Shown: one piece after another, positions 1-58,013 of the stretch | How positions within the stretch are numbered: position 1 is the stretch's first letter | Layout: each line of letters begins with the position of its first letter | Program-made: the position numbers and the translations under genes | Origin: Anaerolineae bacterium | GTDB taxonomy: Bacteria > Chloroflexota > Anaerolineae > Aggregatilineales > Aggregatilineaceae | NCBI GenBank assembly: GCA_016934195.1 | Contig: JAFGTJ010000030.1 | Span: 1-58,013, forward strand | Direction of reading: 5' to 3' | Length of the DNA stretch: 58,013 nucleotides | The notes under the pieces: generated by a model | What the model saw: only the letters and a program-made list of their open reading frames with translations | The model's database searches: none | What the model was told of the DNA's origin: nothing

Positions 1-711
1 CTTCAATTCGTTTTCACGCGGCGCGGCATACGCCTCGTCCAGGTCGTCGGCGTACCCCGGATGGCAAAAAAACTCCGACACGCCGTCCGGCAAATCCGAC
101 AGGATCGCTCGTAAATTCTCCGGCGTGGCCCCGGCACCGAAAAAAACGAGCGCGGGTGTGATGTGCTGCGGCCAGCGCACAGAATCATACTCTGCCAGAA
201 TCCTGGGCACCGTCCCCAAATCGGCATGAGTTCCAGGGCTGCGAATCGGGAGTCCGTACTGTGCGGCCAACGCGAGCATCACGTCAAACGCCGCCGCAAT
301 CCAGTAACTCGCCCCGTGATGGCTGTCCAGGTGATCGGGCGGGTGTCCGGCCAATGCGATAAAACGTTCCATCTGGGCGGTATATTCCGTCTTCAAATCC
401 GCCGCCGTGAAGCGTGGAGCCAACGCCTTTAACTCCTGAAAATTCGAGCAGAATGTGCCCTCCGGCGTAACCAGCGACGACACCTCCTCGGCGGGTGCGG
501 CGGGCGGGCCGAACGATAACGTCAGGTGCAAACCCAGGCCCAGGCGGGGCGCTTCCTGCTGCGCGCGGCGAATCGCGTCCCCGGCAGCGGGCATGTGTGC
601 CATGACCGAGGTTGAAGTCACGATCCCGCGCTGGTGCGCTTCGATAATGCCTTCGCTCACGCGGGGCGAAATGCCGAAGTCGTCTGCGTTCACAATCAAG
701 TATTTTGCCAT
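1..711 (-). CDS. YdjC/ChbG-family carbohydrate deacetylase (3' end cut by window edge)
   Basis: Absent from the ORF track because it runs off the window. Hand translation of the reverse strand from ATG 709-711 gives MAKYLIVNADDFGISPRVSEGIIEAHQRGIVTSTSVMA..., which carries the NADDFG and VTSTS signatures of YdjC-like proteins. The frame stays open for 237 codons to position 1. Confidence 0.75.
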   Translation of the reverse strand, partial: MAKYLIVNADDFGISPRVSEGIIEAHQRGIVTSTSVMAHMPAAGDAIRRAQQEAPRLGLGLHLTLSFGPPAAPAEEVSSLVTPEGTFCSNFQELKALAPRFTAADLKTEYTAQMERFIALAGHPPDHLDSHHGASYWIAAAFDVMLALAAQYGLPIRSPGTHADLGTVPRILAEYDSVRWPQHITPALVFFGAGATPENLRAILSDLPDGVSEFFCHPGYADDLDEAYAAPRENELK

Positions 712-726
712 TAAAATATATTCCTC

Positions 727-2658
727 TCAGATCATATCCACTGGCTGGCCCATCGCCGTTACATCATACCCCGGTTGGGCCGCCACCGCCGCCCGAAATT
801 CTGCGTCGGCCAGCAGCGCCAGGACGTGCTGAATCATGGGCTGTTCGATATATGCCGCCGGAATCACCAGATCATACCGTTCGTGCGTCACTGGGATAAA
901 GTCCAGGTTGAGCGCCATCGCCGCGTTACGAATGCCCATCCCGCAGTCCGCGCTGCCGGATGCGACCGCCGCCGCGACTGCCAGATGGGTATATTCTTCG
1001 CGTCCGTAGCCTTCCACATTGGCCGGATCAAGGCCGCACTGCTGCAATTCGTAATCCAACAGAACGCGGGTTCCCGCTCCCCGCTGGCGGTTGACGTAAC
1101 GAACACGGACCAGATCGTCCAGTGATTGGATGTCCAACGGATTGCCCGACGCGACGATCAAACCCTGTTCGCGGTGCACAAACGTGACCACCCGGACCAG
1201 CAGATCGCCCAATGTGCGGCGGATGTACGACACGTTGTATTCGCCGGTTTCAGGATCGAGCAGGTGCGTACCGGAGATATGCGCTTCGCCGCGTTTCTGC
1301 GCGACCAACCCGCCCAGGCTGCCCACATTGGCCGACGCCAACCGACAGCCGGGGAACCGCACCGCGAGATACTGGCCCAACAGGTCCAGCATGGGATCGT
1401 GACTGCCAACCGCTACTACCGTTTGCGCCAGGTCTTCCCGCGCGCGCAGCAGCATCACCTTGACCTCGCTCCCCGCATCCAACCCTTCGCTAAAACGCGG
1501 AATATGCAGCAGCCCATCGGCGCGCACCAGTGATGTAATCACCCCGGCACCACGCGCCAGCGGCGTAACCAGCGTCCGGTCGCCCACCTGCCCGACTGTC
1601 ACGCGCACAAAATCATCGTCTCCGGTGGGCGACGTAATCTTGCGCGTCAGGATAGCCGCCACACGCTCATAACGCGGCGCAGACTGCCCGGCCCACCGCC
1701 GCAGCACAGGCCGGATGAAAATCTCGCCCGTCAGCGCCGCCGATACCGGATAACCGGGCACACCGATCACGGGCACGTCATTCACCATGCCCATGATCAC
1801 CGGATGGCCGGGACGCACCGCCACACCATGTACTAATAATTGACCGGTAGCACGCACCGCGCGCGCCGTGAAGTCCTTTGATCCCGCCGACGAACCGGAC
1901 AGCACCAGCACCATGTCATGATCGGCGGTGGCTTCCAGGATCGCAGCCTGGATCGCGTCAGCATCATCGGGCAGCGGCGACCAGCGGGTAAATATGCCGC
2001 CTTCCTGCCGGACCTGCGCGCCCAACACGATACTGTTGTATTCGATCACCGCGCCCGGTTCCGGCGAATCACCCGGCGGTACGAGTTCCGAGCCAGTGGG
2101 TAAAATCGCCACGCGGGAACGGCGGCGAACCCACACCTCGGTATGCCCACACCCGGCAATTGCTCCCAGATCATACGGGCGCAGCACATGGTTGGCGGGC
2201 AAAATCAATTCGGTCGCCACCATATCCTCGCCCATCATGCGGACGTGCTGCCAGGGCGCAACCGGCGCGCGGATTTCAATCAAGTCTTCGCCCACATCTT
2301 CGCCTACTGGCTGCGTATTTTCGATCATGATCACGGCGTTATATTGGTCCGCGAACGGCGCGCCGGTATTCACCGGGAACGCCTGCTCCGGCACGCGCAG
2401 CCGGACCGGACGGGTTTCGGTCGCGCCCAAAGTATCCGCCGACCGCACCGCGTAACCGTCCATCGCGGCGGCATGGTAATGCGGGGAACTGATGCAGGCA
2501 AATATTGGTTCCGCCGTGACGCGCCCTAACGCAGCATCCAGCGATACGCGCTCGGCAGGCAACACTTCCCAGCGTCCGCACACCTGGAGCGCGGCCTGCA
2601 ACCGGGCGCGCGCCTCATCCATCGGGATATCTTCAAGGTAAATGTTACGGTCGTCCAT
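727..2658 (-). CDS. MoeA-like molybdopterin molybdotransferase fused to a C-terminal PBP-like (molybdate/tungstate-binding type) domain
   Basis: N-terminal two-thirds is MoeA-like (SPHYHAAAMDGYAV, LPTGSELV, VLVLSGSSAGSKDF, GVAVRPGHP). The C-terminal ~240 aa looks like a periplasmic-binding-protein fold (VAVGSHDPMLDLL...NRQRGAGTRVLLD). I prefer the ATG at 2656-2658, which overlaps the upstream stop as TGATG, over the track's TTG at 2682. Confidence 0.85.
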   Translation of the reverse strand: MDDRNIYLEDIPMDEARARLQAALQVCGRWEVLPAERVSLDAALGRVTAEPIFACISSPHYHAAAMDGYAVRSADTLGATETRPVRLRVPEQAFPVNTGAPFADQYNAVIMIENTQPVGEDVGEDLIEIRAPVAPWQHVRMMGEDMVATELILPANHVLRPYDLGAIAGCGHTEVWVRRRSRVAILPTGSELVPPGDSPEPGAVIEYNSIVLGAQVRQEGGIFTRWSPLPDDADAIQAAILEATADHDMVLVLSGSSAGSKDFTARAVRATGQLLVHGVAVRPGHPVIMGMVNDVPVIGVPGYPVSAALTGEIFIRPVLRRWAGQSAPRYERVAAILTRKITSPTGDDDFVRVTVGQVGDRTLVTPLARGAGVITSLVRADGLLHIPRFSEGLDAGSEVKVMLLRAREDLAQTVVAVGSHDPMLDLLGQYLAVRFPGCRLASANVGSLGGLVAQKRGEAHISGTHLLDPETGEYNVSYIRRTLGDLLVRVVTFVHREQGLIVASGNPLDIQSLDDLVRVRYVNRQRGAGTRVLLDYELQQCGLDPANVEGYGREEYTHLAVAAAVASGSADCGMGIRNAAMALNLDFIPVTHERYDLVIPAAYIEQPMIQHVLALLADAEFRAAVAAQPGYDVTAMGQPVDMI

Positions 2659-3893
2659 CAAAACAGCGTGACCTCTCCCCAATCACCTGCCCGCAAACCA
2701 GTTTTGTTCAGCGGCACCTTGAGCAAGCCATCAGCCCCAACCAGTGTAAAAATCAGGTTGCTTTTGCCAAATACCGGCGCGGCCCATAGTTCACCCTCAC
2801 GATCCACGAGGCGCACCGGCACATGATCCTCGCGGCCCGCCGCCGAGGGAATATTCGCCGCCGCCCGCGCCTGTACCCACATCTGGCGCGGCACATCCGT
2901 TCCCATCAAATACGCAATCGCCGGGACGCCAAACAACGTAAACATCACCAGCGCCGATACCGGATTCCCCGGCAGGCCAATCACAGGCTTACCCGCTAAA
3001 ACCGCCAGGATCGTCGGTTTGCCGGGACGCGCTGCCACGCCATGCACCAATACCCCCGGTTTGCCCAGGCGATTGATCACGTCGGCGGTCATATCACGCA
3101 CGCTGACGCTGCTGCCCGCCGTCACTACCAGCAGATCGGATTCCGGCAGAGCCGCCGCCAATACCTCGTACAGCGCGTCGGGCTGATCGGGCACAATGCC
3201 GTGAATACGCGCCTCAGCCCCGGCCCGCGCGCACAAGGCTTGAATAGTGCCGCTGTTGATGTCGCGTATCTGTCCGGGCTGCAACGTCCCGGTGCCGGGT
3301 ACTACCAGTTCATCCCCGGTTGAAAACAGGCTAACACGCGGCCTCTGGACAACGGGAATATCATCCACCAACCCCAATGCCAGCAGCGCGCCCACGTCCT
3401 GCGGCTGGACACGGTGCCCCGCCGGGAGAATTTCGGCATCCGGCAGCACGTCTTCGCCAACTTGAAGCACATTTTCACCGGGCGCAACCGGCTTAAGCAC
3501 TTCGATCTGGTCGCCGGTAAACGGCTGCGTGTGCTCGACCATGACCACCGCGTCCGCGCCGGGAGGCACCATACCGCCAGTATGGATCAGGGCCGCCTGT
3601 CCCTTTGCCACCTGGACCGCTGCCGCCTGCCCCATCGGAACTTCACCCACTACATCCAGGTAAGCCGGGAGCGAGTCCGACGCGCCAAATGTATCAGCGG
3701 CCAGGACCGTGTACCCGTCTACCGTCGAACGCCGGAACGCGGGCAACGCTTCCGGGCTGGTGATCGCGCGCGCCGTCACGCGGCCCAGGGCATCATACGC
3801 GCTAACCGTTTCATTCCCGGCGCGGTGCGTGACCTGATTCCACCACCGGGTCCGCGCCACATCGGGAGGAAGCACCTCAAAAAATTCCGGCAT
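2658..3893 (-). CDS. moeA: molybdopterin molybdotransferase MoeA
   Basis: 411 aa with MoeA motifs (STVDGYTV, LFSTGDELV, LLVVTAGSSVSVRDM, GVAARPGKP, GLPGNPVSA). Confidence 0.9.
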   Translation of the reverse strand: MPEFFEVLPPDVARTRWWNQVTHRAGNETVSAYDALGRVTARAITSPEALPAFRRSTVDGYTVLAADTFGASDSLPAYLDVVGEVPMGQAAAVQVAKGQAALIHTGGMVPPGADAVVMVEHTQPFTGDQIEVLKPVAPGENVLQVGEDVLPDAEILPAGHRVQPQDVGALLALGLVDDIPVVQRPRVSLFSTGDELVVPGTGTLQPGQIRDINSGTIQALCARAGAEARIHGIVPDQPDALYEVLAAALPESDLLVVTAGSSVSVRDMTADVINRLGKPGVLVHGVAARPGKPTILAVLAGKPVIGLPGNPVSALVMFTLFGVPAIAYLMGTDVPRQMWVQARAAANIPSAAGREDHVPVRLVDREGELWAAPVFGKSNLIFTLVGADGLLKVPLNKTGLRAGDWGEVTLF

Positions 3894-3980
3894 AAGTCGT
3901 TTTCCTGATTACGTCTGGTCCGATCAAAAAGGCGTTGCCTCAACAACGCCATTGTAACGCACCCTGGACCATCCACCACC

Positions 3981-5165
3981 CTACAGAATCAGCATGGCAA
4001 ACGACACCACATTCAGCACCAGCATCAGCACGATTCCGCCCGCTAACGCCAAACTGCGCAGATCATACCCTCCGCCCGCTGCCTGTATCTCAGCCGGAAT
4101 ATAGCGATAATACCCGGCGGCGCCGGTGGCCCCCGTCGCGGGCGGCGCGCCTATGACGCGCTGCGCGGGCGGCTGGCTGACAGATGGTAGACTCTCCGCC
4201 GAACCGTCATCATCAAATGACACATCGGCGCGCAACTGGGCCAACCCGTCATCTAACCAATTGGTAGACGGGGGTGAGTCTTCATCTTCAAGTTCAAAAA
4301 TCAGTTCTTCCGTCGCTTCAGGCATATCATCGTCGGTCACAAACAGCGATCCAAACGCATCACCGGCAACCGGCAGCGACGTATCATCTACCATAAAATC
4401 AGAGGCCGGGCTATCCCAGGCTCCAGGCGCACTATCAAACACATCACTACTGTCAAACGGCTCTGCCGGGCTATCCGGTTGGGTAAACGCATCGAATCCG
4501 CCGTCTATAGGTGCACTTGCCGGTGCGCCGGGTGGCGCGCTTTCCGCCGCACCGCCCCGCAGACCCAGGCCCGCCATCCAATCATCATATTCATCGTCCG
4601 TGAGCATATCGTCCACTTGCTGCCCACTACCATGATAAGAAGCCACACCAGCGCCCGCTTGAGGTCCCCAATCCATACTGGTCGCGGGCGCGGCAAATAC
4701 ATCAAATTCCGAGTCTGCGCCCTGGTTGGCGGCGGCAGATAACCAATCCTCAGCATCATCCACAGCACCGGCACCAGTATCAGCCCCTGAACCGGCCTGC
4801 GTGCCCGCGAAGTCAAACGGCGTTGAGTCACCGGCAGGCGGCGGTGCGACAGGCGGCGGCGCAGCAGAAGAATCGGGCACAGACGGCGAGGACGTTGAAG
4901 CCGCCGCGTCCTGCCCGGCACCCTGCTGGTTGATCGCGTTGAGTCGCTGGCGCGCCTGCTGGTTATTGGGATTCAGCAAAATTACATTTTCGAGGCAAAT
5001 TTTCTGATCTTCCGGCGTTTCAGCGACAGCGCTCATCCACAACCAGGCAATTTCATGCCGCTGATCCAACTCAATCGCCTGTTCCAACAAACCGCGCGCT
5101 TCCTGCCGCTGGCCGTTACGAAACGCCTCGGCTGCCTGTCTCACCAGATCGTCAACGTCCGACAT
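3981..5165 (-). CDS. tail-anchored protein: N-terminal TPR-like helix pair, long acidic/Pro-Ala low-complexity region, C-terminal TM helix
   Basis: Start re-set to the ATG at 5163-5165, preceded by GGAGGAATC. The N-terminus (AEAFRNGQRQEARGLLEQAIELDQRHEIAWLWMS...NPNNQQARQRL) is TPR-like. The middle is D/A/P/S-rich. The end (LALAGGIVLMLVLNVVSFAMLIL) is a TM segment. Confidence 0.6.
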   Translation of the reverse strand: MSDVDDLVRQAAEAFRNGQRQEARGLLEQAIELDQRHEIAWLWMSAVAETPEDQKICLENVILLNPNNQQARQRLNAINQQGAGQDAAASTSSPSVPDSSAAPPPVAPPPAGDSTPFDFAGTQAGSGADTGAGAVDDAEDWLSAAANQGADSEFDVFAAPATSMDWGPQAGAGVASYHGSGQQVDDMLTDDEYDDWMAGLGLRGGAAESAPPGAPASAPIDGGFDAFTQPDSPAEPFDSSDVFDSAPGAWDSPASDFMVDDTSLPVAGDAFGSLFVTDDDMPEATEELIFELEDEDSPPSTNWLDDGLAQLRADVSFDDDGSAESLPSVSQPPAQRVIGAPPATGATGAAGYYRYIPAEIQAAGGGYDLRSLALAGGIVLMLVLNVVSFAMLIL

Positions 5166-5246
5166 GATTCCTCCAGAAAAAACACGTACACTGGCAGAAT
5201 GTCTACCAGTGTACGTTATCATACCACATCCAACCCGGTACAGAAA

Positions 5247-7019
5247 TTAGAACAGGCCGACGATGCTCCCGTCCTCGTCGATATCCACGTTCATGTACGC
5301 CGGGTAGGTTGCCAGACCGGGCATGGTGCTCATCTTGCCCAACAAGGGATAAATGAAGCCCGCGCCCACGCTGGCTCGCACCTCGCGGACAGGCACCGTA
5401 AAGCCCTTCGGCACGCCCTTGAGGGCCGGGTCATGGCTGAGGCTCAGGTGCGTCTTCGCCATACACATCGGCAGCTTGCCAAAACCCGCCTTCTCATAGG
5501 CCGCGATCTGTTCCTCGGCCAGCGGCTCGTAGCTCACGCCGTCCGCGCCGTAGATTTCTTTGGCAATGTGCTCGATCTTCTGCTTGATCGTCCAGTCCAG
5601 CGGGTACAGAAACTCGAAGTTGCTAGGCTGTTCACACGCCTCGACCACCGCTTTCGCCAGGTCCGCCGCACCCTTACCGCCATCGGCCCAATGCGTGCTC
5701 TTGACCGCCGCAAACGCGCCCTGTTCTTCGGAATACTTGCGGACCACTTCCATCTCGGCGTCGGTATCGTCGGCGAACCCGTTCACGCACACGACCACCG
5801 GCACGCCAAATCGCAGCGCGTTCTTGATATGCACGCCCAGATTGCCCAAACCGGCTTCCAGCAGTTCGAGATTTTCCTCGGTATAGGCCCGCTCCAACGG
5901 CGCGCCAGGTGTCACTTTGGGACCGCCGCCGTGCATCTTGAGCGCGCGGACGGTCGCTACCAATACCACCGCATTCGGGATCAGGCCGCTGTACCGGCAC
6001 TTGATATCGAAGAATTTCTCCATGCCGATATCGGCTCCGAACCCGCTCTCCGTGACCACATAGTCGGCCACCTTGAGCGCGATCTGGTCGGCAATAATGC
6101 TGCTGTTGCCGTGCGCGATATTGGCAAACGGTCCGGCATGTACCAGCGCAGGCTGGCCCTCAAGTGTCTGCATCAACGTAGGCATCAGCGCATCCTTGAG
6201 CAGCACCGTGACCGCGCCCGCGACTTTGAGGTCTTCCAGGCTGACCGGCTCGCCCTTTGTATCCAGCGCAAACACCACCTTGCCCACCCGCTCGCGCAGG
6301 TCTTTCAGGCTGGTAGACAGCGCCAAAATCGCCATCAACTCCGACGCGACCGTGATATCAAACCCGGTCTTACGCGGAAAAACAGGGCTGGGAGAGCCGT
6401 CGGCCAATTTGTCATCATTAAATCCCACCTGGATTTCGCGCATGGTGCGGTCGCACACATCCACTACCCGGTTCCACGTCACCGTGGCCGGGTCGATATC
6501 CAGGCGGCGGTCCAGACCGCGCCGCTGCAATGCCTCTTCAGTCTGGCGGCTTTCATGGTACAAGCGCGTATCAATGGCCGCCGCGACGAGATTGTGCGCG
6601 ATACTAATGGCGTGGATATCGCCGGTCAGGTGCAGGTTGAAATCCTCCATCGGAATGACCTGGCTGTACCCGCCGCCTGCCGCGCCGCCCTTGATATTGA
6701 AGGTCGGCCCCATGCTTGGCTGGCGGATACAGGCCACGACATTCTTGCCCAGCTCCGATCCCATTGCCTGGACCAGTCCAAGCGTGGTGGTCGTCTTGCC
6801 TTCGCCCAATGGCGTCGGCGTGATCGCCGTCACGTCAATGTATTTACCCTGGGGGCGATCCGCAAACCTTTTCAGAACGTCGAGATGGATTTTAGCCTTA
6901 TACTTGCCGGAAAGGTCGAGATCGTCCTCCGTCAAACCCAACTTTTCCGCCATTTCCATAATGGGGCGGACGTCGGCTGCCTGGGCGATCTCAAGATCAC
7001 TGGGAACGATTTTTGCCAT
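5247..7019 (-). CDS. fhs: formate--tetrahydrofolate ligase
   Basis: 590 aa, [13 protein letters not shown]..., P-loop [15 protein letters not shown], full-length FTHFS-like sequence. Confidence 0.97.
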
Positions 7020-7216
7020 AACTTAAATCTCCGTAAGAAATAGAAAAAAACTTCTGCCGTTATTTTTTACGTGCGTGCATCATGAGCATGTACATGAGGA
7101 GTTTGCTCGTCAGAACGCAAGCACGCCGTTCACAAGTTAATAGTAGTATTTACTGTAGACATTGGCAAGTTGGCAGCCAAGGTACGCGCTTAGTGGGGCA
7201 CCCGCCGCGCCGGTTG

Positions 7217-8392
7217 TTACTGTTCGTCGATGATTCCCATATCAATCGCTTCGTCCCAACCCACTCGTTGGCCTTCATCGTGCGAAATCGAGTCGGCCAG
7301 ATCGCTCAACGCATCGGTATCAAACATGCTCTCGGCCAGTTCCTCGTCAATGGCCTGACCAAATAACGCATCAGCGTCAAAGTCGGCCACTGGGTCCATA
7401 CCCGCCGGTTCCGGCTGCGCGTCGAACATCGCCTCAAGCGAGGCGGCGGAAGTGCCTTGCTTTTGGGATTGGCGCGAAGGCTTAGCCGCCGGAACATCAT
7501 CAGCTTTCTGTTTCCTGGCCGCAGGCCGGGATTCCGCTTTCGGAGCCGGGGCTGGCTCAACTTTCTTGATCGAATACGCCGCTTCGCCCAACATTTCGAT
7601 GATCTGGTCAGCAGTGCGGCGGCCATACAACATCACCGGGGCCATTGCGCGCCGGTTGGTTCCTTCAAACACCAGGCACAGAATATAATGGACGCCCAAT
7701 GCTAACCCGTACACGTCCAACCGCTCGCCGTTATAATAATGCATCGTCCAGGCATGACCGCCGACCAACGGGCCAATTTCCGCCGAACGCGCGAACATGG
7801 GACCCAAAACAGCGGCCAGAGTCTCCCGGTCAATATAGCCGGTTGCGCCACGCTCGATCAGGACCCGGCCCGTGCGATCCGCCAGGATAATACTCATGGC
7901 CCCGGCATCGCGCATCAGGTCTACTACCATCGTAGCCAATTCGCCGGTATCAACCGCCGGAACCGGTCCCAGGTCAACAGCAGGACCGGCAGCCGGAGCT
8001 TCGTCAGCGACAGCGGCCTCACCGTCCAGCGCGATACGCAGCCCGCGCACGAACGGCTCGCCTACCGGTCGCATGAAATACTGAAATGCGGCGTCTCCCA
8101 GAACGGACACGTCAACGGTTGGATCATCCTCTTGAGCCAGAACGATGACAGGCGTTGCCAGAAACTCACGACTGACTCGAGTCGCTAATTCGAATCCGTT
8201 CATCATACCGGGGATCGTATAGGCCGTTACCATCAAGTCGATCTCTGATCTTGAGACTTCGGCCAGCGCATCGTCCGAGGAAGGCACCTCGATCAAAATG
8301 CACGGGCGGTTGAGCAGCGCTAACGCGCCACGTACAATCGGCGCAACATCACGAGCAGCATCGACGACAACAATTCGGGGGATCGAGGGCAT
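7217..8392 (-). CDS. degenerate receiver (pseudo-REC) + Roadblock/LC7-like domain + Pro/Lys-rich and acidic tail
   Basis: The N-terminus has a CheY-like pattern but the catalytic positions are substituted: VVVDAARD, DLMVTAYTIPG, VLAQ and MRP replace DD, D, T and K. The middle (MVVDLMRDAGAMSIILADRTGRVLIERG...AVLGPMFARSAEIG) resembles Roadblock/LC7. The C-terminus is PAPAPK-rich, then D/E-rich. Confidence 0.75.
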   Translation of the reverse strand: MPSIPRIVVVDAARDVAPIVRGALALLNRPCILIEVPSSDDALAEVSRSEIDLMVTAYTIPGMMNGFELATRVSREFLATPVIVLAQEDDPTVDVSVLGDAAFQYFMRPVGEPFVRGLRIALDGEAAVADEAPAAGPAVDLGPVPAVDTGELATMVVDLMRDAGAMSIILADRTGRVLIERGATGYIDRETLAAVLGPMFARSAEIGPLVGGHAWTMHYYNGERLDVYGLALGVHYILCLVFEGTNRRAMAPVMLYGRRTADQIIEMLGEAAYSIKKVEPAPAPKAESRPAARKQKADDVPAAKPSRQSQKQGTSAASLEAMFDAQPEPAGMDPVADFDADALFGQAIDEELAESMFDTDALSDLADSISHDEGQRVGWDEAIDMGIIDEQ

Positions 8393-8798
8393 AGTCCATT
8401 ACCTGCTTAGTGTGATCAACAACCATCATTATACCGGGTTTGGATGGGAGTGAATACCATCCTGCTTCTATCCTAACGAATTTACCAAAGGTTGCAACCG
8501 GGTTAGGATTGTATTTTGACCCAATTTGCCGCCAGAAGCAACACATTCATGACAAATTCACATCAGTTACCCCCACAATGTCGCTATCAACCGCCGGGGA
8601 CGAATAAGACCATCGAGCGCATCATTAAGGGTGTGAAAGCATATATCGACCCAAACAGCATATAGGATACGCGCAGACCGCCAAAACCTGGGATAAAAAT
8701 ATTCGTTGCTGCTGTCTTACACCCCACACACTTAACTCATTGCTACCATATTTATATCATGAATTCGCCCGTGAGAGCACCGGGCACATTATCATTTG

Positions 8799-8827
8799 TT
8801 GACTCCGACCAGTGCATATGCTATCAT
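8799..8827 (+). promoter_or_regulatory. sigma70-like promoter candidate (TTGACT-17 nt-TATCAT) upstream of the Roadblock gene
   Basis: TTGACT at 8799-8804, an exact 17-nt spacer, and TATCAT at 8822-8827. It lies ~100 nt upstream of the ATG at 8928, inside a 535-bp lower-GC divergent spacer. Confidence 0.35.
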
Positions 8828-8927
8828 GCAGGCGGCATTATTAAGCAAACCAACAATCTGTATTAATCCACGATGCATTCACACATCTGCTGTCTGCCAA
8901 ATCCCGCACGGGAAAGGAGCACGATTT

Positions 8928-9299
8928 ATGGCAAAGTCGCGGACGGAGTTAATGGTTGATCGCCTGCGCGATCTGCAAGCCGGTACGCCTGATATTGAAG
9001 CCTCGGCGGTCGTCAGCGTGGATGGGCTGATTATGGCCTCGTCGCTACCGGCGGGCGTGGAAGAAGACCGAGTATCGGCCATGTCTGCTGCGATGCTTTC
9101 GCTCGGCGAGCGCATCGCCAGCGAATTAGGACGCGGCTTGCTGGATCAGGTATATATTCGCGGTGACAGCGGCTTCGTGATCCTGATGTCCGTTGGTGAA
9201 GAAGCCGTGCTAACAGCGCTGGTTCATGAAAATGCTAAGCTCGGGTTGGTCTTCCTTGATATGAGACGCGCCGCCGACGATCTCGAAAATCTGGTATGA
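8928..9299 (+). CDS. Roadblock/LC7 (MglB/CvnB-like) domain protein
   Basis: Start re-set to the ATG at 8928, preceded by GGAAAGGAG. The 123-aa product (MAKSRTELMVDRLRDLQAGTPDIEASAVVSVDGLIMASSLP...FVILMSVGEEAVLTALV) has the typical Roadblock/LC7 length and pattern. Confidence 0.85.
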   Translation: MAKSRTELMVDRLRDLQAGTPDIEASAVVSVDGLIMASSLPAGVEEDRVSAMSAAMLSLGERIASELGRGLLDQVYIRGDSGFVILMSVGEEAVLTALVHENAKLGLVFLDMRRAADDLENLV

Positions 9300-9341
9300 T
9301 TTTTCGATTATCTCCAACCATTCCACCTGATGATACACAAA

Positions 9342-9388
9342 CGACGGGGAGCAAGGCACCGGGCCTTAACCTCCCCGTCGCTCTTTTT
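9342..9388 (+). terminator. rho-independent terminator / possible pyrG leader attenuator
   Basis: 10-bp perfect stem CGACGGGGAG (9342-9351) / CTCCCCGTCG (9371-9380). The loop contains an inner AAGGC/GCCTT pairing. CTCTTTTT follows the stem. It sits between the Roadblock stop (9299) and the pyrG start (9418). Confidence 0.5.
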
Positions 9389-9399
9389 AACCGCAGTAA

Positions 9400-11076
<1,677 letters not shown>

Positions 11077-11087
11077 CGGATAACACC

Positions 11088-12125
11088 ATGTCCCTGATTA
11101 ATTACATCCAGACCCTGCCCAAAGCTGAATTACACGTTCACCTCGAAGGTTCCGTGCAACCGGACACGCTGCTCGAATTGGCGCAGCAAAACGGGGTTAC
11201 GCTGCCAGCCGCATCAGTGGACGGTTTGCGTGACTGGTACACCTACCGCGATTTCGATCATTTCATCGAAATCTTCTTCACGATCTGTCAGTGTCTGCAA
11301 ACGCCGGACGATTTCGCCCGCATCGCCTACGAATACGGGCGCAGCATGGCCGAAAACAACATCCGGTACGCCGAAGTCACCTGGACACCGTATACTCACG
11401 TCAACGAGCGGCTTTCCTGGGAAGCACTGCTGGCCGGAATCAATGCGGGGCGCGCGCGGGCCGAGCAGGAATGGGGCGTGATCATGCGCTGGATTACTGA
11501 TATTTCGCGGAACATGGTGGACAGCGCCGCCACAGTAACCGAGTGGGCGACTTCTCCTGAAGCGCGCGAAGGCGGCGTCGTGGCGCTTGGTCTGGGCGGG
11601 CCGGAGGTCAACTTTCCGCCCGAACTGTTCACCGATGCGTTTCAGATCGCCGTAGATCGGGGCCTGCACAGCAATCCCCACGCCGGAGAAACCATCGGGC
11701 CGGAAAGCATCTGGGGCGCGATCCGGGCGTTAAAAGCGGAACGGATCGGGCACGGGGTACGCGCCATCGAAGACCCGGCGCTGATCGCATATCTGGCCGA
11801 ACACCAGATTCCGCTGGAAGTGAATCCCACCAGCAACATTTGCCTGGGCGTGTTCCCGTCCTATGCTGAACATTCGCTGCGCCGGTTGGTAGACGCTGGA
11901 GTCTGCGTGACGATCAACTCAGACGATCCGGCGCTGTTCAACACCACGCTCACCGACGAATACCGCCACGCGATTGAGGACTGCGACCTGAGTCTGCAAG
12001 AACTGGAAACCACCGCGCTAAATGCCGTCCGCGCCAGCTATTTACCAGAAGACGACAAAGCCGCCATGCTCGCCACATTCCAGGCCGAATATAGCAGACT
12101 TCGTGCGCAATATGACCTATCATGA
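11088..12125 (+). CDS. add: adenosine deaminase
   Basis: LPKAELHVHLEGS metal-binding motif, HAGE, and SDDPALF near the C-terminus. Only 11 nt downstream of pyrG. Confidence 0.93.
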   Translation: MSLINYIQTLPKAELHVHLEGSVQPDTLLELAQQNGVTLPAASVDGLRDWYTYRDFDHFIEIFFTICQCLQTPDDFARIAYEYGRSMAENNIRYAEVTWTPYTHVNERLSWEALLAGINAGRARAEQEWGVIMRWITDISRNMVDSAATVTEWATSPEAREGGVVALGLGGPEVNFPPELFTDAFQIAVDRGLHSNPHAGETIGPESIWGAIRALKAERIGHGVRAIEDPALIAYLAEHQIPLEVNPTSNICLGVFPSYAEHSLRRLVDAGVCVTINSDDPALFNTTLTDEYRHAIEDCDLSLQELETTALNAVRASYLPEDDKAAMLATFQAEYSRLRAQYDLS

Positions 12126-12345
12126 AGGAGTGAATCCGGTGGATGACATAGAAACACTGTGGGCCAATATCCTGAGCCGTGACGCGGACCGAATCCGTGC
12201 CACCTGGGACGCACTCAACGCGGAGGAAAAAACCGCCGTCCGCGCTCACCTGACTCGGATGGTGACAGAACCGGATTGGAGCGAACCACAGCGCATCTCG
12301 GCCCAGGCTGCGCTGGACGCGCTGGAAAACGGTGAGGGGGAATAA
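12112..12345 (+). CDS. small hypothetical protein (77 aa)
   Basis: ORF overlapping the add stop. ATG at 12112, or an alternative GTG at 12139 that follows AAGGAG. No recognisable domain. Coding status rests on its position in the pyrG-add unit and a non-antisense composition. Confidence 0.45.
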   Translation: MTYHEGVNPVDDIETLWANILSRDADRIRATWDALNAEEKTAVRAHLTRMVTEPDWSEPQRISAQAALDALENGEGE

Positions 12346-12346
12346 C

Positions 12347-12374
12347 AGGGGCGCATCATACAGCCAACGCCCCT
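12347..12374. other. 7-bp GC-rich hairpin between convergent genes (no clear U-tract)
   Basis: AGGGGCG (12347-12353) pairs with CGCCCCT (12368-12374) around a 14-nt loop. An A-run follows on the + strand, so it is not a canonical terminator in either direction. Confidence 0.3.
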
Positions 12375-12397
12375 AAAAAACAACTTGAGGATAGATA

Positions 12398-12928
12398 CTA
12401 AGCGTTGCGGCGGCGGTCGATCAACTCGATGATCTGGAGCAGGACCTGCCGCACGCTCGATTTCTGGGTCGCCACACACGGCATGACCGTAATGTCCTCG
12501 CCCGGATTCATCCGGCGGCGCACCTCGGCCAGACTCACCGCGCCATCCAGGTCGGTTTTGTTTGCCACCACCAGATACGGCACATCATGGAAGCCGGAAA
12601 ACAGTTGGATCAGGTCTGCCGCATCGGGGAACGAGGGCGGGTCGGTGCTGTCCACCAACACAACAAACCCGTTCATTTCCCGTGCCAGAATTTCCCACAT
12701 GAAATCAAACCGCGCCTGACCGGGCGTGCCATTCAGGTGCAAAATCTTCCCATCCAGTTCCACACGGCCATAATCCATCGCCACCGTTGTTTCGGATTTA
12801 ATGCCGCGATCCTCGGTCGTAATTTTTCGTTCCGTTGTGACCACCGCGATATCCGAAATGGTGCTGATAAAGGCCGTCTTGCCCGAATTAAACGGGCCGG
12901 TGACAATCACTTTATACAGATTAGACAC
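12398..12928 (-). CDS. small GTPase, CvnD/MglA-type (COG2229-like)
   Basis: G1 GPFNSGKT, TTVAMDYGR (G2 region), G3 GTPGQARFDFMW, G4 ANKTDL. The TTVAMD.GR and GTPGQ.RF.FMW strings match my memory of Streptomyces CvnD proteins. Start placed at GTG 12926-12928, 5 nt after GGAGG; the track's TTG at 12940 is an alternative. Confidence 0.88.
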   Translation of the reverse strand: MSNLYKVIVTGPFNSGKTAFISTISDIAVVTTERKITTEDRGIKSETTVAMDYGRVELDGKILHLNGTPGQARFDFMWEILAREMNGFVVLVDSTDPPSFPDAADLIQLFSGFHDVPYLVVANKTDLDGAVSLAEVRRRMNPGEDITVMPCVATQKSSVRQVLLQIIELIDRRRNA

Positions 12929-12948
12929 AAACCCCTCCAACTTCCAGC

Positions 12949-13698
12949 CTACTCGTCGGCCTCATCCTTGTGCTTGAAATCGACAAAACGATACCCTACG
13001 CCGCGCTCGGTCAGAATATACCTGGGATCGGACGGGTCCTGCTCGATCTTTTCCCGTAAGTAATTGACGTACAGGCGGACGTAGTGGGTTTCGTCACGAT
13101 ATTCGTATCCCCACACTTTCGCTAACAACTGCTCGTGCGGCACCGTCCACCCGGCATTTTCGATCAGGTGATAGAGCAGCCGGTACTCGGTAGGCCGCAG
13201 CTTGATATGATTTCCCTGGACGATCACTTCCCGCCGGTTAAAATCCACGCTCAGCCGGTCGTCAATGGTCAAAACGGCCTGTTCCGGCGAAGCGCTAGGC
13301 ATATCGGCACGGCGCAGCACGGCCCGTAACCGGCTGGACAGTTCGCGCGAACCAAACGGCTTGGTGATGTAATCGTCCGCGCCCAATTCCAGGCCGTACA
13401 CTTTATCGTCTTCCTCACCCTTCGCCGTGAGCATAATCACCGGCAGATTCGAGAACTCGCGCAGCATTCGCAGCGTCTCGAACCCGTCCAACTCCGGCAT
13501 CATCACGTCCAGCAGCACCAGGTCCGGCAGTTGGGTTCGGATCACTTCCAGGGCTTTGACCCCGGTATGGGCTTCCAACACTTGAAACCCCTCAAGCTCC
13601 AGGTTCATACGAATGAAGCCAATCATGCGCGGCTCATCATCCACCACCAGGATACGTTTGACATCACGGGGGACAGCACGCGGCGGTTTACCCGACAT
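12949..13698 (-). CDS. OmpR/PhoB-family response regulator (intact receiver + winged helix)
   Basis: [31 protein letters not shown]; C-terminal [12 protein letters not shown]...GVGYRF. No histidine kinase gene anywhere in the window. Confidence 0.92.
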
Positions 13699-13746
13699 AG
13701 CTCAACCTTTTCCGTTCCATATACAGTCCAACCCACGACCCATACG

Positions 13747-13986
13747 CTAATCGACGAACGGGCCTTCGATTTCCTCTTCATCACCGGACGGCATGACTTC
13801 AATGAAGTTGATACGCCACCAGGGAACAATGATCGTTTGCACTTCGGGCAGAACATAGTGCAGGTCTTTGCCATCACGACGGCGCGGGTTTATACAATAG
13901 AGCACCTGATCGGCGGGTGCTGGCAATTCCTCGGTTTCGGCCATAATCGCTTCTTCGTTTGCAACATGAATCAACAGCGTATACAT
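13747..13986 (-). CDS. 79-aa hypothetical protein with acidic C-terminal tail
   Basis: ATG preceded by GAGGTAA at a good spacing. Sits 9 nt after the FHA gene stop and 48 nt before the regulator gene. No domain recognised. Confidence 0.5.
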   Translation of the reverse strand: MYTLLIHVANEEAIMAETEELPAPADQVLYCINPRRRDGKDLHYVLPEVQTIIVPWWRINFIEVMPSGDEEEIEGPFVD

Positions 13987-13995
13987 TCCATTACC

Positions 13996-14496
13996 TCATT
14001 TGAAAAAGATGTGCAGAGCCAGCTTGCCCAAACGGATCTCGTCACCATCACGCAGCACACGCGGCTGGTTCGGGATCAGGCGCTGGCCGTTCAGGTGCGT
14101 GCCATTGGTACTTCCCAGGTCCACCAGCGTGAGCGTATCCTCTCCCCGCCGGATAAACGCATGACGGCGCGAAACACCCTGCTCTGCTCCGCCATACGAG
14201 CCAAGATCGAGATCGGGCAGCAAGCCGGTATTGGTATCTGACCGTCCCACCAGAATCTCATCTTTGGCTTCAAGAACGACCGGAGTTTCATGGTCGCGTA
14301 CATGAATGACAATCGATGAGCCACGATCAAAGCGGGCGGTCCCCCACGTCACGCGGCCCTGAAAATTCGCCTGATCCGCATCAATCAGCTTGCTGGTCGC
14401 CAACACTTCCCGCTCGCCCACAAACGGGTGCCCGCATTCTTCACAGAACAAAACGCCTTCGCGGTTGTCGTGCGCGCAGTACGGACACGTCCTCAT
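13996..14496 (-). CDS. zinc-ribbon + FHA domain protein
   Basis: N-terminal CPYC...CEEC ribbon. C-terminal FHA signature ILVGRSD...VSRRHAFI...LVDLGSTNGTHLNGQRL. The start overlaps the upstream stop (TGATG at 14494-14498). Confidence 0.9.
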   Translation of the reverse strand: MRTCPYCAHDNREGVLFCEECGHPFVGEREVLATSKLIDADQANFQGRVTWGTARFDRGSSIVIHVRDHETPVVLEAKDEILVGRSDTNTGLLPDLDLGSYGGAEQGVSRRHAFIRRGEDTLTLVDLGSTNGTHLNGQRLIPNQPRVLRDGDEIRLGKLALHIFFK

Positions 14497-15980
14497 CAGT
14501 CTTCCGCCCCAGGTTCAGGTAAAGCCAGCAGCCGCCGGGTGCCAAACTTCAAGGTCTTGCGTCCTTCCTCGGACAGCATGTGGGTCTTGGACACACGACG
14601 CGCCTCCACAATTGCCATCTGGGCCAGGTCTTCTTGACCGGCAGCTAACAGCCGCGTTGCCAGATTTTCCAGTCGCCGGGTGGCCTCGACCACATTACCA
14701 CTCGTGGCGGCAGCCTCGGCCTTCTGCTGCATCCGGTACAGTGTCAATTTGCCCAGCGCATCCAAAATAGCCATCGGTGGTTCCTCTGGCGTCGGATCGC
14801 GGGCAATTTCAACCGAAATGTCGCTCAGAACCTTGTACCCCTGACGCTCAATGCCCAGAATATCGCCGGTCACATCCAGGCGGGCGACCGTCCGAAACCC
14901 GGTACGGGCGCTCGGCGGCATTTGCATCTGGAGCAGCACCGAAATCGGGCGGCTGAATTCCAGCGATCCGATAGGAATCGGCTGCGGACTGATCTCGACC
15001 GGTTGGGGACTGGGCTGTAACTTAAAAACCGATTCGAGCGACACATCGGCATCAGGCGCAGTCGAAAGACGCATCCGTTCACCGAAGGCCGATCCCAGGC
15101 TGCGCACCCGGTCATTCAGAAAACCCACAACCGCCGCTGGTGAGTTGATATAGGCCGATGCGCCGCCCGTGCGTGAGGCCAACGAATCGAGAAAGGCGTC
15201 ATTCCATTCCTCGCCAATACCCATTGCGCTGATCCCGATGCCTTCTTTATTGGCCTTATCAGCCAATTCAAGACATTGGTCTTCATCACCGAATGTCCGG
15301 CCATCGGTGAGCAGGATTACATGATTGACCAGGCGCGGACCAAGATAACGACGGCATTGATCAACCCCGGCCTTCAACCCGTGATAAATCTCGGTTCCGC
15401 CGTCGGCGCGCATCATGCTCACCATCGTTCGCAATCCGGCCTTATCGGTGACAGGAGCCGACGGGATCAACACATCTGCACGATCACTAAAGCTCACGAC
15501 GGATAGCACATCATCCGGGGATAACTGTTCGATGATCTGGCGACCCGCAATCTTGACTTTATCCAGCCGCATACCTTTCATCGACGTGCTGCGATCCAAT
15601 ACCAACACCAAGTTCAATCGCGCTTCTTTGGTCTGCTGCTGGGTATCGTGCCGCATGGGCACGATCTCCAACAACAGGTAAATTACCTGGGGTTCATCCA
15701 GCGCATTCAGAACCCGTTTGCTCGGCGTCACCCGCAGCGTGAAGTAGTTTGGCTCATCCCGATATTTACGCCGGGACGTGTCATAACGGACCCGCTGACG
15801 CGAGTTCCCCAGTATCTCATATGCCGCTGCGATATCGCGGAACTGGATATCAGCCCCTTCATTCGGGTTGGCGTCGGGATGGAACCGGCGAGCCGCGACT
15901 CGATAGGCTTCGCGAATATCCTCTTGAGTCGCCTCAGGGGGTATACCCAAAATTGCATACAGGTTGCGCGATGCGTCCAT
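14496..15980 (-). CDS. J-domain (DnaJ-like) + von Willebrand factor A domain protein
   Basis: N-terminal NLYAILGIPPEATQEDIREAYRVAARRFHPDANP, with the HPD tripeptide. vWA MIDAS string LVLDRSTSM (DxSxS), then ADGGTEI and LLTDGRTFGD. About 200 aa at the C-terminus are unassigned. Confidence 0.88.
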   Translation of the reverse strand: MDASRNLYAILGIPPEATQEDIREAYRVAARRFHPDANPNEGADIQFRDIAAAYEILGNSRQRVRYDTSRRKYRDEPNYFTLRVTPSKRVLNALDEPQVIYLLLEIVPMRHDTQQQTKEARLNLVLVLDRSTSMKGMRLDKVKIAGRQIIEQLSPDDVLSVVSFSDRADVLIPSAPVTDKAGLRTMVSMMRADGGTEIYHGLKAGVDQCRRYLGPRLVNHVILLTDGRTFGDEDQCLELADKANKEGIGISAMGIGEEWNDAFLDSLASRTGGASAYINSPAAVVGFLNDRVRSLGSAFGERMRLSTAPDADVSLESVFKLQPSPQPVEISPQPIPIGSLEFSRPISVLLQMQMPPSARTGFRTVARLDVTGDILGIERQGYKVLSDISVEIARDPTPEEPPMAILDALGKLTLYRMQQKAEAAATSGNVVEATRRLENLATRLLAAGQEDLAQMAIVEARRVSKTHMLSEEGRKTLKFGTRRLLALPEPGAED

Positions 15981-15988
15981 GAAGCGCC

Positions 15989-17038
15989 TTAACCCGGAAC
16001 ATAAACGAGAATGACCGTAATATTATCCGGCCCGCCTCGATCATTTGCCATTTGAACCAGCGTGTTACATGCGGTTTGCGGATCGCTGTGCTGAGATACC
16101 GTGCCCAGAATCACGTCTTCCGAAACCATGTTCCACAACCCATCGCTGCACAATAAGAGCCGGGACCGGGGATGCAAACGGCGCGTAATCGCGTCCACGT
16201 CCAACGAGTCGCTCTGCCCAATGGCGCGGTACAACACGTTGCGCTGAGGGTGATCCGGCACCTCTTCCGGCGTTAATTGATCCAGCTCAATCAAGCGCTG
16301 CACCAACGTATGATCGCGGGTCACTTGTTCAATACCTTCATCCGTGATCAGGTACGCACGGCTGTCGCCCACATGCGCGATATACGCCAGGTCCCCCACA
16401 ATCACGGCAGCGGTGACGGTCGTGCCACCTTCGGGAATCGCCTCCGTCACCGCATCGTTGGCTTCTTGCACAGCGGCGCGCAGCGTATCGGAGATAGAAG
16501 GCTGGTCCGGGTCGTTCATTTCAAGCCTGAGCATGGAAGTCAATATCTGGTTGAGCACATACTGGGTCACAATCCGAACCGTGATGGATGAAGCACGTTC
16601 ACCTTCCTGGTGACCGCCCATACCATCCGCGACCACGAACAACCCGAAGTCGGGCACGTCATCGTTGCTGGTACTGGTAGCCACTATCCCCATCATGGCA
16701 TCCTGATTATTGCCGCGCTGCATCCCCACATCGCTTAACTGACCAAATTGCAAGCGTTCGCCCGGCTTGGGAATAACCGTTTCAAGCGGCGGCAAAGGGC
16801 GGGTTCCTAACTCGGCCAAATCGTTTTTTTCATCAGGGGGCACCAGCGGCGTATCAGGCGCGACTACCTGAACCGCCTCAACCTCCACACCCGCCTTTGA
16901 TTGGACCGGAACTTCAACCACCGGCTCAGGCGGCGCGCTAGGGGCAGTATCTTCATGCGTGATGATAATGCCATCTTCTTTTTCAGAGGGGACACTGGAG
17001 TTATCGGGCAAACCCAGCACACGGCGTAAGAAATCCAT
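15989..17038 (-). CDS. PP2C-family Ser/Thr phosphatase
   Basis: About 100 aa of Pro/Val-rich linker, then DVGMQRGNNQDA, VVADGMGGHQEGERAS, LLCSDGLW, GGPDNITVILV. Confidence 0.92.
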   Translation of the reverse strand: MDFLRRVLGLPDNSSVPSEKEDGIIITHEDTAPSAPPEPVVEVPVQSKAGVEVEAVQVVAPDTPLVPPDEKNDLAELGTRPLPPLETVIPKPGERLQFGQLSDVGMQRGNNQDAMMGIVATSTSNDDVPDFGLFVVADGMGGHQEGERASSITVRIVTQYVLNQILTSMLRLEMNDPDQPSISDTLRAAVQEANDAVTEAIPEGGTTVTAAVIVGDLAYIAHVGDSRAYLITDEGIEQVTRDHTLVQRLIELDQLTPEEVPDHPQRNVLYRAIGQSDSLDVDAITRRLHPRSRLLLCSDGLWNMVSEDVILGTVSQHSDPQTACNTLVQMANDRGGPDNITVILVYVPG

Positions 17039-17057
17039 AGGTGTTTTCTCCGGCAGG

Positions 17058-18965
17058 TCACGCTTTCAGCGCGTAAACTTGATGATCCATAGACCCAATG
17101 TACACAATGCCGTCATGGACAGCAGGGGACGAGGTGATTTTGCCCTTTGTCTTATAACTCCAGCGCAGTTGGCCCGTTTTAGCATCCAGGCAATAAACTT
17201 GTTTATCAACTCCACCGAAATACACCGCACCTTCCACAAACACCGGCGACGAGGTGATCTGGCCTTCGGTTTCAAAGTGCCAGCGCTCTTTACCGCTAGC
17301 GGCTTCGATGGCGTACAGGCTTCCATCAACCGACCCAATATAAATCCGGTCATCGCCGTACACGGGGGAAGACACAATCGGCTTATTGGTGCGCAGCGCC
17401 CAGGCTTTCCAACCCCGCGTGATATCGAGGGCGTAGACGTGCCAATCCATTGAGCCGAAGAATACCAGTCCTTCGTGTGCGGTCGGGGATGACGACACAC
17501 CCCGTTTGGCCTTAAACCGCCAGACAACCTGCCCTGACAGATCGATCCCCGCCACATACCCGGATTCCTGACCAACAACGATCAATTCGCCGGTAACGAG
17601 GGGGCGGGTACGAATGGGATCGCCGCCTTCCCACACCCACTGGATTCTGCCTGTTGCCAGCCGGATCGCATAGAGATTGCCATCATCGCTGCCGAAAAAT
17701 ACATGCCCGTGCATGACCGTCGGGGAAGACTGAACCGGCCCCTTGGTCGCCACAGACCAGGACAATTGGCCGGTACGCATATCGACCGCATACAGCGAAT
17801 GATCCAGCGAGCCGTATAACACCAGATTCTCATCCTCGGCCACCGCAGGTGAGGACACAATCCCCTGATCAGTGGGATATTTCCAGCGGAAGGAACCGTC
17901 ACTGATATTTATGGCATACAGGTTGTTATCTTGCGCGCCGACATATAACACGCCCTTGTGAACGACCGGCGAGGAACGAATTTCATCCTCACAGGCAAAT
18001 GTCCACACCGGCTGAATCCCTTCCTCGGACCATTCAGCCACAGTTTCATCGGAAACCGTATCGGCGCTCACAAACGGCATACCAACCACGACCTGGGGCT
18101 TCTGGAGCTTTTGCAGCGCATCGCGCATCGCCGATGCATTGGGATACCGGTCATCCGGCTTAAAGCTCAGCGCGCGCATGATCACGGCATCCAGGTCCGG
18201 CGACACATTCGAATTCGCCTCACGAATGGGACGCTCGGCAAACGTAAAGGGCGGCTCAAGACGCGGATCGCGCCGGGTCAAGATGTGGTGAATAGTCGCC
18301 CCCACCCCATACACATCACTGGCGGGACTGGCCTCGCCCCGGTACTGCTCCGGCGCTGAATAGCCCTCTGTGCCAATCATGGTCCCTTTTTGGCCTGCCT
18401 GGAAAATCTTGGCGATGCCAAAGTCCACCAACCGGATGCGATCATGTTGATCGATCATGATATTGGACGGCTTCACATCTCGGAAGATGATGGGTTCCGG
18501 CTCCTGCTGGTGCAGATAGCCCAATACATCACAAATTTCCACCGCCCACTGTAACACCATCTCGACCGGGAGCATATCTTGAGTCGAATTGATGATTTGT
18601 TCCAGGTCACGCCCGTTAATGTATTCCATCACCAGGTAGGCGCGCGTTTTGCTGGGGAAATAGTCGTAGATTTCGGGCACCGCCGGGTGATTCAGCGAGG
18701 CCAGCATATCCGACTCGCGCTCGAATGTTTTCAGGGTCATTTCACGCATGGCCTGATCGGTCGTCAGATTCAACATTTCCTTGACCGCGACATGCCGGAC
18801 CACGTTGGGAAAACGCAAGTCCCTGGCCTGGTAGACGGACCCCATACCGCCAACGCCGATCACGCCTGTGATGCGATAACGCCCTTGCAGCACAGCCCCC
18901 GGCTGAAGCGCATTGTCGCCTGGTTGTTCAGGCATGTTTCTGGCGAACTTCTGTGTATCGACCAT
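17058..18965 (-). CDS. Ser/Thr protein kinase with C-terminal PQQ-like beta-propeller repeats
   Basis: GVGGMGSVY, VAVKEM, FRDVKPSNIMI (F replaces the usual H of HRD), VDFGIAK, GTEGYSAPE. About 8 repeats of the ...LYA(I/V/L)D... PQQ-propeller type follow. No TM segment. Start re-set to the ATG at 18965 (AGAGG upstream); the track's start at 18974 is a TTG. Confidence 0.93.
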   Translation of the reverse strand: MVDTQKFARNMPEQPGDNALQPGAVLQGRYRITGVIGVGGMGSVYQARDLRFPNVVRHVAVKEMLNLTTDQAMREMTLKTFERESDMLASLNHPAVPEIYDYFPSKTRAYLVMEYINGRDLEQIINSTQDMLPVEMVLQWAVEICDVLGYLHQQEPEPIIFRDVKPSNIMIDQHDRIRLVDFGIAKIFQAGQKGTMIGTEGYSAPEQYRGEASPASDVYGVGATIHHILTRRDPRLEPPFTFAERPIREANSNVSPDLDAVIMRALSFKPDDRYPNASAMRDALQKLQKPQVVVGMPFVSADTVSDETVAEWSEEGIQPVWTFACEDEIRSSPVVHKGVLYVGAQDNNLYAINISDGSFRWKYPTDQGIVSSPAVAEDENLVLYGSLDHSLYAVDMRTGQLSWSVATKGPVQSSPTVMHGHVFFGSDDGNLYAIRLATGRIQWVWEGGDPIRTRPLVTGELIVVGQESGYVAGIDLSGQVVWRFKAKRGVSSSPTAHEGLVFFGSMDWHVYALDITRGWKAWALRTNKPIVSSPVYGDDRIYIGSVDGSLYAIEAASGKERWHFETEGQITSSPVFVEGAVYFGGVDKQVYCLDAKTGQLRWSYKTKGKITSSPAVHDGIVYIGSMDHQVYALKA

Positions 18966-19097
18966 CGAGTACAACCTCTACTTCATCCAAATTGAGCGGG
19001 AGCGTGGGGCACTTAGCGCCTGGATGTCAACCTGTTTTGTGGTTATTATAGTGTCGCTATAGGGTTCTCGCAATTGCACTGCGAGAGGAATAATACC

Positions 19098-20303
19098 ATG
19101 ATACCTCGTCAACCCCACATCCCTAACCCTACAACAACTTATCAATATTTGCTAGCCCTCTATATTCATGTCCCATTTTGCCGAACACGCTGCACTTACT
19201 GCGCGTTCAACACGTACACCGGACAATCAGGGCATATACCGGCCTACCTGGATGCGCTGCGGCGCGAAGTCAATCTCGTGACCGGCCAGGATCGCCCTCC
19301 GGCCCACACAATCTACTTTGGCGGCGGCACGCCCAGTCTGCTCCTGGCGGAACAAGTTGGCGCGCTGCTGCGCCATTATGCGGCGCGTTTTACATTGGCA
19401 CCGGATACCGAAATCACCCTGGAAGCGAATCCCGGCACGGTAGACCAACCGTATCTAAACAAACTCAGACAAGCCGGAGTCAATCGCCTGAGTGTCGGGA
19501 TGCAGTCGGCTCACGAACGAGAATTAAAACTGTTTGGACGGCGGCACCACCTGGAACACGTCAGCGCAACGGTCCGCATGGCGCGCGCGGCGGGTTTCGA
19601 CAACATCAGCCTGGACCTGATCTATGGTGTGCCCGACCAAACCCTGGCAATGTGGCAGGCCAGCATCCAAACCGCCCTCCGCCTGCAACCGGATCACCTG
19701 TCGCTGTACAGCCTGGGTCTCGAAGAAGGCACCCCCCTGTACCGTTCGGTGATAGAAGGCCAACTCGCCGATCCCGATCCCGACCTGGCGGCGGATATGT
19801 ACGAATGGGCGTCGGATTACTTGGCCGCACAAGGATTTGAACAATACGAAATCAGCAATTGGGCCAGACCGGGCGCGACCTGCCGCCATAACGTCCACGT
19901 CTGGCGCAACCAACCGTACCTGGGATTCGGGGCAGGCGCGCACGGCTACTCTAACGCGACCCGCTACGCTAACGTGGACCATCCCCAGGCATACATCGAG
20001 CGCATCCAGGCGCAACCGGAACCGCTGCGCTTCCCGCTCTCGGCAGCGGCGGAAACGGTCGAATCCGTAGATCAGCAGCAGCATATGAGCGACATGATGC
20101 TGATGGGACTGCGGCTCACCCGCGATGGTATCACGGCAGATGACTTTCATGCCCAATGCGGGCGCAATTTATGGGACGCATTCGGCGCGGAACTGAACCG
20201 GCTGATCGGCACAGGGCTGCTCGAACATACTACCGACGGGCATATCCGGCTGACCCAGCGGGCGCGCCTGATCAGCAACCAGGTTTTTATGGCATTCGTC
20301 TAG
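19098..20303 (+). CDS. hemW: radical SAM HemW/HemN-like heme chaperone (coproporphyrinogen III oxidase family)
   Basis: LYIHVPFCRTRCTYCAF (CxxxCxxC), YFGGGTPS, HemN C-terminal-like region. Start re-set to the ATG at 19098 after GAGAGGAA. Confidence 0.88.
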   Translation: MIPRQPHIPNPTTTYQYLLALYIHVPFCRTRCTYCAFNTYTGQSGHIPAYLDALRREVNLVTGQDRPPAHTIYFGGGTPSLLLAEQVGALLRHYAARFTLAPDTEITLEANPGTVDQPYLNKLRQAGVNRLSVGMQSAHERELKLFGRRHHLEHVSATVRMARAAGFDNISLDLIYGVPDQTLAMWQASIQTALRLQPDHLSLYSLGLEEGTPLYRSVIEGQLADPDPDLAADMYEWASDYLAAQGFEQYEISNWARPGATCRHNVHVWRNQPYLGFGAGAHGYSNATRYANVDHPQAYIERIQAQPEPLRFPLSAAAETVESVDQQQHMSDMMLMGLRLTRDGITADDFHAQCGRNLWDAFGAELNRLIGTGLLEHTTDGHIRLTQRARLISNQVFMAFV

Positions 20304-20320
20304 ATTTTGGAAGGTGAGCT

Positions 20321-20824
20321 ATGCGGCGGTGTATAATCGGCCTATTGGTTGTGGTACTGGCAGCGCTGACCGGCTGTGGAAACGACTCGGACTCGGATAC
20401 CAATTCAGAGCCAGATCAGCCTGCCTCCCCGACGGCGGCGACCCTATCGCCGGTATTGATCCATTTACAGCAGGACTACGAAGCGCTGCGCAGCGCCCAA
20501 CAAACCATCACCGATATCTGGGATGGGCTGGCAACCGGCCAACAGGTCCAATGTGGCGAATATCCCGCCGTACTGAATCCGAGAGATATTTCGGACGAAG
20601 GGGATTCCAGCTTCACGGAGTTGGCGGATCATCTGCGCCGCGCCGCTGTGGAAACCGAACGCGCCGTCAACTTGTGGCAGGCCGAATGCCTTAATCCGCG
20701 CGCCAATCCCTCGTCGGACGTGATCGACCAGGGCCGGTTAGCCAGTCGCGCGGCAGGTGATGCGCTGCGCGCCGCCGAAACGCTGCTCGACAGTATTCAG
20801 GGTCGCGATCAGGACACAGAGTAA
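20321..20824 (+). CDS. hypothetical lipoprotein
   Basis: Signal peptide plus lipobox (LAALTGC). No recognisable domain. The 3' end overlaps the convergent fni gene by 16 nt. Confidence 0.6.
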
Positions 20825-21852
20825 AGCGGCGTTTGCTTCAATGCCGGGATATCGGCGGCACCGCTCGCAAACATGGCGATCCGAAGCTGCGCGGAGAGTT
20901 CCCTGATCAACTCGCGTACCGCGTCAAGGGAGTGGTTGGCCGCCTTGAGAAATGGTCCGGCTAACCCGCCCAGGTCCGCGCCCAGGGCGATACACTTGGC
21001 GACATCCACGCCATCGCGCAGACCACCGCTGGCAATCACCGGCACACCGGGCGCACCTTCGCGCGCGTACCGGATCGCGTCGGCGGTGGGAATCCCCCAA
21101 TCGGCAAAACTGCGCGCAACGTTGGCGTGGTGCTTCGTTGGGGCGCGGTGATATTCCACTTCGCTCCACGAGGTTCCCCCCGCCCCGGCCACGTCAATCA
21201 CGGCGACTCCGGCCCCGGCCAACTGCTGCACGGCCTGCGACGAAAATCCCCACCCGACTTCTTTGGCAATCACGGGCACCTCAAGCTGACGACAGACCGT
21301 CTCCACCTTTGCCAGCAATCCGCTGAAATTGCAGTCACCTTCGGGCTGGACCGCTTCCTGAAGCGCGTTAAAGTGCAAAATCAGCGCGTCGGCCTGAACC
21401 GTTTCAACGGCGCGTCGGCACTCATCAATGCCATAACCGTAATTCAACTGCACCACGCCCAGGTTGGCAAAAAGCAGAATATCCGGCGCAACGGCGCGCA
21501 CATCATACGTCACCGCTGCTGCCGGGTCTTCGACAGCCGCCCGCTGCGACCCCAACGCCATTGCGATCCCGGCTTCCTGGGCGGCCTCGGCCAATGTGCG
21601 GTTGATCTGCTGGCCGCGTTCAGTCCCGCCGGTCATGGAGGAAATCAAAAACGGGCTGTTGAGAGTCTTGCCCAGGAACGTCGTGCCGGTATTCACCTGG
21701 GACAAATCCAGTTCGGGCACCGCCTGGTGCATAAAACGCCAGCGCTCCAACCCGGTTGTCAGGTTCGGAAACTGGACCGGCTGCTCAAGGTTAATGCGGA
21801 TATGATCATCCTTGCGGCGCGGGGTATCGGGCGTATCCGTAACTTTCGACAT
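20809..21852 (-). CDS. fni: type 2 isopentenyl-diphosphate delta-isomerase (FMN-dependent)
   Basis: [40 protein letters not shown]: the IDI-2 pattern. Confidence 0.93.
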
Positions 21853-22034
21853 CAGGCGGGGTTCCTTTTTTTTGGACAGGGCGTACTCTAGCGTGTAAAC
21901 TTCTGTTCATCGCAGTAGAATATAGCAGAAGTCGCCTGTTCAGTGTAGAGTTACTAGGGTAAAATAGCCCGGCGTTCACTGAACGCTGAACATGAACATT
22001 TACAAGCCACAGGCGCAAATGGAGGTAACAAAAC

Positions 22035-22268
22035 ATGGCTGAAACTCAGGAGCGTGTGACGAAAATCATCGTTGAGTTGCTGGGTGTAGACGCGGAAAAG
22101 GTCACGCCGGAAGCGAAATTCCGTGACGACCTCGAAGCTGACTCGCTGGACCTGGTTGAGTTGATCATGGCCTTCGAGGACGAATTTGGCGGCGAGATTT
22201 CGGACGACGAAGCACAAAAAATGTCCACCGTAGGCGACGTGATCACGTATATTGAGGCAAATCTCTAA
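22035..22268 (+). CDS. acpP: acyl carrier protein
   Basis: 77 aa with [21 protein letters not shown] (phosphopantetheine Ser in DSLD). No fab genes adjacent. Confidence 0.93.
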
Positions 22269-22296
22269 TTTCCTCAAGACCTTGAGCGGAAAAGAA

Positions 22297-22330
22297 GGCG
22301 ATTGACACCCCTGTCAACCGCCCTTTTTGT
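22297..22330 (+). terminator. rho-independent terminator after acpP
   Basis: GGCGATTGACA (22297-22307) pairs with TGTCAACCGCC (22312-22322), with one mismatch and a 4-nt loop. CTTTTTGT follows. It overlaps the last codons of the convergent membrane gene. Confidence 0.5.
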
Positions 22331-22937
22331 ATTTCCCGGCGGCTACCAATCCCGCCATCAGTCCTGTCACGATTGCAAAGCCAACCGCGCCAGAGCCAAT
22401 TTGCACATCGATCTTAAAGTTGTCCAGCAGGATTCCAGCACGCGACAATCCCCACCATCCGGCAACCGCACCGGCAGCTAACACGGCCACGATCAGCCAA
22501 TCGCGCCAGCGATCCGGCAGGCGATGTACGAACAACGTTATGCCCACTGCACCCAGACTCAACCCGGTGAGCAGCGCCATCTGGCGGTAATTGGGATCAT
22601 CCGTCGCGCTGGAAAAAAAGTCGGTGGGCGGGACAAATCGCAGCGCCACCAGCGCCGCCAATCCGCGCCAGACCCACCGGGCACGCGGATCGCTCAGCCC
22701 GTTAGCGGCCAGCGCCAACGCCACTATCAGCGCCCACTGCGGCGCGCGTAACAAAAAACTGGTCAGCATCGGCGGAGAACTGCTGCGCACCGCCGGATGT
22801 AAACTGGACCATTCCGCCAGATCGTAAGCGTGCATGGTGAATCCCGCCGTTTCGTGCGTATACCAGGGCAGGTAATAACACACCAACCCCAACACCACGC
22901 CGCTCAGCAGCAGCCAGGAACGCCGCACCGTCACCAT
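22314..22937 (-). CDS. polytopic membrane protein, unknown function
   Basis: 207 aa with about 6 hydrophobic helices. The ATG overlaps the stop of the ChlI-like gene (TAATG at 22935-22939). Confidence 0.6.
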   Translation of the reverse strand: MVTVRRSWLLLSGVVLGLVCYYLPWYTHETAGFTMHAYDLAEWSSLHPAVRSSSPPMLTSFLLRAPQWALIVALALAANGLSDPRARWVWRGLAALVALRFVPPTDFFSSATDDPNYRQMALLTGLSLGAVGITLFVHRLPDRWRDWLIVAVLAAGAVAGWWGLSRAGILLDNFKIDVQIGSGAVGFAIVTGLMAGLVAAGKYKKGG

Positions 22938-24127
22938 TACGTCTCCTGGTCTGCGCCACGCGCCGACACCAGCGCGTCGATCTGGCTGCGGATCGTATCG
23001 TCTTCCTGCTGCTGAAGCGTAAAGAAATCCACCATAAACTCGCTGCGGCGCTGGCGCAGCGCCATCGGCGCAACGGCCCGCACATCGTCGATACTGGCCG
23101 TTGTGCGTCCATCCGAAGCCGCGTATGCACGCGCCGCTTCAAACATGGCATATTCGGCGCGATGAGAATCAATGCCCAACTGTTGGACCAGCATCAGCCC
23201 AACCTCAATCGCTTCCTGGCTCAACATGGTTTCTTTTAATAACTCGCGTGCCGCAATGATCTCGCCACGCGCCGCGCCCGTATACACGGCCCATTCCGCA
23301 ATAAAACGGCGGGGATTGGTTTTGTAACGCCGCACCCGCCGGTATACCTCGAACCGCTCCGCGAGAGCCATCAAACCCTGAACCGGCACGCGCAGCCCAA
23401 AGCGATCCATGATCTGGGGACGAAGGCGGCCTTCTTCGGGATTCATTGATCCGATCAGGACAAAACGCGCCCGGTACGTGCCGGACATGGCTCCGCGCCG
23501 CACGGTGTAACTGCCCTGCGCGGCGGCGTCCAGGATCGCGTCAACGATAATATCGTCCAACAGATTCACTTCGTCGATATACAGCAGGTTTTGATCGGCG
23601 CGGGCCAGGATGCCGCGTTCCAGGCGAACGCGCCCTTGCTGGACGGCAATACGCTCGTTGATGCCGCCCACCACGTCATCCAACCGGGCGTTCAGCGGCA
23701 GTTCAACCAGCTTGACCGATTCCAGGTGCGAGATCGATTCGCCCGCTTCCAGCTTGCGGCGGCAGTCGGGGCATAGGTCTGGGCTGCCCATCTCATCCAG
23801 ATCGGAGGACAAACATCCTTCCGCGCAATCACTGACTTCACTATACGGCAGCAAGTCTGACAGACCGCGCACACACGTTGTTTTGCCGGTTCCACGCGGG
23901 CCAATTAACAACACACCCCCCACTGCCGGATTGATCACGGACAGCAGGAGCGCGGTGCGCATTTCGACCTGTCCCACCATCGCAAAAAACGGAAAGGGCA
24001 GGTGTTCGGCAAGGCCGAGGTCCGGCGAGGGTTCGCGCAGCACGCGCCGCGCCCCGGTATCGGACAGCATGTCAAGTAGCCGTGACTGCGCCGCTCCCGA
24101 ACTGAGATCAGGCAAAATGTCCGACAT
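22937..24127 (-). CDS. ChlI/BchI-family AAA+ ATPase (Mg-chelatase subunit I-like), orphan, with Cys4 insertion
   Basis: FPFFAMVGQVEMRTALLLSVINPAVGGVLLIGPRGTGKTT, LLYIDEVNLLDD, FVLIGSMNPEEGRLRPQIMDRFG are collinear with ChlI. The insert is CAEGC...CPDC (about 23762-23827). Start set to the ATG at 24127 after GGAAGGG; the track's start at 24145 is a GTG. Confidence 0.88.
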   Translation of the reverse strand: MSDILPDLSSGAAQSRLLDMLSDTGARRVLREPSPDLGLAEHLPFPFFAMVGQVEMRTALLLSVINPAVGGVLLIGPRGTGKTTCVRGLSDLLPYSEVSDCAEGCLSSDLDEMGSPDLCPDCRRKLEAGESISHLESVKLVELPLNARLDDVVGGINERIAVQQGRVRLERGILARADQNLLYIDEVNLLDDIIVDAILDAAAQGSYTVRRGAMSGTYRARFVLIGSMNPEEGRLRPQIMDRFGLRVPVQGLMALAERFEVYRRVRRYKTNPRRFIAEWAVYTGAARGEIIAARELLKETMLSQEAIEVGLMLVQQLGIDSHRAEYAMFEAARAYAASDGRTTASIDDVRAVAPMALRQRRSEFMVDFFTLQQQEDDTIRSQIDALVSARGADQET

Positions 24128-24153
24128 AGTACGCCCTTCCGCCACCCGGCAGG

Positions 24154-24537
24154 CTAATTCATATCTGGACGCAGATCCGAAATACGCTTGAAGATATCGG
24201 GGTCTTCGTCCAACACATCCACGATGCTATACGACAACTCGGCCATCATCGGCGGCAGCGGGGCGCGCGGCGGCAGCTTCTCCGGTTTGGGCGGCGTGGG
24301 GGGCGGATTGGGATGCAGATCACGGCGGCGTTCGGTGCGTTTGCGCAGGATACGCCCGTCCTTGCTCAACTGCCCGATCCATTCACCATCTCGTTTATAA
24401 ACTTCGCCGTCTTCGATATACGCCACGTACTCGCCGCGCGGGGTAAAAAAATAGTCGCCTACTTTGGTCGCGTACCAATCGCCGCGCGTATCAAAAATGA
24501 ACACGGGCTTGTTCGGATCGGTCGGTTTCTTTGCCAT
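24154..24537 (-). CDS. hypothetical protein: N-terminal beta-hairpin repeat region, basic/Pro-rich middle, acidic C-terminus
   Basis: Start re-set to MAKKPTDPNKPVFIFD.... Repeated G(D/E)(W/Y) hairpin-like units (RGDWYATKVGDYFFTPRGEYVAYIEDGEVYKRDGEWIGQLSKDGRI) are reminiscent of proteins annotated '4-fold beta flower'. That is only a memory-based resemblance. Confidence 0.55.
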   Translation of the reverse strand: MAKKPTDPNKPVFIFDTRGDWYATKVGDYFFTPRGEYVAYIEDGEVYKRDGEWIGQLSKDGRILRKRTERRRDLHPNPPPTPPKPEKLPPRAPLPPMMAELSYSIVDVLDEDPDIFKRISDLRPDMN

Positions 24538-24556
24538 TGTCTTACATCCCCTGAAA

Positions 24557-25699
24557 TTAATTCGATAACACACGCTCGTAGACTGCCCGGAGCTGCTGCG
24601 CCACGCGTGCCCATGTAAACCGGGCCGCCTGCTCGAACCCGCGCGCCACCATGTCGGCAGCGTGGAGCGAATCGCAGACTAACAACTGCCGCAGCGCGTC
24701 CGTCAGCGCCTCTACATCATACGGATCGACCATCAACGCGGCATCTCCGGCCACTTCCGGCATTGAGGAAATAGTAGACGTAACTACGGGTGTTCCGCAA
24801 GCCATCGCTTCCAACACCGGGAACCCAAAGCCCTCGTACAACGATGGGTAGGCCAAACAACAGGCGTCCGAATACAACGCGGGCAAATCTTCGTCCTGCA
24901 CAAAGCCGGTGAAATGCACGCGGCCCGCCATGCCAAAATCGTCCACCGCCCGGTAAATGGGACTGTCCAGCCAACCGCGCCCCCCAACGATCACGAGATG
25001 GGTATCCGTATAGGCCGGACCCAACGCCGCCAACGCCTCAATCAACCGGGCATAATTCTTGCGCGGCTGGACGGTGCCAATTGACAGCACGTAGGGATTG
25101 CCGGGAATATCGTAACGCTGGCGGGCAGCCTGCCGCGCCGCTTGATCCGTAACTGGCTTAAAACGCGCGCCAACGCCGCTTAGCAGCACCGTGATCTTAT
25201 CCGGTGAAGTACCGTATAGCTCGACCAGATCGTCTTTCGTCGCCTGGGAATCGGCCAACACATGCGCGGCACGCCGCACCGACCGGGGCACCACGCGATC
25301 CAGGTAGGCTTTGAGCACCGGGGTAGACGTTTCCGGCGCGCGCACAAACGACAGGTCGTGAACGGTGAGCAGCGTCCGCGTACCGGGCAGCACCGGCGGC
25401 AGGGTAAAATCGGTGGCATGATACAGCTTAACGCGCCCGGTAAAGGTTTCAACCGGCAGCGGCAGTTGTGCCCGGTGCCACACACGGGCAAACCACAACG
25501 GCGTGATGCGCGTTGGCCGCCACTCAAAATTAGGGCCGGGCGCAGGCGGCAATGAGGGGCGCTTGGCTCCAGCGACAAACAGGCGATACGGCGTCTGGTC
25601 GTCGTGACCGGCCAACGCCTGAATTAATTCGCGGACATAACGCCCAATACCCGCCCCCTGCTCATAAGCGGCTGTATAGTCAATACCGATGATGTCCAT
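24557..25699 (-). CDS. glycosyltransferase family 4 (GT-B, retaining type)
   Basis: C-terminal EGFGFPVLEAMACGTPVVTS motif and a typical ~380-aa two-Rossmann layout. Confidence 0.9.
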   Translation of the reverse strand: MDIIGIDYTAAYEQGAGIGRYVRELIQALAGHDDQTPYRLFVAGAKRPSLPPAPGPNFEWRPTRITPLWFARVWHRAQLPLPVETFTGRVKLYHATDFTLPPVLPGTRTLLTVHDLSFVRAPETSTPVLKAYLDRVVPRSVRRAAHVLADSQATKDDLVELYGTSPDKITVLLSGVGARFKPVTDQAARQAARQRYDIPGNPYVLSIGTVQPRKNYARLIEALAALGPAYTDTHLVIVGGRGWLDSPIYRAVDDFGMAGRVHFTGFVQDEDLPALYSDACCLAYPSLYEGFGFPVLEAMACGTPVVTSTISSMPEVAGDAALMVDPYDVEALTDALRQLLVCDSLHAADMVARGFEQAARFTWARVAQQLRAVYERVLSN

Positions 25700-25710
25700 G
25701 CCCGGCGCGG

Positions 25711-26082
25711 CTACAGTCCCAGGACCTCGCGTACCCGTGCGATGAGCACATCAGGCGTAGTGGGCTTGGTCAGGTATTCGACCGCGCCGATATCCATGCC
25801 GGTCTGCTGGCTGATCGCATCCACCCGCGCTGTCAGGAAAATAACCGGAATCGAACTGAGAGCCGGATCATCCTTCAACCGCCGCAAGACGTCAAAGCCA
25901 TTGAAATCAGCCATCATAACATCGAGCAAAATCAGGTCCACGTTTTTCTGTTGATCCAGGTACTCCAACGCCGCGCTGCCGGAGTACACTTCATGCGTCT
26001 CGAACCCGTCGCGGGTCAGCGCCATCCGCAGCAAATTACACAACAACGGGTCGTCGTCCACAATTAAAATTTTCCCTGACAT
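25711..26082 (-). CDS. single-domain CheY-like response regulator (intact receiver)
   Basis: ILIVDDDP, LILLDVMMADFNG, IFLTAR, YLTKP. 123 aa with no output domain. Confidence 0.9.
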   Translation of the reverse strand: MSGKILIVDDDPLLCNLLRMALTRDGFETHEVYSGSAALEYLDQQKNVDLILLDVMMADFNGFDVLRRLKDDPALSSIPVIFLTARVDAISQQTGMDIGAVEYLTKPTTPDVLIARVREVLGL

Positions 26083-26091
26083 TACCCCTCC

Positions 26092-26685
26092 TCACTCCAC
26101 GTCGTTATAGGTCCAGTAGCGGTTAACGAAGAAATTCCAAATCATCACAATCCACACCGCGAAGAATTGTGCGATATTGGTGCCCAAACGACTCACTGAC
26201 GTATCGGACAATGAATCCACGATTCCCAACGACTCAAACATGTCCGTGCCGATATCACCAAAGGGTCCAAATGTAGTCCTGACCCACACCAGGCGAAACA
26301 ACAGTCCGGCCAGGCTCACAATAAAAAATTGCACCCACTGGCGGCGGATTGACCGGGAACGCGAGTCGGGATAGGTCCAATACCGGTTCCACACAAAATT
26401 ACTGGATACCGCCGAGACAAATGCACACCCGGTCGCCAACGCTACTTTGGCATTCACATAATCGCCGCTGGGTTGCAAAACCGTCGCCTGAAGCAAGTTC
26501 AGCACACCAAAGTCGATGATCGCGCCGAGAATGCCGACGGTGGCAAACTTGAGAAACCGTTCGAGTTCCTTGCCTCTCTGCCCGCCGACGCGCGCGCTGA
26601 TACGCAGAATCACTTCGTTCCACCAATCAAACGGGTAGGTATACCAGCGGCTGGATACCGCTTTTGAAGTTGTTTCAGACGTCAT
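26092..26685 (-). CDS. GtrA-family membrane protein
   Basis: FLKFATVGILGAIIDFGVLNLL and a second FVWNRYWTY / FFVNRYWTY pair, typical of GtrA-like 4-TM proteins. Confidence 0.85.
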   Translation of the reverse strand: MTSETTSKAVSSRWYTYPFDWWNEVILRISARVGGQRGKELERFLKFATVGILGAIIDFGVLNLLQATVLQPSGDYVNAKVALATGCAFVSAVSSNFVWNRYWTYPDSRSRSIRRQWVQFFIVSLAGLLFRLVWVRTTFGPFGDIGTDMFESLGIVDSLSDTSVSRLGTNIAQFFAVWIVMIWNFFVNRYWTYNDVE

Positions 26686-26687
26686 TC

Positions 26688-28169
26688 CTACAGGTCCTCT
26701 GTGTGCTGGCGGTACGCAACGGCCAGCAATCCTAACATCACGCCAATGTGTAAGAAAAGATTGTTCACATATAGTTTATCAACAAAACTGTGAACTGCCA
26801 GATGAGTCCAGGTGCCAAGCAGTCCCAGGACTAACCCTCGCATCACGGGATCGGGCTGGCGCAGCGCGCGCAGCGTCCATATCACAATCAACGCCCAGCC
26901 AATCAGGTACGCGGACAACCCCACCATTCCGGTTTCGGCCAGGGTGTTCAAATAATCGTTGTGAGCGTGACCGAGCGGTCGGGGCCAGCTTACCACCCCG
27001 TATTCGGCGTACACGGCTTCGTAATTACCCAGCCCCACGCCTAACCAGGGATGGTCACTCGCCATGTTATAAGCGGCCTGCCAGTGAGCCAACCGCTCTA
27101 CAATTGCAAAATTTTCGTCGCCAACGGGGACTCCGCGCACATCGCCAAAACCGGTAAACTCGGTCACGGCGTTGTTTATTCGCTGCTGAATGCCTGCTGG
27201 AACGAATCCCATCACCCAGAGGATCGCCACCAATATGCCCCCGGCGACCAGCAGCAGCACCGCCTGCCAGCGCCGACGTGGAGCAAAGCATACCATTACC
27301 ACTGCTGCCGCGCCAAATCCGAGCCATGCGCCGCGTCCCCACGACGCCAGCAGACCGCCGAGCAGCAAAACGCCGAATCCCCCGTACAGTACGGCCAACG
27401 CGCCCGGCTGCTGCCAACCTGCGCCGCGCTCTCGCCAACGCCGGAACGCCAATTCCGCGTGACCCCACGCCAATCCCAACGCGAGCGGCAGTATCAGGCC
27501 CATAAACGCGCTGAACGGGTTGGGCTGGCCGAAGGTCCCGAACGCCCGGAAAAACCGGAATCCCGCAATCCACAAATGAGGCGCGCCCGATCCCCCGCGA
27601 AATTCCCACAGACCCACAAGCGCCTGCAAACTGCCCGCCAGCACCAGTCCAAACGCAATCCAGGGCCAGCGGCGGGCACAATCCGGGTCGTGATCCAGAT
27701 CGAGCACGATCAGCACCAGCAGCAAAATCTCGCCCCATTTGACCATCTCGGACAGCCACGCACCCGCCGAGATCGCGCCGAAATAGGACGGCATAAAGGC
27801 CACTATAAATCCGATCAGCGGTCCGTACAGACGGGTACGGGGCAGCGAGGTGTGGCGGCGGCAGCCGGTCACGCGCCACAACGCCCAGGCAAACATCACC
27901 AGCGCCAGCATGATCTGTCCGATATCAACCGGCAGGGTAAACGGCGCTTCGGTGGCGATCAGTGTCTTGAGCGGGGCAATGGCAAGCATCAGCATCACAC
28001 CAACCGCCGGTTCGACCAGCACCGCCACACCCAATCCGACCAGCACCAGCAGCCCGCCCAGTGGAATCACCGGCAGCCACGCCACCAGAATTCCAACCAG
28101 CACCGCCAACCCGCCCCATAACAGGGCAGCGCGAAAACTGACAGGCGGACGGGCCAGCGCAGCAGTCAT
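26688..28169 (-). CDS. O-antigen ligase/polymerase-like (Wzy_C-type) polytopic membrane protein
   Basis: About 12 TM helices, a SWGRGAWLG motif region, and a late HAHNDYLNTLAETG loop typical of the O-antigen ligase family. ATG at 28167-28169 overlaps the UXS stop (TGATG). Confidence 0.8.
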   Translation of the reverse strand: MTAALARPPVSFRAALLWGGLAVLVGILVAWLPVIPLGGLLVLVGLGVAVLVEPAVGVMLMLAIAPLKTLIATEAPFTLPVDIGQIMLALVMFAWALWRVTGCRRHTSLPRTRLYGPLIGFIVAFMPSYFGAISAGAWLSEMVKWGEILLLVLIVLDLDHDPDCARRWPWIAFGLVLAGSLQALVGLWEFRGGSGAPHLWIAGFRFFRAFGTFGQPNPFSAFMGLILPLALGLAWGHAELAFRRWRERGAGWQQPGALAVLYGGFGVLLLGGLLASWGRGAWLGFGAAAVVMVCFAPRRRWQAVLLLVAGGILVAILWVMGFVPAGIQQRINNAVTEFTGFGDVRGVPVGDENFAIVERLAHWQAAYNMASDHPWLGVGLGNYEAVYAEYGVVSWPRPLGHAHNDYLNTLAETGMVGLSAYLIGWALIVIWTLRALRQPDPVMRGLVLGLLGTWTHLAVHSFVDKLYVNNLFLHIGVMLGLLAVAYRQHTEDL

Positions 28170-29104
28170 CACATGCGATCCTCGAAATAGTCAATCGTGC
28201 GCTGTAACCCGGTCTTGAGATCAACGCCTGGTTCCCAACCCAATATCTGCCTCGCCCGCGTAATATCCGGGCGGCGGGTCTGGGGATCGCCCTTGATGCG
28301 CAAATCTTCCTTGTACACGATACCCGCCGGATTATGGGTCGTTTCGTTGACCATGTGCGCGAATTCCAAAATGCTCATTTCGCTGGGGTTGCCGATATTG
28401 ACCGGCTGGTCGTAGCCGCTCATCAACAAGCGATAAATACCTTCAACCAGATCGCTCACAAAACAGAATGAGCGCGTCTGGGACCCATCGCCGTAGACGG
28501 TCAGGGGTTCGTGGCGCAGCGCCTGCCCGATGAAGTTCGGCACGACGCGCCCGTCATCCAGCCGCATACGCGGGCCATAGGTATTAAAAATCCGCACGAT
28601 GCGCGTATCGACGCCGTGCGTGCGCTGGTAGGCCATCGTGATCGCCTCGGCGAAGCGCTTGGCTTCGTCGTACACGCCGCGCGGCCCGATAGTGTCCACG
28701 TTACCGGCGTAATCTTCGGTTTGCGGGTGAACCAGCGGATCGCCGTAAATTTCCGAGGTCGAAGCCAACAGAAAGCGCGCGCCTTTGGCTTTGGCAACGC
28801 CCAGCGCGTTATGCGTACCTAACGCGCCGACCTTGAGCGTCTGGATCGGATACATCAGGTAATCAATCGGGCTGGCTGGGGACGCGAAATGCAGCACCGC
28901 ATCGACGTCGCCTTCAATGTAAATATAGTTCGTCACGTCGTACCGGATAAAGTGGAAATTCTGATTTCCGGCCAGGTGCGCGATATTGTCGGTGTTGCCG
29001 GTAATCAGGTTATCCATGCCGATGACCTGGTGGCCTTCCACCAGAAAACGGTCGGACAGGTGCGATCCCAGGAAACCAGCAGCGCCTGTGATAAGAACAC
29101 GCAT
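28169..29104 (-). CDS. UDP-glucuronate decarboxylase (UDP-xylose synthase), SDR family
   Basis: [35 protein letters not shown] catalytic motif; overall UXS-like. Start re-set to the ATG at 29104. Confidence 0.92.
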
Positions 29105-29169
29105 AACATACCCCACTCTCAGCTAACCAAACGCGCGAAGTGTACCATAAAACCCTGGTGTGCCAACCC

Positions 29170-29712
29170 TTAGTCGTCCAGTTCGGCCAGCTTGCGCCGG
29201 AATTCGGCCGTAAAAATGTTGAATGCCCGCGCGTCGTACAGGCAGACTATGGCGCGCTTCAGGCTGTTCAGGTCCTCAAAGGTATAGTCAATGATGACGC
29301 GCAACATCACGTCCGCGCAGCCTTCGAGCGGGTAGCCAAATACGCCGGTCGAAATGGCCGGAAACGCGATGCTGCTCAAGCCGCGCCGTTCGGCTAATTC
29401 CAGGCTGGCGCGCACGGCGTTCGCCAGCTTGCCGGACTCGCTGCCCTCGCCCATACGCGGTCCAACGGCGTGAATCACATGCCGCGCCTTGAGATTCCCC
29501 CCGCCGGTAATCACAGCACTGCCAACTTCACAGAATCCCAGCGCAAGACACTCTTCCTGAATAGCCGGGCCGCCCTTGCTGCGAATCGCTCCGGCCACGC
29601 CCGATCCCAGGATCAACTGGGAATTGGCCGCATTGACAATCGCATCAACCTCCAGATCGGTGATATCCCCCTGAACTAACTCAATCGTCACCTCATTTAA
29701 GACAGCCTGCAT
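29170..29712 (-). CDS. macro domain protein (O-acetyl-ADP-ribose deacetylase-like)
   Basis: ELVQGDITDLEVDAIVNAANSQLILGSGVAGAI...IHAVGP...IAFPAISTGVFGYP. Confidence 0.9.
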   Translation of the reverse strand: MQAVLNEVTIELVQGDITDLEVDAIVNAANSQLILGSGVAGAIRSKGGPAIQEECLALGFCEVGSAVITGGGNLKARHVIHAVGPRMGEGSESGKLANAVRASLELAERRGLSSIAFPAISTGVFGYPLEGCADVMLRVIIDYTFEDLNSLKRAIVCLYDARAFNIFTAEFRRKLAELDD

Positions 29713-29751
29713 GGTGTTATCCTCTCACATAGCCCCCTGATGATTACACCA

Positions 29752-32700
29752 TCACTCTGTCGTTTGAGCAAGCGCGCCGATCAAGGACGATAATCGCTGC
29801 GCCAAAACCATCAGCAGGAAAAACACAAATGCCAGGTTGATCCCGAAGTAGCCCACATCGACCAACCCATGCACCAACAGGTCGATCATGCTGCCCGCCG
29901 CGCCCAATACCAACGCCAGCAGCAGCGGATCGGATCCCGTCACTCGTCGCCGCGCGCGCCACAGCATCGACCAGAACACACCCTGAAACGACGCCAGCGC
30001 CAGCACACCCAGAATCCCCAGGTTGACCCAGTGATTGAGCACAATGGTATGCGGGATCGAGAGATTCGGCTCCTCCCAGGCTTCGGGCAGCAGGTAACGG
30101 CTGCGATACCAGTAAAGGAACTGGTCCGGTCCCGCGCCGGTCAAGGGCCGTTCGCGGATCAGGTTGACCGAGCTATACCACAAATGCCGCCGGAAAATGG
30201 CCGTATCGCCGCCGGGATCGGACAGGCGCGGCAGCACAAACGACAGCACCACAATCATTGCCGCCGTCGCCACCAGCGCCAGCAGGACCGGCCTGACTGC
30301 GCGGCGTCCGCGCCACCAGACCAGCACCCCGATCAGCGCAGTGGGCAGTCCCAACATGATTGCGCCCCGGCTCTGGCTGAGCAGTACCGCCAGCAGCATC
30401 ACCGCACCGCTGACCGCACCATACGCCCACCGCCACGATCCACGCGGCAGCAGGAGCACATACGCCAGCGCAAACGGCAGACACCGGCCCAGGTACAACC
30501 CAACGCCGTTGGGCGACCCGTAAACGCTCATCAGCCGCCGCCCGCCCTCTTCGACTTCGACCACCGACTCCCCGGTGACGAACCTCACGAGGCCCACCAC
30601 CGCAATCGTACCGCCGGTAAACAACAGCGTATCCACCAACCAGACCAGATCACGCCGTTCCAACCGCATCAGGCGCACCAGGAAATAAAACGCGGCGGGT
30701 TCCAGGATCACAACGCGCAGGTCGCGCACCGCTTGCGGCCAAAATTCCACCCAGGACAGCGACACAATTCCCAGGATGGCAAACGCCAGCACCAGCCAAT
30801 CCAACGGCAGCAGGCGAATTGGGGCGTGTTGGGGCGGGGAAGCATCTGAATCCTGGCGCGTTTTGGCCCAGCCCACCAGTGCGCGGGCGATCAGAGCCGC
30901 AACCGTCAGTCCAAAATACACTTCTACCGTCGCAAACAGACCGACCAGCAGGTCCAGCGTGGACTGGAAAAACGCCGACCAGAAAATCACCAGCATCACG
31001 CCCAGGAGCGGGCGGTTGTAAATCAGCACAAACATGAAGACCAATACCACCAGCGTAAACAACGCGACCGGCGACAACGAAGCCAATCCCGCCGTGAGAA
31101 TCGTCACCACCAGCGCGGGCGGATCGCGCCGCAGCAGCGACGGGATTGTCTCGCTCCAGGTGATCAACGCGCCGAACAAGACCAACAGCGACGCGACCAG
31201 GCTCAAGGCCCATTCGACCATCTGCCGGATTGTAGGCGCGGACGGAGCCTTAAAATTCCGCCAGGGAGCGCGTATCGCCGTAATCGCCGCTCCCAGCAGC
31301 GACAAGGCGCCGATCACGCCGCACAGGATCAGCGCCCGGTCATAACGCCCGGTATCCGGCGGCGCAGCGACAGCATAACCAGCCACCGGCCAGCGCGCAT
31401 CCCCTTCGGTGGGCCGGTACACAATCTCGACGGTATGTATACCGTCGGGCAGATCGCGGGCGATAGTAATCAGGCTGGTTTCCGGCTGGCGATCCGGCGA
31501 CGTCAGCAGAATGGCCGTTTCCCCCTGGCGATTGCGCGGTAAAGCGTTGGCCGGATCGCCGTCTACCGTGACGTGCAGATACGCGAGATAATCCCCCCGA
31601 CGCACCGGCAGGGCAAATTCGGTACCCTGAAACTGGACGGTGATCCGGTTTTCGATGCTGGTTAAATCAGCTCCCGGCGGAATAATGGCGTCCGCGCCGT
31701 AATCGCGAAACCGCCAGTTCTCGGAATACACGGTAAACGGATTCTGCGGCGGGTGCAGGCCGGGAATTAAAGCCGTCTCATCGACCAGGGGACCGTTAAC
31801 CAGCCATTCGTCAATACGGGGCGCGAGAGCAAATCCCTGAACCGGGTCATCGGGCGGGGCGTCCGGGTCCCAATGCTGCACGATCAGCCCGCCGACCCAG
31901 GGCCATTCACGCGCGGCGCGGGCATACGCTTCGCGGGTATAGGTTTCCTGCTGCGCGGCGGACGCGCTGCCCCAGATCGAGGGTGGGCCGATCCAGTCGC
32001 CGGGAAGGTGGTTCCAGCCGAAGTTACTGCCCCACAGCGGTTTGGTGCCGTCGCCGCGCCGCATCATTTCCTCGCGCAGCAGAATCAGCCGCGAAAAATT
32101 CAACAGGTCAGCGTCCACCCGGCGGTCGGTTGGGCTGAACTCAAAGCCATACGGTTTCCCGGCGGCAGCGTCAAAATACCCCTGCCCGCCCAGGTCGTAG
32201 ATCGCGCGCAGAAACAACAGATCGCTTAGATTCTCCGGCCCGGTTTCGACCGTTGGAGCCAACGCCGCCACGATCACGCTGGCATCGGGATCGGCGTTGT
32301 GAATGGCGTCATACGCGCCGCGCAGCATGGCGACATAGTGAGCCGGTTCGGGGTCCAGGTTGCCCCAGTGCGTTTTGATATTCGGTTCGTCCCATATTTG
32401 ATAGTAGGTGATCGTGTCGGCGTAACGATCCGCGAGTGTTCCGGCAAACCGGGCATACTCGCCCACGCTGACCGGAGGCGCGAAGGGATGTTCCGGCGCA
32501 AACGAATCGCGCGCCCAGGCGGGCGTGCCGTCCAGCACGGCGACCAGTTGCAGCGAGTCGTGCTCCGCCACTGCCCCGACCAGCGCGTCATACGCGGCCC
32601 ACTCAAACCGGCCCGGTTCCGGTTCGATGTTCTGCCACAAAAACGACTGGCGCACCCAGGTAAACCCTGCCGCCGCGATGTGATCCAGTTCGACGGTGAG

Positions 32701-32910
32701 GTCGTCCGGCGTATATTGCAGCAGATCGACGTTGACGCCCGCCAGCGGCAGCCGGGATGGAACGTCCAGCGTGCCGGTCGCGTTTTCCCACCCGCGCGTT
32801 TCAAACGCACGCTGATCCAGTGTGACCAGCGCCCCGACTCCGCTGCCTGCTGCCAGCGCGATACAGACCAGCAACAACAACCATGTTTTATTCATCATAT
32901 GCCCGATCAT
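29752..32910 (-). CDS. fusion protein: signal anchor + clan GH-A-like glycoside hydrolase domain + beta-sandwich region + multi-TM O-antigen-ligase-like domain
   Basis: FTWVRQSFLWQNIEPEPGRFEWAAYD and YYQIWDEPN (acid/base Glu motif of TIM-barrel GH-A enzymes). More than 12 TM helices follow, with LSQSRGAIMLGLP (Wzy_C-like). Start set at the ATG at 32908-32910, which forms ATGA with the upstream stop. The track's 28-aa N-terminal extension is rejected. Confidence 0.8.
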   Translation of the reverse strand: MIGHMMNKTWLLLLVCIALAAGSGVGALVTLDQRAFETRGWENATGTLDVPSRLPLAGVNVDLLQYTPDDLTVELDHIAAAGFTWVRQSFLWQNIEPEPGRFEWAAYDALVGAVAEHDSLQLVAVLDGTPAWARDSFAPEHPFAPPVSVGEYARFAGTLADRYADTITYYQIWDEPNIKTHWGNLDPEPAHYVAMLRGAYDAIHNADPDASVIVAALAPTVETGPENLSDLLFLRAIYDLGGQGYFDAAAGKPYGFEFSPTDRRVDADLLNFSRLILLREEMMRRGDGTKPLWGSNFGWNHLPGDWIGPPSIWGSASAAQQETYTREAYARAAREWPWVGGLIVQHWDPDAPPDDPVQGFALAPRIDEWLVNGPLVDETALIPGLHPPQNPFTVYSENWRFRDYGADAIIPPGADLTSIENRITVQFQGTEFALPVRRGDYLAYLHVTVDGDPANALPRNRQGETAILLTSPDRQPETSLITIARDLPDGIHTVEIVYRPTEGDARWPVAGYAVAAPPDTGRYDRALILCGVIGALSLLGAAITAIRAPWRNFKAPSAPTIRQMVEWALSLVASLLVLFGALITWSETIPSLLRRDPPALVVTILTAGLASLSPVALFTLVVLVFMFVLIYNRPLLGVMLVIFWSAFFQSTLDLLVGLFATVEVYFGLTVAALIARALVGWAKTRQDSDASPPQHAPIRLLPLDWLVLAFAILGIVSLSWVEFWPQAVRDLRVVILEPAAFYFLVRLMRLERRDLVWLVDTLLFTGGTIAVVGLVRFVTGESVVEVEEGGRRLMSVYGSPNGVGLYLGRCLPFALAYVLLLPRGSWRWAYGAVSGAVMLLAVLLSQSRGAIMLGLPTALIGVLVWWRGRRAVRPVLLALVATAAMIVVLSFVLPRLSDPGGDTAIFRRHLWYSSVNLIRERPLTGAGPDQFLYWYRSRYLLPEAWEEPNLSIPHTIVLNHWVNLGILGVLALASFQGVFWSMLWRARRRVTGSDPLLLALVLGAAGSMIDLLVHGLVDVGYFGINLAFVFFLLMVLAQRLSSLIGALAQTTE

Positions 32911-34577
32911 CGAACGCCCGCCCACCGGGGCCGCGAAGCCTGCCCATCGGTCGTGATCTGGTAGGCAAGCTCGGTGTCTATATCTACCACCCACAAATTA
33001 CCCTGGTGAATCAGAGCGATCTGGCGGGCATTCGGACTCCAGGCGATACCGTCTTCCGGGTCAGGAAGCCGCAAACCGGGTCGTCCCGATCCGGGGAAAA
33101 CGACCCGCGCGTTGCTGCCGTCCCGATCCATCACCACCAGATCGTACTCCGTGCCGGGACTGTTGAGCGGTTCACGCGCCTGAAAATACGCAATGGAATA
33201 GGTCGGCTCACCATCCGGCCCGGCGATAACCGGTGAATAGACCGGGTTAGCCCAGATACCGGTTTGAGGCACGAAGTCCGTCAACTGCAACCCGCTCTCC
33301 ACATCGATCACGCCCAGGTTAAACACGATGCTGTATTCCGGTCCCTCGTCGCCATACGGCGCACCGTGTACGGTCGTGATCAGGTGCCCGTCCGCAGACC
33401 AGGACAGCGTCGGCACCCATACCGAACTGCCCTGGTAACGTTCCAGAAATGGCGCGTACTCGCGGAAACTCAGCAGCGTGACAAACTGCTCATCCATGTC
33501 GTTCGCTTCCAAATCGACCAATCCCACGCCGTCCGCGTTGGCCCACGCCAACCGGGTCCCATCTGGCGACCACACAAAACGCCGTCCCCAGTAAGCGTAA
33601 GCGCCCAGGGCGTTGGAATCGACCACTTCGTCCGGCACACCCAACCCGCTGCCCGTTTGCGGATCGAGCCGCATCAGGTAAACGTCGTTGTACGCCTGCC
33701 AGCCCCCGTCCTGCTGAGGCGTGGCGGTCGAATAACTGACGGTATAGGACTGCTGGGCTGCGACCCACTGCGCGACCCGCACATCTTCCGGCACCAGTTG
33801 GACCGGTTGTGGCCTATCGACCGTCGTGTTGAGAATCGCCCACAACTCGTTGGCAAAATCAGGATCGGTATCATCCGGCGTGCGGACGGTGTATAACAAC
33901 CGGCGGCCATCCGGCGAGAGATCAAACACCCGGCCATCCAGAAACACGCCTTGCGTCAAAGGGCTGAGATTAACCGTATTGCCGCGAATAATGAACGCCT
34001 GTCCACTCGACAGATAAGCCAGCGTACCCTCAATGGCGATCATGGTGTCCGGCGGTTCGCTGCCCACATAAAGAATTTCCGGGCGCGGCTCCTTGATCGG
34101 AAAGCGGCTGATCTCCACCCGACTGACTTCAATACCATCTTTCTCGGTAATCCGGTAGCAAATCTGCTCAATGCCATTTTCGCCGGTTTGCGCGACCTCG
34201 GTTTCACCGGTCGGCAACTGTTGGGTTAGCTGGCGCTCGGTCGGATACGGCGTATCCTCCTGCTTGCATTCCTCGCGGGCAACCACGCGCGTCACCGTGA
34301 TCCGCATCCCGTCCCTGATCTGAGTCTGGATCAGGGGATTCACTTCGTCATCCGGCCCTAACTGCACCCCGATCTCGTCAAGAAACTGCCCGACCGAGAT
34401 GCGCCGGGGGTAATGATAAACCAGCTTGTCGCCATCCACGTCTACCGTGATCGTCAAATCACCGGAGCCGGTGCTGTCATCCTGGCACGCGCTCAATAGC
34501 GCCAACAACACCAATCCGAGCAGCAACCACACGTTATACTTATGTCTTGATCTATATCCTGATCGATCTTTTGGCAT
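32907..34577 (-). CDS. lipoprotein with DUF348-like + G5 domains and a TolB/PD40-like beta-propeller
   Basis: Lipobox LLSAC. ITVDVDGDKLVYHY...GMRITVTRV is DUF348-like. EDTPYPTERQLTQQLPTGETEVAQTGENGIEQICYRITEKDGIEVSR is G5-like. Repeated WSPDG/WSADG/WSPNA motifs indicate PD40 blades. Confidence 0.8.
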   Translation of the reverse strand: MPKDRSGYRSRHKYNVWLLLGLVLLALLSACQDDSTGSGDLTITVDVDGDKLVYHYPRRISVGQFLDEIGVQLGPDDEVNPLIQTQIRDGMRITVTRVVAREECKQEDTPYPTERQLTQQLPTGETEVAQTGENGIEQICYRITEKDGIEVSRVEISRFPIKEPRPEILYVGSEPPDTMIAIEGTLAYLSSGQAFIIRGNTVNLSPLTQGVFLDGRVFDLSPDGRRLLYTVRTPDDTDPDFANELWAILNTTVDRPQPVQLVPEDVRVAQWVAAQQSYTVSYSTATPQQDGGWQAYNDVYLMRLDPQTGSGLGVPDEVVDSNALGAYAYWGRRFVWSPDGTRLAWANADGVGLVDLEANDMDEQFVTLLSFREYAPFLERYQGSSVWVPTLSWSADGHLITTVHGAPYGDEGPEYSIVFNLGVIDVESGLQLTDFVPQTGIWANPVYSPVIAGPDGEPTYSIAYFQAREPLNSPGTEYDLVVMDRDGSNARVVFPGSGRPGLRLPDPEDGIAWSPNARQIALIHQGNLWVVDIDTELAYQITTDGQASRPRWAGVR

Positions 34578-34627
34578 TAGAATCTCTCGTCATCGCAACC
34601 AAACCGGCCCAAAAATGTTTTACAATT

Positions 34628-35344
34628 ATGGCACACGCTCTGCAATCTGATCGAAAAAGGGTGGGCACTGTGTTTGATAACCAAACAATCGCTTATATAA
34701 CTACACTGCCTGAAGTCGAAACCGCGCGGCTGCCAAAGGGGGCGCTGTTCCTGGCAAACGGGCGAATCTACCAGGTGACGGAAACGGGCACCGGCGGATA
34801 TCACAAGGCGCGCGAATGGCGGCAAACCGAAACAACCGAAGTTGCGCTCGTACCGGGGTCCATTCCCAGCAAACATTTACCCCTGGTCCGGCGGGGTAAA
34901 ATCCTGCCGGTGTACCGTTCGCGGCTGGAACTGACGGATACCGATACCGATCAGGCGACCTGTTTTGTCTTTCCGACGGAAGGTCTGGCGCTGGATGCGG
35001 CCTATCTCGACGTGGCCCTGATCCAGAGTTCCGGCGCATACGTGCGCAACCAGGGGCACGATCCGGCCTTTGCCGTGACGGACGGTGTTCACATTTTCCG
35101 GCTGTACTACTACCGGCAGTCCGCGGGGGGACGCCGCGCCGATCTATCCAGCCTGCGGGCGCGACCACTCTCCTTCAGGCCAAAACTGCACACCGATGGC
35201 CCGGACTACTGGCGGCTGCTGCCCAGTTGGACCGAAATTATCCCGCACGCTGACGTAACACAGCAAATGCGGGCCATCGAGCCACCATTCACGGGTGACG
35301 AAACCGTGCCACATATGCCGATCCCGCCTATTGACACCGAATAA
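34628..35344 (+). CDS. hypothetical protein
   Basis: ORF with a strong downstream terminator. Start uncertain: I prefer the ATG at 34628 to the track's 34547. No domain recognised. Confidence 0.5.
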   Translation: MAHALQSDRKRVGTVFDNQTIAYITTLPEVETARLPKGALFLANGRIYQVTETGTGGYHKAREWRQTETTEVALVPGSIPSKHLPLVRRGKILPVYRSRLELTDTDTDQATCFVFPTEGLALDAAYLDVALIQSSGAYVRNQGHDPAFAVTDGVHIFRLYYYRQSAGGRRADLSSLRARPLSFRPKLHTDGPDYWRLLPSWTEIIPHADVTQQMRAIEPPFTGDETVPHMPIPPIDTE

Positions 35345-35369
35345 CACGGAAACATCGCGCAATCAGTGA

Positions 35370-35407
35370 ACGCCCCTGGCCTGAATACTGCCAGGGGCGT
35401 CTGTTTT
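35370..35407 (+). terminator. rho-independent terminator
   Basis: 11-bp perfect stem ACGCCCCTGGC (35370-35380) / GCCAGGGGCGT (35390-35400), a 9-nt loop, then CTGTTTT. Confidence 0.7.
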
Positions 35408-35438
35408 ATGGTAACACTACAACGCTTCTACAGCACGG

Positions 35439-38400
35439 CTACGGAATACCTGCCGCCTGCCGCACGGCTTGAAGCGTCTGAAGCGCGGTCAGATTACGGA
35501 CATTGGCCCCAAAGCTGAGCGCCGCGTCGGTCAAGTTGCCGGCTCCTTGCGGCGCAACGCCGTTCGGGTCGGTGACGCCCCGTTCCTGCATGGCGCGCCA
35601 CAGGTTCCACAGCGGGATACCCGCTACACCGGACTGTGACGCCACCTCAACGATTACCTGATTGTAGGGCGACAACTGCTCGGTCGAGTAACCGTTGCCC
35701 GACGGGATGGTCGCCAGCACCGGGATCACGCCGTAGGTACTCATGCTCTCGGCTACCAGGGATTGCAGAAGGCTGCGGAACTGGTCCGGCTGCATGTAAA
35801 CCACGTTGGGCGCGGTGAAACCGATCAGCGCGATGCCGGGCCGCGTAACCATAAACTCACACCCGATCATTGTCCCGCCGGGAACCGCGTCACAGGGCGG
35901 GCCTGCCGGGGCCGGGCCGGAAAGGGTATCCAGGCCGTAGTTTGGTCCGGCGGCGGCACTGTCCGCGTTGAGGCTGGTCGTCGTCCCATCCGGGCGAACC
36001 GGAACTGCGCGGTAAGCGTCAATCACGGATTGGAGCGTCCCGAAGCTGCCCAGGTCGTAACTGCCACCCTCGGCAAACGGCATCATGAAGTTGGGGATAT
36101 CCATCGAGTCATCGCCCACTTTGGCAAACGCGCCCGCCTGGTTGCCGAAATTGGTCACGCCGCTCTGGAACAACTGCGCCAGGGATGCGGCCATGTCGGG
36201 CGGAATAGCGGGCACAACCGGGTAGACCATCAGGTCAAAGGACGGCGGCGCGCTGGACACTGTGACCGCGAACGTCACGGTCACAATACCGCCTTTGGCA
36301 TCGTCCGCCGTTACGTCCACATTGGTCACACCGGCTCCGACGGCATCCAATACGATTGTGTCGGTGCCAATCGCGGAAGCCACCACGATTCCGGCATTCT
36401 GAGAGAGCGCCGTCACCACCACCGGATCGCCGTCGGGATCGCTCACCAGAATGGCAATCGAAGCGCTCTGACCTGCCGGGATTGTCTGGTCGGCGATAGG
36501 CTGGATCGACGGCGGGTTATTGACACCCGTAACCGTCACGACGAAAACAACGGACGCCGCCCCGCCCCGACCATCGCTGGCATCTACCGTCACGTTGGCC
36601 TGACCGGGCACCACGCCGGTTACAACCACTTCGGCAGGACCGTTAGCAACTGCCGTCACCACACCGGGGTTATCCGATACCGCCATCAGCGTGATCGGAT
36701 CACCATCGGGATCACTGGCCGCAATGGGAACGCTCAATTTCGCGCTCGCCGCCACCGATTGATTGACCACCGGTTGAATCACGGGGTTGGAATTGGGCGC
36801 GTTGACGGTTACACCAAACTGTACGCTCACCGCCGGGTTCACGCCGTCACTCACGCTCAGAGTCACGGTCGCTGCGCCGCCGCTGTTGGCAACCAGTTGG
36901 ATCGTACCGGGCGCGATCACGCTGGCCGCCACAATCCCGCCATTGTCCGACGTTACGACCGCATTCAAGGGATTGTTTTCGGGATCGGAGGCCGTGTAGC
37001 CCACATTGATGGTGTCGCCCACATTCATTACTTGTGGCCCAATAGGATCGACCGTTGGCGGATTATTGGGCGAGTTGACGGTTACGCCAAACTGTACGCT
37101 CACCGCCGGATTGATACCATCATTCACGCTCAACGTGACGGTTGCCGCGCCGCCGCCGCTGGCGATCAGTTGAATCGTGCCGGGGGCGATCACGCTGGCC
37201 GCCACAATCCCGCCATTGTCCGACGTTACGACCGCGTTTAAGGGATCGTTTTCGGGATCGGAGGCCGTGTAGCCCACATTGATGGTGTCGCCCACGTTCA
37301 TCACCTGCGGCGAGATGGGATCGAGCGTCGGGGGCGCGTTAACAGCGGTGACTTCAACGCTAAGCACCTGGGTGACGGCGGGGCTATTACCATCCGATAC
37401 GCTCAGCGTAACCGAGGTTACACCCTGGCCGTTCGCTACCAACTGGATCACACCGGGCGCAGTCACATCAGCCGCGACAATCCCGGTATCGGCAGACGTC
37501 GCGACCGCTGTCAACGGATCGTTTTCGGGATCAACGGCGTTATAAGCAACATCGCGCGCTTCACCCACGTTCATCGTAACCGGGAACAGGGTATCCACTA
37601 CCGGCGGCTGGTTGATCGCGGCCACCGAAACGGTAAATGACACGCTCACCGCCGGGTTCGCGCCGTCGTCTATACTGAGCGCGACCGTTGCCGTGCCTGC
37701 GCCATTCGCCACCAGGCCAATCTTACCCGGCTCGGCTACGCTGGCGGATACCACGCTGCCGTTGTCAGACGATACGACCGCATTCAGGGGATCATTGTCA
37801 GAATCAACCGCGTTATACAACACGTCGCGCATCTCACCGACACTCATCGTCTGCGGTCCGATAGCATCCACCGTCGGGGGCTGGTTGCCCACCGTTACTT
37901 TGATGCTGAACGTCACCAGCACAGGATCATTTACACTGTCCGTCACGCTCAGAGTCACGGTCGCGGTGCCCTCGGCATTTGCCACGACCCGGATCACGCC
38001 TGACCCGATCACCGAGGCAGCGGCTACGCTTTCGGTATCGGAACTGGCCGATGCGCTCAGGGTATCACCGTCGGGATCAACGGCGATATACAGCACGTCT
38101 ACCGTTTCGCCAACCGTTAAGGACTGCGACGGAAGTGGATCAACGGTCGGCGGCTTATTAACCGCGCCAACATCCACCTGGAAGGCCGTGTTAACCTGCC
38201 CGCCCCGGCCATCGCTGACCGTAATCGTGACGTTGGCCGAACCAACCTGCACGCCGGTCAGACGGACGGCGCTCGTACTGGGCGCGCTGGCAGTCAGGAT
38301 CGCCGCGTCGCTGGTTTGGGCCGTCACTGTGATCGGATCGCCGTCAGGATCAACCGCGGCAATGGCGATATCCTTCGTTTCGCCCACACCAACCGCCTGC

Positions 38401-39374
38401 GCCAATAACGGGCTGATGGTCGGGGCGTGATTTTGGCCCCGGACAGTCACAATAAAGGCCGTGCTGATCAGGCCCGCCCGATTATCCGTTGCCGTGACCG
38501 TGATAACCGTAGTGCCCGCCGTCACGCCGGTTACACGGATACGCGAGGTGCTCACCACTGTCGGGACGGCAATCGCATCACTGTTCGAGGCTACGAACAG
38601 ATTCACCGGGTCGCCATCGGGATCGGTGACGGTCACGTTCACATCGAGGGACTGCCCGGCATCTAGCTCTTGGCTGGGAATCGGGCTAATCACGGGGGAA
38701 CGATTGGGTCGCGGCGTGGGTGTCAGCGAGGGAACGGCGGTAGGAGTCGTGTTCGACACGGTAATGCCCGACACGATAGCAAACGTCTCTGTCCCATCAT
38801 TGAGCCAGACATGCAGCCGAATCTGGTAAGCACCATCGGGCGATAACAACGTGTTCCACGCGCCCAATGCGCCGTTGATCACGGTACGGCGCTGCGGGGC
38901 AATCAGGGGATACCATAGATTGCCCCCATTCGGGTGCGGCCCCCATTCCAGCGCATACTGCAAAAAGCGAGGATGGCTGGCGCTGCCCACAATGGTTTGA
39001 TACCCCGCGATCTGGCTGTTATTTGCCGGATACGAAATCCGCACGTCATAGGGGTACGACGTGGCAATTACCGGCGTCCAGGTCGGAAACGGCGTAAAGG
39101 TCGGATTCAAGACAACCTGCTGAGTCGCCGCTGGCGGAGGCTGAAATCCTCCCGCTGGTGTCCAGGTCGGAAACGGCGAAAAGGGCGTAAAGGTTGGAAT
39201 AGGGGTGCGAGTCAGGGGCGGTGTGATAGTGGCCGCGACGGTGGGTTGCGAATCAGCATCCGTATTTTTGTTATCGTCCCCACCGCCCAGGCTGCACGCA
39301 ACGCCCGCAAACAGGAGCATTGCCAGCACCAACCCTAAGCGGAGCAAGGTAGAGCGTCGGTAGAGTGTCATCAT
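35439..39374 (-). CDS. 1311-aa secreted lipoprotein with nine tandem Ig/cadherin-like repeats (adhesin/S-layer-like)
   Basis: Signal peptide plus lipobox (FAGVAC). Pro/Thr-rich linker with duplicated TFTPFPTWTP. A beta-sandwich-like N-domain. Nine ~91-95-aa repeats each contain a DP(D/E)(G/N)DP motif. About 270 aa at the C-terminus are unassigned. Confidence 0.85.
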   Translation of the reverse strand: MMTLYRRSTLLRLGLVLAMLLFAGVACSLGGGDDNKNTDADSQPTVAATITPPLTRTPIPTFTPFSPFPTWTPAGGFQPPPAATQQVVLNPTFTPFPTWTPVIATSYPYDVRISYPANNSQIAGYQTIVGSASHPRFLQYALEWGPHPNGGNLWYPLIAPQRRTVINGALGAWNTLLSPDGAYQIRLHVWLNDGTETFAIVSGITVSNTTPTAVPSLTPTPRPNRSPVISPIPSQELDAGQSLDVNVTVTDPDGDPVNLFVASNSDAIAVPTVVSTSRIRVTGVTAGTTVITVTATDNRAGLISTAFIVTVRGQNHAPTISPLLAQAVGVGETKDIAIAAVDPDGDPITVTAQTSDAAILTASAPSTSAVRLTGVQVGSANVTITVSDGRGGQVNTAFQVDVGAVNKPPTVDPLPSQSLTVGETVDVLYIAVDPDGDTLSASASSDTESVAAASVIGSGVIRVVANAEGTATVTLSVTDSVNDPVLVTFSIKVTVGNQPPTVDAIGPQTMSVGEMRDVLYNAVDSDNDPLNAVVSSDNGSVVSASVAEPGKIGLVANGAGTATVALSIDDGANPAVSVSFTVSVAAINQPPVVDTLFPVTMNVGEARDVAYNAVDPENDPLTAVATSADTGIVAADVTAPGVIQLVANGQGVTSVTLSVSDGNSPAVTQVLSVEVTAVNAPPTLDPISPQVMNVGDTINVGYTASDPENDPLNAVVTSDNGGIVAASVIAPGTIQLIASGGGAATVTLSVNDGINPAVSVQFGVTVNSPNNPPTVDPIGPQVMNVGDTINVGYTASDPENNPLNAVVTSDNGGIVAASVIAPGTIQLVANSGGAATVTLSVSDGVNPAVSVQFGVTVNAPNSNPVIQPVVNQSVAASAKLSVPIAASDPDGDPITLMAVSDNPGVVTAVANGPAEVVVTGVVPGQANVTVDASDGRGGAASVVFVVTVTGVNNPPSIQPIADQTIPAGQSASIAILVSDPDGDPVVVTALSQNAGIVVASAIGTDTIVLDAVGAGVTNVDVTADDAKGGIVTVTFAVTVSSAPPSFDLMVYPVVPAIPPDMAASLAQLFQSGVTNFGNQAGAFAKVGDDSMDIPNFMMPFAEGGSYDLGSFGTLQSVIDAYRAVPVRPDGTTTSLNADSAAAGPNYGLDTLSGPAPAGPPCDAVPGGTMIGCEFMVTRPGIALIGFTAPNVVYMQPDQFRSLLQSLVAESMSTYGVIPVLATIPSGNGYSTEQLSPYNQVIVEVASQSGVAGIPLWNLWRAMQERGVTDPNGVAPQGAGNLTDAALSFGANVRNLTALQTLQAVRQAAGIP
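36250..38700 (-). repeat. coding tandem repeat array, 9 units of ~273-285 nt
   Basis: Repeat units begin (S/A/P)P(V/T)(I/V)(S/D)P... and end ...V(T/S)V. The periodicity is visible in the translation of 35439-39374. Confidence 0.8.
36789..37334 (-). repeat. two adjacent near-identical 273-nt copies within the repeat array
   Basis: Units 37062-37334 and 36789-37061 share long identical strings offset by exactly 273 nt. One example is CCACAATCCCGCCATTGTCCGACGTTACGACCGC at 36929 and 37202. Their proteins differ at only a handful of positions. Confidence 0.9.
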
Positions 39375-39511
39375 AACCTTCCATGCAGGGTATTGTGGGC
39401 GGAAATACCATAATTGTCCTCATTGTATACCTGATTGCTATACCCTTACAACGCGGCTAGCTGACGCTCGATACACGATTGCCCCATTACATCCGTATCG
39501 AAACCGAAAAC

Positions 39512-39538
39512 AAAAAAAACGGCGCGCACGCCGTTTTT
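39512..39538 (-). terminator. rho-independent (bidirectional-looking) terminator downstream of rpoB and the small ORF
   Basis: A8 run, stem CGGCG (39520-39524) / CGCCG (39529-39533), then T5. On the minus strand it reads as a stem followed by TTTTTTTT. Confidence 0.65.
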
Positions 39539-39565
39539 GTTACTCACGCCGGAAAACGAGCCTGA

Positions 39566-39736
39566 CTAACGCTCACCGCCGGGGTCAGATGAGACACGGA
39601 CGTCCTTCTTGCCAGTCGGGGAAGCCGCCGCGACAGATGCATACGCCGGACATTCACGGCTGAGGTGCCATCCCAATTTTTCAGGGCTGGACAATTCTTT
39701 GCCACAATGCGGGCAGGTAATGGTAGTTTTGGACAT
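39566..39736 (-). CDS. possible 56-aa zinc-finger-like small protein
   Basis: Below the track's size cut-off. Hand translation gives MSKTTITCPHCGKELSSPEKLGWHLSRECPAYASVAAASPTGKKDVRVSSDPGGER, a CxxC...H...C pattern. It lies between rpoB and the terminator. The SD is weak. Confidence 0.4.
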   Translation of the reverse strand: MSKTTITCPHCGKELSSPEKLGWHLSRECPAYASVAAASPTGKKDVRVSSDPGGER

Positions 39737-39918
39737 GAACTGCTCTCAGGTGCGGGTTACAGGATCGGATAAAACGGAGACAGTGTAGACCACCTGTAAA
39801 GAACTTGCAAAAATATATTTTGTAAAGGCGTATGAAAATAAATAAGGCGGGTGAACACATGATGTTCACCCGCCCTATTTATTACCCCACTCAACCGGGC
39901 CAGAATTACCCGGCGACG

Positions 39919-42900
39919 TTAGCGGCGATTGTCCGCTAACCCTAACAAACCCATCGGCATTTTCGGCTGGCGCGATTTTTCTTCATCCTTGCCAAACTTG
40001 ATGACCTCGCCGGTATCGGTGATGGCCTCGACCGCCAAGCCCAGGCTTTGCAATTCTTTGACCAACACGCGGAAGGACGCCGGAACGCCGGGTTCCTCAA
40101 TCGGCTCACCCTTGACGATGGCCTCGTAGGTCTTCACGCGGCCCTGCACGTCGTCCGACTTCACGGTCAGCATCTCTTGCAAGGTATGAGCCGCGCCGTA
40201 GGCTTCCAGCGCCCACACTTCCATCTCACCGAAGCGCTGGCCGCCAAACTGCGCCTTACCACCAAGCGGCTGCTGCGTGACCAAGCTGTATGGGCCGGTT
40301 GAACGCGCATGAACCTTGTCTTCGACCAGGTGGGCCAGCTTCAGCATGTGGATGATGCCAACTGTCACCGGCTGGTCAAACGATTCGCCGGTCTTGCCAT
40401 CATAAAGCCGCTGCTTGCCGTAAATGGGCATCGAAAGGCTGCGCTGTAATTCCAACCGGCGCACGACCTCGCGCAAGGCCTCCTCGTCCAAACCCTGGGG
40501 CGGCACTTCGCCGGTAACGGCCTCGACCCACAGCATAAGGGCGGCATAGCGCGCGTTCTGGTCGCGGCGGATACGTTCGTCCAACGACACGCTATTAATG
40601 TCAAACAACAGCACGTCGTCGGGATTAATCCCCTGCTCGCGCAGCCACTCGGCCAATACTGCGCGCCGGGCATACACGTATTCGAGATTCAGCCGTTCCA
40701 TGTCGTACCGCCCGGTCTGGCCGAGCCAGTGATCGACATACAGGCGGCGCACCTCGTCGTCGTCATCCAGATATTCGGTATCGTACTCTTCTTCCCGCAG
40801 CCACGCCCAGGCACGCTCAGTGATGTTCTTCCAGGCGAGATCCACCAGCCAGGCGCGGCCCAGTTCGGCCTCAATTTCTTCCTCCTCGGCCCCATCGAAT
40901 ACCGGCGAAATAGCGCGGAATCCCAACCGGTCGGCAGCCCAACCAAGATGCGTTTCCAACACCTGCCCGATGTTCATACGGCCCGGCACACCCAGCGGGT
41001 TGAGAATAATCTCAATCGGCGTGCCATCTTCAAGGAAAGGCATGTCTTCAATCGGCACGACTTTCGAGATAACGCCCTTGTTGCCATGCCGACCGGCCAT
41101 CTTATCGCCCTGGGTCAGCTTGCGCTTTTGGGCCACGCTGACGCGCACCATCTGGTCTACCCCGGCGGGGAGATCGCGGTGTTCTTCACGGGTGAAGATT
41201 TTCACGTCAACGACCTTGCCCTTTTCACCGTGCGGCAGGCGCAGCGACGAGTCTTTGACCTCGCGGGCTTTTTCACCAAAGATCGCGCGCAACAGCTTTT
41301 CTTCAGGACTGAGTTCCTTTTCACCCTTCGGCGTGATCTTGCCGACCAGGATGTCATTCGGCCCCACTTCCGCGCCAATGCGGATAATGCCGTGCTCATC
41401 CAGGTCTTTGAGCGCGTCTTCGCCCACGTTGGGAATATCGTAGGTGATTTCTTCCGGCCCCAACTTGGTATCGCGGGCCTCGACTTCGTGTTTCTCGATA
41501 TGGATCGAAGTGAATTTATCCTGGCGGACCAGGGCTTCACTGATCAGCAGCGCGTCCTCGTAGTTGCCGCCTTCCCAGGACAGGAACGCACACAACACGT
41601 CATGTCCCAACGCCAACCGACCGTTGACAGTAGACGAACTATCGGCAATCACGTCGCCCCGGCTAATTTGCTGGCCTTTGCGCACAATAGGCCGCTGGTC
41701 AATGCAAGTAGACTGGTTTGAGCGATTGTATTTGCGCAGCCGGTAAGTGCGCAGCCCGTTTTGGGTGCGCAGCACCACCTGATCGCCCTGAACCGAGAGC
41801 ACTTCACCCGCTTCGTCGGCCACCAATACCTGGCCCGAATCATACGCCGCCTGCCGCTCGACCCCGGTGCTCACAATCGGAACATCCGGCCTGAGCAGCG
41901 GCACCGCCTGGCGCTGCATATTCGATCCCATCAGCGCACGGTTGGCGTCATCATGTTCGAGGAAGGGGATCAGCGCTGCCGAAATACCCACAATCTGGCG
42001 CGGAGCTACGTCCATGTAGTCGATACGGGACTGCTGCGCCACCAGGAAACGCTGGTGATAACGCGCCGATATACGTTCGTTCACAAACTGGTGCGCATCA
42101 TTCAACGGCGCGTTGGCCTGCGCGATGGTGAAGAAATCCTCTTCGTCCGCCGACAGGTATTCGATATCGCTGCTGACATACGGCACCAACGGCGCTGTCT
42201 TTAAACCGACAGCAGCCAGTTGGGAGCGTACCTGTTCGTCGATTACGGTGCCCGCCGGAATATGGCCCTTGCTGCCCGGTTCGCCCACATCTTCACGCAG
42301 CACACACCCGACGATCCGGTCCTTATCAATCGCCATCTCGCGGTACACTTTGCGGTAGGGCGTCTCGATGAAGCCGTATTCGTTCACCCGGCCATAACTC
42401 GCCAGACGACCGATCAGGCCAATGTTAGGACCTTCTGGCGTCTCGATGGGGCAAATACGCCCATAGTGGCTGTGATGAACGTCACGCACATCGAACCCGG
42501 CCCGCTCGCGTCGCAAACCGCCCGGCCCCAACGCTGACAGGGTACGTTTGTGCGTCAGTTCGGCCAGGGGATTGGTCTGATCCATGAATTGGGACAACTG
42601 ACTGGACCCAAAGAACTCGCGGACAGCCGCCACCACCGGGCGAATGTTGATCAATGTCATGGGCGACAGGTTGTCCGACTCACGGATCGACATGCGCTCA
42701 CGAACCACGCGCTCCATACGGCGCAAACCGATACGCAGCGAATTCTGGATCAACTCGCCCACCGTCTTGACGCGGCGGTTGCCCAGGTGATCGATATCGT
42801 CGGGCTGTTCCAGACCGTTATTGATCTGGATCATACGCTCGATCAGTTTGACGAGATCGAACTTGGAGATCGTGCGGTGGGTGCGCGGCACAATATCATC

Positions 42901-43839
42901 AATCCGCAGCCGTTGGTTGAGCTTGTAACGCCCTACCCGTTCCAGGTCATAACGCCGCTGGTCGAACAACTGGCTTTCCAGGTATTCGCGGGCATTGTCC
43001 AATGTGGGCGGATCGCCGGGCCGCATCCGTTTATAGAATTCCAGCAGCGCCGCTTCCGCGACAGTCTGGCCTTCCCGAATCTCCCACTGGGGTTCCATAC
43101 GAATGGTCCCCTCCATATACAGGTGATCCGGGTTGTTGTCCACTTCCTTGTAGATCGCCAGCAGTTCTTCGTCGGACCCATTCTGAATGGGAGAATGGGC
43201 ATCGAAGCCATCACTGACCGCCGCCAACGCGCGCAACAGGATCGTTACAGGAATCGTGCGCTTGCGGTTAAACTTGATCGCCAGGTAATCACTCTTGCGC
43301 GTCTCAAACTCCATCCACGCGCCGCGATCCGGGATCATTTTTGCGGTAGACAGGCTTCGCCCGGTAGTCCGGTCTTCTTCGGCGTCAAAATACACGCCGG
43401 GGGACCGGATCAACTGGCTGACCACAACGCGCTCAGTGCCGTTGATGATAAAGGTCCCTTTCTCAGTCATCAAGGGGAAATCTCCCATGAAGATATCTGA
43501 GATCACGACTTCATCACCGGCAGCCCGATTCACCAACGCCACCTTGACATACAGCGGCGCGGCAAACGTGATATCGCGTTCGAGGCAAATTTCCTCGGAA
43601 TACTTAGGCTCCTCGAACCAATACCGCAACCCGAATTCAGCCGCCTCTGGGCTGCCGCCGGGGAAGTAGAGCCTCAAGTTGCTATTGAAGCTCTCGATGG
43701 GGCTGATCTCATCGAATAACTCGTTCAGCCCCTCTTCATAAAACCGCCTGAATGATTCAAGCTGAATTTCGATGAGCGAAGGAAGGTCTTGGACGTCATG
43801 CGTGCGTGCATAACTCTTCTCATCTAGCCGCCGCTGCAT
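39919..43839 (-). CDS. rpoB: DNA-directed RNA polymerase subunit beta
   Basis: 1306 aa. Conserved blocks include [87 protein letters not shown]. Confidence 0.99.
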
Positions 43840-44492
43840 TCACCACTCCTCGAGGTCTTACCACCAACAATCAACCACACTAGAGACAGCGCATACTCAT
43901 GGGGACCGGAGAATAGTTGTCTGCTACCTTTTTAAAGCAGTTTTTGGTTCCTGCTTCACCCAGGTTCGCCGCCACCTGAGAAGGCTTGGGTTTTACGTCC
44001 TGTCCAAAGGCGTTTAACGTCTCGTCGTAGCCACTACCGCGACGTGAAAGCTCATAGGACGAAGGCGACCTGGTATCGTCGTCTTCAGGGTACGCTGAAT
44101 ATTTTCCACCCGTCACGACTTCGACGGGCAACCGGCAATATTCGATTGGTAAGGTGCTGGCGTAATACCATGCACGCATTGTATTGGTCGGCACGGCATG
44201 TTGTCAAGCCGAGTAACGACCGTTACATACGCTTGAACATATTTGTATACAAAATTGAGGTCTAGCTTATAGCTCCTCAAGCTGGTTTCACTGAATTTAG
44301 GAGGGGATTCAAGAACTATTAGTATATCATCAGGCTTGATGATGTCAAGAACCAATTTTTGAAATTGGGTATAATGAGCAAAACCTTATTGTTTCATCGG
44401 CTTTTCACAATTAATTTATCATAGCCCTTGCGTTAAGAGCGAAGTCGTTCTACACTAAAATAGCCGATATGCCATAGCAGGGAGACATAAAC

Positions 44493-45926
44493 ATGGGGTC
44501 ACGGATATCCCGTCTTACGCGCACCACTCAACCGGCTGACGATCCACTAAGCGGTTTGCCGGAAGAACCCGCCCCGCCATCCAGCCCCGCGCCGCTTATC
44601 AACGGCGACGAATACGAAGTGCCACCGAAAAAGGAAACATCCCCGCGTGTGGCAGCGCTGCGCAAACAGCTTCGTCCCAAACTCGTCTCAACCCCGGATG
44701 AATTCGACGAAATGAACAGCACCAACCCGGAACACCAGCAAATTGTCCGGGACCGGCTGAAAGTCGTGTTGGAACGCGCTCGTGTCCAACTGTCGCCGGA
44801 GGAACTGGCCGAACTCGAACAAGCCCTGATCCATGACCTGTTGGGCTTTGGAGCCATCGAGCCGCTGGTGCAAAGTAAGAGCTTCTCCGAAATCATGGTC
44901 AATGCGCCGGACGTTATCTTTGCCGAATATAAAGGCAAGCTGCAAGAAACCGAGTACGTGTTCGATGACGAAGACCATGTACGCTGGACGGCACAGCGCA
45001 TCGTGCGCCCCTTACAGCGCGACCTCAGCCGCCGTAACCCGATGGTGGATGCCCGCCTGCCGGACGGTTCGCGTGTACACGTTATTATGCCGCCGTCGGC
45101 CTTGAGTGGCACAACAATCACCATCCGAAAATTCCCCGACAAACGCCTGACGGTGGATAACCTGATCGAGTGGGGATCATTCACCCCAGAGGTCGCGGAA
45201 TTTTTGCAGGCGTGCGTCGTGGCAAAACTCAATGTCGTGGTATCCGGCGGCACGGGGTCCGGTAAAACCACGCTCCTGAACGTGTTATCGTCCTTCATTC
45301 CTGATGAAGAACGCATCGTCACCATTGAAGACTCCGCCGAATTGCAGCTCGCGCAGCGGCACGTCGTCCGGCTGGAAACCTGCCCCGCCCTGCCCGGTAC
45401 GGAAGACGGGCGGCTGGTCATCCGCGATCTGGTGAAAGGCAGTCTGCGTATGCGTCCCGACCGGATTGTGGTGGGCGAATGCCGCTCCGGTGAGGCGCTG
45501 GATATGCTGCAAGCAATGAACACCGGTCACGATGGATCGCTGACAACCGTTCACTCCAACAGTCCGCGTGACTGTGTGGGCCGTCTTGAAACACTGGCGC
45601 TGATGGCCGGTATGGACCTCCCGGTCGCCATTATCCGCCGCCAGATCGCCAGCGCCGTGAACCTGATCGTGCAGCAGGCCCGTCTGAAAGATGGCAGTCG
45701 TAAAGTTGTCCAGGTTACTGAGTTGCAGGGAATGGAAGGCGAACAGGTTGTTTTGCAGGATATATTCATCTACAAAACACCTGATCACCGGGGCGGCGGT
45801 TACAGTCACGTCGGCGGCGGGTCGCTGGAACCCACCGGATTCCGTCCGAGCTTCATGGAACGCCTGGAACAGGCCGGGTTCAAGCTAAGCGGGCGCATCT
45901 TTGGCGCAGGCCGGACCAACTTTTAG
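44493..45926 (+). CDS. cpaF: CpaF/TadA-family type IV (Tad/Flp) secretion ATPase
   Basis: ATG preceded by AGGGAGA. EIMVNAPD, DARLPDGSRVHVI, Walker A SGGTGSGKTTLLN, TIEDSAELQL, RMRPDRIVVGECR, GHDGSLTTVHSNS. Confidence 0.92.
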   Translation: MGSRISRLTRTTQPADDPLSGLPEEPAPPSSPAPLINGDEYEVPPKKETSPRVAALRKQLRPKLVSTPDEFDEMNSTNPEHQQIVRDRLKVVLERARVQLSPEELAELEQALIHDLLGFGAIEPLVQSKSFSEIMVNAPDVIFAEYKGKLQETEYVFDDEDHVRWTAQRIVRPLQRDLSRRNPMVDARLPDGSRVHVIMPPSALSGTTITIRKFPDKRLTVDNLIEWGSFTPEVAEFLQACVVAKLNVVVSGGTGSGKTTLLNVLSSFIPDEERIVTIEDSAELQLAQRHVVRLETCPALPGTEDGRLVIRDLVKGSLRMRPDRIVVGECRSGEALDMLQAMNTGHDGSLTTVHSNSPRDCVGRLETLALMAGMDLPVAIIRRQIASAVNLIVQQARLKDGSRKVVQVTELQGMEGEQVVLQDIFIYKTPDHRGGGYSHVGGGSLEPTGFRPSFMERLEQAGFKLSGRIFGAGRTNF

Positions 45927-45955
45927 CAGTATCCATTTCACCACACTGTATCTAC

Positions 45956-45994
45956 CATGCCCTGGTCAAAACGTAAACGGGGCATGTTTGTGTT
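45956..45994 (+). terminator. weak terminator candidate after cpaF
   Basis: CATGCCC (45956-45962) pairs with GGGCATG (45980-45986) around a large 17-nt loop. TTTGTGTT follows. Confidence 0.35.
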
Positions 45995-46052
45995 ATGCTC
46001 TCAGTGAGTGGTTTTGAGTTTGGGGTTCTGAATTTTAACGAGCTAACAACTT

Positions 46053-46835
46053 ATGAGCAGACAATCACCAGCGCTTTCCCCAGCGGAGCACCTCCGTTAC
46101 AACCGGCACATCATTCTGCCCCAGGTGGGGGAAAATGGTCAGCGCAAACTCAAAGCGGCCAGCGTGGTTATTGTGGGCACCGGGGGATTGGGTAGTCCAA
46201 TCTCGATGTACCTGGCAGCGGCAGGCGTGGGGCGGATCGGGCTGGTGGATCACGATGTAGTGGACGCCAGCAACTTGCAGCGCCAGATCGTACACAGCGA
46301 AGACACGCTCGGCACGCCGAAAGTCCAATCCGCCGCTGCGCGCCTGAAAGCCATCAATCCCTACATCACTATCAACGCCTACAACGTACCGCTGACCGGC
46401 GACAACGCGCTCGGCATCCTGGGCGACTATGATATTTTTCTGGACGGAACCGACAATTTCTCAACCCGGTATCTCTTGAACGACGCGGCGATCCTGCTCG
46501 GCAAACCAATGGTGTACGGCAGCATTTTTCGGTTCGAGGGACAAGCAAGCGTGTTTGGACTGCCGGGTGGTCCATGTTACCGCTGCCTGCTGCCCGAACC
46601 GCCGCCGCCGCATCTCGTGCCAAACGCCGCCGAGGTAGGCGTGTTTGGCGTGCTGCCAGGAACGATTGGCACGATCCAGGCCACTGAAGCGATCAAGATC
46701 ATCCTCGGCATTGGCGACACGCTGTCCGGGCGGCTGCTGCTCTATGACGCGCTGGATATGTCCTTCGACCTGATCACGCTGTCCAAGCGACCCAACTGCC
46801 CCGCCTGTGGGGGCAATCCGACTCTCACCAAATGA
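46053..46835 (+). CDS. moeB: ThiF/MoeB-family adenylyltransferase (molybdopterin-synthase adenylyltransferase-like)
   Basis: RYNRHIILPQVG, VGTGGLGSP nucleotide loop, DASNLQRQI, paired CxxC motifs (CYRC, CPAC). No rhodanese domain. Confidence 0.9.
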   Translation: MSRQSPALSPAEHLRYNRHIILPQVGENGQRKLKAASVVIVGTGGLGSPISMYLAAAGVGRIGLVDHDVVDASNLQRQIVHSEDTLGTPKVQSAAARLKAINPYITINAYNVPLTGDNALGILGDYDIFLDGTDNFSTRYLLNDAAILLGKPMVYGSIFRFEGQASVFGLPGGPCYRCLLPEPPPPHLVPNAAEVGVFGVLPGTIGTIQATEAIKIILGIGDTLSGRLLLYDALDMSFDLITLSKRPNCPACGGNPTLTK

Positions 46836-46869
46836 GCCAACCCACCGTTCCCGCGCAAATGATTCCGCA

Positions 46870-49356
46870 CTACACGTCATCCAGCGGCAAAACGTACCCC
46901 TGCAAGTCGTCTTCGGGCGGCAGCAGGTCCAGTTCTACGCTGTTCAAATGCGACTGGCGCGATTTGGCCCGCCCCAACAAACGCTTGATCTCGGTGTTAT
47001 CGGGCAACCGTTCCTGAGCGGCCTCAAGAATATGCACGACCCGGTTAAGCTGGACCGTATCATTGATCCACAAACGGGCCAGTTCGAGCAGCATATCGCC
47101 GACCTGGACCGGATCGTCAACCTCCAACGCCTGACCAAGCGCCTGCTGGTAACGGGTCTGTGCGCCCACGTAGTCGCCGCGCGCCTTCAATACGTCAGCC
47201 ATGACGCTGAGCTGTTCGTAGGCTTCCTGGGCATCGCCTCCGGTCCGAATCAGGTTGAGCGCCTGAGCATGATGTTCCATCGCCTCATCCCAGTGCATCA
47301 GGTTGGCGTGTGCATCACCTAACTGGATTTGGGCAAACTTCAATTCGTCCATCTGCTGCTCACGCGCAAAGATCGGCACCGTTTGCTCCCATACGGTGAT
47401 AGCATCCCGAAATCGGTTGAGATCAAAATACAGATCGCCGATCTTATCCAGCGTCAGGCCAATATCCAACCAGGCGTCGATGGGCCGGAACGCTTTGACC
47501 GCTTCCTGGTACGCATCGACGGCCCCTTCAAAACGCCCTAACATCGCCTGCATATCGCCCAATACGACGAGCATTTGCCCTTCACGCCGGGGATTATCAA
47601 CTTCCTGGGCCAACGCCATCCCGCGATCCACCTGGGCCAACACGTCCTCATAGTTTTCCTGTTGCAGACTGAGCGCGGCTAACGATTTGATGGCGGCCAA
47701 CTCATCCTCGACACTGCCGTCGGCCTGAAATACCCTGGGTTCCTGAATTGGGGACGACACGGTTTCGGAACTATCCTCGAAAGCCGATTCGGGCACAACG
47801 TCCGGTTCCATCGTGATTTCCACGAGCGGCAGCGGGGATGGTTCGGATTCAGCCGGGGGCGACTCCGCTATATCCTCCCAGACTTCCGGCTCGACAGCGA
47901 TCTCAGGCACGGCTGATTCCGGTTCCGCCACAGACGGCGGGGAGGATACAATCCCGGCGGCGGCGACCGGGTCGGAGGGCATGGTATCCTGATCCTGAAC
48001 CGAACGAGCCGGTTCTGGCTCGGCAAGAATGGAGGGAGATATCTCTACTTCCTCTTCAACTTCAACCGGCTCTGGGCCACGTCCCAACAACCCCAACCCG
48101 GTGGCTTCGGGATGTTTTCCCAGGTAATGCAACCATTCGAGTTCAGGACGAAAACCGCGCACCAGGACAAAACTTTCCGCGCTGGTGGGTTGTAACAACT
48201 GGGACACTTCTTCCACAAAATCCAGCCGGTCATGCTGCGCCGCATACGCCGATGCCGTTATGATGTTTAAGATTTCCACCGCCAACCGTTCGTGACTGTT
48301 CGCTTCCGGTTCGCCGGTATGCCGCCGCGCATATACCAACAGGCCGTTCAGATGGCGCGTTCGCATCGCGTCTAACTGCTTCTTGCCACGTAATACAACC
48401 TGGGCAAACGTCTGGATCAATTCGTGGGCTTCAAAATACGGCTGGTTCTGTACCATACGCTCCGTGACAAAACCACGTTTGGCAAGCTGGCCCATTGTGG
48501 CGCGAATCACATGGGGCGGCGCGCCGCCCACATCCGACAGCAGTTCCTCACTCGCGCCCCCGGTGAACGTTGTCCCGACCAGCAGCACCAACCCCTGCAA
48601 CGCGGACGGCAGCAGCCGGTACGCGGCCATCAGGATTCCCATGATGCGGTTCGCGTCACCGGATGGCAGATCGGGCATTCGCTCTAAAAATTCACCCGGC
48701 CCGATCCCGGCAGCCGCTAATTGGCGCGCAGCCATCACAATCGACAGGGCATGCCCGCGCAATGTTTCGCTCAAGCGGGAAAGCTCCGTCATATCAACGT
48801 CCAGCGGCAGGTCCGCCAGTTGCGCCAGCATCATTTCCGCTTCATAAGCAGGCAGCGGCTCGACAGCGTGCGGCGTCCAGGGACCGGCAACCATACGCGG
48901 GTGAGTAAGCAGCAGCGGTACGCCAGAAGCGCATCCCCGCACAAACTCACGGGCATGTTCGGGCAATACCTGACCGTCCAACACCACCAGGGGCCGGTTT
49001 TGGTGCAGCAAATCGCCCGCCAGCGCGCGTTGGGCGTCCAGATTGCCGCCTGCCGCCCCATCCACGCCATAAGCCCGCAGCACGCGGTTGAGCATAGAGG
49101 GCAGCGTATCATTGGCAAGATCGAACCACAATACACCACCGGGCAGTTCCGCATACCCCGCCGCCAATGACGCCGCCAGCGCGGTTTTGCCGATCCCTGC
49201 CAAACCATGCAGCAGCACCGCCATCCCCGCCTTTAGCGTCAGGTGGATCGAAGTCAAATCAGATTCACGCGCCCACAGATCGCCCGGTAACGGCACCGGC
49301 AGATTGTAACTGCCCTGCACGGGTGCTCCATGTGGAATAACAGGTTGTTGGCTCAT
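46870..49356 (-). CDS. STAND-type P-loop NTPase (NB-ARC-like) with acidic/Pro-rich linker and C-terminal TPR array
   Basis: Walker A LHGLAGIGKTALA, Walker B LVVLDG, LLLTHP. The middle is E/P/S-rich. The C-terminus has about 8 TPR-like helical pairs. Start set at the ATG at 49356 (GGTGGG upstream) rather than 49368. Confidence 0.85.
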   Translation of the reverse strand: MSQQPVIPHGAPVQGSYNLPVPLPGDLWARESDLTSIHLTLKAGMAVLLHGLAGIGKTALAASLAAGYAELPGGVLWFDLANDTLPSMLNRVLRAYGVDGAAGGNLDAQRALAGDLLHQNRPLVVLDGQVLPEHAREFVRGCASGVPLLLTHPRMVAGPWTPHAVEPLPAYEAEMMLAQLADLPLDVDMTELSRLSETLRGHALSIVMAARQLAAAGIGPGEFLERMPDLPSGDANRIMGILMAAYRLLPSALQGLVLLVGTTFTGGASEELLSDVGGAPPHVIRATMGQLAKRGFVTERMVQNQPYFEAHELIQTFAQVVLRGKKQLDAMRTRHLNGLLVYARRHTGEPEANSHERLAVEILNIITASAYAAQHDRLDFVEEVSQLLQPTSAESFVLVRGFRPELEWLHYLGKHPEATGLGLLGRGPEPVEVEEEVEISPSILAEPEPARSVQDQDTMPSDPVAAAGIVSSPPSVAEPESAVPEIAVEPEVWEDIAESPPAESEPSPLPLVEITMEPDVVPESAFEDSSETVSSPIQEPRVFQADGSVEDELAAIKSLAALSLQQENYEDVLAQVDRGMALAQEVDNPRREGQMLVVLGDMQAMLGRFEGAVDAYQEAVKAFRPIDAWLDIGLTLDKIGDLYFDLNRFRDAITVWEQTVPIFAREQQMDELKFAQIQLGDAHANLMHWDEAMEHHAQALNLIRTGGDAQEAYEQLSVMADVLKARGDYVGAQTRYQQALGQALEVDDPVQVGDMLLELARLWINDTVQLNRVVHILEAAQERLPDNTEIKRLLGRAKSRQSHLNSVELDLLPPEDDLQGYVLPLDDV

Positions 49357-49442
49357 AAAACCCACCATCCAAGTTTTTAAATCAAACCGTCAAACCGAAC
49401 CGTAACTTCTTCCCGCAGTATAGCAGAAGCTGGTCCGGCAGG

Positions 49443-49474
49443 AAAACAAAACGCCCAGCAAGCAACGCCGGGCG
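49443..49474 (-). terminator. rho-independent terminator after the trm112-like gene
   Basis: Read on the minus strand: CGCCCGGC / GCTGGGCG, an 8-bp stem with one G-U pair and a 7-nt loop, then TTTTGTTTTCC. Confidence 0.6.
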
Positions 49475-49495
49475 CAATACCTTGTCCTGACTCGT

Positions 49496-49759
49496 CTAGT
49501 CTTCGTCCGGCGGAGGAACCGGCAAATCATCCACTGAGATATTCTGGTACTTCCGCCCCACATCCACCAACATCACCGGAATACCGTCCCGAACAGGATA
49601 TTTGTACCCGGAATCCTCGCAGACCAGCCAGCAGCCCTGCACCAACTCCAACCGACCGGGATCGTCGCCTTTGTCGGTGTAATGAACTGCTTCCGGGCAG
49701 CGCAAAATCTCTAGCAGATCGGGACTGATTGCATTATTTTGTGTCGCATCATCTGCCAT
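49496..49759 (-). CDS. Trm112-family small zinc-ribbon-like protein
   Basis: LLEILRCPE...LVCEDSGYKYPVRDGIPVMLVD is the Trm112/DUF343 pattern. Start re-set to MADDATQ (ATG at 49759). Confidence 0.85.
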   Translation of the reverse strand: MADDATQNNAISPDLLEILRCPEAVHYTDKGDDPGRLELVQGCWLVCEDSGYKYPVRDGIPVMLVDVGRKYQNISVDDLPVPPPDED

Positions 49760-49931
49760 GCCATAACCTCGCAGAAAATAACCCTGGCGCTGATGCGAGT
49801 ATAGCCAGCCCCTCACTCAGCGTCAAGCTCAGTCCTGGCTGTGACCGGCATTCCAGGGTAGACTTGGGCATGGAAACAGTATCATGAGGTCACAGCAGAA
49901 AGAATCTGGCAACCGCTAAGCAGAGTCGTTA

Positions 49932-50453
49932 GTGGAGCGAAATTTTGTGAATATAACAACCCGATTGCTGCGCTGGACATGGCGCGCCGGACGACGTGTC
50001 ACCACACACCGGCTGATCCGGGCGGGCAGCCGTACCGCCGTCACGACCGCGCTAAACGTAGGGCGACAGTCCGCCATTGATGCGGCATTAGGAGCCGCCG
50101 CCGACACGCTGCCCTTTACCGCATCCACAGCCTACACCCAGGTTTTCAACGTAAAATCTCCCGTCACGGTCTACGTGCGCGGGAGTCACTGCCGCGTCAC
50201 CGTGCAGCGAGACGACATCTCGCAAGTGATCCTGGAAGCGACTATGGCGCGCGCCTTTGGCCTCGAGTTTGTGACGGATCAGGATGATGCCGGAGTGTAT
50301 ATCGTCGCGCGGCGCAAACCGGTTACAGGCAAACTGGCGCGGGCCGAGTTTACCATCACGGCTCCCCATGACAGCCACCTGGTTTTTAACCTGACACCGG
50401 GCGACGTAATCCTGCACCATATTGACGGAATGCTGGAACTGCCCAACTGTTAG
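49932..50453 (+). CDS. hypothetical beta-rich protein (possibly DUF4097-like)
   Basis: GTG-start ORF. The C-terminal half has alternating beta-strand-like segments ([18 protein letters not shown]...[24 protein letters not shown]). The assignment is tentative. Confidence 0.4.
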
Positions 50454-50480
50454 AAGTTTGTCGTTGTGCCCGCCAATACG

Positions 50481-50509
50481 TTCCAAAATTAGCCAACTTG
50501 CCGTATTAT
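50481..50509 (+). promoter_or_regulatory. promoter candidate for topA (TTCCAA-17 nt-TATTAT)
   Basis: Hexamers at 50481-50486 and 50504-50509 with a 17-nt spacer, ~120 nt upstream of the proposed topA start. Confidence 0.3.
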
Positions 50510-50631
50510 CAAACAAGACAGCCTTGCCAGCAGCCCGACAAGGTGGTACCCTTCCGCGAAACTTCTACCCGGTTGGGCGCGTAGATTCCACTGAGCAACC
50601 AAGCAGATTTGAGTTCATCACAGGGGACATT

Positions 50632-53232
50632 GTGAGTAAACTGGTTATTGTCGAGTCACCTACCAAAGCCCGGACTATTCGCGGTTTCCTGCCGGATGAT
50701 TATCAGGTCGAAGCCAGCATGGGCCATATCCGTGATCTACCAGCCTCGGCCAGTGAAATCCCGGCCAGGTATAAAGGCGAGGAATGGTCACGGCTCGGTG
50801 TCAACATTGCGGCAGATTTTGAGCCGCTTTATGTGATTCCCAAAGCCAAGAAGAAGGTCGTCAAGGAACTTACCCAGGCGCTCAAAGAGGCCGATGAGCT
50901 AATCCTGGCAACGGACGAGGACCGCGAAGGAGAAAGCATCGCGTGGCATCTCACCCAGGTGCTCAAACCGGGTGTGCCGGTCAAGCGTATGGTCTTCCAC
51001 GAAATCACCGACGACGCCATCCGGGAAGCATTAGAACACTGCCGCCCCCTTAATAACAAACTGGTCCAGGCCCAGGAAACCCGGCGCATCCTCGACCGGC
51101 TGGTGGGGTACACCGTGTCGCCGCTGCTGTGGAAAAAGATCGCGCCGAAACTGTCCGCCGGACGGGTGCAATCCGCCGCTGTCCGCCTGTTGGTCCAGCG
51201 CGAACAGGACCGCCGCCGCTTCAAATCCGGTTCCTACTGGGACCTGAAAGCGCTCCTGGAAGCCAAAGAGGAACAGTTTACTGCCCAGTTGATCGCGCTT
51301 GGCGGCGCGCGGCTGGCGACGGGCAAAGACTTCGACGAAAACACCGGGAAAATTCCCAAAGGCAAGCGGGTTGTCCTGCTCAACGAAGCCCAGGCGCGTG
51401 AACTGGCCGACCAACTGCTTAAGGGTGAGTGGCAGGTCGGAGATGTCAACGAGCGCGAACAGACTCGCTCGCCCGCGCCACCGTTCACCACATCGACCTT
51501 ACAGCAGGAAGCCAACCGCAAGCTAAACATGGACGCGCAGCAAACAATGCGTGTCGCGCAGCAGCTTTACGAGCGCGGCCTGATCACCTACATGCGTACC
51601 GATTCGGTGCATCTCGCCAAGCAAGCGCTAACCCGCATCCGTGAATGTGTCGAGGAGAAATACGGCGCGGATTACCTCAGCCCGTCGCCCCGGCAGTATC
51701 GCACCAAAGCCAAAGGCGCGCAGGAAGCCCACGAAGCGATCCGGCCCGCCGGTCAGGAAATGCCCACCGCCGAGGAATTGGAGCTAACCGGGCAGGAATA
51801 CGGGCTGTATGACCTGATCTGGAAACGCACCATGGCGACCCAGATGGCCGATGCCCGGCTGCTGTTCACAACGATTCAGATTACGGTTCGCAGCGAGGCA
51901 AAAGACGCCACTTTCCGGGCCTCCGGCAAGCGGGTCTTATTCCCCGGCTTTTTCCGGGCATATGTCGAAGGGGCGGACGATCCGAACGGCGCGCTGGACG
52001 ACCAGGAAACCATCCTGCCGCCGCTGGCAGTTGGCGACCCCGTGACTTGCCGGGAACTTGAACCCATCAAGCACGACACCAAACCCCCGGCGCGCTACAC
52101 CGATGCCACGCTGGTTAAGGCGCTGGAAAGTGAGGGCATTGGACGACCCAGCACCTACGCCTCGATCATCAGCACGATTCAGGATCGCGGCTACGTGAGC
52201 AAGTCGGGCAGACAGTTGGTCCCGACATTCACCGCGTTTGCTGTGAATCACCTGATGGAGCAGCACTTCCCCGATCTGGTGGACCTGGAATTCACCGCGC
52301 AGATGGAACAGGTTTTAGACGATATCGCCGACGGCGACTCCGAGGGACTGCCCTATCTCAAAACCTTCTACCTGGGCGATAACGGGTTGGATCACCAGGT
52401 CAAGGCCAAAGAAGAGCAAATCGACCCACGCGAGATACACGCCATCGTGATCGATGACCTGGAAGTCAAGGTGCGCGTTGGACGTTACGGGGCGTACCTG
52501 GAACAAGACCACGACGGCGACGTGATCCGCGTCTCGCTGCCGGATTCGCTGCCGCCCGGCGACCTGGATAACGCAGCAATCGAACGATTGCTGCGCGAAA
52601 AAGCGCAAGGCCCCACGCCGCTCGGTTATCATCCCGACACAGGCGAGCCGGTATATGTGCTGATCGGGCCATATGGTCCCTACGTGCAGCAAGGCAGCAA
52701 CGGTGAAAATAACGGCGCAAACAATAACGGCGGCAAAAAACCCCCGCGTGTATCGCTGTTAAAAAATATGAAACCCGAAGAGATTACGCTGGAACAGGCT
52801 TTGGCGCTCCTGGCGCTGCCGCGCACATTAGGCGAGCATCCCGAAACGGGCAAGCCGGTTGACGCCGGGATCGGGCGTTATGGTCCCTTCGTGCGACATG
52901 ATGACAGCTACCGTTCGCTCACCAAAGAAGACAACGTATTCACGATTGATCTGGCGCGCGCACTGGAACTGCTAGCCCAGGAAAAAGGCACACGCCGCGC
53001 CGCCGTCGTCGTGCGGGAAATCGGCCCGCATCCTGACGACGGGGAACTGATCGCCATTTACGAAGGGCGTTACGGCCCGTATGTCAAACACGGCAAGATC
53101 AACGCTTCGCTGCCGAAGGGGGCCGATGTCGAAAAACTGAGCATGGAACAGGCGCTGGAGTTGATCGAGAAAAAGAAGGCGCAAAAACCCCGCAAACGGA
53201 AAACCGGCAAGAAATCAAAAAGCACCGAATAA
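50632..53232 (+). CDS. topA: DNA topoisomerase I (zinc-less C-terminal repeat type)
   Basis: Start re-set to the GTG at 50632 after AGGGGA, giving [16 protein letters not shown] (Toprim). EDREGE, active-site region [10 protein letters not shown]. The C-terminus has four G(R/P)YG(A/P)(Y/F) repeats and a Lys-rich tail, with no CxxC zinc fingers. Confidence 0.95.
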
Positions 53233-53267
53233 GAAATTGGCGCAGCGCCAGATACGCCGAAAATAAA

Positions 53268-53297
53268 AACGCCGGGCAAAATCCCCGGCGTTTCGAT
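53268..53297. terminator. bidirectional rho-independent terminator between convergent topA and ABC permease genes
   Basis: AACGCCGGG (53268-53276) pairs with CCCGGCGTT (53284-53292) around a 7-nt loop. An A-rich run lies upstream and TCGATTTTT downstream. Confidence 0.65.
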
Positions 53298-53322
53298 TTT
53301 TCCGGTCTTGACTGGTTCCCGG

Positions 53323-54363
53323 CTAGCCCTTCACCGATCCGGCCAACAGCCCGCGTATGAAAAAGCGACCAAGCACAATGTACACCACCAGCGTCGGCAG
53401 CGCCGCCAGCACTGCACCGGCCATTGGCAGATTCCACTTGACCGCCTCGCCACCGGCCAGCAGCGCCAGCGCCACCGTGATCGGCTGAGAATTCTCATTG
53501 GTGAGTGTCACGGCGAACAGAAATTCATTCCAGATTTGCGTAAACTGCCAGATAATCACCACCACAAAACCCGGCAGCGACAGCGGAAACACGATCCAGC
53601 GGTAAATGCCAAAAAAGCCCGCGCCGTCAATGGACCCGGCTTCAATCATCTCGGTGGGTACTTCAGTGTAGTAATTACGGAAAATCAGCGTCGTGATCGG
53701 CAGTCCATAGACAACATGCGCCATGATCAAGCCGTAGATCGTGCCACCCAACTCGATATCCTGCACAAACTGGAACAACGGGATCAGGATGCTCTGGTAC
53801 GGGATGAACATCCCGAACAACATCAGCGGGAACACAATATTCGCACCGGGGAACTTCCACTTGGCGAGCACATAACCATTGAGCGACCCCATGATAGCCG
53901 ACAGCACCGTCGCCGAAATGGTCAGCATAAAACTGTTCCTGATCTTCGGTCCCAGTTCGTCAATCGCAGTTTTGTAGCTTTCCCAATGCAAGGACGACGG
54001 CAAATCCCATACGGCGCTGAGCTTGCCCGCATCCTGTGGAGATTTTAAGCTGGTGCTAACAACGGTATAGATCGGCAGCAAATACACCATCGTCATCAAA
54101 ATCAGGATGGTATAGAGCGCGATACGGGCATAATGCCGCGACTCCAACGGCTGTCGATCCTTCGGAGTATAACCGGGCTGGCGACCCTCCCGGTAGATGT
54201 ATACCCACAACGGGACGAGCAGCACCAATGTGCCTGCCGCCCCCACGCCTGCGCCGATCAACGCACCCTGTTCAGGATCGCGTCCCATCTGTTCGTACAA
54301 CAAGTACGTTCCCAGGCTGCCGATCAACGCGCCAAAAATAAGCCAGGCAAATAGTAATTCCAT
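53323..54363 (-). CDS. carbohydrate ABC transporter permease (MalG-like) with ~70-aa N-terminal extension
   Basis: The EAA-loop region ([21 protein letters not shown]) is typical of the binding-protein-dependent transport inner-membrane component. The ATG lies 8 nt after GGGGGGA and 14 nt after the upstream stop. Confidence 0.9.
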
Positions 54364-54377
54364 CGCTGCGTCCCCCC

Positions 54378-55697
54378 TTATACCTCGTGCTCAGCCCGTA
54401 GAGAGGTCGCCAGATACGGGATGATCACCGAGGCGACCATCACCAGTAACACGACGGCAATCGCGCTGCCAACCGCAAATTTGTTACTGCGGAACATGGT
54501 GACATACACCTGCACACCCGGCACACTGACCGGCAGATAGTCGGTCCCCGCGATGGCAAAGATCAGGTCAAACACCTTCAGCGAAATGTGACCAAGCACA
54601 ATCGCCGCGCTGAGCGTAATCGGGCGCAGCATCGGCAGAATGATTAGGGTATACACCTGCCACTCATTACAACCATCAACCCGCGCCGCCTCGCGCAGTT
54701 CCTCAGGCACGCCCCGAATACCAGCCAGATACATCGCCATCGTATAACCCGACAACTGCCAGATCGAGGCAATGATGATGCCCACCAACGCCAGATTAAA
54801 CCCGAACTGCTCCGGGAACGGGACATTGGGGAACCGGTCCGGGCCGCCGGTCAGATACCAACCGAAAATGATCGCGGTCGGGATCGCCGTGATCCACGCG
54901 GCGCGGCGTTTGCCCTGCCCCAACAGGTTGACCATGTACAGCAAAAAGCCGATCACAATCACGGCCACCACGTATTGGGGCGCATTCTGCCAGTTAAATT
55001 TACCGCGCATCGTTGGGTCGGTGTCCCACGTTGCCCAATCCGACCACATCCACATGAACAGCAGCGCCGTCGGCACGCCCATGTATACCGATGCCAGATA
55101 TTTTTTGCGCCAGACGAACTGGAAAACGGCAAACAGCAACAGGAAAATAATCAACAACAGCGTCGTCACCGGGACTTCGTGCCAGTTGAATTCATACGCC
55201 TTGCGGTTGTTGAGCCAGGAATAGCTCCAGGCATCACCGCCAAACAGTTCCGGCAGTACGTTAATACCGCCTTTGGGATTGAGCAACCAGCGCCAGATTG
55301 TCCCGGTGACGGCAAAAGAGAGCGCCATCGGGAACAAAAATACCGTGCGGAAGAAGCCCTCGCCCTTAACGTTTTGATCCAGCAGCACAGCCAGCAAAAA
55401 ACCTAAGACCAGACAACCTACCAGAAAAAACAGCGTGAAGAAAAATGTATTGACCAACTCCTGCCGGAAACGAAATCCCTGAAAATCACTAAACAAGGCT
55501 TTATAATTATCCAGGCCAATGTAATTCTTGTCGGCGTGCGCTTCAAGGCCGGACCAATCGGTCAGGGACCAGGCAAAAGTCTGGCCGATGAAACCATAGA
55601 CAAAAATGCCGAGCAGGATAATCGACGGCAAGATCGTCAAGACCGCAAAGACGCGATCAGGATTGGCCCGCCGCAGACGTTCGACTGATAACTGCAT
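54378..55697 (-). CDS. carbohydrate ABC transporter permease (MalF-like, enlarged)
   Basis: [27 protein letters not shown] loop. 439 aa with extra TM helices relative to minimal ~290-aa permeases. Confidence 0.9.
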
Positions 55698-55716
55698 CGC
55701 ACAGCACCTCCTGATG

Positions 55717-55753
55717 ATACGAGGTCCCTACCCACACGGCAGGGACCTCGTAT
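55717..55753 (-). promoter_or_regulatory. intercistronic 13-bp perfect stem-loop between the binding-protein and permease genes
   Basis: ATACGAGGTCCCT (55717-55729) and AGGGACCTCGTAT (55741-55753) are exact reverse complements with an 11-nt loop. No adjacent U-tract. Confidence 0.6.
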
Positions 55754-55793
55754 TGATGCTTATACTTACGAGTACACTACGGGGTTATGGCAA

Positions 55794-57059
55794 CTAGCCG
55801 CCAATACCGGCCTGATTCGCGATGGCCTGCGCTGCGTTCGACGCCGACATACCGTTGCGCGAACCGAGGTAGATTTCCATCACAGTGGCAAATTCACTGC
55901 TGAAGCTCTCCGGCGCAACTGCCCCGTGTGCCAGACTGCCGACCACCGCGTCCATCTGCCAATCAGCAGCAGCGGACTGGAGATAGGCATTGTACAGGCT
56001 CAGGTCGCTGTCCAAACGGCCAGCAATGGACCCCTTAAGCGGGTTGAAGATGTCCTGGCCTTCCTGCGAACCCAGGAGCTTGAGCCATGCTACCGCCGCA
56101 TCGTGGTTCTTGATGTCCTTCGGCAGACCGAACGAGTCCGACAGCATCATGAAGACGCCCCCGGTACCCGGTGAAGGTGCCCAACCGAAACCAACGCCCG
56201 GTTCCAACCCCAGGGTGGTGAACATATAGCCCGCTGCCCAGTCGCCCATCACGTTAAAGGCCGCATCACCGGCAATCACAGCATCGGTCGCCTGCTGCCA
56301 GGACAGAGTCGCGGCGTCCACGTCGATGTTCGAGCAGTCCAAAATCTGGCCGAACGTATCCCACATGGCAACCACATCGTCATCCAACCAGCTCTTCTCG
56401 CCAGCCCACAGGCCGTTCCAGCCATCAACCCCCAACTCGGCCAGCGCGACACTTTCCCACAAGTGGTTGACAGTCCAGTTTTCACCGACAACCAGCGGAG
56501 TTACGTCATTTGCCTGAAGGGTCGGGCAGATTTCCAGGAACTCAGCCCAGGAAGCCGGAACGCTAACGCCCCATGCTTCGAGATTCGCGGGAACGTACCA
56601 CATCACGTTCGAGCGGTGAATGTTGACCGGAACCGACCAAATGCCACCCTCGTAGCTGAGCAGATCGATCAAGCCCTGCGGGAACTTGTCCATCCAGCCT
56701 TCTTCTTCAAACAAGAAGGTCAGGTCTTCCATGCGGTCCGCGATCACCCAGGTCCCGATCAATTCCTGACCGGCGTGTACCTGGAAGGAATCGGGCGGGT
56801 CGCCGCCGAGCATACGAGTCTTGAGCACCGCGCGCGCGTTGACGCCGGAGCCACCGGTCACGGTCGCATTGTTGACCGTCACATCGGGATACATCTCGTT
56901 GTACTTAACAATCAGGGCCTCAAGCGCGGGGCCTTCGTCGCCCGCCCACCAGGAGAAAATTTCCAGTTCGCCGGAAGGTGCGTCCTGCGCAAAGGTCGGA
57001 ACGACCGCGAGCAGAGCCATCGTGAGAACAATCATAAATGAAACAAAACGCTTCGACAT
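55794..57059 (-). CDS. ABC transporter extracellular solute-binding protein (family 1, sugar type)
   Basis: Start re-set to [26 protein letters not shown] (ATG at 57059, GGAGG 8 nt upstream), which provides a signal peptide. About 420 aa with family-1 SBP-like composition. Confidence 0.9.
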
Positions 57060-57303
57060 ACTTTTTTTGCCTCCAAACACTATCTCTGAAAGGAACAGCT
57101 TGACGAGCGTAGGAAATCGAGAAATGGAGAACACTCTCGTTCCCAACACCCACTAGCAATTATAGTTCACAATCGCGCGTAAGACTAGCACAATCAGCAC
57201 CCTAAAGAGAATCTGATAGGCTTCTAATACGGGTTGCTAGCCGCCGCCAGCAGAGTATAATGAATCAATAGTGGGTGTGAACAATGTGGAGAAACTACCT
57301 GGT

Positions 57304-58013
57304 ATGGTCAGTCCGGGCGAACAACATTCAGTAAAACAAGAAATTGACCGCCTGGCAGGGGCTGTCGATGAACTTATGGAGGCCCTGCGCGCGCAGCGCG
57401 AAATCTTGCGCCAGCGGGGAATGGGGCTGCCACCGGGCACGCTGCCCGGCCTGAAAAGTATCCGGGCCGACCTGGATCAGATCAACACGCAGCTAGCCAC
57501 CGATGCCGTCGAACTGGAACAGTTACGAGCGCTTGCCCACACCACCGAGTTAGTGAATTCTTCGCTCGACATCAACGAAGTGCTGCGCGAAGTGATGGAC
57601 ACCGTGATCCAGTTGGTGGGGGCCGAGCGCGGGTATATCGTGCTGCGCGATGAACACACCGGCCAGATGGAATTTCGGATCGCGCGCAACATCGACCGCC
57701 AGAGCATCAACCAGGGTGATTTTATCATCAGCCGGACGATTGTGGACGACGTGGCCCAAACCGGCGATCCCGTTCTGACGACCAATGCCCAGGCCGACGA
57801 GCGTTACAGCGCCCAGGAAAGCGTGGTGCTCCATGCGCTGCGCTCGATCCTGTGCGTGCCGCTGACCGTCAAGGGTCAGGTTACAGGAGTCGTATATTCC
57901 GACAACCGCATCAAAGACGGGCTGTTTGGCGAAAAGGAATTATCGCTGCTGGTCAATTTTGCGAATCAGGCCGCGATAGCTATCGAAAACGCGCGCCTGT
58001 TCGAGCGCGTCCA
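57304..58013 (+). CDS. GAF-domain signalling protein (5' part only; runs off window)
   Basis: Not in the ORF track. The frame opens after TAG at 57238-57240, with an ATG at 57304 (alternative GTG at 57286). The N-terminus is coiled-coil-like. The GAF pattern follows: LDINEVLREVMDTVIQLVGAERGYIVL...SILCVPLTVKGQVTGVVYSDN...LLVNFANQAAIAIENARLFERV. Confidence 0.85.
   Translation, partial: MVSPGEQHSVKQEIDRLAGAVDELMEALRAQREILRQRGMGLPPGTLPGLKSIRADLDQINTQLATDAVELEQLRALAHTTELVNSSLDINEVLREVMDTVIQLVGAERGYIVLRDEHTGQMEFRIARNIDRQSINQGDFIISRTIVDDVAQTGDPVLTTNAQADERYSAQESVVLHALRSILCVPLTVKGQVTGVVYSDNRIKDGLFGEKELSLLVNFANQAAIAIENARLFERV

Follow-up and report, generated by a model that had tools for sequence, protein, structure and literature searches.

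A phosphorylation-dead receiver-Roadblock fusion protein of Anaerolineae and its probable link to a nearby Ras-like GTPase

Genes and features of the locus

The window analysed here, a stretch of 58,013 nucleotides from an Anaerolineae bacterium (contig JAFGTJ010000030.1), contains two Roadblock genes that diverge from a common spacer, and the gene for a small Ras-like GTPase (Table 1). The longer Roadblock gene codes for a fusion protein, the shorter one for a stand-alone protein, here termed Robl. Both reading frames were found where the original prediction had placed them, encoding 391 and 123 amino acids, and the 535 bp spacer with lower GC content was recovered as well.

Table 1. Features of the fusion gene and its surroundings. 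Residue numbers refer to the fusion protein.
Feature	Position	Strand	Evidence and remarks
Fusion gene, whole ORF: pseudo-receiver, MglB-like Roadblock, disordered linker, acidic tail	7217-8392	(-)	391 aa, ATG start, stop codon 7217-7219
Residues 1-130, CheY-fold receiver with degenerate active site (D11 kept; A12, A57, A86, R108)	8003-8392	(-)	Pfam, AlphaFold2, tabulated catalytic columns
Residues 131-148, interdomain linker with conserved DLGPVP motif at its end	7949-8002	(-)	homologue alignment; low pLDDT at 132-134
Residues 149-274, MglB-type Roadblock/LC7 domain, DRTG motif at 172-175	7571-7948	(-)	model, Foldseek, phmmer, family profile
Residues 275-322, disordered Pro/Ala/Lys-rich basic linker	7427-7570	(-)	net charge +5; pLDDT <50; sequence not conserved
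Residues 323-391, conserved acidic tail, predicted short helices	7220-7426	(-)	net charge -20; alignment; AlphaFold2
Divergent spacer, 535 bp, lower GC	8393-8927	.	GC 0.44-0.45 vs ~0.58-0.62 in flanking coding sequence
Promoter-like site for Robl, TTGACT-17-TATCAT, extended -10	8799-8827	(+)	conserved in about half of related loci
Stand-alone Roadblock/LC7 protein (Robl), 123 aa, CvnB/archaeal type, VDGL (Asp-Gly) motif	8928-9299	(+)	Pfam Robl_LC7 64 bits
MglA-family small GTPase, candidate partner	12398-12940	(-)	P-loop GPFNSGKT, G2 Thr-Thr, G3 GTPGQ, G4 NKTD

Robl had been predicted to be a canonical Roadblock protein, which agrees with its Pfam score. Its closest solved relative is PDB 7F8M (E 1e-27), it also matches CvnB5 (E 3.6e-7), and its identity across the clade is 80-95%. 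The gene is the first of a co-directional Robl-pyrG-add string, and of all genes pyrG is the one most tightly linked to it. In 22 species the fusion and Robl lie next to each other in divergent orientation, and the whole region of ~20 kb is syntenic within the clade; the gene downstream of the fusion encodes formate-tetrahydrofolate ligase in the window's clade. Adjacency of Robl and pyrG is far broader than adjacency of the fusion and Robl, and among the Robl-centred metagenome loci only L059 has the fusion upstream. Locus L113 encodes a 78%-identical Robl within a Robl-V4R-REC/GGDEF-GT2-DUF4388-GTPase operon. The assumption that homologues of this identity are generally operonic with a GTPase was rejected, as L113 is the only such case; the long V4R-type loci L084, L120 and L129 contain no GTPase within 10 kb. 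An RNA element in the spacer was likewise rejected, since Rfam gave no matches in the window at gathering thresholds.

The GTPase has the hallmarks of the MglA family, namely the P-loop at G1, [T]xPGQ in place of DxxGQ at G3 and [NT]KxD at G4, and its best PDB match is T. thermophilus MglA (E 6e-8). The signature is that of group 2-5 MglA, and K160 and R164 of the alpha5 helix are invariant. The gene is the last one of a Ser/Thr-kinase/PP2C/FHA/OmpR operon, in which the kinase is encoded at 17058-18974 and the FHA protein at 13996-14496, and this linkage (Pkinase-PP2C-DnaJ/VWA-FHA-79aa-OmpR) is tight and widely conserved. A motif scan revealed no other small GTPase in the 58-kb window. ORFs of 123 and 197 amino acids at 25711-26685, considered as a second Roadblock/GTPase pair, turned out to encode a CheY-like receiver and a GtrA protein. 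As had been predicted, neither a histidine kinase (HisKA/HATPase) nor DUF742 was detected among the scanned window ORFs. Since the Roadblock and GTPase genes are also not adjacent, we rejected a reading of the locus as an actinobacterial conservon (CvnA-D).

Domains of the fusion protein

Residues 7-111 of the fusion match the Pfam family Response_reg (PF00072) with 35.5 bits (gathering threshold 30.2), and AlphaFold2 models this part as a (beta-alpha)5 receiver with five strands and five helices at a pLDDT above 90, in agreement with the CheY-like fold claimed before. The catalytic positions were assigned with a MAFFT alignment to the two intact receivers of the window and with an independent HMMER alignment to NtrC, and the residues in these columns were counted in 116 fusion homologues. 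The equivalent of D12 is D11, which is retained in 111 of the 116 homologues, while D13 is replaced by A12 and an Asp is found at this position in only two of them. The acceptor position is occupied by A57, which pairs with NtrC D54 in the HMMER alignment; the homologues have Ala (104), Val (6), Thr (4) or Ser (2) here and none has Asp. A86 takes the place of T87 (Ala in 107, Gly in eight and Ser in one homologue), and R108 that of K109, with Arg in all 116.

According to the original prediction every catalytic position is replaced. This holds for D13, the acceptor, T87 and K109 but not for D12, since D11 is nearly invariant and is the sole survivor of the acidic pocket. The acceptor replacement had been given as 'A/T', whereas the aligned residue is A57. 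A proper alignment had been proposed as the check on the loss of the acceptor, and neither the MAFFT nor the NtrC alignment restored an Asp. The fusion thus has the fold and the profile of a response regulator but lacks the acceptor Asp, the full acidic pair, Thr/Ser87 and Lys109. Because the phospho-acceptor pocket is lost in the window's branch, the receiver of the fusion is not switchable by Asp phosphorylation.

Residues 149-272 were modelled by AlphaFold2 as alpha-beta-beta-alpha-beta-beta-beta-alpha, which is the Roadblock fold. The top 30 matches of a Foldseek search against the PDB are all MglB (E ~1e-10, target TM-score 0.63-0.79). In addition, phmmer matched the fusion to T. thermophilus MglB (E 6.5e-8), and the family profile matched M. 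xanthus MglB (E 3.7e-17), MglB being the sole PDB family found with it. Fold and MglB homology clearly support the predicted Roadblock/LC7-like core, but the library profiles stay below their cut-offs, with 20.5 versus 23 bits for Pfam Robl_LC7 and 20.7 versus 200 bits for the NCBIfam MglB model. A structural model had been suggested as a further check, and it shows both the receiver fold and the Roadblock fold. The D-x-x-G pattern of the Roadblock domain is that of MglBs pairing with group 1 MglA.

The remaining part had been described as a Pro/Lys-rich segment followed by an acidic tail, and the net charges of the two regions agree with this (Table 1). The tail contains 21 Asp/Glu and a single Lys/Arg. 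Its alignment revealed three motifs (FDxDALFGQ, LFDxDxLxxLA and VGY/WDEAxDMGI), which are conserved family-wide and duplicated in some members. Profiles, model and composition thus bear out the overall domain order of receiver-like domain, Roadblock, Pro/Lys linker and acidic tail.

The receiver-Roadblock family and known systems

The fusion is a member of an uncharacterised response-regulator family of Chloroflexota (Anaerolineae), in which a Roadblock domain of the MglB type is the output and a disordered linker leads on to a conserved, acidic C-terminal motif that is helical in part. Clustering at 50% identity gave more than 100 clusters with the same architecture, and clustering at 90% identity more than 120 with the full-length ORF of the fusion. 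The homologue alignment has 23 columns without any variation and 40 with almost none, and these include R108 and the tail motifs. Distant members of the family have an intact receiver: 35 of 107 full-length representatives keep D57 and K109, and 28 have the full DDD[T/S]K set. Judged from these sequences, the fusion of the window is a degenerate branch of a genuine, pre-existing receiver-Roadblock response-regulator family. No canonical stand-alone MglB was recognisable among the best 150 matches, nearly all of which show the fusion architecture or are fragments of it, and a literature search for receiver-Roadblock regulators found no description.

Six loci with intact-receiver relatives have no annotated GTPase or stand-alone Roadblock gene in their flanks of ~1-10 kb (three of the contigs are short), and an adjoining histidine kinase was not found at these loci. 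Four of the six are preceded by an opp-type ABC operon, probably as a result of synteny. At locus L004, a 157-aa gene upstream of the fusion was considered as a hidden Roadblock and rejected, as it has weak HAD-hydrolase matches only.

MglB, the GAP/GEF of MglA in T. thermophilus and M. xanthus (PDB 3T1S, 6H5B), shares with the fusion the Roadblock fold including the third helix and the specific sequence homology detected with the profile, and its LIDRKG/LVDKNG motif aligns with the D-x-x-G of the fusion. MglBs with a D/E-rich C-terminal helix are a known class (PMC6785124); like the fusion, they have a flexible segment before a D/E-rich helical C-terminus (PMC6785124). Differences are the N-terminal pseudo-receiver of the fusion, its linker of ~50 residues and its tail of 69 residues with three motifs, where MglB has one short helix. 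Moreover, the fusion gene has no group 1 MglA gene next to it, and the fusion forms its own family.

RomR, the polarity response regulator of M. xanthus, keeps the acceptor Asp; the fusion has Ala instead and thus does not share the functional receiver of RomR. In RomR the receiver is followed by a disordered region and then by an acidic alpha-helical C-terminus, which binds the Roadblock protein MglC and oligomerises (PMC10329633), and its Glu-rich helix can substitute for the C-terminal helix of MglB (PMC6785124). The fusion has the same succession of elements, a likeness of architecture only. RomR has no Roadblock domain, and PDB searches did not show the fusion receiver to be specifically RomR-like. 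The original prediction of RomR and MglB combined in one polypeptide is apt as an architectural comparison, but a degenerate branch of the existing family is the better description.

Aspartate-less receivers of the FrzS, AglZ and RitR type resemble the fusion in that a CheY fold without the acceptor Asp serves as a protein-interaction module. Both FrzS and AglZ contain a pseudo-receiver, and Ser/Thr kinases control the proteins of the RitR type. In Myxococcus, FrzS, AglZ and RomR are response regulators with which MglA interacts. In contrast to these proteins, the output of the fusion is a Roadblock domain instead of a coiled coil or DNA-binding domain, and its own family includes relatives with an intact receiver. 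Rag/Gtr GTPases and archaeal G-domain-Roadblock fusions likewise combine an alpha/beta switch domain with a Roadblock dimerisation domain at the C-terminus, but the N-terminal domain of the fusion is a receiver and not a P-loop G domain. Foldseek aligned the fusion with RagA/RagC over ~300 columns (E ~5e-8) with an rmsd of ~15 Å, thus the domain arrangement is not comparable.

Some features of the locus are shared with conservons. Robl matches CvnB5, and it has the Asp-Gly pair that characterises the MglBs with a coupled group 2-5 MglA. Like conservon CvnD and group 5 MglA, the GTPase has GTPGQ and is without an intrinsic Arg finger. The window differs from a conservon in having no CvnA histidine kinase or CvnC/DUF742 among its scanned ORFs and in the separation of Robl from the GTPase by pyrG and add. 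The GTPase has the canonical NKTD at G4, whereas group 2 MglA has NxFD.

Relation to the GTPase and alternative explanations

The fusion and Robl probably help to control the nearby Ras-like GTPase, although this link is indirect and not universal. It had been proposed that the two are the missing Roadblock partners of the GTPase, and part of this proposal stands. The GTPase is the fifth gene from the fusion and the fourth from Robl, and no Roadblock gene is located nearer to it. By a published operational definition an MglB is 'coupled' if it is within four genes of an MglA-family GTPase (PMC4316618), which includes Robl. Furthermore, both proteins are more conserved where the GTPase gene is present, as it is in 13 of the 22 syntenic species. 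The mean pairwise identity of the fusion is 0.611 in these 13 species and 0.502 in the nine without the GTPase gene, and that of Robl is 0.921 and 0.846, respectively (p ~2e-4 each in a label permutation that ignores phylogeny). The same permutation revealed no difference for seven neighbouring proteins (p 0.14-0.99). Since the difference is seen in every region of the fusion, even in the disordered linker, it may reflect shared ancestry of the GTPase-bearing species set for the fusion gene.

Other observations do not agree with the proposal. The nine species without a GTPase gene at the locus keep both Roadblock genes intact, with conserved tails. The GTPase is tightly linked to the kinase/PP2C/FHA/OmpR operon, and Robl most tightly to pyrG. 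In a divergent pseudo-receiver clade, a gene for a membrane Ser/Thr kinase (Pkinase) is located directly downstream of the fusion at 13 of 15 loci, on the same strand and -10 to +225 nt away, and there is no GTPase or stand-alone Roadblock gene within 10 kb of the fusion at the 15 loci; the intact-receiver relatives are orphans within their flanks of ~1-10 kb. In addition, there is a mismatch between the D-x-x-G of the fusion, which is of the group 1 MglB type, and the local GTPase, which is of the group 2-5 type.

The best explanation, to which we give about an even chance, is that the fusion provides a Roadblock dimer platform and an acidic docking tail for the GTPase at 12398-12940, with probable input from a kinase system. 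By analogy with MglB, the Roadblock domain would dimerise with itself or with Robl and form a platform for a small Ras-like GTPase, and the tethered acidic helices would be the docking element. Such docking has precedents in MglB, with its D/E-rich C-terminal helix, and in RomR, with its Glu-rich C-terminus; these elements bind a basic pocket on MglA or a Roadblock dimer. In MglA the pocket for the acidic helix is formed by alpha5 (PMC6785124), the helix in which the GTPase of the window has the invariant K160 and R164. The MglA-family GTPase of the window would be the best candidate client in the genome. With the Asp switch dead, regulatory input would probably come from the Ser/Thr kinase/PP2C/FHA system that is co-transcribed with the GTPase; a kinase gene of this kind adjoins the fusion on its downstream side in the divergent clade.

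Alternatively, the fusion might serve a Hanks-type kinase as substrate or scaffold, and thereby be an adaptor in a Ser/Thr-kinase pathway that works independently of the neighbouring GTPase. Parallels are aspartate-less receivers under the control of Ser/Thr phosphorylation and the Roadblock proteins MP1/p14, which scaffold MAP kinases. The kinase gene next to the fusion in the divergent clade, where GTPase and Roadblock genes are missing within 10 kb, points in this direction, as does the Pkinase/PP2C/FHA operon ~5 kb away in the window, and loss of the Asp switch means that another input is needed. However, what follows the fusion in the clade of the window is the ligase gene and not a kinase gene, and the sole kinase of the window is 29% identical to that of the divergent clade, in the catalytic domain only. 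The specifically MglB-like output domain and the conservation of the fusion and Robl, which follows the GTPase, also argue against this adaptor, and we consider it an unlikely, if serious, alternative; it is compatible with a Roadblock platform for the GTPase.

It is quite unlikely that the arrangement reflects nothing but inherited gene order, with the fusion being an orphan MglB-like regulator of an unlinked client (e.g., a group 1 MglA or another NTPase) and Robl working with pyrG or others. The ~20 kb synteny, the broad adjacency of Robl and pyrG, the group 1 MglB motif of the fusion and the retention of both genes in nine species without the GTPase would fit this explanation, and in a published census 328 of 749 MglB homologues were orphans. 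Against it stand the conservation difference, which concerns the fusion and Robl alone and is not seen in the seven neighbouring genes, and the lack of another small GTPase in the window. A decaying relic, that is, a response regulator without phosphorylation site that drifts towards a pseudogene, would account for the lost catalytic residues and the weak Pfam scores, but this highly improbable explanation is effectively refuted by the conservation of the full-length ORF, of the alignment columns and of the replacement residues A57, A86 and R108 in their own right, and the fold is predicted confidently.

A wider and rather doubtful reading takes the family as the two-component-style counterpart of the Rag-type proteins with switch domain and Roadblock, in which the receiver would act as a direct gate on a GAP/GEF platform of the MglB type. 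As parts of the same doubtful reading, the ancestral gate would have been Asp phosphorylation, the window's branch would have been rewired to the Ser/Thr-kinase/FHA system or become constitutive, and the fusion and Robl might form an asymmetric heterodimer with a single acidic docking tail. If true, kinase signalling would be wired straight onto a Ras-like GTPase in Chloroflexota. The Chloroflexota concerned are filamentous and not known to be motile.

MglA-family bacterial Ras-like GTPases are understood almost solely from Myxococcus motility, and the family described here bears on the regulation of the much larger group 2-5 set and on hundreds of 'orphan' MglB homologues. It would provide a case, open to testing, of an MglB-type platform joined to a signalling receiver in one polypeptide, and its members form a natural gradation between receivers that can be phosphorylated and receivers that cannot. 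The window's member adjoins a Ser/Thr-kinase/FHA/response-regulator/GTPase operon. The fusion proteins are at present annotated only as 'response regulator' or 'CheY-like', because their Roadblock domain scores slightly under the Pfam threshold.

The fusion protein combines a degenerate receiver with an MglB-like domain

The fusion gene and the gene for the stand-alone Roadblock/LC7 protein Robl diverge from a 535 bp spacer with a GC content of 0.44-0.45, compared to ~0.58-0.62 in the flanking genes, just as the original prediction had described. Residues 7-111 of the fusion match the Pfam family Response_reg (35.5 bits, gathering threshold 30.2) and residues 155-242 give a sub-threshold match to Robl_LC7 (20.5 bits, threshold 23). 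Both folds are confidently present in an AlphaFold2 model generated with 32 homologues as input (mean pLDDT 80), which bears out the domain reading made from the sequence: residues 6-129 form a (beta-alpha)5 receiver and residues 149-272 an alpha-beta-beta-alpha-beta-beta-beta-alpha Roadblock domain. Residues 278-329 are disordered, and the flexible linker (275-322), with many Pro, Ala and Lys residues, has a net charge of +5. The acidic tail (323-391, net charge -20) contains four short helices (340-384, pLDDT ~60-80). In a Foldseek comparison of the model with the PDB, each of the best 30 matches is an MglB structure of T. thermophilus or M. xanthus (E ~1e-10, target TM-score 0.63-0.79).

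Coordinates of the genes and gene groups in the window
Feature	Position	Strand	Length or content
413-aa protein	3981-5222	-	413 aa
Fusion	7217-8392	-	391 aa
Robl, pyrG, add	8799-12125	+	Promoter-like site and co-directional genes: Robl, CTP synthase, adenosine deaminase
Robl	8928-9299	+	123 aa
Small ORF	12118-12345	+	~75 aa
Seven-gene operon	12398-18974	-	Pkinase with PQQ beta-propeller, PP2C, DnaJ-VWA, Zn-ribbon-FHA, 79-aa protein, OmpR-type response regulator, GTPase (last)
GTPase	12398-12940	-	MglA-family small GTPase
79-aa protein	13747-13986	-	79 aa, between the FHA and OmpR genes

An alignment was made of 116 full-length fusion homologues and both intact receivers of the window. None of the homologues has Asp at the acceptor position (104 Ala, 6 Val, 4 Thr, 2 Ser). 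The Thr87 column contains 107 Ala, 8 Gly and 1 Ser, and Lys109 is replaced by Arg in all 116; the first acidic-pocket position (D11) is retained in 111 homologues, the second is Asp in only two. An independent HMMER alignment with the NtrC receiver gave the same equivalences (D54=A57, T82=A86, K104=R108). Because the two agree, the replacements of the catalytic positions originally read by eye are essentially right.

Near homologues of the fusion form 123 clusters at 90% identity, all full length with the same four segments, and those with a name all belong to Anaerolineae or Chloroflexota, Aggregatilinea lenta among them. Databases label them 'response regulator', 'CheY-like' or 'hypothetical', and some automated JGI annotations name both domains. 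A search with residues 140-391 (Roadblock domain and tail) against 1.84 billion representative proteins yielded 336 matches at E ≤ 1e-3 and 122 at E ≤ 1e-10. Nearly all are 370-430 amino acids long with the match starting near residue 140, therefore the fusion architecture is the hallmark of the family; the best 150 of the 336 include no recognisable canonical stand-alone MglB. Among 107 full-length family representatives, 35 combine the Asp acceptor with Lys in the K109 column, and 28 retain DDD[T/S]K in full. Such intact-receiver members are the more distant ones (24-30% identity, Response_reg 58-67 bits), and the ~70 members closest to the window protein have the signature D-[P/A]-A-A-R. 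Thus, judged by these sequences, the family is one of genuine response regulators with the Roadblock domain as output, and the fusion stands in a degenerate branch of it.

With a profile of the family Roadblock domain, built from 24 diverse members, MglB is the sole PDB match (M. xanthus, E 3.7e-17; T. thermophilus, E 1e-15), and the DRTG motif of the domain aligns with LIDRKG / LVDKNG of MglB. The domain is therefore specifically MglB-like and not generically Roadblock. Three tail motifs are common to the entire family: D-F-D-x-x-x-L, L-F-D-x-D-x-L and V-G-[YW]-D-E-A-x-D-M-G-I in the window clade, with F-W-D/E-x-A as the second and L-S-x-E-E-A-x-x-L-G-L as the third in distant members. The module 'FWD...LSxEEAxxxGL' is duplicated in family members P0360 and P0348, and some members have two or three copies, which suggests a self-contained, repeatable putative docking peptide.

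Conservation of fusion and Robl tracks the GTPase gene

The GTPase has the P-loop GPFNSGKT, the G2 Thr-Thr, G3 GTPGQ and G4 NKTD motifs, and its top PDB match is T. thermophilus MglA. Published criteria place its sequence in groups 2-5 of the MglA family, most likely in group 5. It is the only small GTPase in the 58-kb window. As in published 'group 3' systems, a wHTH response regulator is encoded directly upstream of the MglA homologue. As originally noted, neither a histidine kinase nor a DUF742 protein was found among the scanned ORFs of the window.

Synteny was checked by tblastn at 46 loci from species-representative genomes. Across the window clade (fusion ≥41% identical) a ~20-kb region is syntenic, and divergent Robl followed by pyrG occurs in 21 species and the window. 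Robl-pyrG lies 8.5 kb from the fusion at locus L034 and is absent upstream of it at L004, L014 and L019. Of the 22 species, 13 have the GTPase gene and nine cleanly lack it (L001, which is A. lenta, L021, L022, L023, L027, L029, L032, L036 and L038); in these nine, the small ORF, add or pyrG comes immediately after the response-regulator gene. The kinase-to-GTPase operon is kept in the outgroup Anaerolineae loci L053 and L056, with a 75% identical GTPase at the same operon position, so that loss is the simplest reading of the absence. Since the nine species are interspersed with GTPase-bearing ones in a clustering on reference proteins, several independent losses are suggested.

Physical linkage could be inherited gene order; therefore, we compared mean pairwise protein identities between the 13 GTPase-bearing and the nine GTPase-lacking species. 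Fusion identity is 0.611 among bearing species, 0.502 among lacking species and 0.509 between the groups; the respective values for Robl are 0.921, 0.846 and 0.856. Seven control neighbours (pyrG, response regulator, 79-aa, FHA, DnaJ-VWA, PP2C, FTHFS) have comparable values in both groups (differences of -0.048 to +0.021). Label permutation, which ignores phylogeny, gave p ~2e-4 for the fusion and also for Robl, whereas the controls had p values of 0.14-0.99. Normalised to reference divergence, the evolutionary rate of Robl roughly doubles where the GTPase is missing (ratio 0.62 vs 0.30), and every fusion segment shows the difference, the disordered linker included. A separate history of the two genes within the GTPase-bearing set may also account for this, as the between-group identities of both proteins are close to those within the GTPase-lacking group. 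The conservation difference is the only evidence singling out fusion and Robl, and it points to the GTPase.

The divergent pseudo-receiver clade (30-38% identity) is organised differently. None of its 15 loci has a stand-alone Roadblock or GTPase gene within 10 kb of the fusion; 13 (L037, L039-L046, L049-L052) have a membrane Ser/Thr kinase gene on the same strand next to the fusion 3′ end, and in six a NUDIX hydrolase gene precedes. The fusion could thus be a kinase adaptor with no involvement of the GTPase, which seems less likely to us given the conservation pattern. The prediction that fusion and Robl are the missing partners of the GTPase is partly supported, with their conservation speaking for it and the nine species and 15 divergent loci that lack the GTPase speaking against it. 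Six intact-receiver relatives are orphans, with no kinase, GTPase or Roadblock gene annotated in flanks of ~1 kb to 10 kb. That the client of the fusion is encoded at an unlinked site is rather unlikely in view of the conservation pattern. Four of the six intact-receiver genes, at independent loci (L137, L140, L141, L142), lie immediately 3′ of an oligopeptide (opp)-type ABC transporter operon.

Possible mode of action

An MglB dimer seats one MglA, and the D/E-rich C-terminal helix of one protomer binds the alpha5/beta2 basic pocket of MglA and promotes nucleotide exchange; such extensions are known from all five MglA groups, and a Glu-rich RomR helix can replace the MglB helix (PMC6785124). 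In RomR, the acidic C-terminus mediates binding to the Roadblock protein MglC and also oligomerises (PMC10329633). K160 and R164 in alpha5 of the GTPase, one helical turn apart, are invariant in 121 homologues, which is consistent with the basic-pocket precedent. The fusion would dimerise, possibly with Robl; as Robl lacks an extension at its C-terminus, a fusion-Robl heterodimer would have just one tail, resembling the asymmetry of MglA-MglB2 complexes. The dimer would act as platform or regulator for the GTPase, and its input would no longer be Asp phosphorylation but plausibly the Ser/Thr kinase/PP2C/FHA system. We infer this combined picture with about even confidence.

In its presumed working the fusion most resembles MglB with its C-terminal helix, and in overall layout it is similar to RomR. 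The predicted combination of RomR and MglB holds for the layout and the MglB-homologous domain, but by their defining features the fusion belongs to neither family; its sequence makes it an aspartate-less receiver joined to an MglB-homologous domain. A literature search found no paper describing receiver-Roadblock regulators. The fusion is a tractable starting point for work on 'orphan' MglBs and on how group 2-5 MglA GTPases are regulated.

Robl and neighbouring genes

Robl (Robl_LC7, 64 bits in Pfam) is of a different Roadblock type from the fusion domain. Its closest solved relatives are the unpublished entry 7F8M (E 1e-27), Asgard Roadblock proteins and CvnB5 (E 3.6e-7), with only E 0.05 for MglB. 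It contains the Asp-Gly pair (VDGL), a feature of MglBs coupled to group 2-5 MglA (Wuichet and Søgaard-Andersen). Robl is very strongly conserved across the clade (80-95% identity vs ~80% for pyrG). About half of the loci share a promoter-like TTGAC-N17-TATGCTATCATGCAGGCG ~100 nt 5′ of Robl, and a scan 3′ of Robl (to 9500, just beyond the pyrG start) detected nothing resembling a terminator. A Roadblock gene here heads a nucleotide-metabolism string.

Three further small or low-complexity proteins are conserved nearby. The small ORF 3′ of add/pyrG has a tblastn match in most related loci (35-67% identity) and no Pfam match. The 79-aa protein is encoded at every syntenic locus and in the checked outgroup operons (44-79% identity), and matches no Pfam or NCBIfam family. 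The 413-aa protein, a conserved neighbour 3′ of FTHFS across the clade (27-39% identity), starts with a TPR, continues with a long low-complexity region that is acidic and rich in Pro, Ala and Asp, and has a hydrophobic C-terminus.

Robl and pyrG are adjacent in 21 of 21 syntenic species, and pyrG is directly 3′ in 18 metagenome loci centred on Robl. At ~23 Robl-centred loci a V4R / REC-GGDEF operon is next; the fusion is upstream only at L059 and a GTPase close by only at L058, L061 and L113. At L113 (790-5093) and L084 (10001-12671) a Robl 78% identical to that of the window is the first gene of an operon, with V4R, REC-GGDEF and GT2 behind it; at L113, a DUF4388 protein and then an MglA-like GTPase 49% identical to the window GTPase come next.

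Follow-up and report, generated by a model that had tools for sequence, protein, structure and literature searches.

The pairing of a kinase with a regulator has several precedents: PknH-EmbR is one such pair, and PrkC or Stk1 act on WalR or CovR. Phosphorylation of AfsR by AfsK provides a further precedent for a kinase acting on a regulator (PMC1262709). In the archaeal ArnA/ArnB module, the ArnB phosphosites bound by ArnA sit in a C-terminal helix bundle (PMC6509490, PMC12852372), and the TerY-P systems are defined by a triad of vWA, PP2C and kinase proteins (PMC7699616). Among the GTPases of the MglA family, group 2 (the conservon group) presents a G4 motif of the form NxFD, and MglA has been described to bind REC proteins (PMC4316618).

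The ArnA/ArnB module is the closest known relative of an operon that we analysed in a 58,013-nt stretch of DNA from an Anaerolineae bacterium (the window). Judging from sequence, the conserved heart of this operon is a predicted six-gene Ser/Thr-phosphorylation switch that resembles archaeal ArnA/ArnB and is wired to an OmpR-type regulator, with a small GTPase as an optional component. A full-text literature search identified no paper describing this composite operon, in agreement with the first-pass annotation, which had not recognised it as a known system.

Layout and conservation of the operon

The first-pass annotation had proposed seven minus-strand genes. An ORF check of the window recovered all of them, with coordinates and spacing upheld, and Pfam profile searches supported each domain assignment, including those of the GTPase and the vWA protein. 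The features of the operon are:

19045..19073, minus strand, operon promoter of the sigma-70 type (-35 TTGCGA, 17-nt spacer, -10 TATAAT; 10/12 matches)
17058-18965/18974, minus strand, kinase-propeller ORF (ORF list and Pfam)
15989-17038, minus strand, PP2C ORF (ORF list and Pfam)
14496-15980, minus strand, J domain and vWA ORF (ORF list and Pfam)
13996-14496, minus strand, Zn-ribbon and FHA ORF (ORF list and Pfam)
13747-13986, minus strand, 79-aa ORF (ORF list)
12949-13698, minus strand, OmpR-type regulator ORF (ORF list and Pfam)
12398-12928/12940, minus strand, small GTPase ORF (ORF list and Pfam)
12346..12375, minus strand, possible weak terminator (9-bp GC-rich hairpin, 22 nt past the GTPase stop, then GUUAUU)

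In gene order, the gaps measure 19, 8, -1, 9, 48 and 20 (or 8) nt, the FHA start overlapping the vWA stop in a TGATG sequence; this overlap recurs, with 4 nt or 1 nt, in orthologous loci L005, L008, L009, L091, L093 and L094. As claimed in the first-pass annotation, no terminator separates the genes: the terminator scan detected no intrinsic-terminator-like site between the seven genes, and gene order is conserved. The two weak minus-strand matches returned by the scan are both internal to the kinase ORF; overall, the scan gave as many matches as expected from shuffles. The promoter precedes the kinase ATG by ~80 nt, and in 76/80 orthologous loci a TATAAT box is located 30-122 nt before the kinase start, with a TTGC(G/A) -35 element ahead of it in the column consensus (TTGCG-N17-TATAAT). 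The hairpin past the GTPase gene was not picked up by the terminator scan and has a fold energy of -15.6 kcal/mol, with a z-score of only -1.29 against shuffles; clear hairpin-plus-U-tract terminators follow the OmpR or GTPase gene in several orthologous loci. These sequence features indicate that the seven closely packed genes constitute a genuine operon. No hydrophobic or membrane segment was detected in any of the seven proteins.

The 79-aa protein, for which Pfam and NCBIfam searches returned no match, is a family-specific marker of the operon. Its family comprises 98 clusters (49-100% identity, nearly all 79-81 aa), with 285 representatives among 1.84 billion proteins. A marker search with this protein located relatives in 415 species genomes, from which the 80 best loci were compared; the named ones all belong to Chloroflexota/Anaerolineae, save three probable mis-binnings. 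Wherever the contig reaches, the core genes keep their strand and the order kinase-propeller, PP2C, vWA, Zn-ribbon-FHA, 79-aa and OmpR. Within the same reach, the kinase (72/72), PP2C (73/73), FHA (78/78) and OmpR (76/76) genes are always present, the vWA gene being the exception to full conservation (74/76). Order, strand and spacing are kept despite a divergence of the proteins to 30-60% identity between lineages. The operon is inherited vertically across the class as a single copy, in a housekeeping neighbourhood (a hemN-like gene, CTP synthase, FTHFS, rpoB and topA) with no mobile elements. The comparison thus points to the six core genes as one conserved transcription unit across the Anaerolineae. 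The gene-neighbourhood conservation that the first-pass annotation proposed to check holds for these six genes, in order and strand, and does not extend to the GTPase, present in 13/75 species loci.

Similarity of the core proteins to ArnA/ArnB

The catalytic and binding motifs are all intact in the six core proteins. The first gene encodes a cytoplasmic protein that joins a Hanks-type Ser/Thr kinase (aa 1-290) to a beta-propeller of the PQQ type (aa ~310-635), with Pfam matches to Pkinase (8e-41), Beta-prop_ACSF4 (7e-73) and PQQ_2 (1e-48). Its best NCBIfam match is AfsK, which has an identical kinase-propeller architecture, at 236 bits, far under the 1300-bit cut-off. Conserved positions include K62, the RD and DFG motifs and, in the activation loop, T195/T199 (75-82 of 82 loci). 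The PP2C protein (Pfam PP2C, 1e-17) belongs to the Stp1/IreP family (Stp1_PP2C_phos, 231.8 bits, above the 230-bit cut-off); it carries a Pro/Glu-rich N-terminal extension of ~100 aa, and its catalytic residues D299, G300 and D338 are invariant (84/84 loci). The initial grouping of kinase, PP2C, vWA and FHA genes was correct.

The vWA protein (Pfam DnaJ 8e-19, VWA 7e-17) has in common with ArnB a three-domain body of vWA, beta-sandwich and helix bundle, to which a J domain is added here. Its AF2 model (pLDDT 86.8) comprises the J domain, the vWA domain, the beta-sandwich and a C-terminal four-helix bundle. Foldseek searches with this model matched 4fx5 (5e-26), ArnB (8s05_A, 8e-25), vWA2 (5a8j, 7e-20) and Sec23/24 (~1e-12), with 8s05_B also among the top ArnB matches and TM values up to 0.75; the best structural matches are ArnB and a bacterial look-alike of ArnB, and 8s05_A was also the best match in a PDB sequence search. 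The MIDAS residues D129/S131/S133/T196/D226 are invariant in 84/84 loci. Two threonines of the helix bundle, T442 and T481, are near-invariant, each with a Leu at +3; in ArnB, the phosphosites likewise lie in the C-terminal helix bundle. The J domain keeps its HPD motif (residues 34-36) in roughly three loci out of four (~74%); the domain is absent from Promineifilaceae-type loci, and HPD is degenerate in ~10 loci.

The FHA protein shares with ArnA its zinc-ribbon and FHA architecture, with an N-terminal four-Cys zinc ribbon (Zn_ribbon_3, 5e-6) and an FHA domain (2e-18) identified by Pfam, and its PDB sequence matches include ArnA (5a8i and 8s05_C). Residues C4, C7, C18 and C21 of the zinc ribbon are conserved in 85/85 loci, and the pThr-binding residues R85, S109, R110, H112 and N131 are invariant in 87-89 loci.

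The regulator is of the OmpR/PhoB type, combining REC and winged-helix domains (Response_reg 7e-31, Trans_reg_C 6e-25), with RpaB, YycF and MtrA as best NCBIfam matches, all under cut-off. Of the six core proteins it varies least (65-93% identity). Its REC positions that were checked, D20, D64 and T91 included, are near-invariant (86-89 of 89 loci). Scans of the window's large ORFs, covering all but a few of those of at least 140 aa, detected no histidine kinase (HisKA/HATPase). The regulator is intact, and no histidine kinase turned up near it, in line with the first proposal. Its perfect phospho-acceptor pocket speaks for continued action of acetyl phosphate or an unlinked histidine kinase on it.

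The AF2 model of the 79-aa protein (pLDDT 88) is a small five-stranded beta-barrel, with LSm/Sm proteins as best, weak Foldseek matches (E 0.013-0.2, TM ~0.57). It is homologous (hhalign 99.4%) to longer proteins of a topA-linked family.

The small GTPase and the genes following the regulator

The GTPase gene presents a GTG start 5 nt after GGAGG, and its product matches ATP_bind_1, Ras and Arf in Pfam, with Thermus MglA as best full-length PDB match (7e-8). The motifs of the protein are GPFNSGKT (G1), T47-T48 (G2), GTPGQ (G3) and NKTD (G4). Classification according to published MglA group criteria (PMC4316618) assigns it, on its GTPGQ motif, to the MglA family, groups 2-5. The earlier description as a CvnD/MglA-type GTPase thus stands in the broad sense, and a conservon-type GTPase was rejected, since G4 reads NKTD rather than NxFD and no CvnA, CvnB or CvnC is present.

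The GTPase gene is absent from 62/75 species loci with a complete core. In close relatives lacking it, including the cultured Aggregatilinea lenta, the OmpR gene directly adjoins the same downstream genes. The GTPase looks ancestral to one clade and was lost there at least three times, with flanking genes unchanged. All GTPase orthologs with context examined sit in the operon cluster, and numerous others are encoded on one contig with the cluster. The gap between OmpR and GTPase genes is 6-20 nt across loci, with a 4-nt overlap in L008, and GTPase identity (53-92%) tracks OmpR identity (66-93%), as expected for joint vertical descent. Two genes outside the operon are possible partners of the GTPase:

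7217-8392, minus strand, REC and Roadblock gene (Pfam Response_reg and Robl_LC7)
8796-9299, plus strand, Roadblock/MglB-like gene (Pfam Robl_LC7 2e-17, weak MglB NCBIfam match)

These genes lie 3-5 kb from the GTPase gene, are syntenic in the clade of the window and stay in loci without GTPase (L012, L013, L019-L022, L026, L027 and L091). The distribution of the GTPase marks it as a clade-specific accessory seventh gene, outside the core of the proposed mechanism.

The position downstream of OmpR is occupied, depending on lineage, by hsp20, dnaK, rel or the small GTPase gene. HSP20 or bona fide DnaK is encoded directly downstream in 15/72 species loci, plus L001, L005, L008 and L092-L094, and the DnaK is genuine (NF001413, 1003 bits; cut-off 648 bits). 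In 18 loci the gene after OmpR is rel, the two lying just 5 nt apart in L077. In the window itself, no hsp20, dnaK or rel gene lies beside the operon. A terminator usually separates the chaperone genes from the operon, and they carry a promoter of their own; the link is therefore one of neighbourhood only. No shared operator motif was found that would tie the regulator to its own promoter or to those of hsp20/dnaK.

Proposed mechanism and alternative readings

We consider it moderately probable that the operon encodes a cytoplasmic ArnAB-like Ser/Thr phospho-switch hard-wired to the OmpR-type regulator and serving a stress or starvation response. The AfsK-like kinase would sense a cytoplasmic ligand or protein via its propeller and phosphorylate conserved threonines, probably T442/T481 of the vWA helix bundle and possibly the regulator too. 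The FHA protein would clamp the phospho-threonines, changing the state of the vWA-FHA complex, and PP2C would reset the switch. The state of the complex would be passed on to the regulator, perhaps via the 79-aa beta-barrel protein, whose gene directly precedes that of the regulator, and the regulator would then alter transcription. In most lineages the J domain would recruit DnaK, in line with a presumed theme of stress or starvation, to which the hsp20, dnaK or rel gene downstream of OmpR in several lineages also points; such recruitment cannot be essential to the core, because the J domain is absent or its HPD degenerate in some loci. In the clade of the window, the MglA-family GTPase is predicted to share a transcript with the regulator, at times with translational coupling, and most likely supplies a further, nucleotide-dependent input that modulates the regulator or its REC domain.

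Read more narrowly, this ArnAB-like switch would be a heat-shock sensor based on chaperone titration, an established principle (sigma32-DnaK, HspR-DnaK). The J domain would link the vWA-FHA complex to DnaK occupancy. The activity of the regulator, which would drive hsp20 and dnaK, would be set jointly by the kinase, the phosphatase and free DnaK. The prevalence of HPD and the presence of hsp20 or genuine dnaK directly downstream in many separate lineages speak for this narrower reading, but about one locus in four has a missing or degenerate J domain, no chaperone gene adjoins the operon in the window and its close relatives, the 18 Rel loci have no chaperone in that position, and no shared operator was found. 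On balance, we regard it as unlikely. More doubtful still is the phospho-Ser/Thr-gated G-protein switch put forward in the first-pass annotation, in which the kinase/phosphatase pair replaces the histidine kinase of a conservon and the GTPase is the central relay controlling OmpR. Its phospho-switch genes and conserved operon stand, and the tight spacing of the co-transcribed GTPase and OmpR genes, the confinement of examined GTPase orthologs to the cluster, their parallel divergence and the nearby Roadblock/MglB-like genes would all fit. The GTPase as central relay is not supported: most loci with a complete core do without it, its losses within its own clade leave OmpR adjoining the same genes, and the Roadblock genes persist without it. 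Because the GTPase is non-central, lost in relatives, replaced elsewhere by Rel, HSP20 or DnaK and not of the conservon type, conservon replacement is not the best description; ArnA/ArnB, unnamed in that annotation, is closer.

That the genes adjoin incidentally and are unrelated has close to no likelihood, being refuted for the six core genes by the conservation of order, strand, spacing and promoter at such protein divergence. An anti-phage defence system of the TerY-P type is highly improbable. The operon includes the defining triad, its kinase domain matches PADLOC kinase models and its PP2C matches one candidate model, but the vWA, FHA, 79-aa and GTPase proteins have no PADLOC match, the vWA protein resembles ArnB and carries additional domains, and class-wide, single-copy vertical inheritance in a housekeeping neighbourhood free of mobile elements argues strongly against it.

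A conserved six-gene core led by its own promoter

The seven minus-strand ORFs proposed in the first-pass annotation were all recovered in the ORF list at the following positions, and Pfam matches bore out its domain assignments; the 79-aa ORF returned zero Pfam matches.

17058-18965, minus strand: Ser/Thr kinase with PQQ-type propeller (Pkinase)
15989-17038, minus strand: PP2C phosphatase
14496-15980, minus strand: J-domain vWA protein (DnaJ, VWA)
13996-14496, minus strand: zinc-ribbon FHA protein
13747-13986, minus strand: 79-aa protein
12949-13698, minus strand: OmpR-type regulator (Response_reg, Trans_reg_C)
12398-12928, minus strand: small P-loop GTPase (ATP_bind_1, Ras and Arf matches)

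The ORF list and the sequence also confirmed intergenic gaps of 19, 8, -1, 9, 48 and 20 nt, the last of which applies to a GTPase initiating at the GTG at 12928, 5 nt downstream of a GGAGG, and becomes 8 nt with an upstream TTG start. The vWA and FHA genes are translationally coupled, and a terminator scan detected no intergenic terminators between the operon genes. A strong sigma-70-type promoter (TTGCGA-17-TATAAT, 19073-19045, minus strand) lies upstream of the kinase, in the 108-bp gap separating it from a divergent hemN-like radical-SAM gene. This gene, a 167-aa ORF without Pfam match and an FMN-dependent dehydrogenase gene (19074-20824, plus strand; 20809-21852, minus strand) form a promoter-side flank that is syntenic in the window's clade and in the orthologous loci L001, L005 and L091-L094, but not in more distant Anaerolineae. 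At the opposite end, a 9-bp GC-rich hairpin after the GTPase gene was not significant against shuffled sequences (z -1.29), and Rfam at gathering thresholds reported zero RNA families in 11800-19400.

Using an alignment of the 79-aa protein as a marker, a search against one genome per species identified relatives encoded in 415 genomes. Among the best 80 of these 415, every informatively named locus belongs to the Chloroflexota/Anaerolineae, with taxa including Anaerolinea thermophila, Leptolinea sp. HRD-7, Aggregatilinea, Thermoflexus, Ardenticatenaceae and Promineifilaceae. Three records carry unexpected labels (L080, 'Patescibacteria group'; L066, 'Candidatus Sulfomarinibacteraceae'; P0220, 'candidate division KSB3'). 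Near-identical loci occur in Chloroflexota (L068, L065 and the window), and the three are therefore probably contigs mis-binned into metagenome-assembled genomes. The seven window proteins were then used in a tblastn census of these loci.

Table. Conservation of the operon genes in orthologous loci; denominators are the loci whose contig reaches far enough
Kinase domain: 72/72, same order and strand
Propeller: 73/73, same order and strand
PP2C: 73/73, same order and strand
vWA: 74/76, same order and strand
Zn-ribbon-FHA: 78/78, same order and strand
OmpR: 76/76, same order and strand
GTPase: 13/75, position after OmpR

The first-pass annotation had allowed for an incidental adjacency of these genes, but the gene order of the first six is conserved in related genomes, and the conserved unit comprises six genes, not seven. 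Gene spacing is equally tight in the nine loci with precomputed gene calls, among which the overlap between the vWA and FHA genes, of 4 nt or 1 nt, recurs. The vWA gene is missing outright in L038 and L056, which keep FHA and the other genes and have the kinase about 1.5 kb nearer the 79-aa gene; in L006, several core genes seem split, suggesting frameshifts or assembly errors.

The promoter is conserved as well. A TATAAT box is located 30-122 nt 5' of the kinase start in 76 of 80 loci, against a chance expectation, by our estimate, of under a tenth of such regions, and the column consensus of the kinase-upstream regions shows a TTGC(G/A) -35 element upstream of it. No shared OmpR-type operator was found in the 260-330 nt upstream of the kinase (about 80 loci) or in the upstream regions of the hsp20 and dnaK genes that follow the operon in some lineages. 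Motif search of both sets of regions returned solely the sigma-A promoter, and the A/T-rich elements seen upstream of the hsp20 -35 box are lineage-specific and not common to different clades.

Both in the window and across loci, functional motifs are preserved in the kinase (K62, RD, DFG and activation-loop T195/T199), the PP2C (aspartates) and the GTPase (G1, G2 and G3). In the regulator, REC residues D20, D64 and T91 and the other positions checked are near-invariant, and the acceptor Asp and winged-helix output identify it by Pfam as a member of the OmpR/PhoB family. None of the seven proteins contains a hydrophobic segment, which indicates that the system is cytoplasmic and that the propeller is not an extracellular sensor. 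As previously noted from the sequence, the Pfam scan revealed no histidine kinase among the large ORFs of the window, and none adjoins the regulator in nine annotated orthologous loci. The operon hence constitutes a conserved, co-oriented, promoter-led unit of cytoplasmic signalling proteins with intact motifs, in which the OmpR-type regulator is the last member.

The 79-aa ORF is a genuine gene; its relatives span 98 clusters (49-100% identity), almost all 79-81 aa long. The protein models as a five-stranded small barrel (pLDDT 88) whose Foldseek matches are weak (Sm/LSm at E 0.013 or worse, TM about 0.57), a modelled likeness that would speak to fold class and not to function. It is homologous (hhalign 99.4%, E 5e-22) to a broader protein family, 140-175 aa in length and without Pfam match, in which the same N-terminal barrel leads into an acidic, disordered linker and, at the C terminus, an LLRRIRD-like motif. 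Kinase/FHA/vWA contexts were ruled out for these longer relatives (L095-L174). Instead, of the 53 metagenome loci with enough sequence, 45 encode the long form immediately 5' of topA and in the same orientation (e.g. L119: relative, 8001-8453; topA, 8498-10987). The 79-aa protein thus defines a conserved small-protein family with longer relatives beside topA, and the barrel recurs next to proteins of DNA transactions, with TopA in one family and the OmpR-type regulator in the other. The 173-aa ORF upstream of topA in the window (49932-50453) was also compared and is not a relative (hhalign probability 0.6%).

An ArnA/ArnB-like vWA-FHA pair

[quoted passage not shown] Foldseek searches with this model returned as best PDB match a Catenulispora vWA protein (4fx5, E 5e-26), followed by ArnB in the ArnAB complex (8s05_A/B, E 8e-25 for 8s05_A, TM 0.75 on the target); the ArnB paralog vWA2 (5a8j) also matched (E 7e-20), and the top matches span 420-450 columns. 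Sec24 and Sec23 appeared at about 1e-12, after the inter-alpha-inhibitor heavy chain and assorted vWA-domain proteins. ArnB (8s05_A) is likewise the best vWA sequence match in the PDB, at an identity of only about 18%, and the FHA protein matches ArnA in sequence (5a8i and 8s05_C).

The residues on which such a pair would depend are conserved. The vWA MIDAS (DxSxS...T...D) is intact in the window and invariant across loci, as are the zinc-ribbon cysteines C4/C7/C18/C21 and the pThr-binding residues R85/S109/H112/N131 of the FHA protein across 85-89 loci. The helix bundle contains two near-invariant threonines, T442 in A-T-R-L-L and T481 in G-T-R-x-L-L, both followed by Leu at +3, the position that FHA domains usually read. 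The J domain is a frequent, not universal, addition to the vWA protein: around three quarters of loci keep an intact HPD motif, about ten have a degenerate one, and Promineifilaceae-type loci encode a vWA protein without it (L077, 8218-9471, 417 aa, vWA from residue 46; also L035, L041, L045, L047, L054, L068, L080, L082 and L090).

In Sulfolobus acidocaldarius, the Arn proteins repress motility under the control of kinases ArnC and ArnD and phosphatase PP2A. [quoted passage not shown] Kinase phosphorylation of the bundle tightens FHA binding and the phosphatase reverses it, in a starvation-responsive manner (PMC6509490, PMC12852372). The P-loop GTPase SaGPN, a loose parallel of the window GTPase, co-purifies with ArnA/ArnB and PP2A (PMC12852372), and the authors detected no DNA binding by ArnA/ArnB. 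The modelled domain order and intact MIDAS indicate that two proteins of the operon reproduce the ArnA/ArnB architecture, and the vWA-FHA pair is predicted to be a structural and functional analogue, or a distant homologue, of ArnA/ArnB.

Differences from the Arn system are nonetheless substantial. The window system is bacterial and gathers in one operon its own kinase and a PP2C, rather than PP2A; its vWA protein bears an N-terminal J domain, and the operon includes a dedicated OmpR-type DNA-binding regulator and the 79-aa beta-barrel protein. Membership in the Arn network itself was ruled out, since every named locus is either bacterial (Chloroflexota) or a probable mis-binning and no archaellum genes are found in the window.

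A variable seventh gene

The GTPase-bearing loci fall mainly in one clade of a neighbour-joining tree of kinase, vWA and OmpR (L093, L094, L092, L005, L001 and the window's group), and three distant loci (L008, L039 and L048) also carry the gene after OmpR. At least three groups without it are nested in that clade (L015/L020-L023, L012/L013 and L026/L027/L091), where OmpR is separated by 255-366 nt from the convergent genes, for adenosine deaminase or CTP synthase, that in the window come after the GTPase, in a clean presence/absence of approximately 600-700 bp. One of these loci, L091, is from the cultured type strain Aggregatilinea lenta, which has the six genes, no GTPase after OmpR and a downstream order identical to that of the window (CTP synthase, Roadblock, REC-Roadblock, FTHFS). 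GTPase identity scales with OmpR identity, pointing to vertical descent with losses. All GTPase orthologs with examined context sit within the cluster, many further ones come from contigs equal in length to those of cluster proteins, and the orthogroup is hence dedicated to the operon wherever it is present.

The G3 motif GTPGQ (G67-T68-P69-G70-Q71) and the G2 T47-T48 are invariant in all 19 GTPase orthologs, whereas G4 reads NKTD (N123 present in 17 of 19 loci), and the TVPGQ motif and arginine finger of group-1 MglA are absent. GTPGQ in G3 and Thr-Thr in G2, with Thr replacing the group-1 arginine finger, define MglA groups 2-5, of which group 5 is found in Chloroflexi and has widely varying gene neighbourhoods; the association of an MglA-family GTPase with an operon of this kind is absent from that study (PMC4316618, Wuichet and Sogaard-Andersen). 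On these motifs, the GTPase belongs to groups 2-5 of the MglA family.

The first-pass annotation had suggested that the operon could be a G-protein switch, with a kinase/phosphatase pair in place of the histidine kinase of an actinobacterial conservon. The dedication of the GTPase to the operon agrees with a role as its switch, but the gene proves dispensable and its product is no conservon-type GTPase. Although the GTPase shares the GTPGQ and Thr-Thr motifs of MglA groups 2-5 and has Roadblock/MglB-like genes nearby, conservon (group 2) GTPases have NxFD in G4 (PMC4316618). Conservon membership is excluded by the NKTD motif and by the lack of a CvnA histidine kinase and of CvnC/DUF742, neither of which was detected among the window ORFs scanned. 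The Roadblock genes are non-adjacent and lie 3-5 kb from the GTPase gene, beyond CTP synthase and adenosine deaminase, with the nearest 3.1 kb away and on the other strand:

7217-8392, minus strand: REC and Roadblock fusion
8796-9299, plus strand: stand-alone Roadblock/MglB-like gene

Across the window's clade the two genes remain syntenic, even in loci without the GTPase.

Clustering of the first same-strand ORF after OmpR outlined lineage-specific classes, of which the GTPase is one.

Table. Genes following OmpR
Full-length RelA/SpoT homologue (Rel): 18 species loci
GTPase: 13 species loci
HSP20: 11-13 species loci
DnaK: 2 species loci, and L008, L093 and L094

Rel, a (p)ppGpp synthetase/hydrolase, occurs in Promineifilaceae/Ardenticatenaceae lineages, on the same strand as OmpR and often within about 20 nt. 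In L077 it starts 5 nt after OmpR (10989-13262) and contains HD, RelA_SpoT, TGS and ACT domains; the other 17 loci are L033, L036, L038, L041, L045, L053, L055, L063-L066, L068, L080, L082, L085, L088 and L090. Such a placement suggests that the operon is linked to the stringent response. In many separate lineages, the window not among them, HSP20 or dnaK is found directly downstream of the operon:

HSP20: L001, 10651-11076; L005, 10654-11079; L092, 8632-9066
DnaK: L093, 8683-10581; L094, 8677-10560; also L008, L040 and L070

A score of 1003 bits against an equivalog cut-off of 648 bits identifies the latter as bona fide DnaK. Most of these chaperone genes are set off from the operon by a hairpin-plus-U-tract terminator and possess a TTGC..TAnnnT promoter of their own, an exception being L048 (gap of about 13 nt); they are conserved neighbours rather than operon members. 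The alternative seventh genes share a stress or starvation theme, and both Rel and the GTPase handle guanine nucleotides. Other genes seen after OmpR encode a NarL-type response regulator (REC and GerE; L009/L010, 11063-11722) and a small Zn_ribbon_8 protein (L006, 11088-11297).

Candidate mechanisms and described relatives

The architecture of the operon is compatible with a switch feeding the OmpR-type regulator, the reading to which we give somewhat more credence than doubt. The propeller-kinase would sense a cytoplasmic cue and phosphorylate the vWA helix bundle, and perhaps the regulator too, as AfsK does with AfsR; the FHA protein would clamp the phospho-form, PP2C would reset the switch, and the state of the complex would be passed to the regulator, possibly via the 79-aa protein. 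In most lineages DnaK may be recruited by the J domain. The GTPase of the window's clade would probably supply a nucleotide-state input at the regulator, given its translational coupling with OmpR and the precedent of MglA-family GTPases, which work with REC-domain proteins (PMC4316618). The acceptor pocket of the regulator is perfectly conserved, and Asp phosphorylation by an unlinked kinase or acetyl phosphate therefore probably still matters, in which case the operon may integrate His-Asp and Ser/Thr signalling.

A narrower heat-shock model, in which the operon responds to titration of DnaK, draws on the J domain and the chaperone neighbours. Both are common without being universal, and for this reason we regard it as a rather improbable account. 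A further reading starts from the vWA-FHA pair. The small GTPase Sar1 has Sec23 as its GAP, and eukaryotic Sec23/24 and the ArnA/ArnB-like pair have in common a core of zinc finger, vWA 'trunk', beta-sandwich and helical domain. ArnAB has been described as having a Sec23/24 core (PDB 8s05 title; PMC12852372), and MglA-family GTPases have been discussed as possible Arf/Sar ancestors (PMC4316618). From these points it could be conjectured that the vWA-FHA complex, under the control of phosphorylation, serves the GTPase as an effector or GAP platform, a prokaryotic forerunner of Sec23/24-Sar1 used in transcriptional signalling; if so, an ArnAB-like pair and an MglA-family GTPase in one operon could reflect an ancient partnership. 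Yet the GTPase gene adjoins OmpR and not the vWA and FHA genes, and is optional, making this conjecture very unlikely. A defence-system reading was rejected, since PADLOC matches were limited to generic kinase models and one PP2C candidate and the class-wide distribution also argues against it.

The switch feeding the OmpR-type regulator has partial counterparts in several described systems. The grouping of vWA, PP2C and Ser/Thr kinase in one neighbourhood, recognised in the first-pass annotation and upheld by the ORF list and Pfam, is that of the TerY-P triad (PMC7699616). TerY-P is, however, a sporadic defence or stress island, whereas the window cluster is a class-wide, vertically inherited and syntenic core operon, with FHA, the 79-aa protein and OmpR as additional obligatory members. 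The window vWA protein has no PADLOC match at E<=1e-3, the presence of TerY models in that library being unconfirmed, and its predicted fold is ArnB-like with extra domains. In gene content, the operon also resembles DRA0331-DRA0334 of Deinococcus radiodurans, a bacterial operon with vWA, Ser/Thr kinase, FHA and PP2C under push-pull phosphorylation control via FHA docking (bioRxiv 10.64898/2026.01.23.701218). The Deinococcus operon differs in gene order, its PP2C bears its own KI-FHA domain, and it lacks the J domain, the 79-aa protein, a response regulator and the GTPase.

The FHA-kinase-phosphatase set PpkA/PppA/Fha1 of type VI secretion is a further relative of the core, and the pairing of kinase and regulator has counterparts in AfsK-AfsR and in PknH-EmbR of Mycobacterium. 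Streptomyces AfsK combines a Ser/Thr kinase with a PQQ propeller at its C terminus and phosphorylates AfsR, a regulator with an OmpR-type winged helix (PMC1262709). The window kinase has this architecture and AfsK is its best NCBIfam match, but its score (236 bits against a cut-off of 1300 bits) rules out an AfsK ortholog; moreover, AfsR is a SARP and operates without a vWA/FHA pair, while the window regulator is a classical REC and wHTH protein. The J-vWA fusion, the 79-aa protein, the REC-wHTH regulator and the GTPase are found in none of TerY-P, ArnA/ArnB, the Deinococcus operon, AfsK/AfsR and PpkA/PppA/Fha1. Relatives of the core are known and these added members are not among them, and the operon is thus not a categorically new system but a class-wide conserved one. 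A full-text literature search returned no account of it, in line with the initial impression of an undescribed composite.

FHA-vWA-kinase-phosphatase modules are widespread, and their route to gene expression is mostly unexplained, including in Arn. The class-wide union of such a module with a classical DNA-binding response regulator in one operon provides a direct output that can be tested, and a natural setting in which to study the handover of Ser/Thr phosphorylation to a two-component regulator without a nearby histidine kinase. Control by stress or starvation is suggested both by the J domain and by the identity of the variable seventh gene (Rel, HSP20, DnaK or small GTPase). In wastewater and sediments Anaerolineae occur in abundance, yet, to our knowledge, almost nothing is known of their regulation; the presence of the operon in cultured members (Aggregatilinea lenta, Anaerolinea thermophila and Leptolinea) makes experiments feasible.

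The surroundings of the operon in the window are those of an ordinary core chromosome, with rpoB, topA, CTP synthase, FTHFS, MoeA, and glycosyltransferase and O-antigen genes. Unlinked to the operon, the window also encodes an 832-aa AAA and MalT-like TPR (STAND-type) protein (46870-49368, minus strand), a 1311-aa protein with bacterial Ig and cadherin-like repeats (35439-39374, minus strand) and a stand-alone Macro-domain protein (29170-29712, minus strand).
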